Of a stretch of 64,000 nt of DNA, positions 1-64,000 are shown one piece after another; the first letter of the stretch is position 1, and each line of letters starts with the position of its first letter. Location of the stretch: the NCBI RefSeq assembly GCF_902652985.1, contig NC_047030.1, positions 6,882,001 to 6,946,000 of the forward strand, read 5' to 3'. The translations under genes were made by a program, and so were the position numbers. The notes under the pieces are model-generated. The model was not told the DNA's origin. It saw only the letters and a program-made list of their open reading frames with translations, and did no database searches. This stretch comes from Pecten maximus. Lineage: Eukaryota.

Positions 1-890
1 TTATGACATTTATGTTACTGAAAGATTTTATATCCCCGTAAAAACAAGATCATACATGGCAGGTGACCATGCAGTCTCTACAGAAATGGTGGGAAGGTTA
101 TATTGTATCTCTTTTATTATCCTTTAATGGTGAAGGTTTGACATAGTTATAATCAGTCATGTTTTTACTAAAAAAAAAAAAAAAATGCGCGTTACAAAAA
201 CATACCTTTAAGAGGAAGTAAAGTAAATCTTTTGAATTCTCTCTCACATTGGATCTTTTGTAATTAATGGAATGTTCATTATCAAGGTCATCAAGGTCAT
301 TGTAATGGTCATCGTGAAGGTCATTATAAAGGTCATTTTAACGGCCATTCCACGACAAACACTGCAGAATTAATGAAATGTTCACTATAAAGATCATTCC
401 ACGGGTTATACTGCAGAATTATACTTTTTCTCGGATATGAACCATGGATTAATCTCCTGATTAACAAGCTAAAAATGTCTGATGTCACGTTTTTATAAAG
501 TGTCATACGTGTTTTTTGTTGTTTTTTTCTTGATTGTGAAGCGGTAGAATCATACCCCTATATAAGTTATATGTTTTACCAGATATGAATAATAATACGT
601 ATACCTCCGTGTCGGTAATATGTCTGTGGCTAGGTCATAACTCAATAGGTCTTTCATTAATATGAACTGTATTGATTTACAACCATATAAAGTTAGTAGC
701 GGTATATCAAATTGACCACGGGTGGTTCATATATAATTTGATGTTATGAAATGAAGTGAACTGAAGCATAAACGGAAGCCTTGATGTATAAACGGACCAG
801 AGCAGGTTATATTTAATTATCCACTCTCTGTAATAGGTATGGCTTGATATTAATAATTAGAACTGATAAATGTCCTTATAGAAATCAATA

Positions 891-1073
891 TACTGTAAAC
901 GTCCATATTTTTGCGAGCTGAATCTTAGCGAGTTATTTAAATTCTAGAGAATGGCGTTGGTGGATTAGCGCAAGCACAGTATACAATATAACAGAACTGA
1001 GGCTAATGCTATCATAATTTAGCGGGAAAATCGCTAAAATGAAGTAACCACTGAAATATGTACGTTAACAGTA
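891..1073. mobile_element. Degenerate TA-flanked MITE (Tc1/mariner-type termini)
   Basis: Left end tactgtaaacgtccatattt and right end aaatatgtacgttaacagta form imperfect ~20-bp terminal inverted repeats, with TA at both outer ends; ~180 bp, non-coding. Confidence 0.55.
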
Positions 1074-1561
1074 ACTGTTTAAACAGCCCTATGTACACAC
1101 TCTTAACTTATGAAGTTTTATGCGGCGATTAATTCCGTACACATCATACGATTTTATTGATAATTTTCTTGGTGTATTAGACTGTCAACATCAGCTATTT
1201 TTAGGTTGGTTGCTATTGTTTAACTCACACGGGCGATGGTTCCTAGTACAGATCAAACTTAAGGACCGTTTTATACCTGTAGTGGCATTTAACAAAAATG
1301 TCTTGTTGCAGTCATGTTGAACAACATCACTAGACCGATTTATGATCTTGCAAAGATTTTGTATATAAGTAAACGTAAAATGGATTCTATTTTTGCTTTA
1401 CACACATGTTTTCTGTCTATAGATCAGCTACGCCTTTTGTTGTGTCTACCAATTCTATGGAAACAACAAATGTACACAATATCTGTTTTCTAAGGAATAA
1501 TATAATGTAACACTTGCTAACTAACCATTCACACAAATTAGTGACTCGCATTCATGTATCT

Positions 1562-2510
1562 ATCCTCACGAAGTAGTGGCTCCCATTGATGGAACCATAC
1601 TCACGAAGTACATGTAGCGGCTCCCATTGATGGAACCTTCCTCACGAAGTAATGGCTCCCATTGACGGAACCATCCTCACGAAGTAGCGGCTCCCATTGA
1701 TGGAACCATCCTCACGAAGTAGCGGCTCCCATTGATGGAACAATCCTCACGAAGTAGTGGCTCCCATTGATGGAACCATCCTCACGAAGTAGCGGCTCCC
1801 ATTGATGGAACCATCCTCACGAAGTAGCGGCTCACATTGATGGAACCATCCTCACGAAGTAGCGGCTCCCATTGATGGAACAATCCTCACGAAGTAGTGG
1901 CTCCCATTGATGGAACCATCCTCACGAAGTAGCGGCTCCCATTGATGGAACCATCCTCACGGAGTAGTGGCTCCCATTGATGGAACCATCCTCACGGAGT
2001 AGCGGCTCCCATTGATGGAACCATCCTCACGAAGTAGCGGCTCCCATTGATGGAACCATCCTCACGAAGTAGTGGCTCCCATTGATGGAACCATCCTCAC
2101 GAAGTAACGGCTCACATTGATGGAACCGTCCTCACGAAGTAGCGGCTCCCATTGATGGAACCATCCTCACGAAGTAGTGGCTCACATTGATGGAACCATC
2201 CTCACGAAGTAGCGGCTCCCATTGATGGAACCATCCTCACGAAGTAGTGGCTCCCATTGATGGAACCATCCTCACGAAGTAGCGGCTCCCATTGATGGAA
2301 CCATCCTCACGAAGTAGCGGCTCCCATTGATGGAACCATCCTCACGAAGTAGCGGCTCCCATTGATGGAACCGTCCTCACGAAGTAGCGGCTCCCATTGA
2401 TGGAACCGTCCTCACGAAGTAGCGGCTCCCATTGATGGAACCATCCTCACGAAGTAGTGGCTCCCATTGATGGAACCATCCTCACGAAGTAGTGGCTCCC
2501 ATTGATGCAA
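1562..2510. repeat. Minisatellite, 35-bp unit (ccatcctcacgaagtagcggctcccattgatggaa), ~27 copies
   Basis: Direct tandem repeat read from the sequence; no unique spacers. Confidence 0.95.
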
Positions 2511-3280
2511 CTCTTACAAACAGGTGTATAATTATATTATGCGGTTTTATGCGCTGTTAATTTTATTGAAAAGTGCGAATATTGATTTTGTCTCCTGTAC
2601 AAACCATTCTTAAAGATGTTGATTTAGAAAGAGTTTTTTTATTAACAAAAAATGCTTCACATTAAGCCATCAACGGGGTTTTATTAAATCGAAAGAGACT
2701 ATCAAGGTTGAAAGACTGAACATAAAAATACGTGTATTTTACATAAAAGTGATCAATATGATGTACGAGATCTCTCGAGTATCGAGATGATGATATAATA
2801 TGATAATCAATACCGTAGTTCTTTATTATTGCAACTAAACCGGGAAACTACCCACTGATTACGGAGAATCTCTTATGCGGCGATCCATTCTCTTATGTGT
2901 AAATGAGCTGCGAAAATGTGCCATGCACGCATGCGCAAACTGATTTGTTTTTAATGGTGGACTAGCGATCAAAGCAGACGTACTGTGTTGCTGTCGCAAA
3001 GGCAAAGAAAAAGAAATGGGGGAAATCACAACATTATCTACGATCTACAGAGTTATTTATGAAATGGTGACGTAAGTGAGCAGATTTGACGGAAATTAAA
3101 CAAAGATAAACCCATAACGGATTATGAAGTTAAAATTGGTAATGTTTTATATCTATAAACAAAAACATGGCGAGGCTTTAAAACGTAAACTATAATGTTC
3201 ATAAACACTACATGTATTAGATGTGTGAGACATGTACTGGATAATTGGAAATTTTTGTGGGGATTTAATTTCGATGTATT

Positions 3281-6200
3281 CTATAGCTGGTTACGACAGA
3301 CTAAGGTTCATTGGTAGTTTATATAGCTGGTTACGACAGACTAAGGTTCATTGGTAGCTTCTATAACTGGTTACGACAGACTAAAGATCATTGGTAGTTT
3401 CTATAGCTGGTTACGACAGACTAAGGTTCATTGGTAGTTTCTATAGCTGGTTACGACAGACTCAGGTTAATTGGTAGTTTCTATAGCTGGTTACGACAGA
3501 CTAAGGTTCATTGGTAGTTTATATAGCTGGTTACGACAGACTAAGGTTCATTGGTAGTTTATATAACTGGTTACGACAGACTAAGGTTCATTGGTAGTTT
3601 CTATAGCTGGTTACGAAAGACTAAGGTTCATTCGTAGTTTTTATAGCTGGTTACGACAGACTAAGGTTCATTGGTATTGTAGCTGGTTACGACAGACTAA
3701 GGTTCATTGGTAGTTTCTATAGCTGGTTACGACAGACTAAGGTTCATTGGTAGTTTATATAGCTGGTTACGACAGACTAAGGTTCATTGGTAGTTTCTAT
3801 AGCTGGTTACGACAGACTAAGGTTCATTGGTAGTTTATATAGCTGGTTACGACAGACTAAGGTTCATTGGTAGTTTCTATACCTGGTTACGTCAGACTAA
3901 GGTTCATTGGTAGTTTATATAACTGGTTACGACAGACTAAGGTTCATTGGTAGTTTTTATACCTGGTTACGTCAGACTAAGGTTCATTGGTAGTTTATAT
4001 AACTGGTTACGACAGACTAAGGTTCATTAGTAGTTTCTATAGCTGGTTACGACAGACTAAGGTTCATTGGTAGTTTATATAACTGGTTACGACAGACTAA
4101 GGTTCATTGGTAGTTTCTATAGCTGGTTACGACAGACTTAGGTTCATTAGTAGTTTCTATAGCTGGTTACGACAGACTCAGGTTCATTGGTAGTTTATAT
4201 ACCTGGTTACGACAGACCCAGGTTCATTGGTAGTTTCTATAGCTGGTTACGACAGACTGAGGTTTGTTAATAGTTTATATAGCTAGTTACGACAGACTAA
4301 GGTTCATTTGTAGTTTCTATAGCTGGTTACGACAGACTGAGGTTTGTTAATAGTTTATATAGCTGGTTACGACAGACTAAGGTTCATTGGTAGTTTATAT
4401 AGCTGGTTACGACAGACTAAGGTTCATTGGTAGTTTATATAACTGGTTACGACAGACTAAGGTTCATTGGTAGTTTATTTAGCTGGTTACGACAGACTAA
4501 GGTTCATTGGTAGTTTATATAACTGGTTACGACAGACTAAGGTTCATTGGTAGTTTATATACCTGGTTACGACAGACTAAGGTTCATTGGTAGTTTATAT
4601 AGCTGGTTACGACAGACTAAGGTTCATTGGTAGTTTATATAACTGGTTACGACAGACTAAGGTTCATTGGTAGTTTATATAACTGGTTACGACAGATTAA
4701 GGTTCATTGGTAGTTTATATACCTGGTTACGACAGACTAAGGTTCATTGGTAGTTTATATACCTGGTTACGACAGACTAAGGTTCATTGGTAGTTTATAT
4801 AGCTGGTTACGACAGACTAAGGTTCATTGGTAGTTTATATAACTGGTTACGACAGACTAAGGTTCATTGGTAGTTTATTTAGCTGGTTACGACAGACTAA
4901 GGTTCATTGGTAGTTTATATAACTGGTTACGACATACTAAGGTTCATTGGTAGTTTATATACCTGGTTACGACAGACTAAGGTTCATTGGTAGTTTATAT
5001 AGCTGGTTACGACAGACTAAGGTTCATTGGTAGTTTATATAACTGGTTACGACAGACTAAGGTTCATTGGTAGTTTATATACCTGGTTACGACAGACTAA
5101 GGTTCATTGGTAGTTTCTATAGCTGGTTACGACAAACTAAGGTTCATTGGTAGTTTATATACCTGGTTACGACAGACTAAGGTTCATTGGTAGTTTATAT
5201 AGCTGGTTACGACAGACTAAGGTTCATTGGTAGTTTATATAGCTGGTTACGACAGACTAAGGTTTATTGGTAGTTTATATAACTGGTTACGACAGACTAA
5301 GGTTCATTGGTAGTTTATTTAGCTGGTCACGACAGACTAAGGTTCATTGGTAGTTTATATAACTGGTTACGACAGATTAAGGTTCATTGGTAGTTTATAT
5401 ACCTGGTTACGACAGACTAAGGTTCATTGGTAGTTTATATAACTGGTTACGACAGACTAAGGTTCATTGGTAGTTTATATAGCTGGTTACGACAGACTAA
5501 GGTTCATTGGTAGTTTATATAACTGGTTACGACAGACTAAGGTTCATTGGTAGTTTATATACCTGGTTACGACAGACTAAGGTTCATTGGTAGTTTATAT
5601 AACTGGTTACGACAGACTAAGGTTCATTGGTAGTTTATATAACTGGTTACGACAGACTAAGGTTCATTGGTAGTTTATATAACTGGTTACGACAGACTAA
5701 GGTTCATTTATAGTTTCTATAGCTGGTTATGACAGACCAAGGTTCATTGGTAGTTTCTATAGCTGGTTACGACTGACTAAGGTTCATTGGTAGTTTATAT
5801 AACTGGTTACGACAGACTAAGGTTCATTGGTAGTTTATTTAGCTGGTTACGACAGACTAAGGTTCATTGGTAGTTTATATAACTGGTTACGACATACTAA
5901 GGTTCATTGGTAGTTTATATAGCTGGTTACGACAGACTAAGGTTCATTGGTAGTTTATATAACTGGTTACGACAGACTAAGGTTCATTGGTAGTTTATTT
6001 AGCTGGTTACGACAGACTAAGGTTCATTGGTAGTTTATATAACTGGTTACGACATACTAAGGTTCATTGGTAGTTTATATACCTGGTTACGACAGACTAA
6101 AGTTCATTGGTAGTTTATATAGCTGGTTACGACAGACTAAGGTTCATTGGTAGTTTATATAACTGGTTACGACAGACTAAGGTTCATTGGTAGTTTATAT

Positions 6201-8545
6201 ACCTGGTTACGACAGACTAAGGTTCATTGGTAGTTTATTTAGCTGGTTACGACAAACTAAGGTTCATTGGTAGTTTATATACCTGGTTACGACAGACTAA
6301 GGTTCATTGGTAGTTTATTTAGCTGGTTACGACAGACTAAGGTTCATTGGTAGTTTATATAGCTGGTTACGACAGACTAAGGTTTATTGGTAGTTTATAT
6401 AACTGGTTACGACAGATTAAGGTTCATTGGTAGTTTATATACCTGGTTACGACAGACTAAGGTTCATTGGTAGTTTATATAACTGGTTACGACAGACTAA
6501 GGTTCATTGGTAGTTTATTTAGCTGGTTACGACAGACTAAGGTTCATTGGTAGTTTATATAACTGGTTACGACAGACTAAGGTTCATTGGTAGTTTATAT
6601 ACCTGGTTACGACAGACTAAGGTTCATTGGTAGTTTATATAACTGGTTACGACAGACTAAGGTTCATTGGTAGTTTATATAACTGGTTACGACAGACTAA
6701 GGTTCATTGGTAGTTTATATAACTGGTTACGACAGACTAAGGTTCATTTATAGTTTCTATAGCTGGTTATGACAGACCAAGGTTCATTGGTAGTTTCTAT
6801 AGCTGGTTACGACTGACTAAGGTTCATTGGTAGTTTATATAGCTGGTTACGACTGACTAAGGTTCATTGGTAGTTTATATAGCTGGTTACGACAGACTAA
6901 GGTTCATTGGTAGTTTATATAGCTGGTTACGACTGACTAAGGTTCATTGGTAGTTTATATAGCTGGTTACGACTGACTAAGGTTCATTGGTAGTTTATAT
7001 ACCTGGTTACGACAGACTAAGGTTCATTGGTAGTTTATATACCTGGTTACGACAGACTAAGGTTCATTGGTAGTTTATATACCTGGTTACGACAGACTAA
7101 GGTTCATTGGTAGTTTATATACCTGGTTACGACAGACTAAGGTTCATTGGTAGTTTATATACCTGGTTACGACAGACTAAGGTTCATTGGTAGTTTATAT
7201 ACCTGGTTACGACAGACTAAGGTTCATTGGTAGTTTATATACCTGGTTACGACAGACTAAGGTTCATTGGTAGTTTATATACCTGGTTACGACAGACTAA
7301 GGTTCATTGGTAGTTTATATACCTGGTTACGACAGACTAAGGTTCATTGGTAGTTTATATAGCTGGTTACGACAGACTAAGGTTCATTGGTAGTTTATAT
7401 ACCTGGTTACGACAGACTAAGGTTCATTGGTAGTTTATATAGCTGGTTACGACAGACTAAGGTTCATTGGTAGTTTATATACCTGGTTACGACAGACTAA
7501 GGTTCATTGGTAGTTTATATAGCTGGTTACAACAGACTAAGGTTCATTGGTAGTTTATATAGCTGGTTACGACAGACTAAGGTTCATTGGTAGTTTATAT
7601 AGCTGGTTACGACAGACTAAGGTTCATTGGTAGTTTATATAGCTGGTTACGACAGACTAAGGTTCATTGGTAGTTTATATAGCTGGTTACGACAGACTAG
7701 GTTCATTGGTAGTTTATATACCTGGTTACGACAGACTAAGGTTCATTGGTAGTTTCTATACCTGGTTACGACAGACTAAGGTTCATTGGTAGTTTATATA
7801 CCTGGTTACGACAGACTAGGTTCATTGGTAGTTTATATAGCCTGGTTACGACAGACTAAGGTTCATTGGTAGTTTATATACCTGGTTACGACAGACTAAG
7901 GTTCATTGGTAGTTTATATAGCTGGTTACGACAGACTATGGTTCATTGGTAGTTTATATAGCTGGTTACGACAGACTAAGGTTCATTGGTAGTTTATATA
8001 CCTGGTTACGACAGACTAAGGTTCATTGGTAGTTTATATACCTGGTTACGACAGACTAAGGTTCATTGGTAGTTTATATAGCTGGTTACGACAGACTAAG
8101 GTTCATTGGTAGTTTATATAGCTGGTTACGACAGACTAAGGTTCATTGGTAGTTTATATACCTGGTTACGACAGACTAAGGTTCATTGGTAGTTTATATA
8201 CCTGGTTACGACAGACTAAGGTTCATTGGTAGTTTATATAGCTGGTTACGACAGACTAAGGTTCATTGGTAGTTTATATAGCTGGTTACGACAGACTAAG
8301 GTTCATTGGTAGTTTATATACCTGGTTACGACAGACTAAGGTTCATTGGTAGTTTATATAGCTGGTTACGACAGACTAAGGTTCATTGGTAGTTTATATA
8401 ACTGGTTACGACAGACTAAGGTTCATTGGTAGTTTATATAACTGGTTACGACAGACTAAGGTTCATTGGTAGTTTATATAGCTGGTTACGACAGACTAAG
8501 GTTCATTGGTAGTTTATATAGCTGGTTACGACAGACTAAGGTTCA
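3281..8545. repeat. Minisatellite, 40-bp unit (agctggttacgacagactaaggttcattggtagtttatat), ~130 copies
   Basis: Highly homogeneous tandem array; variant units recur at 1040-1120 bp spacing. Confidence 0.97.
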
Positions 8546-9282
8546 CTTTCCTGGTATTTTCCATGTGTTTGTCCGTCGGTTCCAGTTTTACTTCCCAGTC
8601 CATATTACTGAATCCTGTCAATAGAAGTAAATCCAGCATTATCTGTAAACAGTGTAAAGGAAGCTGTCGACAAGGGATAATTAAGCACATCATTATTTTT
8701 GAAAAATGCGATTTTTGCATGTAAAATTGATGAATTGTGATGGACTTCCTCTCCTAGTAGTTTTTAAGGGCCTCCCTTCAAACATTTTTATGGTCATAGT
8801 TTGCCTTCGTGGTATCGATTTTGAGCTGGAGTTATGATTTTGTTGTTATGTTGGTTCATACCTACACCTAATAACTTGTGTACGGGTTCGATTTATTCAT
8901 CAAACAGTTTGTCTCAAATCCGTTATCTTGCTGTGCTTATAATTCCTTTCGTTGACATTCCTTATCACTTCTTGGCGTGTGTTCGCGAGACATCATTCCC
9001 ACTTCCATAAATACACATGGAACTGTAAAATTCTCTGACAATAAGCTAAGCTGTCACGACATTTAACAATCCAATGCTCTTAACATTCTTATTGTGACAA
9101 ATGGTCTGTTGTGAATACCTTTCCAGAGCATGCCAATCCTCATTTGATAGTAGAAGGATATTCCCCAATTAATTTTACTTAAGTTTGTTTAAAACAGAAT
9201 CAACAGAAATTGATCTATGAGAAAGAGCAGTTTTTCTTCGACACTTAACGGTGCATTTCCTTTTAAAGAGGAATGAAAACGT

Positions 9283-9653
9283 GGGAGCCTGAAGTTAGTT
9301 CCGAGTTCCGAGTTCCGTTTAAGTAAAACGGAACTGGGAACCAGTTCCGAGTTCCGTTTAAGAAAAACTGAAATACTATGTATTAGCTTCATAGTATTTC
9401 AGTTTTTCTTAAACGGAATTTGGAAACTTATTCCTAGTTCCGTTTTTCTTAAACGGCACTAGGTACTGGGACCAAAATCAAAAAAGCTAATACATAATAT
9501 TTCAGTTTTTCTTAAACGGAACTCGGAACTGGGACCTTCATCAATAAAGCTAATTCATAGTATTTCAGTTTTTATTAAACGGAACTCGGAACTGGTTCAC
9601 AGTTCCGTTTTACTTAAACGGAACTCGGAACTCGGAACCAACTTCAGGCTCCC
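9283..9653. mobile_element. Non-autonomous Mutator/MULE-type MITE (371 bp) with ~105-bp TIRs and 9-bp TSD
   Basis: TIRs GGGAGCCTGAAGTT...TATTAGCTT (9283-9389) and AAGCTAATT...AACTTCAGGCTCCC (9547-9653). Perfect TSD TGAAAACGT at 9274-9282 and 9654-9662. Interior consists of further copies of the TIR sub-motif catagtatttcagtttttcttaaacggaa. Confidence 0.85.
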
Positions 9654-11234
9654 TGAAAACGTTGTCTCTTCCGTGGACTAATAGAATCTTACATGGGCCT
9701 TTTCCCTTAGACTAAAAGAATCTTACATGGGTCTGTACTGTTGACTAATATAAACTTACATGGGTCTGTACTGTGGACTAATAAAATCTTACATGGGTCT
9801 GTACTGTGGACTAATATAAACTTACATGGGTCTGTTCCGTGGACTAATATAATATTACGTGGGTCTGTACTGTGGACTAATATAATCTTACGTGGGTCTA
9901 TACTGTGGACTAATAGAATCTTACATAGGTCTGTACTGTGGACTAATATAATATTACATGGGTCTGTACTGTGGACTAATATAATCTTACATGGGTCTGT
10001 TCCGTGGACTAATATAATATTACGTGGGTCTGTACTGTGGACTAATATAATCTTACATGGGTCTGTACTGTGGACTAATATAAACTTACATGGGTCTGTT
10101 CCGTGGACTAATATAATATTACATGGGTATTTACTGTGGACTAATATAATATTACGTGGGTCTGTACTGTGGACTAATATAATCTTACATGGGTCTGTAC
10201 TGTGGACTAATATAAACTTACATGGGTCTGTTCCGTGGACTAATATAATATTACGTGGGTCTGTACTGTGGACTAATATAATCTTACATGGGTCTGTTCC
10301 GTGGACTAATATAATATTACGTGGGTCTGTACTGTGGACTAATATAATCTTACATGGGTCTGTACTGTGGACTAATATAAACTTACATGGGTCTGTTCCG
10401 TGGACTAATATAATATTACATGGGTCTTTACTGTGGACTAATATAATATTACGTGGGTCTGTACTGTGGACTAATAGAATCTTACATGGGTCTTTACTGT
10501 GGACTAATATAATCTTACATGGGTCTGTTCCGTGGACTAATATAATCTTACATGGGTCTGTTCCGTGGACTAATATAATCTTACATGGGTCTGTACTGTG
10601 GACTAATATAATCTTACATGGGTCTGTACTGTGGACTAATATAAACTTACATGGGTCTGTTCCGTGGACTAATATAATATTACGTGGGTCTGTACTGTGG
10701 ACTAATATAATCTTACATGGGTCTGTTCCGTGGACTAATATAATATTACGTGGGTCTGTACTGTGGACTAATATAATCTTACATGGGTCTGTACTGTGGA
10801 CTAATATAAACTTACATGGGTCTGTTCCGTGGACTAATATAATATTACATGGGTCTTTACTGTGGACTAATATAATATTACGTGGGTCTGTACTGTGGAC
10901 TAATATAATATTACGTGGGTCTGTACTGTGGACTAATATAATCTTACATGGGTCTGTACTGTGGACTAATAGAATCTTACATGGGTCTGTTCCGTGGACT
11001 AATATAATCTTAAGGGGTTGTTCCCTGGACTAATATAATCTTACATGGGTCTGTAATGTGGACTAATAGAATCTTACATGGGTCTGTACTTAGGACTAAT
11101 AGAATCTTACATGGGTCTGTACTTTGGACTAATAGAATCTTACATGGGTCTGTTCCGTGGACTAATAGAATCTTACATGGGTCTGTACTTTGGACTAATA
11201 GAATCTTACATGGGTCTGTACTTTGGACTAATAG

Positions 11235-11345
11235 AATTCATAGTATTTCAGTTTTTATTAAACGGAACTCGGAACTGGTTCACAGTTCCGTTTTACTTCA
11301 ACGGAACTCGGAACTCGGAACCAACTTCAGGCTCCCTGAAAACGT
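11235..11345. mobile_element. Duplicated right TIR + TSD of the 9283-9653 MITE, embedded in the 33-bp array
   Basis: Matches 9552-9662 with one substitution, including ...caggctccc-tgaaaacgt and the downstream flank. Confidence 0.9.
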
Positions 11346-12917
11346 TGTCTCTTCCGTGGACTAATAGAATCTTACATGGGCCTTTTCCCTTAGACTAAAA
11401 GAATCTTATATGGGTCTTTACTGTGGACTAATAGAATCTTACATGGGTCTGTACTGTTGACTAATAAAATCTTACATTGGTCTGTACTGTGGACTAATAG
11501 CATCTTATATGGGTCTTTACTGTGGACTAATATAATCTTACATGGGTCTTTACTGTGGACTAATATAATCTTACATGGGTCTGTACTGTGGACTAATAGA
11601 AACTTACATGGGTCTGTACTGTGGACTAATACAATCTTACATGGGTCTGTACTGTGGACTAATACAATCTTACATGGGTCTGTACTGTGGACTAATATAA
11701 TCTTACATGGGTCTGTACTGTGGACTAATACAATCTTACATGGGTCTGTACTGTGGACTAATAGAATCTTACATGGGTCTGTACTGTTGACTAATAAAAT
11801 CTTACATTGGTCTGTACTGTGGACTAATAGCATCTTATATGGGTCTTTACTGTGGACTAATATAATCTTACATGGGTCTTTACTGTGGACTAATATAATC
11901 TTACATTGGTCTGTACTGTGGACTAATAGAAACTTACATGGGTCTGTACTGTGGACTAATACAATCTTACATGGGTCTGTACTGTGGACTAATACAATCT
12001 TACATGGGTCTGTACTGTGGACTAATATAATCTTACATGGGTCTGTACTGTGGACTAATAGAAACTTACATGGGTCTGTTCCGTGGACTAATATAATATT
12101 ACGTGGGTCTGTACTGTGGACTAATAAAATCTTACGTGGGTCTGTACTGTGAACTAATAGAATCTTACATAGGTCTGTACTGTGGACTAATATAATCTTA
12201 CATGGGTCTGTACTGTGAACTAAAAGAATCTTACATGGGTCTGTTCCGTGGACTAATATAATCTTACATGGGTCTGTACTGTGGACTAATATAATCTTAC
12301 ATGGGTCTGTACTGTGGACTAATATAAACTTACATGGGTCTGTTCCGTGGACTAATATAATATTACGTGGGTCTGTACTGTGGACTAATATAATCTTACA
12401 TGGGTCTGTTCCGTGGACTAATATAATATTACGTGGGTCTGTACTGTGGACTAATATAATCTTACATGGGTCTGTACTGTGGACTAATATAAACTTACAT
12501 GGGTCTGTTCCGTGGACTAATATAATATTACATGGGTCTTTACTGTGGACTAATATAATATTACGTGGGTCTGTACTGTGGACTAATATAATATTACGTG
12601 GGTCTGTACTGTGGACTAATATAATCTTACATGAGTCTGTACTGTGGACTAATAGAATCTTACATGGGTCTGTTCCGTGGACTAATATAATCTTAAGGGG
12701 TTGTTCCCTGGACTAATATAATCTTACATGGGTCTGTAATGTGGACTAATAGAATCTTACATGGGTCTGTACTTAGGACTAATAGAATCTTACATGGGTC
12801 TGTACTTTGGACTAATAGAATCTTACATGGGTCTGTTCCGTGGACTAATAGAATCTTACATGGGTCTGTACTTTGGACTAATAGAATCTTACATGGGTCT
12901 GTACTTTGGACTAATAG

Positions 12918-13028
12918 AATTCATAGTATTTCAGTTTTTATTAAACGGAACTCGGAACTGGTTCACAGTTCCGTTTTACTTAAACGGAACTCGGAACTCG
13001 GAACCAACTTCAGGCTCCCTGAAAACGT
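12918..13028. mobile_element. Second duplicated right TIR + TSD of the MITE, embedded in the 33-bp array
   Basis: Matches 9552-9662; lies exactly 1683 bp after the 11235 copy. Confidence 0.9.
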
Positions 13029-14444
13029 TGTCTCTTCCGTGGACTAATAGAATCTTACATGGGCCTTTTCCCTTAGACTAAAAGAATCTTATATGGGTCT
13101 TTACTGTGGACTAATAGAATCTTACATGGGTCTGTACTGTTGACTAATAAAATCTTACATTGGTCTGTACTGTGGACTAATAGCATCTTATATGGGTCTT
13201 TACTGTGGACTAATATAATCTTACATGGGTCTTTACTGTGGACTAATATAATCTTACATTGGTCTGTACTGTGGACTAATAGAAACTTACATGGGTCTGT
13301 ACTGTGGACTAATACAATCTTACATGGGTCTGTACTGTGGACTAATACAATCTTACATGGGTCTGTACTGTGGACTAATATAATCTTACATGGGTCTGTA
13401 CTGTGGACTAATACAATCTTACATGGGTCTGTACTGTGGACTAATAGAATCTTACATGGGTCTGTACTGTTGACTAATAAAATCTTACATTGGTCTGTAC
13501 TGTGGACTAATAGCATCTTATATGGGTCTTTACTGTGGACTAATATAATCTTACATGGGTCTGTACTGTGGACTAATATAATCTTACATTGGTCTGTACT
13601 GTGGACTAATAGAATCTTACATGGGTCTGTACTGTGGACTAATACAATCTTACATGGGTCTGTACTGTGGACTAATACAATCTTACATGGGTCTGTACTG
13701 TGGACTAATATAATCTTACATGGGTCTGTACTGTGGACTAATAGAAACTTACATGGGTCTGTTCCGTGGACTAATATAATATTACGTGGGTCTGTACTGT
13801 GGACTAATAAAATCTTACGTGGGTCTGTACTGTGAACTAATAGAATCTTACATAGGTCTGTACTGTGGACTAATATAATCTTACATGGGTCTGTACTGTG
13901 AACTAAAAGAATCTTACATGGGTCTGTTCCGTGGACTAATATAATCTTAAGGGGTTGTTCCCTGGACTAATATAATCTTACATGGGTCTGTACTGTGGAC
14001 TAATATAATCTTACATGGGTCTGTACTGTTGACAAATAGAATCTTACATGGGTCTGTACTTTGGACTAATAGAATCTTACATGGGTCTGTTCCGTGGACT
14101 AATAGAATCTTACATGGGTCTGTACTGTGGACTAATATAATCTTACATGGGTCTGTAATGTGGACTAATAGAATCTTACATGGGTCTGTACTGTTGATTA
14201 ATAGAATCTTACATGGGTCTGTAATGTGGACTAATATAATCTTACATGGGTCTGTACTTAGGACTAATAGAATCTTACATGGGTCTGTACTTTGGACTAA
14301 TAGAATCTTACATGGGTCTGTTCCGTGGACTAATAGAATCTTACATGGGTCTGTTCCGTGGACTAATAGAATCTTACATGGGTCTGTACCGTGGACAGGG
14401 ATAGCAATCCGAGTGTAAAAGTGTAGTTAGCTTGATGCATGTAT

Positions 14445-14610
14445 ATTTACCATTGTATGGCAATGCCACTATATAAACCTACCAATTCAGTTGCGAGTTC
14501 ACCAGCTTATGAACTGCCAACTGAAATTTGAATTTGAAAATTTCAAAAAGAAATCGCACGACAAATAAAAAATAGCAGATGGTAAATATAAGCATTGAAC
14601 GGCTTTCAAT
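14445..14610 (-). mobile_element. Hairpin-ended element, subfamily B, truncated copy (B1)
   Basis: Inverted copy, with an internal deletion, of ~27945-28140. Starts atttaccat; inner complement atggtaaat at 14579-14587 is followed by the start of the hairpin arm, which is cut off by element A1. Confidence 0.75.
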
Positions 14611-16367
14611 TAAGGATTGAATAATGTTATGTTGAGGTGTATGGGGGTATAAACCTCAATAGGTCTTGAGACAAATTTATTATGAACTGCTTCGGTTTAT
14701 ACCCCCATACACCTCAACATAACTTTATTCAATCCTTATATTTATATTTTTTGATATTTTGTACAATATTTTGTCTTTGACAAATAGGGACTTGTGCAAG
14801 TCTACCACAGAACTTACCGAAATGTACGTCATCACTCTTCGTCTACATATGGTTAATACTTTTAGGATTTCTTTCGTGAACAAACTTAATAGCGAATTAA
14901 AACAAATATTAGTTTTAAAGGAATTTATTTCATATAAATATGATCACTTTTGAAAAGGAATTAAAAAAATATAGTCCAAGCTCAACAAATGTATTCCTAC
15001 GCCGGACTTGATATAGTTCATTGAAAAATATTTACATTTTCACTTCGCTCCGCCTCAATTAACATAGTAAACTCAGATCAATTCATTTCCCGTTGAAGAT
15101 TTTGGGTCGCGTGCTTCTGTTCTGAGGGACGAATCACTTTCTTGCCGGCGCGTGAATACATTCACTGAGTTTACAATGGCGATCGAGTTCTGTACCGCCT
15201 CAGACTTGAATGCACTTTCACTTTGTGAATTGTGTAACATTGTTATAAACGTATATGAACACAAGTGGAATAGCCGCTTTATGTGCTAATAAAAATGCCA
15301 GTATAATGCAGACAATTTAGAAAACAGGATCTGACAGAACACTGACACTCTCGATAGCACCGAGCTCATGACCTACGTAGCGCAGTAGGTCTAACGTTAG
15401 CTGTATCTCGAATGCCATGCTTAATACCATTTCAGTGGTCACAGAAAATAAAGCTCAATTTAAACACTATTTAACAACACAAAACGTAGCAGAAGTATGC
15501 TATATCGAGCACAGGGACACATTATTGTCGTAATTTGACTCAATCTAAACATGGAGGACACAAGTTTCCGGCCGTCGAATACCGCCAATTTTCAAATCAA
15601 TGTTTCTTTACTTACTATTATCAGAATTTACATCCCAAAAAGCCAGTGCGACAATGAAATCCAATATTTCAAGAACACCATGTATATCACCAGCTAACCT
15701 GCGACTAAAATCCACATTGTTACACTTTTTCTCGAGCTCTGAATATCCCAGCAATTAGACTGCATCACATCATTTTTTTAACCGAGTCCCTGTGTCTCGA
15801 GTGACCAAATCACACACATACTATACCCTCAACACTGCACTTAAAATTCGTATCTATATGGGTATTGCTAAGTTTTTATTATACAATATCATAAATATTT
15901 GTTATAAATGAATATTTTACCTTGAAAATATCGTATCTATGTGCATCAACATCGTTAATAATCAAAACGTGTATGGCACTATATTTTGTGTTGCCTTGGC
16001 GACGAGAATATTTGACTGTCTGCTGTTCCACTACTGTGCACACATGTACGATAAGTATAACAATGTTACAAAGTGACGCACTTACGTCACACTGTTGCGA
16101 CCGAATTTTGCAATCTGGTGACGAAGTTTTAAATTTGGTTAACGTAAATAATAGGATTGATTGTCAATTTTGTTGCTTGCATGGACTGATGAAGGGAAGT
16201 GAACCTCGTGCAAATGGTACATGAACTGCTTCGCAGTTCACTTCATTTGCACGAGGTTCACTTCCATTCATCAGTCAATGCAAGCAACAAAATTGACAAT
16301 CAATCCTTAAATGACTCGAGTTAACTGTGGTAGGTTCATTGAGTCTGAATTGAGTGGAAATATAAAT
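14611..16367 (+). mobile_element. Hairpin-ended element, subfamily A (A1; ~475 bp of its own sequence), interrupted by element D
   Basis: 45-bp hairpin arms at 14611-14655 and 14694-14738, then atttatattt, whose complement aaatataaat is the far terminus (16358-16367). Body nearly identical to 27410-27803 plus 28144-28205. Confidence 0.8.
15030..16309 (-). mobile_element. Hairpin-ended element, subfamily D (1280 bp), nested in A1
   Basis: Starts atttacatt and ends in a ~158-bp hairpin (16152-16309) preceded by aacgtaaat. Flanked by AAT/AAT (15027-29, 16310-12). The empty site attgaaaaatgactcgag is present in copy A2 at 28141. Confidence 0.8.
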
Positions 16368-17231
16368 ATTGCTTGACATCACTAAAAGAATACAATGACG
16401 TCAGGTAGATAATTCTTTATTATGACGGCATATCGCGTGTCAGATGTCTTTTCCTACCCCGGTAAAGACAGATTTTCCACAGCAACCTTTTTATCACCCT
16501 GTGGAGAGAAAGTTGCCTTTCCCAAATTTAACCAGGGGACAGCTCGCTTGAACATTTAACGTCGCAACTCACAATATGATGACGTCATCGCTTTTTGCCG
16601 TCTAACCATATCACATTCACATAGCATCAACAGTTTAACCATATATTCTATCCATTGATACACCCCGATGTATTTGGTTCAGTGTTACATATTGCGGTAT
16701 CTAAAGACAGAAAAGCATAGGAGAAAAACAATCAACCACCTCTGTGTCCGGATAAGATTTTAAAAACTAAGCACTTGTCAAAGTCTCGTCCTTAACTGTA
16801 CACATCTTATCCTCGGGTTCGGACACCACTGACAGCATCACACAGTGATGAGAGAGACTCTATTACATTTTTTTGTGCGGTAAATTATCAGTAAGCTGCT
16901 TTGGTGTACATAATTTTACATTCGTCCACCAGAAGGTTACATGTATGTCAAGGAAAGATTCCAAGGGTTTTCGAACCGCACATCCTTCTTTATAAATGTC
17001 GTCAAGTATGCAGGAGCTCGACCGCCCAACAATCTAGCGTGCCAATTCTTTTTTTGAAAAAGTCCAGGAGACGTTATTGGTAGCAGTTGGTAGCAGATAT
17101 AGATTTTCTAAGCTTAACGCTTTGGTGACGTACCGTTTATATGTTTGAGGCTTATACCGAGCAAGCCTTGTTTCTTTCGTCATTTGTATTTGAGCGTTGA
17201 TTCTTTGATAAATAAATAATGGTATCATCCG

Positions 17232-19620
17232 CACTAGTTTGTGTCGGTCTGGAGGTTAACGATACTCGTAATGTCTGTCTGAATTTATCACCAGTTTGTG
17301 TTGGTCTGGAGGTTAACGATACCCGTAATGTCTGTCTGAATTTATCACTAGTTTGTGTCGGTCTGGAGGTTAACGATACCCGTAATGTCTGTCTGAATTT
17401 ATCACTAGTTTGTGTTGGTCTGGAGGTTAACGATACCCGTAATGTCTGTCTGAATTTATCACTAGTTTGTGTTGGTCTGGAGGTTAACGATACCCGTAAT
17501 GTCTGTCTGAATTTATCATTAGTTTGTGTCGGTCTGGAGGTTAACGATACCCGTAATGTCTGTCTGAATTGATCACTAGTTTGTGTTGGTCTGGAGGTTA
17601 ACGATACCCGTAATGTCTGTCTGAATTTATCACTTGTTTGTGTTGTTCTGGAGGTTAACGATACCCGTAATGTCTGTCTGAATTTATCACTAGTTTGTGT
17701 TGGTCTGGAGGTTAACGATACCCGTAATGTCTGTCTGAATTGATCACTAGTTTGTGTTGGTCTGGAGGTTAACGATACCCGTAATGTCTGTCTGAATTTA
17801 TCACTAGTTTGTGTTGGTCTGGAGGTTAACGATACCCGTAATGTCTGTCTGAATTTATCACCAGTTTGTGTTGGTCTGGAGGTTCACGATACCCGTAATG
17901 TCTGTCTGAATTTATCACTAGTTTGTGTTGGTCTGGAGGTTAACGATACCCGTAATGTCTGTCTGGAGGTTAACGATACCCGTAATGTCTGTCTGAATTG
18001 ATCACTAGTTTGTGTTGGTCTGGAGGTTAACGATACCCGTAATGTCTGTCTGAATTTATCACCAGTTTGTGTCGGTCTGGAGGTTAACGATACCCGTAAT
18101 GTCTGTCTGAATTTATCACTAGTTTGTGTTGGTCTGGAGGTTAACGATACCCGTAATGTCTGTCTGAATTTATCACTTGTTTGTGTTGTTCTGGAGGTTA
18201 ACGATACCCGTAATGTCTGTCTGAATTTATCACTAGTTTGTGTTGGTCTGGAGGAGGTTAACGATACCCGTAATGTCTGTCTGGAGGTCAACGATACCCG
18301 TAATGTCTGTCTGAATTTATCACTAGTTTGTGTCGGTCTAGAGGTTAACGATACCTGTAATGTCTGTCTGAATTTATCACTAGTTTGTGTTGGTCTGGAG
18401 GAGGTCAACGATACCCGTAATGTCTGTCTGAATTGATCACTAGTTTGTGTCGGTCTGGAGGTCAACGATACCCGTAATGTCTGTTTGAATTGATCACTAG
18501 TTTGTGTCGGTCTGGAGGTTAATGATACCCGTAATGTCTGTCTGAATTTATCACTAGTTTGTGTTGGTCTGGAGGTTAACGATACCCGTAATGTCTGTCT
18601 GAATTTATCACTAGTTTGTGTTGGTCTGGTGGTTAACGATACCCGTAATGTCTGTCTGAATTTATCATTAGTTTGTGTTGGTCTGGAGGTTAACGATACC
18701 CGTAATGTCTGTCTGAATTTATCACTAGTTTGTGTTGGTCTGGAGGTTAACGATACCCGTAATGTCTGTCTGAATTGATCACTAGTTTGTGTTGGTCTGG
18801 AGGAGGTCAACGATACCCGTAATGTCTGTCTGAATTGATCACTAGTTTGTGTCGGTCTGGAGGTTAACGATACCCGTAATGTCTGTCTGAATTTATCACT
18901 AGTTTGTGTTGGTCTGGAGGTTAACGATACCCGTAATGTCTGTCTGAATTGATCACTAGTTTGTGTCGGTCTGGAGGTTAATGATACCCGTAATGTCTGT
19001 CTGAATTTATCACTAGTTTGTGTTGGTCTGGAGGTTAACGATACCCGTAATGTCTGTCTGGAGGTCAACGATACCCGTAATGTCTGTCTGAATTGATCAC
19101 TAGTTTGTGTCGGTCTGGAGGTCAACGATACCCGTAATGTCTGTCTGAATTGATCACTAGTTTGTGTCGGTCTGGAGGTTAATGATACCCGTAATGTCTG
19201 TCTGAATTTATCACTAGTTTGTGTTGGTCTGGAGGTTTACGATACCCGTAATGTCTGTCTGAATTGATCACTAGTTTGTGTCGGTCTGGAGGTTAACGAT
19301 ACCCGTAATGTCTGTCTGAATTTATCACTAGTTTGTGTTGGTCTGGAGGTTAGTGATACCCGTAATGTCTGTCTGAATTTATCACTAGTTTGTGTTGGTC
19401 TGGAGGAGGTCAACGATACCCGTAATGCCTGTCTGAATTGATCACCAGTTTGTGTTGGTCTGGAGGTTAACGATACCCGTAATGTCTGTCTGAATTGATC
19501 ACTAGTTTGTGTCGGTCTGGAGGTTTACGATACCCGTAATGTCTGTCTGAATTGATTACTAGTTTGTGTTGGTCTGGAGGAGGTCAACGATACCGTAATG
19601 TTTGTCTGAATTTATCACTT
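17232..19620. repeat. Minisatellite, 57-bp unit (cactagtttgtgttggtctggaggttaacgatacccgtaatgtctgtctgaatttat), ~42 copies
   Basis: Tandem array with occasional half-units and GGA insertions; source of the spurious ORFs at 17219 and 17884. Confidence 0.95.
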
Positions 19621-20522
19621 GCTGATGTTAATTCTATTGCCTTTTTGTCACAAGAAATCGGAGTAGATCAAAATATTTGATATGCAAGTAAAATGCCACA
19701 GAATGCCAACCATCAATGAGCTACCGGAGTACCTGCCCACTGTAGTCCAGTTCTACGACAGGTGTACATTCGATAGATACCCGGGGTCTTAGTAAAAAGT
19801 GCATATCCAAAACCCGATATTTTAAAGTGTTTTATGGTAAAAGCTATCAAGCACGGATCAGAGTAAGAAAATTACGGGTATAGATTTACATTGAAATCAA
19901 TTAATTTTCGTACTTTTTTCCAACTTATTGGGCAGAATAACGATATAATTATATGCATAACAAAAGGACAAAGATATCCACTCTAACGTGTTCCATCACA
20001 CACGCTACACACTCATCCTCGATAGGCCTACCATCATCTTATAGAAACATTTCTCACGTAATAATTAGCTCGGCAAAACAAAATAATAATCCATTTTAAA
20101 CACACTTCGATGCAAAAACTGTCTTCCTTGTATTTGATACAACTAGGCAGAGTTTATAAAAAGCATTGCTATAAATTCTAATTAAGATGTGATAACAGTT
20201 TAGATCAGACGCCATAGACCTTCATCCGATGTCAGAATGAAATTCTGTCTACCTTCATCAAGATGCATGGCCCTCGTCAACTTCAGCCTCCCTCTTACGA
20301 CTGACAATACACGTATTTCTCTCTATCTACACCCTCTAATAAAGAGATGATATTTAACTGTCGACTCGATTATGGCCTGGCAAACGAGCACAGACCGACG
20401 ATAGGAAATGGTCCTGATATGCTTCCCTTGGACGATCGATGTTACCGTCCCAACTGTCATGGCGGACTACAAAATGTAACTGTATCCAAGACTTCCTGAG
20501 AAGTGTCGGATTGGTCATGTCG

Positions 20523-20648
20523 AATTTGAGAAACAAGTTTTATTGGGTATATTATTTATACGATAAATTGAGAAACAAGTTTTATTGGTTATATTATTTA
20601 TACGATAATTTGAGAAACAAGTTTTATTGCGTATATTATTTATACGAT
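20523..20648. repeat. Three tandem copies of a 42-bp unit (aatttgagaaacaagttttattgggtatattatttatacgat)
   Basis: Direct reading. Confidence 0.85.
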
Positions 20649-23600
20649 TACCTGACTCATTGTATACCATCGTTAACAGAAATGTTCACTTCCGGCTGTA
20701 CAGATTTCCTTGGCAACCGACACAACCATGTTATACTGTTCATGTATAATTACCGGAAGTTGTACAGCTTAGTTGTATCATTTCTGTTCATAGATGGAAA
20801 CCTTGGCATTGTGGGGAATTAGCTAGAATTTGGGAAGGACCACGCCATTTTAACAAATTGTTAAAAAGTCATACACAATAACTGTGTTAATAAACTGATT
20901 TATAAACACGTGAATCACAGACAATTTATGAAGTAATGTTCCACTACATATTTGCCGAAACTTAAGAATTTCGACAATAATCAAAAAAATAATCAGTTTT
21001 AAAATTGATGGCTTTATTTCTAAGCTGCCACATAATTTTATTCGAATTTTGAATGTCATTACTTAGTTTTAGTTATGACAGAATCGGTTTCATCATTATA
21101 AGAACGGATCTTTAAAATATCCTACCAAAATAACATAATTTGATTAAGTTGGAAACATTAATTTGATTATCTACTGTTCTTCCTGTTCATAGCTTAATGT
21201 CCCATACTTACCGTGATATTAAATTATCGCGTTATAATCAGTTGATAGGTAGCTTGGTGAAATCTACTTAGATGTACATCATGAGTCACGCGATGGAACG
21301 TCATAAACATTGATATTAGTTTATGTTATTGACGTATATCAGGAAAAGATTCAAATTAAACTTATAGATGGTTTCATATTGGGGATTTAGGAATGTACCA
21401 AAATACCAAGGCCCTGCCCAGTTCCGAGTATCTGAGTGATACATTGAAAAGGAGCACGCACTGATCAAACGACCCAACTAGTGTACATTGTTCAGTTTTA
21501 ACCATTTATGATACCATCTGATATCAAGTGTATTGTATGGAATGTGCTTCTAAAACTTTCATTTTATTTACACCTAACGAGGTTCATCAAAACAAATTGA
21601 TGTGCAAGAATAGCAGGGGAAACTAATTAACTCCCAGTGACGTCAAATATCAAGTCATTTCGTTTATCGACTCATATTTTCAAAATAATTTCATAGATCG
21701 ACTTATCACTTAAGACAATGTCAAAACGGTTTTATCTTTACAATGAGCTACATGTATGACTGATATTTGTTATAAGACGTTGACTCGTGTGGTACAGAAA
21801 TGGTATACCTACTATATAGGTCTATCGTACCTGATATGGCGAAATCGGGAGAGATCTTAATTGTAAGACTGTAATACGCTATCGTATCATATGTTCGTAT
21901 TTAGGTACATAATGTAACTGTAGATTTTTTATTTCAGTAATTTCATTTCTGTTCAAAATCGGAAATAATTCCAATTCTGTGTTTGAATATAATGGGGTAT
22001 CCCGGGTGATTCACTATAGACGTTCTCATTTTGACATACTAACATGTTAGTTCAATATGGAACTTTATGAAACATATTACAATAATGGTGTTTTGGCGCA
22101 CCTTCACTAGTTGCTGCAGAAAACAATGTCAAAACACGAAGATATTTCCGGATTTAAAACATTCCGTCAGATTTCAAATCACATTAATCTGTCACAATCG
22201 GAACCCCTCGCCATTCTCTACGTAGCTATATACATGTATAGGTGAGGTGTTCCTCCGACTGCGAAACTACGCAAACTCTCCTAGAGTGCATGTGCGGTTC
22301 ACTTCATAACACAGTTGCCAACTCGCTATTTAGATTATATACTAGATCTATTATTGATTTCGAACTCGCATAATTAACGTAACCATCCAGTTAATTGGAC
22401 AACAAATAACATGTTCTCTTCGTTAAAAGTGTAATTATGTTCCGAATTCCTTTCTTGTACGATAGGTAAAGAGAAAGTAGTAGTTGCAGTTTGAATGAAA
22501 TGTAAACACAGTGTAAACATATGTGACTAATTACTCAGGAATACTCATCCGCAATATAATCCATACTACAAATAGATTTTTAAATGATGTGATTATTTTC
22601 TGAAGTAAATGTCACCAGAAGAAACTTCGAAATAAGAGTAACAAATTTATTACATACCACAAATACGTTTTTCAAGAATCTTGAAATTGCGTGAGCCGTT
22701 TACAGATGGAGATATTGCGTTGACAGACGAAGGCGAGGTACTCCGATTAATAAGTCAGTTTGGTGACCCTGTGAACTGAATCAGAGCCACCTTAATTACG
22801 AGTATTTCTCTCAGTGCGAAAATAAAACTACCGCTAAAATGCATATGTTTACAGTAGGCGAGGGGTCATGGTCTGTAAGACGCTTCGTTTACATTGATAC
22901 TTACTAGTAAAGTGGAAAAACAAAGTATATACAAGTTTTTTTTAAATGCATTTTAGAAGGAAATATTCCTGGCATTTTTATGAGTCACTAACGTATGTTG
23001 CTGAAATGAAGTACATTGTACATTTGTATGTAAAAGTAATTCCAATATCTTTAACTCAGCGTTCATGAGTAGTGTTAAATATCACAAGGCCTTGTACATG
23101 TATAATTTTTTTTTCCAATCAACGAAAAATATTTGAAGACGTGTTTCATCTTAATTTTCCAATACAGTGCAGGTAATAACACTCACGTGTTATGCATAAC
23201 GAACAGTAATTTGTATGATTAGGCAGCAGAACTCCATTTGCTTAAAAAAAGAGACTAAAGCGAAAATATTCGCTAGCTTCTAAAAACAGAAAATGTTTTT
23301 TAATTAACAAAATATGATCCATACCGATACGTTTTCAAATAGATAACTTTTTTGAGAGTGTAATCTGTCTCAGACAATTACAGTGATTACGGCGTGTTTC
23401 AGCACTAAGGTTTATAATGCTGGTTAAGTAGCAGTGCCGAATCACGTGTACAGTAAACATGGGCCAGGTCTGACTGGGAGACAGTCAGATGTGGTAACGG
23501 CAAGGGTTCGCACGGAAAACAATTACAGCAATCTTACAGTTCTCAGTGCCTGGATACTACACTGTTCTCGCGCTTGTGTGCACGTTTCAAACGGTACAAT

Positions 23601-24955
23601 TTCGTTATCATCCGTAAAATATTTCACGTGAAATGGTCTTAAATGACTTCGAGGTCCTCTTCAAAAGGAAAGAAGATGTTTCTCAATTTAAAAGGAAGTC
23701 GCACAGTTTTATAAGACTATAAATGGATATCATCCGAAAATATTAACGCAACTCACGTGTATATGCTCGTCACACACCGTGAAAACGTATTGACATCATG
23801 CCTAAATAAAGACGGTGTATTTTGACCCATCTTTTCATTAAAATCGACAGAAATAGTGGCAAGGAACAAACTGAATCAAACTGGATTTATGGATAAATGC
23901 ACAAGCATGTGGATCAAACTGGATTTATGGATGAACGCGCGTGCAATTGCGTAAGTGAACTTGAGCCAGAATCATATCTTTAAGCTGAATTTTATTTATG
24001 TTTTGTTAAATGAAAATGAAAGTGTTCAGTGATTTTACATGCAATTTTGTCAATTTTACAAGTTGAGAAAATTTGTAGGACCTCAGCGCTGAATATCTTG
24101 TTCGATTTGATTATGTTAAGAAATCAGTTTTAACCTGATTTGTGTGATTTGTTAAAACAGGAAGCAAAACTTCTACAGAATTATTTAATTTGCTTCAAGT
24201 AATTACGCTAAAGGAGTTGGCTAAAATGCGCAGTGGGTCTAATTTAAGCGTGCCTATCTAATAAACCGTACCAGGACGGAGAGTAAGGTTTCCGGAACTC
24301 CCTGCGGTAATATAAAATCAAGAAGGGAAGCAGTATACAAACTCCGGATGATAATCACGAGACCCGTTACAAGATAGTTTACCATGGGGCCAGAGCTAAC
24401 GTGATAATACTAGGGTTACACAATTACTGCCGGTAACACTATCACACCTAGATCGCGGCAGGGTCGGCACATATCTGTTCTATCAGAGAGCGACACAGAA
24501 ATCGATTAGCTTTAGGTAGACAGCGGAAATACAGTTTTAACACGGCCAGTGTCAAACGCTGGAGAATTGGCCTGACATTTCATCTATTGCGAATAGAGTA
24601 GAGCAATCGGTCTCTGTGAATATATAGGTACTGCTGTGAGGAGCTGACGTATTCAATGACTCCTCTAAGATTTATTTGTGATGGCCAAACAGACTTTCTC
24701 GGTATACCGTCAAGGTGCCATTTCTCATTTTTTCGTCTTCCGTAATTTAAAGATACATACGGATTTCGTTAATTATGAAGACAAGTTTCTTTTAAAACGC
24801 CGTAGTTTCTCATCGGTTAAACCGGATTCTGTGGAGAACTGTTTCCCCAAAAGACCTAATTAGTTATATAGACACAGTCAAAAGGGTATCCACACACGAC
24901 ATTTAAAGGTCAATAACTGAACCTGTGTTAGATTTTAGAAGAGACAGTTAAAAGA

Positions 24956-26207
24956 ATGGCGGATCTTTTTAACACGACAATTTTATCAAAGAATGAGACA
25001 GATTCTGGATTTTATCCGAAAAGTACTTTGGAACACTTTAGTGCCTGGTATGGCGGTATTCATGGCTACCTAAGTTTGATTGTCTGTTTTTTTGGAATTC
25101 CTACTAATTTCATCAACATTACAGTTTTGACCCGGAAACACATGGAGACTCCGATCAACCTCGTTTTGACATGGATGGCGGTATCCGATCTTCTGACCAT
25201 GGCTTCATATGTTCCATTTGCGATCCATTTCTACTGTGACTACCCGTCAAATTCCATCTCTCCGGACAAAAATAGCATTGCCTGGATGACATATCTCTTA
25301 TTTCACGTGAATTTCTCTGCCACCGACGCATACCATCTCCATTTGGCTGGGTGTTTCCCTGGCTATTTTTAGATACCACCATATTCAATCACCGGAAACG
25401 GGGAATTTCGCTAGGATGAGGCGCTTGATTAAATCTCGAATTGTTATTTTCGGAATTATCACCGGATCCGTGTTGCTTTTGATTCCTAACTACATGTCGA
25501 CAAATTTGGAATTACTCCGCGAAAATTCGTCGATGTATGTTTTGGAGGATTTAAAGCTGGGAACAGCTAATGTGAAACCAGTAGTTTTCTTAAATCTGTC
25601 TTTATACAGTGTGGTGGCCAAATTCATACCTTGCTTCCTCATGCTTGTATATGGTGCTTTATTGTTACGGACCCTCGATATGCAGGTGAGAATCAAACGG
25701 CGGAGACTGTCGAAACTTGGCGTCATTATTCAGCGCCCTTTACACACATCTCGTACAACAGTGATGCTTCTGGCCGTTCTTGTCCTGTTTCTGCTCACAG
25801 AACTTCCTCAAGGTATCCTCATCGTCCTCAGTCTAATCCGCGCGGGATTCTTTGAAGACGTCTATATCCCTCTGGGTGACGTCATGGATATTTTGGCTCT
25901 AGTCAACAATGGTGTAAATTTCGTTCTGTATTGTTCCATGAATCGCGAATTCCGCAGAACACTGCTTCGGATGATGTGTACCATGTCTGCCGAAAGAAAG
26001 TCGTCACTCGGCACCGAATTAATAACAGACTCAATGCGAAAATGTTCGTTGTTGACAGATAGAAACGCATCAATCCGAAACGATTTCACGCACGAGGACG
26101 TTCAGACGTTCAACCTCAGATGTAACGATGGCAACTCGGTAATGTCCGTATCTGCTCAACGAACCGTGACTGAGGAAAAACACGCGGGGACATACCACAA
26201 CATTTGA
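24956..26207 (+). CDS. Intronless class A (rhodopsin-like) neuropeptide GPCR, myosuppressin receptor / DMSR-1 / sex-peptide-receptor-like; ~416 aa once a +1 frameshift at ~25325 is corrected
   Basis: ORF 24956-25372 gives N-terminal N-glycosylation sites (NTT, NET), TM1 (HGYLSLIVCFFGIPTNFINITVLTRKHM) and TM2 (PINLVLTWMAVSDLLTM). Removing G25325 continues it as FHVNFSATTHTISIWLGVSLAIFRY (TM3), in frame with ORF 25416-26207. That ORF has TM5 (AKFIPCFLM), TM6 (RTTVMLLAVLVLFLLTELPQG), TM7 and helix 8 (MDILALVNNGVNFVLYCSMNREFR). These motifs are characteristic of the myosuppressin/DMSR receptor family. Confidence 0.88.
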
Positions 26208-27030
26208 TAGTCCCGTGCTCGGCTGTGAACGCGCAGGAATACGGGATGTATAACACCAAATGTCTGTGAAATACATCCACACCTGAAATTATGACGTCAT
26301 CAGATCAAAAGCACAAACAAAAATCAGATTTAATCTGCATCGTTATGAGCTGTGATTGATTGCACCTAATGTATGAATCGAGATTTTAAAATGTAGCGAA
26401 AACTACTGATAAAGATGTGAACTACGCGAGCTCCATCTGTCATTTTCACCGGAAGTGTTTTGATTATCACCGGAAGTGTCTCAATATCACCGGAAGTGTT
26501 TTTGGCACTAAAAGTATAAATATCCGAATATTTTGATTATTCACCACATGTGAGTTTTGTCAATATTGACGCAAGTAGAAATATGCGAAAGTGTCCAATT
26601 ATTATGGAACTGAAAATGATTGATGTTCCTCTCGATCAACGAAATCTATGTGTCAAACAAATGGATTGGTAGTGACAGTGTCGAATGCCCTGCTTTCTGA
26701 TATTTTATAAATTGGAAATATTGTTGTTGTTAGTCGTTTTGTGTACCACATCTTTGATAAACTAGATTTAGAGATTAAAATCGATTCCATGCCACTCCAT
26801 GTACAAATGTAGTTTATTGTCAAATTATCGTCCTACCAATTGAATTATAGATTCAATCAGCTGCATGCAATGTTCATGGAACTGGAATATTGAAATGATT
26901 TCCAAAATATTTAACTTATTTGAGTGTTTTTTTAAAACAACATCGACGCTACACCGCCGACAGGGGCTACACTATTTGTCACAAAAATTCATGACAACAA
27001 CGGTATAAAAATTTAATTTACACCGACAGT

Positions 27031-27406
27031 TAAGCAATGAACTGCTTTCATTTGGAAGTTATGGGCTGATGAATGCCAACTGGACAAAGGCAAATTTAAT
27101 GAAGCGCGCTTCATGTTGAATTTGCCTTTGTCCAGTTGGCATTCATCAGCCCATATCTTCCAAATGAAAGCAGTTCAATGCTTAAATTTACATTTGACAA
27201 CGATTTTTGAAGACTATATCCAGGAATTTTGGTTATACGATGAATAAACAAATTATTATCGTCAAAGCCGGAACAGCCTTTTCAACAGCCATCTTTCGTT
27301 ATCGCCGACGTTACAATTATGACGTCACTATAATAATGACGTCATAATAAAGATTTGGAAGTTATGGACTCGTAACCTATAGTGGGGCTGCAGTGTAAAT
27401 GTAAAT
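27031..27406 (+). mobile_element. Hairpin-ended element, subfamily C (~376 bp)
   Basis: ~155-bp hairpin 27031-27184 (taagcaatgaac...gttcaatgctta), then atttacattt (27186-27195), whose exact complement aaatgtaaat is the far end (27397-27406). Hairpin apex region is shared with subfamily B. Confidence 0.78.
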
Positions 27407-27409
27407 ATT

Positions 27410-28205
27410 TAAGGATTGAATAATGTTATGTTGCGAAGCAGTTCATAATAAATTTGTCTCAAGACCTATTGAGGTTTATACCCCCATACACCTCAACATA
27501 ACTTTATTCAATCCTTATATTTATATATTTTTGATATTTTGTACAATATTTTGTCTTTGACAAATAGGGACTTGTGCAAGTCTACCACAGAACTTACCGA
27601 AATGTACGTCATCACTCTTCGTCTACATATGGTTAATACTTTCAGGATTTCTTTCGTGAACAAACTTAATAGCGAATTAAAACAAATATTAGTTTTAAAG
27701 GAATTTATTTCATATAAATATGATCACTTTTGAAAAGGAATTAAACAAAATATAGTCCAAGCTCGACAAATGTATTCCTACGCCGGACTTGATATAGTTC
27801 ATTTAAGCATTGAATGGCTTTCAGTTGGCATTCATAGTCAATATGAATGCCAACTGGACAGAGGCAAATTCCATGAAGCGCGCTAGCGCTTCATGTTGAA
27901 TTTGCCTCTGTCCAGTTGGTATTCATATTGACTATGAATGCCAACTGAAAGCCGTTCAATTCTTATATTTACCATCTGCGAGTTTTTATTTGTCATGCGA
28001 TTTTTGTTTTGAAATTTTCTAATTCAAATTTCCCGCGCTTACCAGTAGCAGAGATCACTTCCTGTTGGCAGTTCATAGGCTGGTGAACTCGCAACTGAAT
28101 TGGTAGGGTTATATAGTGGCAGTGCCATACAATGGTAAATATTGAAAAATGACTCGAGTTAACTGTGGTAGGTTCATTGAGTCTGAATTGAGTGGAAATA
28201 TAAAT
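27410..28205 (+). mobile_element. Hairpin-ended element, subfamily A (A2), interrupted by element B2
   Basis: Near-identical to A1; runs taaggattgaa...aaatataaat; flanked by ATT (27407-09) and ATT (28206-08). Confidence 0.8.
27804..28140 (+). mobile_element. Hairpin-ended element, subfamily B (B2, 337 bp), nested in A2
   Basis: ~162-bp hairpin 27804-27965, then atttaccat; far end atggtaaat. Flanked by ATT/ATT. The empty site gatatagttcattgaaaaat is present in A1 at 15010-15029. Confidence 0.82.
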
Positions 28206-28320
28206 ATTAGAAAATAAATCATGACAGCTTCATCAAAATGATCACATATGATCACGTACCAAATATAAAGGTGGAGCTACATGTACATGTAAGCTCAAAC
28301 GTCTGGGGTGGTATATGTAA

Positions 28321-29170
28321 TGGTGTAAAGTATGTAACTTTGGGAGTTTGGTAACAGTGTAAAGTATGTAACTTTGGGAGTTTGGTAATAGTGTAAAGTA
28401 TGTAACTTTGGGAGTTTGGTAATAGTGTAAAGTATGTAACTTTGGGAGTTTGGTAACAGTGTAAAGTATGTAACTTTGGGAGTTTGGTAACAGTGTAAAG
28501 TATGTAACTTTGGGAGTTTGGTAATAGTGTAAAGTATGTAACTTTGGGAGTGTGGTAATAGTGTAAAGTATGTAACTTTGGGAGTTTGGTAACAGTGTAA
28601 AGTATGTAACTTTGGGAGTGTGGTAATAGTGTAAAGTATGTAACTTTGGGAGTGTAGTAATAGTGTAAAGTATGTAACTTTGGGAGTTTGGTTTTAGTGT
28701 AAAGAATGTAACTTTGGGAGTGCGGTAACAGTGTAAAGTATGTAACTTTGGGAGTTTGGTAGCAGTGTAAAGTATGTAACTTTGGGAGTGTGGTAATAGT
28801 GTAAAGTATGTAACTTTGGGAGTGTGGTAATAGTGTAAAGTATGTAACTTTGGGAGTGTGGTAATAGTGTAAAGTATGTAACTTTGGGAGTTTGGTAACA
28901 GTGTAAAGTATGTAACTTTGGGAGTTTGGTAACAGTGTAAAGTATATAACTTTTGGAGTGTAGTAATAGTGTTAGGTATGTAACTTTGGGAGTTTGGTAA
29001 TAGTGTAAAGTATATAACTTTTTGAGGTTGGTAGCAGTGTAAAGTATGTAACTTTGGGAGCTTGGTAATAGTGTAAAGTATGTAACTTTGGGAGTGTAGT
29101 AATAGTGTAAAGTATGTAACTTTGGGAGTTTGGTAATAGTGTAAAGTATGTAACGTAACTTTGGGAGTAT
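28321..29170. repeat. Minisatellite, 34-bp unit (gtgtaaagtatgtaactttgggagtttggtaata), ~25 copies
   Basis: Direct tandem repeat. Confidence 0.93.
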
Positions 29171-29174
29171 GTAA

Positions 29175-29918
29175 AGTTACGGAGAATACCGTATGTATTC
29201 ACAGATAAACCCCGTCAGTAAAGTTAGAGAGGATACCGTATGTATTCACAGATAAACCCCGTCAGTAAGTTAGAGAGGATACCGTATGTATTCACAGATA
29301 AACCCCGTCAGTAAGTTAGGGAGGATACCGTATGTATTCACAGATAAACCCCGTCAGTAAGTTAGGGAGGATACCGTAGGTATTCACAGATAAACCCCGT
29401 CAGTAAGTTAGAGAGGATACCGTATGCATTCACAGATAAACCCCGTCAGTAAGTTAGTGAGGATACCGTATGTATTCACAGGTAAACTCCGTCAGTAACG
29501 TTATTGAGGATACCGTATGTATTCACAGATAAACCCCGTCAGTAAGTTAGTGGGGATACCGTATGTATACACAGATAAACTCCGTCAGTAAGTTAGTGAG
29601 GATACCTATGTATTCACAGATAATCCCCGTCAGTAAGTTAGTGAGGATACCGTATGTATTCACAGATAAACCCCGTCAGTAAAGTTAGTGAGGTACCGTA
29701 TGTATTCACAGGTAAACCCCGTCAGTAAATTTAGTGAGGATACCGTATGTATTCACAGGTAAACCCCGTCAGTAAATTTAAGTTGCATACCGTATGCATT
29801 CACAAATAAACTCCGCCAATAAAGTTTAGTAGGATACCGTTTGTATTCACAGATAAACCCCGCCAGTTTAGTTTAGTAGAATACCGTATGTATCCATTAA
29901 TAAACCCTGTCAGTAAAG
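29175..29918. repeat. Minisatellite, 46-47-bp unit (gataccgtatgtattcacagataaaccccgtcagtaagttagtgag), ~16 copies
   Basis: Tandem repeat directly abutting the 34-bp array and decaying toward its 3' end. Confidence 0.93.
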
Positions 29919-31269
29919 TAAGATTTATTTTCATCAATTTCTTTGAAAATGACTGTTCAATGACGAACTACTAGTATATTGTATGTAGACGTGCACAAGT
30001 TCTAGCATCTAGTCATCAAATGGTAGACTTTTCAAAGTACTTTTTCGTTAAAAAAAAGGTGTAGAAATGAAACATGAGATCTTATTTTGTCGCTCTTTAC
30101 TATTTCAAAAATTGTCTTTAACATAGAGCCATTAGCAGTTTCAATTAAGCATGGATGTCAATGTTTTGTTTAAAAAAAAATTGTTTGCAAATTGCAGAAT
30201 CCCAGCAAATTCTTATATAAGTCTGCAAACACTTTTTCATACCCCTACGAACCTAAAAAAATATTGGCATCAATGCTTATAATCAATTTATGAAAATATT
30301 TCAAATTTAAAACACATTTTATGTACAATTTTACTTATGTATTAAGGGATTATTTTGAACAAATCAATACGCAACGTCAATGATCGTATTGTGACGTCAA
30401 GTTTTTCGCGCCATTTACTTTATTTAAACGATGTATAAAAAGAAAACCACAACCACGCAGAAAACTGCTTTCTGTATACAAGCAATGGAAAAATAATTCT
30501 TGGTATAACACAGAAATATTGTATCTTTCATTTCATGTCTCTGTAAAGATTGAAGTTTGGAATACTTATTGTAAATAACTGTAAAATATCTGATATCATT
30601 TGATCACGAAATATCACAATTATTATTACCCGAGTAAAACAATGTTATGGGGTTTCTAAAAAGCTGTTTATACAATATACCTTTAAGGAAATATTCCTAA
30701 AACTGTAATTTTTGTTTTTGTTTCATTAATTTTGATGAATAGTCTGACTCAAAACGAGGTTCTGTATCTGATAACATGCTCTGGGGTGTGACTATACCGT
30801 ATACGCCAAGCGACATTGGCTATTAAAGCTTGACGTTTTAGAGAAATTGTTCACCGATAGACAAGTTAATGACAGTTCAGGAGAAAGGAGCCCCAGTGTT
30901 GTATCTATCGCCTCTGGATAACGAAGGGTCCTACCATTTGAACAGAGTTTTCTACGCTATAACGACGATTCTACAAAGCTCTTAAGCCGTTAATTGTATC
31001 GCCGTGAACCAGGTTGAAACAGAAAACTCCAATAACGCTACCGGGTTCTGTAAACTTGTTGAAACATGAAAATGGAATTTATTGATTGAAATGTTCTGAG
31101 AAATTCAGAAGTTATTATGACTTGTTCCATTCACAATCTGATTTTCGAAAATGGTAAGTGACTTTTGATTTTCGTCCATCTCTTTCATTTCGTGATAAAA
31201 TGTTGATCTTTATGAGGCATCTCTTTAGCTTCGATTCGATGTTGTAAGTGCATATAAAATAAATCACTA

Positions 31270-32625
31270 GTTCGTTATAGTGACATCGCCAATTCGTTTA
31301 GGCGACATCGCCAATTCCTAATAGTGACATCGTCAATTCGTAATAGTGACATCGTCAATTCGTTATAGTGACATCGCCAATTCGTTATAGTGACATCGCG
31401 AATTCGTTACAGTGACATCGTCAATTCGTTTAGGCGACATCGCAAATTCGTTATAGTGACATCGTCAATTCGTAATAGTGACATCAATTCGTTGTAGTGA
31501 CATCGCCAATTCGTTTAGGCGACATCGCCAATTCGTTATAGTGACATCGTCAATTCGTTACAGTGATTATGTCAATTCGTTATAGTGACATCGCCAATTC
31601 GTTTAGGCGACATCGCCAATTCGTTATAGTGACATCGTCAATTCGTTTACAGTGATTATGTCAATTCGTTATAGTGACATCGCCAGTTCTTTATAGTGAC
31701 ATCGTCAATTCGTAATAGTGACAACATCAATTCGTAATAGTGACATCGTCAATTCGTTATAGTGACATCGTCAATTCGTTACAGTGACATCGTCAATTCG
31801 TTATAACGACATACCCAAATAATGATAGTGAAATCCTTATATATCAGCTATCAGTTATAGTGACATCGTGAACTCGTTATAGTGATATCATCAATTCATA
31901 GTACTGGGATCAACTTGATATAGTGACATTTCAAATCTGTAATAGTGACATCACCAATTCCTTTAAGCAACTTTACCAACTCGTTTTAGTGACATTACCA
32001 ATTCGTTATAATGACATACCCAAATAATTATAGTGACATCCTTATACAATGTATATCAGCTATCAGTTAAAGTGACATCACCAATTCATAGTACTGGGAT
32101 CCACTCGATACAGTAACATTTCAAATCCGTAATAGTGACATCACCAATTCCTTATAGTGACATCACCAACTCGTTATAGTGACGTCATTTGGTTTGATAA
32201 TTTTGTTTAGCGTCCTATTAACAGCCAGGGTCATTTTCGCACGTGCAAGGTTTTGGAGGTGGAGGAAAGCTGGAGTACCCGGAGAAAAACCACTGGCCTA
32301 CGGTCAGTACCTGGCAATTGCCCCACGTAGGTTTCGAACTCGCAACACAGAGGTGGAGGGCTAGTGATAAAGTGTCGGGACACCTTAACAACTCGGCCAC
32401 CGCGGCCCCTGAAGTGACATCATCAATTCGTTATAATAACATCACCAATGCCTCAAAGTAACATTCACAATTTGTTTAAGTGACATCACCAACTCGTTAT
32501 AGTGAAATCATCAATTTGTTATAGCGACATCTTAAATTCATTACAGTGACATTATCAATTCTTTATAATGACATCATAAATACCTTACAGTGACATTATT
32601 AATTCACTTAAGTGACATCACCTAA
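31270..32625. repeat. Degenerate minisatellite, 22-bp unit (tcgttatagtgacatcgccaat), interrupted by a SINE
   Basis: Homogeneous over 31270-31810 and degenerate afterwards; resumes after the SINE at ~32413. Confidence 0.88.
32187..32409 (-). mobile_element. Full-length tRNA-derived SINE with V-domain-like core
   Basis: Minus strand reads GGGGCCGCGGTGGCCGAGTTGTTAAGG (A box), GAGTTCGAAACC (B box), core GGTTTTTCTCCGGGTACTCCAGCTTTCCTCCAC, and tail GGCTGTTAATAGGACGCTAAACAAAA...AAACCAAAT. Confidence 0.85.
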
Positions 32626-33288
32626 TTGAGTGGATTACGATGCAACATGGCGGTATTTCCCCACCACAAGACGTGGTGCCGAACTTACACTCGACTGAGT
32701 ATTTGTTAATTCGTCCACTACGTTATTTGGGCTTCTGTCAATCAAAGCATTCACTATTAGGGATTCTGTCAATCAAGAGTATTCTCCATTATCTTGCAGG
32801 TCAATGCTGTGCGTCTCCCGTAAACAATGTGGACAACTCCCCTACTGGGGTTTCCGTGTGAGGGCACCAGGTTTTCGTTTTGCAGCGGCTAGGAAAACTT
32901 CGCTCTGAATAAATTTTGTCCCGACAGGGGGAAATGTTTGTCATCATCATCTAGTATTGTGATCATGTAATGGTCAAAGGAAGACACAATGAGTGCCGGA
33001 AAATGATCTATCTACAGCTGTATTTCCGTCTTGTTGTATCCGGGAGATAACCGGTATCCGTCTCGTGTTTTAGTGTGAAATAAATGTTTTCGTTATTAAA
33101 TGCAGAAATCCCCCAGGGAAAAATCGAGACCATCAAACGTGTGATAGTTTTCCTACCATCCGAAGTATTCTACTTGTCTAAATAACCTCCACCCCTCCAA
33201 ACACACCAGCCCTGTAAACGTAAATGATTTTATATACATAGTCACATACTGCACACAACAGACGCTAGCATTATTAAACTGGTGTACA

Positions 33289-33617
33289 GACCTAGCTAGG
33301 AGAATGAGATGAGGACACCTAGCTAGGAGAATGAGATGAGGACACCTAGCTAGGAGAATGAGATGAGGACACCTAGCTAGGAGAATGAGATGAGGACACC
33401 TAGCTAGGAGAATGAGATGAGGACACCTAGCTAGGAGAATGAGATGAGGACACCTAGCTAGGAGAATGAGATGAGGACACCTAGCTAGGAGAATGAGATG
33501 AGGACACCTAGCTAGGAGAATGAGATGAGGACACCTAGCTAGGAGAATGAGATGAGGACACCTAGCTAGGAGAATGAGATGAGGACACCTAGCTAGGAGA
33601 ATGAGATGAGGACCTAC
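33289..33617. repeat. Perfect minisatellite, 27-bp unit (acctagctaggagaatgagatgaggac), 12 copies
   Basis: Twelve identical tandem units. Confidence 0.95.
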
Positions 33618-33969
33618 CTGTGTCAGGAGATTAGAGCTATTGAGAACTTACATCTGTTCTAACGACAATGACATATCTAAATTTTAAACATGTTATTCCA
33701 TATCCGGCTAAAACGTGATTCAATTCAATTTCAATTTTTTTTATTTAACTTTAGGCCTTACAGTACATCAGTATATGGTTATTTAATGTAAATAGTTGTA
33801 AATCAGAAACAGAAGAGCAGTGCTGATTGAAGTATGACTTTAAGCAGTACCTGTACGATTGTTTAGTCATCTGTGATTACAGGTACTTGAGAACAGGATG
33901 TCACGATCAATCGTAATATAAAGCGTCTGAATGACGTCTATAAAGCGTCTAAATGACGCCCATCTATTG

Positions 33970-34170
33970 GATCCCCTCCCACTTATACATAGAAAGGTCT
34001 GTGCTGTCGCGATTGTGTCCTTGGGCAAGGCACCTTTCCCTAATTGCTTTGGATGGCATGCAACGGGCCTCATCTATGTTGTTCAGTGAGTTAGTCATCA
34101 ACTACTACGAGGAAGCCCCGCCTCAAAATGACCCTTGGTATTCAAGGGGCGATAAACCCAGCAAATAAAC
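33970..34170 (+). mobile_element. CORE-SINE-like fragment (5'-degenerate)
   Basis: GTGTCCTTGGGCAAGGCACCTTTCCCTAATTGC resembles the CORE domain; ends in a SINE-like tail ggggcgataaacccagcaaataaac. Confidence 0.55.
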
Positions 34171-34265
34171 ATTCGTATGCAGGCTTTTGGGTCGCTGGAC
34201 AGTGGCGTCTAAAATTGCACCACAGAAGGTTTTAGGAAGAGTTTGCCTTGTCAGTGATTGTGTTC

Positions 34266-37200
34266 CGAACCTACGGTCCCCAACCAATGGTCTCCAACCC
34301 ACAGTCCCCCGCCCACGGTCCAAAACCTACAGTCCCCAACCAACAGTTCCCCAACAATGGTACCCAACCTACGATTCCCAACCCACGGTCCCCAACCCAT
34401 GGTCCCCAACCTATTGCCCCCAATCAACGGTCCCGAACCCACGGTCCCCAACCCACTGTCCCCAACCCACGGTTCCCAATCCACGGTTCCCAACCCACTG
34501 TCCCCAACCCACGGTTCCCAATCCACGGTTCCCAACCCACGGTCCCCAACCCATGGTCCCCAACATATTGCCCCTAATCAACGGTCCCCAACCCAGGTTC
34601 CCCAACCCATTCTTTCCAACAAACAGTCCCCAACCCACGGTCCCCAACCCACGGTCCCCAACCTACGGTCCCCAACCCACAGTCCTCAACCCATAGTCCC
34701 CAACCCATGGTCCCCAACCTATGGTCCGCAACCCGCGGTCCCCTACCCACTGTCCCCGACCCACGGTCTCCAACCCACAATCCTCAACACACGATCCCCA
34801 ACCCACGGTCACAAACCCATGGTCCAACCCAATGGCCCCAACCCACGGTCCAACCCATGGGCCCCAACCTACGGTCCCAAACCCACTGGCAAACTAACGG
34901 GCCCCAACCCACAGTCCCCAACCAACGGTTCCAAACCGACGGTCCCAGAACCACAGTCCCCGACCCACAGTCCCAAACCCATAGCCCCAAACCCACGGTC
35001 CCCAACCCATGGTCCCCATCCCATGGTCCCCAGCCCACGGTCCCCAACCCACAGTCCTCAACCCATGGTCCCCAACCCACGGTCCCAAACCTACGGTCCC
35101 AAACCCAAAGTCCTCAACCCATAGTCCCCAACCCATGGTCCCCAACCTATGTCCTCAGCCTATGGTCCGCAACCCACGGTCCCCAACCCACGGTCCAAAA
35201 CCTACAGTCTCCAACCTACGGTCCCAAACCTACAGTCCCCAACCCAGGGTCCCCGACCCACGATCTCCAACCCACGGTCCCCAACCCACGGTCCCCAACC
35301 CACGGTCCACGACCCACGATCTCCAACCCACGGTCACCATCCCACGGTCACCAACCCACGGTCCAAAACTCACGGTCCAAAACCTACGGTCCAACCCACG
35401 GTCTCTCACCGATGGTCCCCAACCCATAGTCCCGAACCCATGTTCCCCATCCCATGGTCTCCAACCCACGGCCCCAAACCTACGGTCCCCAACCTATGGT
35501 CCGCAACCCACAGTCCCCTACCCACTGTCCCCGACCCACGGTCTCCAACCCACAATCCTAAACACACGGTCCCCAACCCACAGTCACAAACCCATGGTCC
35601 TACACCCATGGTCCAACCCATGGGCCCCAACCAACGGTCACCAACCCATGGTCCCAAACCTACGGTTCAACCCACGGTCTCTCAACCATGGTCCCCAACC
35701 CATAGTCCCGAACTCATGTTCCCCATCCCATGGTCCCCAACCCACGGTCCCCAACCTACGGTCCCCAACCCACAGTCCTCAACCCATAGTCCCCAACCCA
35801 TGGTCCCCAACCTATGGTCCGCAACCCGCGGTCCCCTACCCACTGTCCCCGACCCACGGTCTCCAACCCACAATCCTAAACACACGGTCCCCAACCCACA
35901 GTCACAAACCCATAGTCCTAAACCCATGGTCCAACCCATGGGCCCCAACCCACGGTCCAACCCATGGGCCCCAACCTACGGTCCCAAACCTATGGGCAAA
36001 CTAACGGGCCCCAACCCACAGTCCCCAACCCACGGGCAAACCAACGGTCCCCAACCCACGGTCCCCAACCCACGGACTCCAACCCACGGTCTCCAACCCA
36101 CGGTCTCCAACCCACGGTCCCCAACCCACGGTCCCCAACCCACGGTCCCCAACCCATAGTCCCGAACTCATGTTCCCCATCCCATGGTCCCCAACCCACG
36201 GTCTCCAACCTACGGTCCCCATCCCACGGTCCCCAACCCATGGTCCCCAACCCACGGTCTCCAACCCATGGTCCCCGACCTACGGTCCCAAACCCACGGT
36301 CCCGAGCCTACGGTCCCCTACCCACGGTCCAACCCACGATCCCCAACCCACGGTTCCCAACCCACGGTCCCCAACCCATAGTCCCCAACCCACGGTCTCC
36401 AACCCACAGTCCATAACACATGATCCCCAACCCACGGTCTCCAACCCACGGTCCCCAACCCACGGTCCAACCCATGGTCCCAAACCCACGGTCCCCAACC
36501 CACGGTCCCCAACCCATAGTCCCCAACCCACGGTCCAAAACCTACAGTCTCCAACCTACGGTCCCAAACCTACAGTCCCCAACCCAGGGTCCCCGACCCA
36601 CGATCTCCAACCCACGGTCCCCAACCCACGGTCCCCAACCCACGGTCCACGACCCACGATCTCCAACCCACGGTCACCATCCCACGGTCACCAACCCACG
36701 GTCCAAAACTCACGGTCCAAAACCTACGGTCCAACCCACGGTCTCTCACCGATGGTCCCCAACCCATAGTCCCGAACCCATGTTCCCCATCCCATGGTCT
36801 CCAACCCACGGTCCCAAACCTACGGTCCCCAACCTATGGTCCGCAACCCACAGTCCCCTACCCACTGTCCCCGACCCACGGTCTCCAACCCACAATCCTA
36901 AACACACGGTCCCCAACCCACAGTCACAAACCCATGGTCCTACACCCATGGTCCAACCCATGGGCCCCAACCAACGGTCACCAACCCATGGTCCCAAACC
37001 TACGGTTCAACCCACGGTCTCTCAACCATGGTCCCCAACCCATAGTCCCGAACTCATGTTCCCCATCCCATGGTCCCCAACCCACGGTCCCCAACCTACG
37101 GTCCCCAACCCACAGTCCTCAACCCATAGTCCCCAACCCATGGTCCCCAACCTATGGTCCGCAACCCGCGGTCCCCTACCCACTGTCCCCGACACACGGT

Positions 37201-39168
37201 CTCCAACCCACAATCCTAAACACACGGTCCCCAACCTACAGTCACAAACCCATAGTCCTAAACCCATGGTCCAACCCATGGGCCCCAACCCACGGTCCAA
37301 CCCATGGGCCCCAACCTACGGTCCCAAACCTATGGGCAAACTAACGGGCCCCAACCCACAGTCCCCAACCCACGGGCAAACCAACGGTCCCCAACCCACG
37401 GTCCCCAACCCACGGACTCCAACCCACGGTCTCCAACCCACGGTCCTCCAACCCACGGTCCCCAACCCATAGTCCCGAACTCATGTTCCCCATCCCATGG
37501 TCCCCAACCCACGGTCCCCAACCTACGGTCCCCATCCCACGGTCCCCAACCCATGGTCCCCAACCCACGGTCTCCAACCCATGGTCCCCGACCTACGGTC
37601 CCAAACCCACGGTCCCGAGCCTACGGTCCCCTACCCACGGTCCAACCCACGATCCCCAACCCACGGTTCCCAACCCACGGTCCCCAACCCATAGTCCCCA
37701 ACCCACGGTCTCCAACCCACAGTCCATAACACATGATCCCCAACCCACGGTCTCCAACCCACGGTCCCCAACCCACGGTCCAACCCATGGTCCCAAACCC
37801 ACGGTCCCCAACCCACGGTCCCCAACCCATAGTCCCCAACCCACGGTCTCCAACCCACAGTCCATAACACATGGTCCCCAACCCACGGTCTCCAACCCAT
37901 GGTCCCCAACCCACAGTCTCCAACCCATGGTCCCCGACCTACGGTCCCAAACCCACGGTCCCGAGCCTACGGTCCCCTACCCACGGTCCAACCCACGATC
38001 CCCAACCCACGGTTCCCAACCCACGGTCCCCAACCCATAGTCCCCAACCCACGGTCTCCAACCCACAGTCCATAACACATGATCCCCAACCCACGGTCTC
38101 CAACCCACGGTCCCCAACCCACGGTCCAACCCACGGTCCCCAACCCATAGTCCCCAACCCACGGTCTCCAGCCCACAGTCCATAACACATGGTCCCCAAC
38201 CCACGGTCTCCAACCCACGGTCTCCAACCCACGATCCCCAACCCACGGTTCCCAACCCACGGTCCCCAACCCATAGTCCCCAACCCACGGTCTCCAACCC
38301 ACAGTCCATAACACATGATCCCCAACCCACGGTCTCCAACCCACGGTCCCCAACCCACGGTCCAACCCACGGTCCCCAACCCATAGTCCCCAACCCACGG
38401 TCTCCAACCCACAGTCCATAACACATGGTCCACAACCCACGGTCCCCAACCCATGGTCCCCAACCCATGGTCCCCAACCCATGGTCCCAAACCCACGGTC
38501 CCCAACCCACGGTCCCCAACCCATAGTCCCCAACCCACGGTCTCCAACCCACAGTCCATAACACATGGTCCCCAACCCACGGTCTCCAACCCACGGTCTC
38601 CAACCCACGGTCCCCAACCCACGGTCTCCAACCCACGGTCCCCAAACCCATAGTCCCAAACCCACGGTCTCCAACCCACAGTCCATAACACATGGTCCCC
38701 AACCCACGGTCTCCAACCCACGGTCCCCAACCCACGGTCCCCAACCCACGGTCTCCAAACACACGGTCTCCAACCCACGGTCTCCAACCCACAGTCCATA
38801 ACACAGGGTCCCCAACCCACGGTCTCCAACCCATGGTCCCTAACCCACGGTCCAACCCATGGTCCCCAACCCACGGTCTCCAACCCACGGTCTCCAACCC
38901 ACAGTCCATAACACATGGTCCCCAACCCACGGTCTCAAACCCATGGTCCCTAACCCACGGTCCAACCCATGGTCCCCAACCCACGGTCTCCAACCCACGG
39001 TCCAACCCATGGTCCCCAACCCACGGTCTCCAACCCACGGTCTCCAACCCACAGTCCATAACACACGGTCCCCAACCCACGGTCTCCAACCCACAGTCCA
39101 TAACACACGGTCCCCAACCCACGGTCTCCAACCCATAGTTCCCAACCCGTGGTCCCCAACCCATGGTT
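34266..39168. repeat. C-rich minisatellite, ~14-bp unit (cccaacccacggtc), with 1340-bp higher-order duplication
   Basis: Extreme strand skew; source of all Pro-rich and Gly/Trp-rich ORFs. Blocks recur at +1340 (35230 to 36570, 35682 to 37022). Confidence 0.95.
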
Positions 39169-39597
39169 CATGAATAATAGACATGTTATCATGCCAAGAT
39201 CCTGTGGCTATTAACATGCATAAATAGTATCATTACTTTTGCAAAAACAAATAATTTCTCATCGTGTGAAGATGAATACATTTGTATATTATGCAAATTC
39301 TCTCTTGATACTATAAACATTTCTGAAGAGTGGTTGGAAACAGCACCGATAGACTCCGCTGAGAAGTCAAAACGAATGTTAAAAAGCCAATTTTTAGCCA
39401 TGGAGCGGTGAAAATATGTGACAAGAAAGACAACTCTTCAGTAAAGTACCGATTTTCATTAACGGTCTGTTTACAGTATCGTAACAGTTTTTATTGTACA
39501 GTGTATCGCTATGTGTGTACAGCATGCAGGACAATGTTAATTTGATATTCATATTAATATTATTTGGTGTACATCATGTAAGGATTGTTAAAAAATG

Positions 39598-39885
39598 TAT
39601 TGTTAATTTGAGCGGAGTGAATATTATTTTGTTAATTTGAGCGGGTAAATATTATTTTGTTAATTTGAGCGGAGTGAATTTTATTTTCTGTAAATCATGC
39701 CGTCACTCTGAAATAATGTATTGTTAATTTGAGCGGGGTGAATATTTTTTGTTGTTGTAAATAATGCCGTCACTCTGAAATAATGTGTTTTAATTTGAGC
39801 GGGGTGAATATTATTTTCTGTAAATCATGCCGTCACTCTGAAACAATGTATTGTTTATTTGAGCGGGGTGAATATTATTTTCTGT
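39598..39885. repeat. Imperfect tandem repeats of ttgttaatttgagcgg(a/g)gtgaatattattt (~30/60-bp period)
   Basis: About six copies of the aatttgagcgg core, some extended by tgccgtcactctgaaa. Confidence 0.75.
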
Positions 39886-40748
39886 ATATCATACTATGAC
39901 TGGGAAATCCTGTTTTTGTCCTGTTGATTGGTACGTTGTATAAATGTTTATAACTTTGAGTGTGGTGTGTCCTACATCTTTTCCGGCCTGACGGGAAGTA
40001 TTGAGAGACACTATCCCACAGGTCCACAGTTTGTGGTCTGGATAAACTTGTATTACAGCCTGAAAATTGGCAAAGTTCAGGTATGTTTATTTTTTTCATT
40101 CAGACAGATCAGTGACATTTATGACAATGACACGTCTTTTTTTGTCACAAAGATACTTTTCTTGAACAGGAATCTTCATTATTTTTATTATCATTATTAT
40201 CCTTTTTTCTTTTCAAATTCGGTTATATGTTTATATCTGGAGCGAGTGTTTATTTCCGTTTGCCACAGCAATGTAAAAATCGCCATCGTCTTCCGATATT
40301 CGTTTTGTGTCCAAAAATTTACGACATAAAAAGTACTTATATGTAGGTCACACCAAGATTGAAAAAAAAAATAAAATTTTTAAAAAAATTTGGAAAACTG
40401 ACAGACTTCATCTAAACTCTCGTTCACTCTTTAGACATGTTAAAACAGTGTAGACATATTTTTTTAACTTACAGAAATTGTCACGTTAGTGGGCAAGCTG
40501 GATTTGAAACTGAATGTAATTGAACAGATTACAAAAATGAAAAAAATGATGGTATTCAAAAGTCATAATCGACTAGTCAAGTTCGATTCCTTGAAAAGAA
40601 GTTCACAAATTCAGTAGTCTATATGCTAATATTAGCGACCAACACCATTAATTCAGAGACGACAAATATGGAACATCAAAATGGTAGAGATGGTTGATAA
40701 CACCAAACCGATAGAGATTCTAGTGATGAAGATAATCAACAGGATCTG

Positions 40749-43700
40749 CTATAGGGGTTATATAGTGTAGATCAAACTATAGAGGTTATACAGTGTAGAC
40801 CAAACTATAGAGGTTATACAGTGTAGATCAAACTATAGAGGTTATACAGTGTAGATCAAACTATAGAGGTTATACAGTGTAGACCAAACTATAGAGGTTA
40901 TACAGTGTATATCAAACTATAGAGGTTATACAGTGTACATCAAACTATAGAGGTTATACAGTGTAGATCAAACTATAGAGGTTATACAATGTAGGTCAAA
41001 CTATAGAGGTTATACAGTGTAGATCAAACTATAGAGGTTATACAGTGTAGATCAAACTATAGAGGTTATACAGTGTAGATCAAACTATAGAGGTTATACA
41101 GTGTAGATCAAACTATAGAGGATATACAGTGTAGATCAAACTATAGAGGTTATACAATGTAGATCAAAATAGAGAGGTTATACAGTGTAGATCAAACTAT
41201 AGAGGTTATACAGTATAGATCAAACTATAGAGGTTATACAGTGTAGATCAAACTATAGAGGTTATACAGTGTAGATCAAACTATAGAGGTTATACAGTGT
41301 AGATCAAACTATAGAGGTTATACAGTGTAGATCATACTATAGAGGTTATACAGTGTAGATCAAACTATAGAGGTTATACAGTGTATATCAAACTATAGAG
41401 GTTATACAGTGTAGATCAAACTATAGAGGTTATACAGTGTAGATCATACTATAGAGGTTATACAGTGTAGATCAAACTATAGAGGTTATACAGTGTATAT
41501 CAAACTATAGAGGTTATACAGTGTAGATCAAACTATAGAGGTTATACAGTGTAGATCATACTATAGAGGTTATACAGTGTAGATCAAACTATAATGGTTA
41601 TACAGTGTAGATCAAACTATAGAGGTTATACAGTGTAGATCATACTATAGAGGTTATACAGTGTAGATCAAACTATAGAGGTTATACAGTGTAGATCAAA
41701 CTATAGAGGTTATACAGTGTAGATCAAACTATAGAGGTTATACAGTGTAGATCAACTATAGAGGTTATACAGTGTAGATCAAACTATAGAGGTTATACAG
41801 TGTAGATCAAACTATAGAGGTTATACAGTGTAGATCAAACTATAGAGGTTATACAGTGTAGATCAAACTATAGAGGCTATACAGTGTATATCAAACTATA
41901 GAGATAGTACAGTGTAGATCATACTATAGAGGTTATACAGTGTAGATCAAACTATAGAGGTTATACAGTGTAGATCAAACTATAGAGGTTATACAGTGTA
42001 GATCAAACTATAGAGGTTATACAGTGTAGATCAAACTATAGAGGTTATACAGTGTAGATCAAACTATAGAGGTTATACAGTGTAGATCAAACTATAGAGG
42101 TTATACAGTGTAGATCAAACTATAGAGGTTATACAGTGTAGATCAAACTATAGAGGTTATACAGTGTAGATCAAACTATAGAGGTTATACAGTGTAGATC
42201 AAACTATAGAGGTTATACAGTGTAGATCAAACTATAGAGGTTATACAGTGTAGATCAAACTATACAGGTTATACAGTGTAGATCAAACTATAGAGATAGT
42301 ACAGTGTAGATCAAACTATAGAGATAGTACAGTGTAGATCATACTATAGGGGTTATACAGTGTAGATCAAACTATAGAGGTTATACAGTGTAGATCAAAC
42401 TATAGAGGTTATACAGTGTAGATCAAACTATAGAGGTTATACCGTGTATATCAAACTATAGAGGTTATACAGTGTAGATCAAACTATAGAGGTTATACAG
42501 TGTAGATCAAACTATAGAGGTTATACAGTGTATATCAAACTATAGGGGTTATACAGTGTAGATCATACTATAGGGGTTATACAGTGTAGATCAAACTAGA
42601 GAGGTTATACAGTGTATATCAAACTATAGAGGTTATACCGTGTAGATCAAACTAGAGAGGTTATACAGTGTAGATCAAACTATAGAGGTTATACAGTGTA
42701 GATCAAACTATAGAGGCTATACAGTGTAGATAAAACTATAGAGGTTATACAGTGTAGATCAAACTATAGAGGTTATACAGTGTATATCAAACTATAGAGG
42801 TTATACAGTGTAGATCAAACTATAGGGGTTATACAGTGTAGATCATACTATAGAGGTTATACAGTGTAGATCATACTATAGGGGTTATACAGTGTAGATC
42901 AAACTAGAGAGGTTATACAGTGTATATCAAACTATAGAGGTTATACCGTGTAGATCAAACTAGAGAGGTTATACAGTGTAGATAAAACTATAGAGGTTAT
43001 ACAGTGTAGATCAAACTATAGAGGTTATACAGTGTAGATAAAACTATAGAGGTTATACAGTGTAGATCAAACTATAGAGGTTATACAGTGTAGATAAAAC
43101 TATAGAGGTTATACAGTGTAGATAAAACTATAGAGGTTATACAGTGTAGATCAAACTATAGAGGTTATACAGTGTATATCAAACTATAGAGGTTATACAG
43201 TGTAGATCAAACTATAGAGGTTACACAGTGTATATCAAACTATATAGGTTATACAGTGTAGATCAAACTATAGAGGTTATACAGTGTAGATCATACTATA
43301 GAGGTTATACAGTGTAGATAAAACTATAATGGTTATACAGTGTAGATCAAACTATAGAGGTTATACAGTGTAGATCAAACTATAGAGGTTATACAGTGTA
43401 GATCAAACTATAGAGGTTATACAGTGTAGATCAAACTATAGAGGTTATACAGTGTAGATCAAACTATAGAGGTTATACAGTGTAGATCAAACTATAGAGG
43501 TTATACAGTGTAGATCATACTATAGAGGTTATACAGTGTAGATCAAACTATAGAGGTTATACAGTGTAGATCAAACTATAGAGGTTATACAGTGTAGATC
43601 AAACTATAGAGGTTATACAGTGTATATCATACTATAGAGGTTATACAGTGTAGATCAAACTATAGAGGTTATACAGTGTAGATCAAACTATAGAGGTTAT

Positions 43701-46215
43701 ACACTGTAGATCAAACTATAGAGGTTATACCGTGTAGATCAAACTATAGGGGTTATACAGTGTAGACCAAACTATAGAGGTTATACAGTGTACACCAAAC
43801 TATAGAGGTTATACAGTGTAGATCAAACTATAGAGGTTATACAGTGTAGATCAAACTATAGAGGTTATACAGTGTAGATCAAACTATAGAGGTTATACAG
43901 TGTAGATCAAACTATAGAGGTTACACAGTGTAGATCAAACTATAGAGGTTACACAGTGTAGATCAAACTATAGAGGTTATACAGTGTATATCAAACTATA
44001 GAGGTTATACAGTGTATATCAAACTATAGAGGTTATACAGTGTAGATCAAACTATAGAGGTTATACAGTGTAGATCAAACTATAGAGGTTACACAGTGTA
44101 GATCAAACTATAGAGGTTATACAATGTAGATCAAACTATAGAGGTAACACAGTGTAGATCAAACTATAGAGGTTATACAGTGTAGATCAAACTATAGAGG
44201 TTATACAGTGTAGATCATACTATAGGGGTTATACAGTGTATATCATACTATAGAGGTTATACAGTGTATATCAAACTATAGAGGTTATACAGTGTAGACC
44301 AAACTATAGAGGTTATACAGTGTAGATCAAACTATAGAGGTTATACAGTGTAGATCAAACTATAGAGGTTATACAGTGTAGACCAAACTATAGAGGTTAT
44401 ACAGTGTAGATCAAACTATAGAGGTTATACAGTGTAGATCAAACTATAGAGGTTATACAGTGTAGATCATACTATAGGGGTTATACAGTGTATATCATAC
44501 TATAGAGGTTATACAGTGTATATCAAACTATAGAGGTTATACAGTGTATATCAAACTATAGAGGTTATACAGTGTAGACCAAACTATAGAGGTTATACAG
44601 TGTAGATCAAACTATAGAGGTTATACAGTGTAGATCAAACTATAGAGGTTATACAATGTAGATCAAACTATAGAGGTTATACAGTGTATATCAAACTATA
44701 GAGGTTATACAGTGTATATCAAACTATAGAGGTTATACAGTGTAGATCAAACTATAGAGGTTATACAGTGTATATCAAACTATAGAGGTTATACAGTGTA
44801 TATCAAACTATAGAGGTTATACAGTGTATATCAAACTATAGAGGTTATACAGTGTAGATCAAACTATAGAGGTAACACAGTGTAGATCAAACTATAGAGG
44901 TTATACAGTCTAGATCATACTATAGAGGTTATACAGTGTAGATCAAACTATAGAGGTTATACAGTGTAGATCAAACTATAGAGGTTATACAGTGTATATC
45001 AAACTATAGAGGTTATACAGTGTATATCAAACTATAGAGGTTACACAGTGTATATCAAACTATATAGGTTATACAGTGTAGATCAAACTATAGAGGTTAT
45101 ACAGTGTAGATCAAACTATAGAGGTTATACAGTGTAGATCAAACTATAGAGGTTATACAGTGTAGATCAAACTATAGAGGTTATACAGTGTAGATCAAAC
45201 TATAGAGGTTATACAGTGTAGATAAAACTATAGAGGTTATACAGTCTAGATCAAACTATAGAGGTTATACAGTGTATATCAAACTATAGAGGTTATACAG
45301 TGTAGATCAAACTATAGAGGTTATACAGTGTAGATCATACTATAGAGGTTATACGGTGTAGACCAAACTATAGAGGTTATACAGTGTATATCAAACTATA
45401 GAGGTTATACAGTGTAGATCAAACTATAGAGGTTATACAGTGTATATCAAACTATAGAGGTTATACAGTGTATATCAAACTATAGAGGTTATACAGTGTA
45501 GATCAAACTATAGAGGTGATACAGTGTAGATCAAACTATAGAGGTTATACAGTGTATATCAAACTATAGAGGTAACACAGTGTAGATCAAACTATAGAGG
45601 TTATACAGTGTATATCAAACTATAGGGGCTATACAGTGTATATCAAACTATAGAGGTTATACAGTGTAGATCAAACTATAGAGGTTATACAGTGTAGGTC
45701 AAACTATAGAGGTTATACAGTGTAGATCAAACTATAGAGGTTATACAGTGTATATCAAACTATAGAGGTTATACAGTGTAGATCAAACTATAGAGGTTAT
45801 ACCGTGTAGATCAAACTATAGAGGTTATACAGTGTAGGTCAAACTATAGAGGTTATACAGTGTAGATCAAACTATAGAGGTTATACAGTGTATATCAAAC
45901 TATAGAGGTTATACAGTGTAGATCAAACTATAGAGGTTATACAGTGTAGATCAAACTATAGAGGTTATACAGTGTAGATCAAACTATAGAGGTTATACAG
46001 TGTAGATCAAACTAAAGAGGTTATACAGTGTAGATCAAACTATAGAGGTTATACAGTGTAGATCAAACTAAAGAGGTTATACAGTGTAGATCAAACTATA
46101 GAGGTTATACAGTCTAGATCAAACTATAGAGGTTATACAGTGTAGATCAAACTATAGAGGTTATACCGTGTAGATCAAACTATAGAGGTTATACAGTGTA
46201 GATCAAACTATAGAT
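40749..46215. repeat. Minisatellite, 28-bp unit (ctatagaggttatacagtgtagatcaaa), ~195 copies
   Basis: Long homogeneous tandem array. Confidence 0.97.
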
Positions 46216-46225
46216 ATTCTACACT

Positions 46226-46390
46226 GACACTTTATCACTAGCCCTCCACCTCTGGGTTGCGGGTTCGAAACCTACGTGGAACAGTTCCTTGTAGGATAGC
46301 CGTAGTTCGTAGGTGTTTCTCCAGGTACTCCGTTTTTCCTCCATCTCGAAAACCTGGCATGTCCTTAAATAAACCAAATAAACCAAACAC
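46226..46390 (+). mobile_element. 5'-truncated copy of the V-domain-like tRNA SINE
   Basis: gacactttatcactagccctccacctctgggttgcgggttcgaaacctacgtgg matches the 32187-32409 SINE; ends in aaaccaaat repeats. Confidence 0.8.
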
Positions 46391-46600
46391 AAAGTCAGCC
46401 CCGGTTAAACCACTGCTCCTATTGTTTATATATATGCGAATAAAATATACTAATAACTTAACGAATTACGTGTCAACAGCAGGGTCCGTGGCTGTTTATG
46501 ATACATACTAATATTTGATCAAGTAAATTCTGTTTAAATTGAACTTTAGTAGTGATTTATAATCTTGTAAAATATCACATATTTAGATTACCCATTAAGC

Positions 46601-46676
46601 TAGTCCCGAGTTTCCTCTGGCTCTGACACCATATCTACACCAGACATTGTGTCAGGGCCAGAGGAAACTCGGGCTA
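46601..46676. mobile_element. 76-bp palindromic MITE with TAG...CTA termini and ~9-bp TSD (AcademH-like)
   Basis: tagtcccgagtttcctctggctctgacac ... gtgtcagggccagaggaaactcgggcta; flanks cccattaagc and cccataagc. Confidence 0.7.
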
Positions 46677-48170
46677 CCCATAAGCCAGCACCCAGCAAAT
46701 ACAACTAGAGGAAGTTTTATAATTCAATATGCAACTGACGTGAACCGGTTACGGGTAAGCTTGATATGTATTGGATAACTGTCCTCCGATCACTTCAAAC
46801 AGAATTGTATTCTCGGTAGCAAACACGTTTATGTGAGATTTTAAGAAGGAAGTTACACATTGAACAAAAGATATTATACTAAAAATAGGTTAACTCGCAA
46901 ATCTCTACTGAACCGTTGAAAAAATAATTATCCGACGAGGAAGGTCAATTAGCACAGAAAACACGGGACTTCTGTGTTAAATACTAAACATAGAACAGGA
47001 AGGACGATATTTTACCTTAATTCGGAGACATCGAACAGGTAAGGGGCCACGCTTGTTACACCTAGGTATTAACAGACCCCTGATATCAGCTGTATGGGGC
47101 TGTTTATACTCTAATTCTCAATGTGTATTGAAATGCGGTAATATTTTGTGTATTATTTATGTATACTCCTTTTTATCACCCTCTAAGATTAAGAGCGTGA
47201 TGATAATTACTAACTATCAACATTTCGTGACACTGTGTATTGGGATATGTATTGGAAACTTGATACCCAAGTAGGCCGTTGTTGAGGCCACGGTCTATAA
47301 ATGTATTAGTTTCCGGTTTGATAAGCATAAGCTATTAGATGCCGACGTCCACTTTGGGGACACCATTGTTCGTTCTCATATCCTGTCCGAGTTAAATCTC
47401 CTTTATTACTTATTAGGAATACATCTGTTTGTTATATCCGCTACGACTTATTTACTGGTATTTCGTACTTGGAGCATGGGTTCGCCTTGGTGAGGTGATG
47501 TGTCATGTACCAAAAGTAGGTCACTCTGACCTACACATTTTGATATTTGACCTACATAAGATATCGTCTGTCTCTATATCCTTTCACTTCTAGTCACTGG
47601 AAATCCATGCTTGTGCCATGGGTTCACCTAGATGAGGCGAAGAAATGTCTTTAAAAAGGTAAACGGCATAGTTTTAATGCCGGTGGTTATAATGTAAAAC
47701 TGCTGGTGAAATAAATTAAAAAACTAATGCGTTTCAGTACGGTTAACAAAATTATATCAGTTTGAATAATTTTTGGTGATAATAAGACTGCATTTGAATC
47801 TGGAATATAATTCTATTAATGTGTCATTTGAAAAGATACATCTACTTATTCAGCTTTTATTCAATCTTTACTTTGTTTCGTTTTTAACTGTATATCTGCA
47901 TTCTGCATTTACCGCTACATTGATCAATCACATACTTCATTTTGACCAGTAACGCCACCTGTCGCGTCATATCCGGGCCAAAAAGAATATTATACGGCTA
48001 TGCCGAAAAATAGGCCTACATTTTGACATTTGACCTACACTGAAGATAAGCATTGATCGAATCTGATCTCCATGTCTACTTGTCATTGGCATGGGTTCGT
48101 TTTACTTAGGAAAAAGGTTCACTGGTATTAAACTTCTGAAATTACCTACCGTGTAAATACTCCCGGTTAC

Positions 48171-48264
48171 AATAAATAAATAAATAAATAAATAAATAAA
48201 TCGATCAATCAATCAATCAATCAATCGATTAATCAATCAATCAACCAACCAATCAATCAATCAA
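48171..48264. repeat. Compound microsatellite (AAAT)n-(CAAT)n
   Basis: Direct reading. Confidence 0.9.
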
Positions 48265-48494
48265 AATTTGGAAAATATAATAAGTAATGATAACTATATA
48301 TTTAAACGATGTGTCACAGACAAAATTACAGTTATAGTAAGTTTAAAGTGTGTGTAATAATGTGGTTTAAATATCGACCTGTACCACTTGACCTCTTTTA
48401 AATTAGTAATACACATTGTAGATACCACAGGATCCTGTGGGTTTGTGGGTTGTACCTGATCGAAGAACGAGGACCCTATTGTGTAACCAATACT

Positions 48495-49272
48495 TGGACC
48501 TATCCTTGTATGTATCACAGGAACCTTAAAGTTTGTAAGTCTATGTTTATTTGGACCTACCCTAGTGTGTATCACAGGGACCTGATAATTTGCTATAGTC
48601 TTTGTGTATTTGGACCTAAACTCGTGCATATAGCACATTTTCCTAGAGCTGTAGACTATTCGTGTACTAACATTCAAGATTCGAGGGGTGTCATTTTTAT
48701 TGAATGCTAATCTAGACCCTTCTCCTTCTTCTTATATGCTATATACACACTAGGAGAGGTCCGAATACACAAAGACTGTAACAAATTCTCATGTCCCTGT
48801 GATAAACACTAGGGAAGGTCCGAATACTCATAGACTGTAACATTTTATCATGTCCCTGTGATAAACACTAGGGAAGGTCCGAATACTCATAGACTGTAAC
48901 ATATTATCATGTCCCTGTGATAAACACTAGGGAAGGTCCGAATACACATAGACTGTAACATATTATCATGTCCCTGTGATAAACACTAGGGAAGGTCCAA
49001 ATACACATAGACTGTAACATATTATCATGTCCCTGTGATAAACACTAGGGAAGGTCCGAATACACATAGACTGTAACATATTATCATGTCCCTGTGATAA
49101 ACACTAGGGAAGGTCCGAATACTCATAGACTGTAACGAATTATCAGGTCCCTGTGATACACACTAGGGAAGGTTCGAATACTCATAGACTGTAACGAATT
49201 ATCAGGTCCCTGTGATACACACTAGGGAAGGTTCGAATACTCATAGACTGTAACATATTATCATGTCCGTGT
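48495..49272. repeat. Foldback arrangement of a 59-bp minisatellite: ~2.5 inverted units, ~100-bp spacer, ~9 forward units
   Basis: Unit cactagggaaggtccgaatacacatagactgtaacatattatcatgtccctgtgataaa at 48747-49272; reverse-complement copies at 48495-48636. Confidence 0.82.
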
Positions 49273-50075
49273 GGTAGACGCCCCCGCTTGCTCTTTCCTG
49301 GAAGTCGGATATGAATTATTTGAATTTGCAAAAAATGATTTGGTATCAGATACGTCCTCTCCGTAGCCTTTAAACTCGCACGTACATTTGTGTTTATACA
49401 ATCTGTGTACAATTTGGAGCATAGGCCTAATCATGGCGGCTATTTATTGCATTATATCTATGGATAGTTTAAAGATCACATGTCAATCAAATTAGTTTAA
49501 ATAATATCTTATTTCATATTCAAAGCCATACATTTCAATATACATTTATATATACATGTATTGCAAATGTAAGGATTCTGGAAGAATGATTAGAATACTT
49601 ATATAAATCTGTACAGACAGTAAAACTAGGGAGGGGAGAGAAGAAAGAGGGGGACAGAGAGATGGAATGTTGTACTAAATCAATAACCGGCATTATGTGA
49701 AATAGGAAGGAGAGGGGGGGAAAGAGGAAGACAGAATGAAATTTTCTGAAAACTTTATGAAGTGATACTGAATTAGTATACAAGAGTTTTTGAGACCAAG
49801 ATCTATATTAAAATGGGGATGTTACGTTGTGACAACATAAATATTACCTCATCCGGAGACTTGGGTAACAAAATCACTGTTCACTCAAAGTGTTTTGATA
49901 AATGTAAGTATGTACATGTCAATCAAATTAGTGCGGACGACAATATATTTATATCTTTTATCAAGACAAGAAAGCGAATTGTTCTTTAAATTTCTAGAAT
50001 ATTATTTCCATATAATGATATAAATTCAGTTTGTGATAATAAATATAATAAATATTTCGTTCGTAACAAACGCAA

Positions 50076-50113
<38 letters not shown>

Positions 50114-50508
50114 ATATATATATATTGACAAGTTGTAATGACGGCAGTACAGACAAGTTAAATTTTCGAGGCAATCTGCCCCTTTATCAAGACACAGGAA
50201 AATTACAAACGATCACATATAGACATAGAACATAGAACAGCTACACGAATTAGGTATATATATATATATATATATTATATTTATAGATAACATTTCTGTA
50301 TATTTGATATTAATCCATTAGGAATGTGAGTGTCAGAATCTACCAGATATTGGATTAACCTATATGTCTGTAAATGATTTCATATTACTACAGGAACTTG
50401 TAATCGTGACAAATAACCCGCCTGTATATATATATATAACGGCATGGCTTGGTCGTTTTGTAAATGAAACCCACAAAACGCTGAATACTCATAATTAATG
50501 TCATACAT

Positions 50509-50727
50509 NNNNNNNNNNNNNNNNNNNNNNNNNNNNNNNNNNNNNNNNNNNNNNNNNNNNNNNNNNNNNNNNNNNNNNNNNNNNNNNNNNNNNNNNNNNN
50601 NNNNNNNNNNNNNNNNNNNNNNNNNNNNNNNNNNNNNNNNNNNNNNNNNNNNNNNNNNNNNNNNNNNNNNNNNNNNNNNNNNNNNNNNNNNNNNNNNNNN
50701 NNNNNNNNNNNNNNNNNNNNNNNNNNN
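50509..50727. other. N block (219 nt)
   Basis: Run of n. Confidence 0.99.
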
Positions 50728-52317
50728 CACCTTAAATTCATTTGTTTGTTATCTAACACGATTATTAGATTAAAGAATAAAGGTACGCATTAACTCAACT
50801 GAAACTCACAAGAGAAATTTTAGATATATAAATTTATCCTAAGAAGGGACGGTTACGATAGTATTGAAAATAACTCATCTTTATCCAGTATATGCAGGAT
50901 TTTCAAAAACAGTACCAAGGATATATAACGTGATTGATAGATACTTTCAGAGTCATGTATTATTGGGAAAATTGCACATGTACAGACTTATGGAAAGGCC
51001 TATTACCGAGAATCTGTTATAATCTGAGTTATTTGAACCTAACATTGAATGTATCACAGGGACCTGACAATTTGCTATAGTCTGTGTGTATTTGGACCTA
51101 ACCTAGTGTATATAGCACATTTCCAAGAGCTGTAGACTATTCGTGTACTAACATTCGAGATTCGAGGGATGTCATTTGTATTGAATGCTAATCTAGTCCC
51201 TTCTCCTACTTCTTATATGCTATACGCACACTAGGGTAGGTCCGAATACACATAGATTGTAGCAAACTATCAGGTCCCTGTGATAAACACTAGGGAAGGT
51301 CAAAATGCTCATAGACTGTAACGAATTATCAGGTCCCTGTGATACACACTAGGGTAGGTCCGAATACACACAGATTGTAACAAATTACCATGTCCTTGTG
51401 ATAAACACTAGGGAAGGTCGAAATGCTCATAGACTGTAACGAATTATCAGGTCCCTGTGATAAACACTAGGGAAGGTCCGAATACACATAGACTGTAACA
51501 TATTATCATGTCCGTGTGGTAGACGCTCCCGATCGCTCTTTCTTGGAAATCGGATATGAATTATTTGAATTTGCAAAAAATGATTTGGTATCAGGTACGT
51601 CCTCTCCGTGAACTTTAAACTCGCACGTACATTTGTGTTTATACAACCTGTGTACAATTTGGAGTATATGCCTAATCATGGCGGCTATTTATTGCATTAT
51701 ATCTATGGATAGTTTAAAGATCACATGTCAATCAAATTAGTTTAAATAATATCTTATTTCATATTCAAAGCCAAACATTTCAATATACATTTATATATAC
51801 ATGTATTGCAAATGTAAGGATTCAGGAAGAATGATTAGAATACTTATATAAATCTGTACAGACAGTAAAACTAGGGAGGGGAGAGAAGAAAGAGGGGGAC
51901 AGAGAGATGGAATGTTGTACTAAATCAATAACCGGCATTATGTGAAATAGGAAGGAGAGGGGGAAGAGGAAGACAGAATGAAATTTTCTGAAAACTTTAT
52001 GAAGTGATACTGAATTAGTATACAAGAGTTTTTGAGACCAAGATCTATATTAAAATGGGGATGTTACGTTGTGACAACATAAATATTACCTCATCCGGAG
52101 ACTTGGGTAACAAAATCACTGTTCACTCAAAGTGTTTTGATAAATGTAAGTATGTACATGTCAATCAAATTAGTGCGGACGACAATATATGTATATCTTT
52201 TATCAAGACAAGAAAGCGAATTGTTCTTTAAATTTCTAGAATATTATTTCCATATAATGATATAAATTCAGTTTGTGATAATAAATATAATAAATATTTC
52301 GTTCGTAACAAACGCAA

Positions 52318-52360
<43 letters not shown>

Positions 52361-52755
52361 TATATATATATTGACAAGTTGTAATGACGGCAGTACAGAC
52401 AAGTTAAATTTCCGAGGCAATCTGCCCCTTTATCAAGACACAGGTAAATTACAAACGATCACATATAGACATAGAACATAGAACAGCTACACGAATTAGG
52501 TATATATATATATATATATTATATTATATTTATAGATAATATTTCTGTATATTTGATATTAATCCATTAGGAATGTGAGTGTCAGAATCTACCAGATATT
52601 GGATTAACCTACATGTCTGTAAATGATTTCATATTACTACAGGAACTTGTAATCGTGACAAATAACCCGCCTGTATATATATATATATAACGGCATGGCT
52701 TGGTCGTTTTGTAAATGAAACCCACAAAACGCTGAATACTCATAATTAATGTCAT

Positions 52756-52978
52756 NNNNNNNNNNNNNNNNNNNNNNNNNNNNNNNNNNNNNNNNNNNNN
52801 NNNNNNNNNNNNNNNNNNNNNNNNNNNNNNNNNNNNNNNNNNNNNNNNNNNNNNNNNNNNNNNNNNNNNNNNNNNNNNNNNNNNNNNNNNNNNNNNNNNN
52901 NNNNNNNNNNNNNNNNNNNNNNNNNNNNNNNNNNNNNNNNNNNNNNNNNNNNNNNNNNNNNNNNNNNNNNNNNNNNNN
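52756..52978. other. N block (223 nt)
   Basis: Run of n at the equivalent position of the next repeat copy. Confidence 0.99.
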
Positions 52979-55211
52979 CACCTTAAATTCATTTGTTTGT
53001 TATCTAACACGATTATTAGATTAAAGAATAAAGGTACGCATTAACTCAACTGAAACTCACAAGAGAAATTTTAGATATATAAATTTATCCTAAGAAGGGA
53101 CGGTTACGATAGTATTGAAAATAACTATTCTTTATCCAGTATATGCAGGATTTTCAAAAACAGTACCAAGGATATATAACGTGATTGATAGATACTTTCA
53201 GAGTCATGTATTATTGGGAAAATTGCACATGTACAGACTTATGGAAAGGCCTATTACCGAGAATCTGTTATAATCTGAGTTATTTGGACCTAACATTGAA
53301 TGTATCACAGGGACCTGACAATTTGCTATAGTCTGTGTGTATTTGGACCTAACCTAGTGTATATAGCACATTTCCAAGAGCTGTAGACTATTCGTGTACT
53401 AACATTCGAGATTCGAGGGATGTCATTTTTATTGAATGCTAATCTAGTCCCTTCTCCTACTTCTTAATGATATACACACACTAGGGTAGGTCCGAATACA
53501 CATAGATTGTAGCAAACTATCAGGTCCCTGTGATAAACACTAGGGAAGGTCCAAATGCTCATAGATTGTAACGAATTATCAGGTCCCTGTGATACACACT
53601 AGGGTAGGTCCGAATACACACAGATTGTAACAAATTACCATGTCCTTGTGATAAACACTAGGGAAGGTCGAAATGCTCATAGACTGTAACGAATTATCAG
53701 GTCCCTGTGATAAACACTAGGGAAGGTCCGAAATAACACAGACTGTAACATATTATCATGTTCGTGTGGTAGACGCTCCCGATCGCTCTTTCTTGGAAAT
53801 CGGATATGAATTATTTGAATTTGCAAAAAATGATTTGGTATCAGGTACGTCCTCTCCGTGAACTTTAAACTCGCACGTACATTTGTGTTTATACAACCAG
53901 TGTACAATTTGGAGTATATGCCTAATCATGGCGGCTATTTATTGCATTATATCTATGGATAGTTTAAAGATCACATGTCAATCAAATTAGTTTTTTTAAA
54001 TTAACCCCTCTTTTTTTTTTTTGGAAAAATTAAATTAAAAAAAAACCGCCAAAAATTTTTCAATCTCCCCATTATTTAAAAAAAAAAATGTTTTCTTTTT
54101 CAAATTTTTAAGGGAGGGGGATTTCAAAAAAAAAGGAAAAATTGAATTTTAAAGAAAAACTTAAAAAATTAAAAATTTTTTTTGGGTTTTTAAACAGAAA
54201 AAAAGTTTAAAAAAAAAAGGGGGGGGGGGGGGGGGGGGGGAAAAAAGGGGGGAAGGAAAAGGAAGGGGGGGGAAAAAAGGGGGGGGGAAGGATGGGGAAA
54301 TTGGGTTTTTCTAAACCCCTTAAAAACCGGGCATTATGGGGGGAAATAACCCAAGGGGAAAAGGGGGGGGAAAACCAGAATGAATTTTCGGGAAAAACCC
54401 TTTCTGGGGGGGAACCCGTTTAGAAAACAGGGTTTTTAACCCCAAAAACCCCTAATTTGGGGGATTTGGTTACGGGGGGGGAAAAAGTTTACAAAATCCC
54501 CGGGGGGGGACTTGGGACAAAATCCATTTCCCTAAAGTGTTTTTGGGGGAAAGGGGGGGGGAAATTCCCCCAAAAAATTAGGCCCGGGGCCCCCGGGGGG
54601 AAGTATATAAACAAGGGGAAAAGAACCCTTTTTTTAAATTTCTAAAAATTTTCCATTAAGGGGGAAAAACCCCCCTTTTTGGGTAAAAGGGGAAGGTTAA
54701 AATTTTCCCCCTTCGTGGCGGGGGGGGTTGGGGGGGGGGGGGGGGGAATTTTTGGGGGGGGGGGGCTTTGGGGGGGGGGGCCGGGGGCTGGGGAATATAG
54801 TATATATTGACAAGTTTGTATGACTGCAGTAACAGACAAGTTAAATTTTCGAGGCAATCTGCCCCTTTATCAAGACAAAGGTAAATTACAAACGATCACA
54901 TATATGACATAGAACATAGAACAGCTACACGAATTAGGTATATATATATATATATTATATTATATTTATAGATAACATTTATGTATATTTGATATTAATC
55001 CATTAGGAATGTGAGTGTCAGAATCTACCAGATATTGGATTAACCTACATGTCTGTATATGATTTCATATTACTACAGGAACTTGTAATCGTGACAAATA
55101 ACCCGCCTGTATAGATATATATAACGGCATGGCTTGGTCGCTTTGTAAATGAAATCCACAAAACGCTGAATACTCATAATTAATGTCATACATCTTTCTA
55201 CAGCATAAACA

Positions 55212-55254
<43 letters not shown>

Positions 55255-56215
55255 ATCAACCTTAAATTTATTTGCTTGTTTTCAAATACGATTATTAGAT
55301 TAAAGAATAAAGGTAGCATTTACACAACTGAAACTCACAAGAGACATTTTCGATATATAAATTTATCATTTTTCGCCGAAGAAGGGACGGTTACGACATA
55401 ATTAAAAATAACTCATCGTTATCCAGTATATGTAGGATTGTCAAAATCAGTACCAAGGATATATAACGTGATTGATAGATAGTTTCAGACCCATGTATTA
55501 TTGAAAAATTGCAAATGTACAGACTTATAGAAAGGGCGATTACACAAATTGAAATAACTTGTGTCCAATCCTTTTGCAATTATTTTGCTTTAAAACTAAG
55601 ATTTTTTAGTCACCTATAAAATATTGCATATAATTCTAAGATTATGCGATATGTGATCCCCCCCCCCCCCCCCCCCCCCCTATTTTTGGACTTCCTTGTG
55701 CATCCCCTCCATTCAAAAATAACTAGAATACATGTGAGGATGCATGAGGTCAGGATCCTATTTGATGGAAACTTTCCTAATTGATGACTCAAAATACACA
55801 TAAGACGACGAGATAATATACAAATGAGGCTCAATTATAATGCTCCCCAGTCCTCTAATGCAGTGCGAAAGTCGATGTTCTGATGTAAACAAAAATGGCC
55901 GAATGAAAATGTGCTTGAAAGAAAATATTGACAGAGTCCGCCAAAATAAATAAATAAATACATAATGTAAATAAATAAAAAAATGAATTGAAAAAAAAAA
56001 AAATAAATAAAATGAATAAATAAATGAAAATGAAATAATAATGACAACCAACATGTGCGAGATATTAAAGTATCAGTCCACAGGAACTTGACACGATTTC
56101 ACAAGTTTCATGGGTAGTAATGGGATAACCGGACACGTGAATTTAGAATCACCTTCCTACACATCTGTCCTATGAGGTTCATACGAGGAAAATGACCGAG
56201 AATTGAACAAGTTAT

Positions 56216-56692
56216 ATTTACATTCCTAATGCGGTTTGCTAATATGAACATACCAAGTGAAAACAACAAACATATGACCATAAATACACTATGAAAACCG
56301 TATGAAAACATTGTCTCTCGTGCAAATCACCTGATTAATCGGGTCATATTAATACGCCATCGACAGTAAGACAGGAAGAGTAGCTTCCCTTGGATCGATA
56401 ACGTTGGTACGAGATAAGTGTTAAAAATATTGAATGATTGTATTTAATATTATTTTTACTTTAATACTTCTTTCTTTTTGTTTTATACAAAATTAAACAA
56501 AAAAGTCCGGAAAATGCGGAACGACATTAAAAACGTTTCGTCGTATACATGACAAATTTGTCTTTTTAATAAAATTTCTCGTTTTCTCGATATAAATTTT
56601 TTAAATCAAGGTTATGTAAATATATGAATTGAATAGATTTTTAAAATTTTCATTGCGGCTATAAATAATAAAAAAAATCTATTCAATCCATA
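56216..56692 (-). mobile_element. Hairpin-ended element, subfamily E (477 bp)
   Basis: Starts atttacat; inner complement atgtaaat at 56614-56621; after 1 nt comes the hairpin tatgaattgaatagattttt...aaaaatctattcaatccata (56623-56692). Flanked by TAT/TAT. Confidence 0.68.
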
Positions 56693-57679
56693 TATGGATT
56701 ACCACACATGTACTTGACACGAAGTCCCCATCCACCGTCCACATATATATAGGCTAGGTAGACAAAGTGATGTATGAAATAAACTGCTTGCACATGATCC
56801 CCCCTCCCCTCTTTTTAACAGTGGAGCTGAAAATAACACCAAAAATGCTAATGATGGCCTGTAAAATCTAGAATTGTTACCATTAAATTCTTATTCTATT
56901 AATTCTATTGAAAATAAAAAGAACATCAGTTTTGTGAGGATTTAAAGCTATGATACAAGTTTTTGCCCACATATTCGAAGATTCCAGGTCTATTTTTAGA
57001 TAGTTTGGATATCTTGACAGGAAGAGGAGGGCCATTGAATATAAATGTCATTAATTCAGTATTTCAAAGTACCCACAGTTCACATCCGTAGAGTGCAGAT
57101 GGGTATACTTTATTTGTTACAATTTTAGCAATAGTTAAAGGGTTTAATGCGCATTGATATGCCCCAGAACGTAAAAGGGCCATAGTGCCACTTTTTAATT
57201 TAGTGCATGCTTTTTTTTATGTATAATATACATATAGCCCGTACATATTAACCGTGTGATTCGGATTGCCCCGTGGTCACCAATATGTCAATACCATTCT
57301 GATGTCCATGGTTCAAGTATAATAATTGCAATCACTAATGGACGTAGCTTCGAATACCCGAGCCCACGATCCATGATACATTAAATTATATTATGTAGAT
57401 CGGAGGATTTGATATTTCTGTCAAGTCCCTGTGTGTAATCATTGCTTTTAAATTTCCCCAAATGCTCAATCACTTTTCCCCCGAAAAATCTTTGACACGT
57501 AACCTTACAAACACTATGGTACAAACGTCACTTGCTTAGTGGAGCTACCAAGCCCTCTTCCCCAGAAGTATCGCTCTTCCTCTCTCTTCATGATTCAACA
57601 CGATTACGTAACTATCTAGTCAAATATAACGTGACATCCACTTGACCTGTCAACAGTACATCTACACCGTAACTACACA

Positions 57680-58046
57680 CTTTACATGTAAGTTTTTGTT
57701 TACATGTCAGTTTTTGCTACATGTAAGTTTTTGTGTAAGTTTTTGTTTACATGTACGTTTTTTGTTTACATGTAAGTTTTTGCTACAAGTAAGTTTTTGT
57801 TTACATGTAAGTTTTTGCTACAAGTAAGTTTTTGTTTACATGTAAGTTTTTGTTTACATATCAGTTTTTGTTTACATGTAAGTTTTTGTTTACATATAAG
57901 TTTTTGTTTACATGTCAGTTTTTGTGTAAGTTTTGTTTACATGTAAGTTTTGCTACAAGTAAGTTTTTGTTTACATGTAAGTTTTTGTTTACATGTAAGT
58001 TTTTGTTACAAGTAAGTTTTTGTTTACATGTAAGTTTTTATTTACA
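57680..58046. repeat. Minisatellite, ~18-bp unit (tttttgtttacatgtaag), ~20 copies
   Basis: Direct reading. Confidence 0.9.
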
Positions 58047-58677
58047 GAAGCTGGATGACGAATTGCAGCATGGTTAGCTCAAGACTTCAGTATGGTCGTT
58101 GGGCCACCCTAACTTTCCTATTTACGGTAAGTATCTAGTCTTGTATTGTCTGTTAATTCGTCCTTTAGTACATGTTTGATCTTGGTATTGAGATGTATTG
58201 TTTGACTTCATTTCAGGAGGTATGATCTTACAAGGACGGCCTCCCCGGGGATTCAATGAATGTTTTTTGTGTGAGTAGGGAGTGTTGGTGAGAGTGTGTG
58301 TTTGGAAGGAAGCACTATATGTTTCTCCTTGTAAAACGCGGAAATTATGTAGAATTAACCACAGGTACTAAAGTTATAAGTAATCAGATTGTCTAATTCT
58401 AATTTGTAACATCATTTCTTGTCTATTTATGCACAACATTGGAATTGACTATAAAAGACTAAAAAAAAAAAAAAAAAACCCACCCGTTTCTGCTTGTTAT
58501 AATGTAGAGAAGGTACATCATAAATAAATCGCTGTTGGCAAATATTACCAGTCGCAAATCACAAAACTAAGACCTGGGGTTGATTACGAAAATTCAAAGT
58601 GTCCGCGACCATGTTTTGTAACTACCTAAATCAATCGATAACGTTACCATTCCGTATTCCTACCAGAATGTAAATAT

Positions 58678-58856
58678 AACCAGCCATCCACCTCTGGGGC
58701 GCGAGTTCGACACCCACGTGGGGCAGTTGCCTGGTACTACCCTAAGGCCGGTACTTTTCTCCGGGGGACTCCGGATTTCCTCCACTTCAAAATCCTGGCA
58801 TGTCCTTAAATGACACGCTTTTAATAGGATTGTAAACAAAATGAATGAAACCAAAT
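58678..58856 (+). mobile_element. Diverged 5'-truncated V-domain-like SINE
   Basis: ccacctctggggcgcgagttcgacacccacgtggggcagttgcctggtact...ttctccgggggactccggatttcctccac...aaaccaaat is homologous to the 32187 SINE. Confidence 0.75.
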
Positions 58857-59564
58857 GCTTAAGCAGAATCTTACCCCTCTTGGGGCCCTGTTGATAGCTG
58901 AAGCTAGGCAGTTGTATCACTATTTTGACTTCTCAATGTCCAGATTTCTTTATTGATAATGAATAAATACACATGTTTATTATGCTACAGAACATATTCG
59001 CATAAACCAGACCACTGACATACAAAATAGCACAACAAAAGTCACTTATCGCCTATCTAATGAAAATTATATATTCTCCGCTTTTTTAGGCATTCCCAGA
59101 AATTCATATTGTTTTATTTAAAATACATCCTGTTGTTCCTCCTAAAACTTTCACACAAAACCACAACTTATTAACCTTATTTATAGACTGTGTAATCATG
59201 CACAATGGCGGATGTCTCCACACAGCTACCACAAGGCGCCTTCAACTCTTAATATAACAACTGTATTCAAGTGGTGATTAATATATTAATATATAATCAT
59301 ATTCCCAGCAAAATCACGATTTCAAACTTTTAAATTTATTTATTTAACAACATTTGCAAAAAAAGGCACCAGCTGACTTTAATCACTGTTATAATTCAAA
59401 CCAGAATGACCTGTCGCGTTGACCTTTTCGTGGAATATTCATAGTAGGTAGTGCACAGGTGTGTAAACAAAACACATTAATTAGGAATACCACTGTGTCC
59501 AGCAGGGTGCTGTTTTGAACCATTCGTTTTTGTTACAATTTTATATTGACAACACAGGGATTGT

Positions 59565-59760
59565 ATCATTTATTTTTGATGCATGGTTAGAAGAGCACGA
59601 GGGTTTTGACTATTGGGGACACCACCGGCCATAGGTACCCGGCCATAGGTACCCGGCCATAGGTACCCGGCCATAGGTACCCGGAGAAAACCCACGTTGT
59701 CGGGCAGGTATATCACATGCTTTTACGTGTCTGATCGGGGAATCGAATCACGGTCACGCA
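59565..59760 (-). mobile_element. Probable SINE fragment with an internal 4x14-bp expansion (ccggccataggtac)
   Basis: gtacccggagaaaacccac is the reverse complement of the V-like core; ggggaatcgaatc is a reversed B-box-like motif. Followed by a poly-C tract. Confidence 0.5.
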
Positions 59761-59762
59761 TT

Positions 59763-59803
<41 letters not shown>

Positions 59804-60502
59804 ACAAAAGTAACATTGTTAATAAATATTAAACCATGTTAAAATCATTATCCGCAGCAAGTCGTGTATACTAAGATATTTACAGCCTTATTGTCTACAT
59901 ATCACAGGGACCTGAGAATTTGGTATTGTCTTTGTGTATTTGGACATTTCCTCGTGTGCAAAGGCTATATTGGACCGTTAGTGGCGCGATTAGAATTCAG
60001 TTATATTAACAACCCTGACGGTCAATTCTCTCTCCCTAAAATGACTCCCTGAAATCCCTATCCACACAAGCGATATAAAAGGTCCAAATATACAACATAC
60101 ATGTATATACAAAATATGTAACGTGTGATTGAACCTTGACTGTAACAAATTCAAAGGTCCCTGAGTACATGCATGTATCATATTACTCATATATTTAGGA
60201 CGAATTTTACATCGCAATTATATTACTCAATACTCTCACTGAAAAAAACATGTTTATTTACAAACGGAAATTTTTATCAAAAAGAACGTAATGAATGGAA
60301 ATTTGAATGAAATCCACGAAAAAACATGGAAAGGATATCCGACACTTATTTGGACCAGGAAGTTCACGACACGATCTCACGTAGTTCATTAAATTGGTTT
60401 ATATCTAAAACATTTCCACAATCGACCTAGTATCATTTTACCAGTGGTATGGCCATGGTGTTTAATTAAAGTGTAATGGATATAACAAACATCTTATGCT
60501 TG

Positions 60503-61908
60503 ACACAGGTAAGGATGTCAATACAGGTAAAATTATTAATACAGGTAAGGATGTCAATACACTACCGGAAAAAATATTAATACAGGTAAGGATGTCAATA
60601 CAGGTAAATTATTAATACAGGTAAGGATGTCAATACAGGTAAAATTATTAATACAGGTGAGGATGTCAATACAGGTAAAATTATTAATACAGGTGAGGAT
60701 GTCGATACAGGTAAAATTATTAATACAGGTAAGGATGTCAATACACTACAGGTAAATCTATTACTACAGGTAAGGATGTCAATACACTACCGGAAAAAAT
60801 ATTAATACAGGTAAGGATGTCAATACAGGTAAAATTATTAATACAGGTAAGGGTGTCAATACAGGTAAAATTATTAATACAAGTAAGGATGTCAATACAG
60901 GTAAAATTATTAATACAGGTGAGGATGTCGATACAGGTAAAATTATTAATACAGGTAAGGATGTCAATACACTACAGGTAAATCTATTACTACAGGTAAG
61001 GATGTCAATACACTACAGGTAAAACTATTACTACAGGTAAGGATGTCAATACACTACATGTAAATCTATTACTACAGGTAAGGATGTCAATACACTACAG
61101 GTAAAACTATTAATACAGGTAAGGATGTCAATACACTACAGGTAAAACTAATACAGGTAAGGATGTCAATACACTACAGGTAAAATAATTAATACAGGTA
61201 AGGATGTCAATACAGGTAAAATTATTAATACAGGTAAGGGTGTCAATACAGGTAAAATTATTAATACAAGTAAGGATGTCAATACAGGTAAAATTATTAA
61301 TACAGGTGAGGATGTCGATACAGGTAAAATTATTAATACAGGTAAGGATGTCAATACACTACAGGTAAATCTATTACTACAGGTAAAGATGTCAATACAC
61401 TACATGTAAATCTATTACTACAGGTAAGGATGTCAATACACTACAGGTAAAACTATTAATACAGGTACATTGTAAGGATGTCAATACACTACAGGTAAAT
61501 CTATTAATACAGGTAAAGATGTCAATACACTACAGGTAAAACTATTAATACAGGTAAGGATGTCAATACACTACAGGTAAAATAATTAAGACAGGTAAGG
61601 ATGTCAATACAGGTAAAACTATCAATACAGGAAAGGGTGTCAATACAGGTAAAATTATTAATACAGGTAAGGATGTCAATGCACTACAGGTAAAATTATT
61701 AATACAGGTAAGGATGTCAATACACTACAGGTAAAATTATTAATACAGGTAAGGATGTCAATACACTACAGGTAAAACTATTAATACAGGTAAGGATGTC
61801 AATACACTACAGGTAAAATTATTAAGACAGGTAAGGATGTCAATACAGGTAAACTTATTAATACAGGTGAGGATGTCGATACAGGTAAAATTATTAATAC
61901 AGGTAAGA
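60503..61908. repeat. Minisatellite of alternating 18-bp subunits (tacaggtaaggatgtcaa / tacaggtaaaattattaa, with or without tacac)
   Basis: 36/41-bp composite period with a 387-bp block duplication (60779 to 61166). Confidence 0.92.
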
Positions 61909-61919
61909 ATTTTGGAAAC

Positions 61920-62380
61920 CGGTAGATATTGTGAATATGCTAAGAATTGTGGGTACACGTAAGAATTATGGATACTGGTTAGAATTGTGGATGTACATTG
62001 CAGGCAAGAATTGTAGATGTGGGTAAGGATTGTAGATATAGGTAAAATTGTTGATACATGTAAGAAATTGTAGATACAGGTTACATTTTTAGATACAGGT
62101 AAAAACTGTTGATACAGGTAAAAACTGTAGATACAGGTAAAAACTGTTGATACAGGTAAAAACTGTAGATACAGGTAAAAACTGTAGATACATGTTAAAA
62201 CTGTTGATACAGGTAAAAATTGTAGATACAGGTAAAAACTGTTGGTACAGGTAACATTTTTAAATACAGATAAAAACTGTAGGTAAAACTGTAGATACAT
62301 GTAAGAATTGTAGATACATGTAAGAATTGTAGATACAGGTAAGAATTGTAGATACAGGTAAGAATTGTAGATACAGGTAA
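61920..62380. repeat. Related ~19-bp minisatellite (tgtagatacaggtaa(a/g)aa(c/t))
   Basis: Shares the atacaggtaa core with the preceding array. Confidence 0.85.
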
Positions 62381-62679
62381 TATAGCAATATTGTATTGAT
62401 GATATTTCCGTGTTGGTCCTCTGATACAAACACTAACATGTAGGTATGGACCTATACATTACAGATAAAATCATGTCAATAAAACGTAGCAATCATATAT
62501 AATGAGTTCTTCCTTTAGGAGAATATGGATTTTATAATTACGTAATTTGTTTGAAACATTATGAAAATGAGTAACAACACTGTGTATGTCTTGGTTACAG
62601 ATATGTACCTTGATCATTGGGACATTAGGTAAACCGTGTCGTCATATCACGTGTCCTCCAGGTAAGTAATTACCTTCCT

Positions 62680-64000
62680 TACATTGTAACATTGTACATA
62701 TACATGTATATGTATTATATACACCACTATAACCTTACATTGTACATATACATGTACTGTATATACCACTATAACCTTACATTGTACATATACATGTACT
62801 GTATATACCACTATAACCTTACATTGTACATATACATGTACTGTATATACCACTATAACCTTACATTGCACATATACATGTACTGTATATACCACTATAA
62901 CCTTACATTGTACATATACATGTACTGTATATACCACTATAACCTTACATTGTACATATACATGTACTGTATATACCACTATAACCTTACATTGTACATA
63001 TACATGTACTGTATATACCACTATAACCTTACATTGTACATATACATGTACTGTATGTACCACTATAACCTTACATTGTACATATACATGTACTGTATGT
63101 ACCACTATAACCTTACATTGTACATATACATGTACTGTATATACCACTATAACCTTACATTGTACATATACATGTACTGTATATACCACTATAACCTTAC
63201 ATTGTACATATACATGTACTGTATATACCACTATAACCTTACATTGTACATATACATGTACTGTATATACCACTATAACCTTACATTGTACATATACATG
63301 TACTGTATATACCACTATAACCTTACATTGTACATATACATGTACTGTATATACCACTATAACCTTACATTGTACATATACATGTACTGTATATACCACT
63401 ATAACCTTACATTGTACATATACATGTACTGTATACACCACTATAACCTTACATTGTACATATACATGTACTGTATGTACCACTATAACCTTACATTGTA
63501 CATATACATGTACTGTATATACCACTATAACCTTACATTGTACATATGCATGTACTGTATATACCACTTTAACCTTACATTGTACATATACATGTACTGT
63601 ATATACCACTATAACCTTACATTGTACATATACATGTACTGTATACACCACTATAACCTTACATTGTACATATACATGTACTGTATATACCACTATAACC
63701 TTACAATGTACATATACATGTACTGTATATACCACTATAACCTTACATTGTACATATATATGTACTGTATATACCACTATAACCTTACATTGTACATATA
63801 CATGTACTGTATATACCACTATAACCTTACAATGTACATATACATGTACTGTATATGCCACTATAACCTTACATTGTACATATATATGTACTGTATATAC
63901 CACTATAACCTTACATTGTACATATACATGTACTGTATGTACCACTATAACCTTACCATGTAACATTGTACATATACATGTACTGTATATACCACTATAA
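62680..64000. repeat. Minisatellite, 42-bp unit (cattgtacatatacatgtactgtatataccactataacctta), >30 copies, runs off the window
   Basis: Tandem array; produces the spurious 423-aa and 439-aa ORFs. Confidence 0.96.

Follow-up and report, generated by a model that had tools for sequence, protein, structure and literature searches.

The window analysed here, a 64,000-nucleotide stretch of Pecten maximus contig NC_047030.1, carries copies of four families of short elements, designated A to D, that lie inside or directly against one another (Table 1). Judged by their sequences, all four would be gene-less, non-autonomous CryptonA elements; D has no open frame longer than 109 aa and no coding remnant. 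A1 is nested in B1 rather than merely adjoining it, because removing A1 restores the outer hairpin arm of B1 (TCAAGCATTGAA..TTCAATGCTTA). The initial annotation had set A copies directly against both B1 and C, which stands for A2 and the far end of C and has to be revised for A1. Its readings of the filled sites, gttc-ATT-[B2]-ATT-gaaaaat in A2 and gaa-AAT-[D, minus strand]-AAT-gactcgag in A1, match letter for letter, as do the imperfect 5' flanks of C (AGT) and A1 (AAT). In an alignment of 350 bp, the bodies of A1 and A2 are separated by 2 substitutions and 2 gap positions. The site holding B2 in A2 and D in A1 is empty in 28 of 30 A loci examined. An element E had also been described as flanked by ATA on its own strand; the 480-bp element of Table 1, which lies beyond the range of that annotation, has these flanks, and its identity with E is our guess.

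Table 1. Elements and target sites in the window (positions counted from its first letter).
Feature	Position	Strand	Description
B1, main part	14443..14609	-	B element with a short hairpin, interrupted by A1; comprises the far end (14443), the inner junction copy and the inner arm of the hairpin
A1	14610..16369	+	Non-autonomous, TTAAGG...AAATAT, contains D; hairpin 14611-14738 partly deleted, TTC tip; inner junction copy 14739-14749
Target in A1	15019..15027	.	Left half-site CAT 15019-15021, 6-bp spacer TGAAAA 15022-15027; opposite half-site ATG 16311-16313
D	15028..16310	-	1283-bp non-autonomous element at bottom-strand edge of target; 159-nt hairpin (~16151-16309), GCGAAGC tip
B1, remainder	16370..16376	-	Rest of outer hairpin arm (degenerate start), pushed away by A1
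C	27030..27408	+	379-bp non-autonomous element; hairpin 27031-27184; inner junction copy 27185-27195; far end (…GTAAATGTAAATAT) a landing hotspot
A2	27409..28207	+	Non-autonomous, adjoins far end of C, contains B2; hairpin 27410-27517 partly deleted, GAA tip; inner junction copy 27518-27528
B2	27803..28142	+	340-bp non-autonomous element at top-strand edge of target; hairpin 27804-27965; inner junction copy 27966-27976
B2 target	27800-27802, 28143-28151		CAT 27800-27802; after B2, spacer TGAAAA 28143-28148 and ATG 28149-28151
Right part of genomic target of the stack	28208..28216	+	Spacer TAGAAA, half-site ATA; empty allele joins 28208 directly to 27029
Another element from the same clade	30145..30290	+	Start, hairpin and inner site; far end not located
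Related 480-bp element	56214..56693	-	Identical layout; ATA at both ends (own strand); probably E

The D site (CAT|TTTTCA-ATG) is the reverse complement of the B2 site (CAT|TGAAAA-ATG, the bar marking the cut): both elements used one site. The two insertions, noted earlier as about 7 bp apart in one host element, are indeed close; they occupy both edges of a single palindromic site, on opposite strands and exactly 6 bp apart, a stagger that is the manner in which tyrosine recombinases cut. An oriented target logo, as proposed in the initial annotation, was built from 65 elements, an initial 83 having been pruned of three wrong-end cases, a near-duplicate, every element of the window itself and any locus selected by its left flank. 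It is non-random and symmetric, YAT|N6-ATR, with a single cut between positions -1 and +1 (Y at -3 in 58 elements, A at -2 in 61, T at -1 in 47, W at +1 in 63, T at +8 in 58 and R at +9 in 59), and its specificity reaches +7..+9. An independent set of B copies gave Y at -3 in 25/25, A at -2 in 24/25, T at +8 in 28/30 (background 0.33, p ~1e-11) and R at +9 in 26/30; at +1, the donor T meets a target A in 27 of 30 B copies. Poor fits to the motif within the window are the A1 site (CAA|TGCTTG-ACA) and the left half of the C site (CAG).

Each element starts with TTAAG and ends in AAATAT; the T at the left junction and the AT at the right one are therefore part of the element itself. Across copies, the left trinucleotide is fixed at its last T alone and the right one at its first AT alone. 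In the pooled set the two agree in 31 of 65 elements, where independence predicts 29.7, and among B copies in 1 of 25, so the 3-bp ATW direct repeat described earlier occurs at the level of chance. Seven paralogous empty sites with unequal trinucleotides display a clean single cut. The comparison of presence and absence that had been suggested yielded an orthologous, scar-free allele lacking the C+A2+B2 stack in three samples (three of four runs, the fourth being uninformative); it reads CAG|TAG, without ATT. Contigs aligned over the whole stack gave no joint across it, being swamped by other copies. The apparent 3-bp duplication is an artefact, and recognising it as such revises the boundaries assigned to these abundant repeats. 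The swapped-spacer product expected of a second strand exchange was found as one ambiguous case (L105) among 198 far ends and not at all among the first 100 B ends.

One end of each element is a long hairpin, 100-180 bp when intact. In A, B, C and D, the 11 nt beside it repeat the far end in inverted orientation. This inner site thus has the sequence of the end-to-end junction without its TT, the two T's flanking the cut. No direct or inverted repeat runs from end to end; instead, each end has an internal inverted partner, and in the predicted fold of B2 the inner junction copy pairs with the far end. Among 20 DUF3504 loci with long ORFs, hairpin and junction copy enclose the ORF in 10, with letters that vary between families. 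In 23 recombinase elements, read along the hairpin-first strand, arm mismatches comprise 71 G.A against 11 C.T and 21 G.T against 7 A.C, with tandem mismatches at 25 GA against 1 TC (14 elements against 1); these elements are related and hand-picked, and p-values overstate the case. The hairpins of the window's own clade (L168, L170, L241, L260) are nearly perfect and contain few G.A mismatches.

Recombinase-encoding relatives were identified for all four families. D shares both ends with L241, a 3.7-kb element (84% identity over bases 11-337 and 74% over 1127-1283) whose hairpin start is damaged and which encodes a DUF3504 recombinase with a modelled Cre fold. A, B and C match the sister elements L260 and L252 at 74-88% over 31-91 bp; exact full-length partners of these three were not found. 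Matching full-length elements measure 1.8-3.7 kb and contain a recombinase ORF, on either strand relative to the hairpin, and a short upstream frame. PF12012 scored above cut-off in all seven main ORFs scanned, and the L241 ORF exceeded the cut-offs of both PF12012 and PF00589. The Pfam scan covered eight element frames, the short upstream frames of the other partners lying outside it, and returned PF12012, PF00589, PF25561 or nothing, with no reverse transcriptase, DDE transposase or GCR1_C in those frames. The R-H-R-Y tetrad is kept in L241 (R170, the H-x-x-R motif HCLR, Y332) and likewise in L168, L188, L169 and L119, an intact state in which the putative partner is unlike a domesticated DUF3504 gene. 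The protein model of L241 matched Cre best (E 9e-8), followed by the Tn1549 and lambda integrases. Together with weak QRICH1 matches, DUF3504 points to CryptonA as the probable clade. The top DUF3504 matches share the layout and differ in their end letters; partners with the exact end grammar emerged solely when the L119 frame served as protein query. The presence in this genome of tyrosine-recombinase elements with the same ends supports the initial proposal that a recombinase integrates these elements at specific sequences and in a defined orientation. The genome also contains other tyrosine-recombinase loci.

The proposed preference for family members was upheld at one kind of end. Among the first 100 C far ends, 13 are directly followed by another element, against none of 100 B ends. 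The far end of C, an element with a doubled TGTAAA motif, is a true stacking hotspot, approximately 300-fold hotter than other perfect sites, an excess for which the motif alone does not account. A single amplified C+B composite was ruled out, as followers and flanks differ between copies. At the A site, the enrichment of nesting anticipated earlier did not appear outside the window, where one copy is filled against 237 exact empty ones (1 of ~238) and ~0.2 filled would be expected from the target motif alone. Filled A sites number three genome-wide, two of them in this window, a clustering that the target motif alone leaves unexplained. Filled copies were sought with a pattern limited to two kinds of junction, namely TTAAG-type starts (site 1) and ATAW-type ends (site 2); of the 11 loci it matched, 8 were empty sites with mutations.

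The lack of target duplication, together with the presence of two elements at both edges of one symmetric target, suggests that the enzyme likely inserts one folded DNA strand. We therefore propose, with a probability of roughly 60%, that A-D are gene-less CryptonA elements that insert without duplication at one edge of YAT|N6-ATR, probably through a DUF3504 tyrosine recombinase that would exchange a single strand of a folded single-stranded donor, by analogy with integrons. In this scheme, one strand would fold such that the inner site splints both ends, with two T's bulged at the scissile bond, and the recombinase would join the ends into a circle. The circle junction, TAT|TTAAGS-ATT, is itself target-shaped and would undergo exchange with a single strand of a YAT|N6-ATR site in the genome, after which replication would resolve the exchange junction. 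Each insertion would leave TAT+N6+ATR at the far end, a renewed target from which head-to-tail stacks could grow. The parental spacers kept at both junctions are a footprint matching one-strand exchange rather than a direct observation of it.

Alternatively, following the model of Goodwin et al. (cited in PMC3212892), the same Crypton elements could enter the same target as a double-stranded circle that undergoes two strand exchanges, with a 6-bp heteroduplex spacer always repaired one way and with hairpin and inner site acting as protein-binding or replication aids. A 6-bp stagger between symmetric half-sites is what an ordinary tyrosine-recombinase site looks like (6-8 bp spacer, in the account given in PMC3212892), the enzymes that best match the modelled fold act on duplex DNA, and the hairpin tips of A flip. 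Inverted repeats are equally compatible with double-stranded binding sites, and strictly biased repair of the heteroduplex spacer could also conceal the second product. We nevertheless regard this model as unlikely: the swapped-spacer product is essentially absent, the arm mismatches favour one strand, which is identical to the cut strand, the inner site falls short of the junction by exactly the two T's at the cut in all four families, and excision with reinsertion alone would not readily lead to the ~8,000 copies of these elements. The crossover at an ATW core of 3 bp, shared or duplicated, that was initially favoured along with a general preference for family members draws on equal ATT/ATT flanks (D, 14 of 25 copies; A, 14 of 26) and on the C-end hotspot. 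It is hardly credible given trinucleotide equality at chance, an empty allele reading AG|T, clean cuts at the seven unequal empty sites, information at +7..+9 that a core leaves unexplained, and an A site not measurably enriched outside the window.

An RNA route, with A-D as non-autonomous partners of DIRS-type retroelements and the inner site circularising a cDNA, appears very improbable. In its favour, tandem G.A and G.U pairs are stable in RNA too, and there are the other tyrosine-recombinase loci of the genome. Furthermore, the inner site, being complementary to both ends, recalls the internal complementary region of DIRS elements as outlined in PMC13465315. Against it stand the short partners of 1.8-3.7 kb with a recombinase ORF and a short upstream frame, whose scanned frames contain no reverse transcriptase or RNase H, the occurrence of the ORF on either strand relative to the hairpin, the report that DUF3504 is not matched by DIRS recombinases (PMC3212892), and the far greater stability of GNA mini-hairpins in DNA than in RNA described in PMC13037366. 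HUH-type elements, either Helitron2/Helentron- or IS200-like, would also depend on a hairpin and insert without duplication, and asymmetric inverted repeats recall Helitron2 as presented in PMC3627910. We give this reading next to no weight, since Helitron2 is characterized there by short hairpins at both ends and insertion after T runs, whereas the present elements have one long hairpin, a symmetric target and a tyrosine recombinase in elements sharing their ends.

The closest known relatives are the CryptonA elements of animals and their derivatives (Kojima and Jurka, 2011; PMC3212892), whose sole recognised domain is likewise a tyrosine recombinase of DUF3504 type with its tetrad intact; many short derivatives with both ends in common and the lack of target duplication are further shared features. 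According to PMC3212892, in which neither "hairpin" nor "palindrom" occurs, animal Cryptons lack direct or inverted terminal repeats; the elements here differ from that description in their long terminal hairpin, inner junction copy, symmetric target with 6-bp spacer and end hotspot. Our literature search found no account of this architecture or mechanism in Cryptons; Repbase, Kojima's 2019 review, and the supplements and figures of 2011/2018 may cover part of it. Crypton-A insertions are described as polymorphic in an oyster population (bioRxiv 10.64898/2026.02.10.705023). As portrayed in PMC3212892, PMC13465315 and PMC13565253, CryptonF and CryptonS likewise favour particular targets without truly duplicating them, since one of the apparent repeat copies is part of the element; their 4-6 bp terminal direct repeats arise from microhomology with the target, whereas the present elements, with flanks equal at the chance rate (1 of 25 in B), need no identity and have their specificity in two half-sites. 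CryptonV, an animal lineage that also shows target-site specificity, is reported in microsatellites (PMC8869645, compared by description alone), unlike the dispersed YAT|N6-ATR sites found here.

A folded single-stranded donor, one strand exchange, replicative resolution and head-to-tail stacking, all of which we infer here, are described for integron attC x attI recombination (Loot et al, 2012; PMC3458562) and for CTX phage at dif (PMC9345347). Those systems are bacterial, use IntI or XerCD and have a fixed platform site; the present elements would build their site from both ends and an inner splint, use genome-wide targets and rely on a DUF3504-type enzyme. Tyrosine recombinases also copy out one strand as a circle in the strand-biased circularizing integrative elements (SEs), which have a 6-bp crossover region (PMC9345347); as characterized there, SEs carry 6 bp of donor flank and lack an inverted-repeat target, whereas our elements insert into a symmetric target and bring no flanking bases along. 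It is about an even bet that animal CryptonA elements are the eukaryotic counterpart of integron cassettes, in which a Cre-fold recombinase would peel out a self-splinted strand, insert it by a single exchange into YAT-N6-ATR without homology and rebuild a preferred landing site at certain ends, giving cassette-like stacks.

A 2026 review (PMC13565253) presents the Crypton mechanism as not demonstrated and assumes a double-stranded circle. The insertions described here yield the scissile bond on both target strands, the spacer length, the half-site consensus, the exchanged strand, a candidate for the donor structure and recombinase frames that are intact, and thereby make the mechanism testable with oligonucleotides. 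A single-strand route, if true, would explain the thousands of copies of a recombinase-only transposon and would represent a scar-free, homology-independent chemistry for DNA insertion from an animal.

Eleven of 24 hairpin tips read GCGNAGC/GCGNNAGC, the DNA mini-hairpin described in PMC13037366. Flip and flop of the whole hairpin, as in parvoviral terminal resolution, is unsupported: the asymmetry of the outermost arm of A is mostly in one orientation, 4 of 27 copies differing, and separate deletions account for most of the difference between A1 and A2. The tip alone flips often, and 8 of the 22 A copies that keep it, A1 included, have it in the opposite orientation.

The related short elements were located by self-comparison of the window, and the genome compared spans 918 Mb. 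They belong to A, B, C and D, families of gene-less elements that are very probably CryptonA, and form two three-layer stacks within 14 kb of each other, with A1 sitting inside the outer arm of B1 at a poor target site. Over 350 bp, only 2 substitutions and 2 gap positions separate the bodies of A1 and A2. The clade start motif was absent from the 10-kb neighbours on either side, both of which were searched.

Elements and other repeats or genes of the window (window positions)
Feature	Position	Strand	Basis or remark
B1	14443-14609 plus 16370-16376	minus	self-comparison
A1	14610-16369		self-comparison
D	15028-16310	minus	self-comparison
C	27030-27408		self-comparison
A2	27409-28207		self-comparison
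B2	27803-28142		self-comparison
Tandem arrays	1562-14396, 17232-19619, 28317-29916, 34268-39163, 40749-46214, 60520-64000		units 14-57 bp, strong strand skew
Element with inverted arms	9283-9653		110-bp terminal arms, 63-bp inner repeats
7TM GPCR gene	24959-26209	plus	single exon
Interspersed repeat, about 200 bp	32186-32376, 46226-46370, 58675-58857		three copies, frequent at other loci
Short palindromic repeat	46596-46680		…TAGTCCCGAG…CTCGGGCTA…
Repeated unit, about 2.25 kb	48621-55543		about three repeats, 94-99% identity; N stretches in two copies

The junction letters of the initial annotation proved correct on re-reading, whereas the 3-bp ATW direct repeat deduced from them did not hold. 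Among the 25 of 30 D loci with both ends, the left trinucleotide was ATT in 16, AAT in 3, and TCT, ACT and TTT in 2 each, and the right one ATT in 22 and ATA in 3; A showed the same pattern (26 copies of 30). The left T and right AT are invariant and are therefore the element's own bases, giving the ends TTAAG...AAATAT. Left and right trinucleotides were equal in 31 of 65 pooled elements, against 29.7 expected under independence, and in 1 of 25 B copies. When flanks were joined for 79 elements, 20 had matches; seven were true empty sites with unequal trinucleotides, each with a clean single cut (slash) at AG/T, AC/A, AA/T (twice), AT/A (twice) or AT/G, and four were self-matches of stacked ends. 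In three of four sequencing runs (three samples from three studies, one possibly the assembled individual), base 27030 joins directly to the letters from 28209 onward; the whole C+A2+B2 stack is therefore absent without a scar, from the empty site CAG/TAG. Insertion entails no duplication and requires no identity at +1. Short direct repeats are interpreted as microhomology in the Glomhopper paper (PMC13465315).

Target preference was derived from 65 elements, which remained of 83 once window copies, loci selected by flank, calls with a wrong end and a single duplicate had been set aside. With -1 and +1 flanking the cut, the logo reads Y 58, A 61 and T 47 at -3 to -1, and W 63 at +1, A 36 or T 20 at +7, T 58 at +8 and R 59 at +9. 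A later sample, from family B, had Y at -3 in 25/25, A at -2 in 24/25, T at +8 in 28/30 (background 0.33) and R at +9 in 26/30. The consensus, YAT/N6-ATR, was matched perfectly at 34 of 90 sites. One perfect site in A, CAT-TGAAAA-ATG, received B2 after its top-strand CAT and D after its bottom-strand CAT; both cuts therefore belong to one site and are separated by 6 bp, which fixes cut position and stagger. The two insertions described as about 7 bp apart are thus indeed close, but mark both edges of a single symmetric site. Tyrosine-recombinase sites comprise two inverted halves around a 6-8 bp spacer (PMC3212892), and the end-to-end junction, TAT/TTAAGS-ATT, has the same shape as the target. 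We place the probability of a symmetric, staggered target at about 0.9.

The suggested preference for family members depends on the site. Genome-wide, the A site has 237 exact empty copies and 3 filled ones, two of them in the window; the motif alone predicts about 0.2 filled, and the single filled copy outside gives P = 0.18. In contrast, among the first 100 of the 400 C far ends listed, 13 have a clade element directly behind them (counted by eye), about 300-fold the frequency at perfect sites; among the first 100 of the 690 B far ends, none has. The followers of C belong to several families with differing flanks, and B is the younger of the two, at a median distance of 3.4% versus 7% for C. 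L310 carries the host repeat and C insertion of L312 and L335 plus B at the end of C, so the follower lands on C. Far ends of the type of E, another clade member, were followed in 2 of 11 cases. The C end carries TGTAAA twice. C-C dimers and a C-C-B triple stack occur among L338, L339, L340, L343 and L346; the leading C begins TTAAGG rather than TTAAGC in 3 of 4 dimers.

The elements are very probably CryptonA. The genome holds at least 150 DUF3504 matches, and a protein search recovered 1.8-2.9 kb elements with the same T-TAA...AT grammar (L119, L168, L169, L188, L252, L260). L241, a 3.7-kb element with a damaged hairpin start, is matched at both ends by D (84% over bases 11-337, 74% over 1127-1283); its 429-aa frame exceeds the cut-offs of PF12012 and PF00589 and keeps the catalytic residues, and its structure model (pLDDT 70.5) best matches Cre. 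For A, B and C only sister partners were found. The clade numbers about 8,000 copies (11,950 matches versus 5,376 in the control, after correction for the first position of the pattern).

At its start each element carries a hairpin, at most about 160 bp long. Right after it, a stretch of some 11 nt repeats the far end as its reverse complement, and this inner site therefore equals the end-to-end junction minus its central TT; in a predicted fold of B2 with flanks, it pairs with the far end. Of 20 long-ORF DUF3504 loci, 10 have their ORF surrounded by this layout, with letters varying by family. In some families (L094, L099, L122) the strand that begins with the hairpin also carries the recombinase ORF; in most, the ORF is on the opposite strand. 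Hairpins of A and B (L031-L060, L277-L306) frequently show partial deletion or duplication (83-251 bp); in most B copies the hairpin is 71 bp long, a form that slippage could produce from the 162-bp one by either of two routes.

If unlike spacers exchanged both strands, TTAAGS would be expected at some far ends; we found one ambiguous case among 198 ends and none among the first 100 B ends listed. The cut falls on the hairpin-first strand, where 23 recombinase elements, hand-picked and related to one another, show G.A mismatches 71 times versus C.T 11, G.T 21 versus A.C 7, and tandem GA 25 versus TC 1. Hairpin tips read GCGNAGC or GCGNNAGC in 11 of 24, a type of DNA mini-hairpin occurring at single-stranded phage origins (PMC13037366). 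The donor may thus be a folded single strand of the element, which would undergo only one strand exchange with the target before replicative resolution settled the junction, as has been shown for integrons (PMC3458562) and is inferred here for Cryptons. Against this route count the few such mismatches in the window's own clade, the reversal of A tips in 8 of 22 copies, and the relatedness of the elements; on balance, we lean slightly towards a single-strand donor.

CryptonA and its short derivatives were already known (PMC3212892, PMC5753468), as is CryptonA polymorphism in oysters (10.64898/2026.02.10.705023). The feature is real, though partly misread at first, and belongs to a known superfamily. 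In animal Cryptons the 2011 paper (PMC3212892) detected no terminal repeats, and a 2026 review regards the Crypton mechanism as undemonstrated (PMC13565253). A literature search, with Repbase Reports, the 2019 review and supplements outside its scope, returned no description of the hairpin and junction-copy layout. The present analysis adds a precise map of target and cleavage, together with a proposed mechanism that can be tested.

At L007, L016, L170 and L268, the same locus also holds an empty copy of the site, 97-100% identical and 80-750 bp away from the filled one, reflecting either local duplication or two haplotypes merged in assembly. L081 contains a 536-aa DUF3504 frame twice, 4.3 kb apart (C2:10692708, C2:10697025); the two copies share their flanks, and the element lies within a tandem duplication. 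The GPCR gene, with PF10324 and PF00001 matches in both halves, is split by a frameshift near 25325-25345, which could reflect a broken allele or an error of the assembly. Tandem arrays make up roughly 40% of the window, and the palindromic repeat has relatives elsewhere, one being a 39-bp tandem array in L270.
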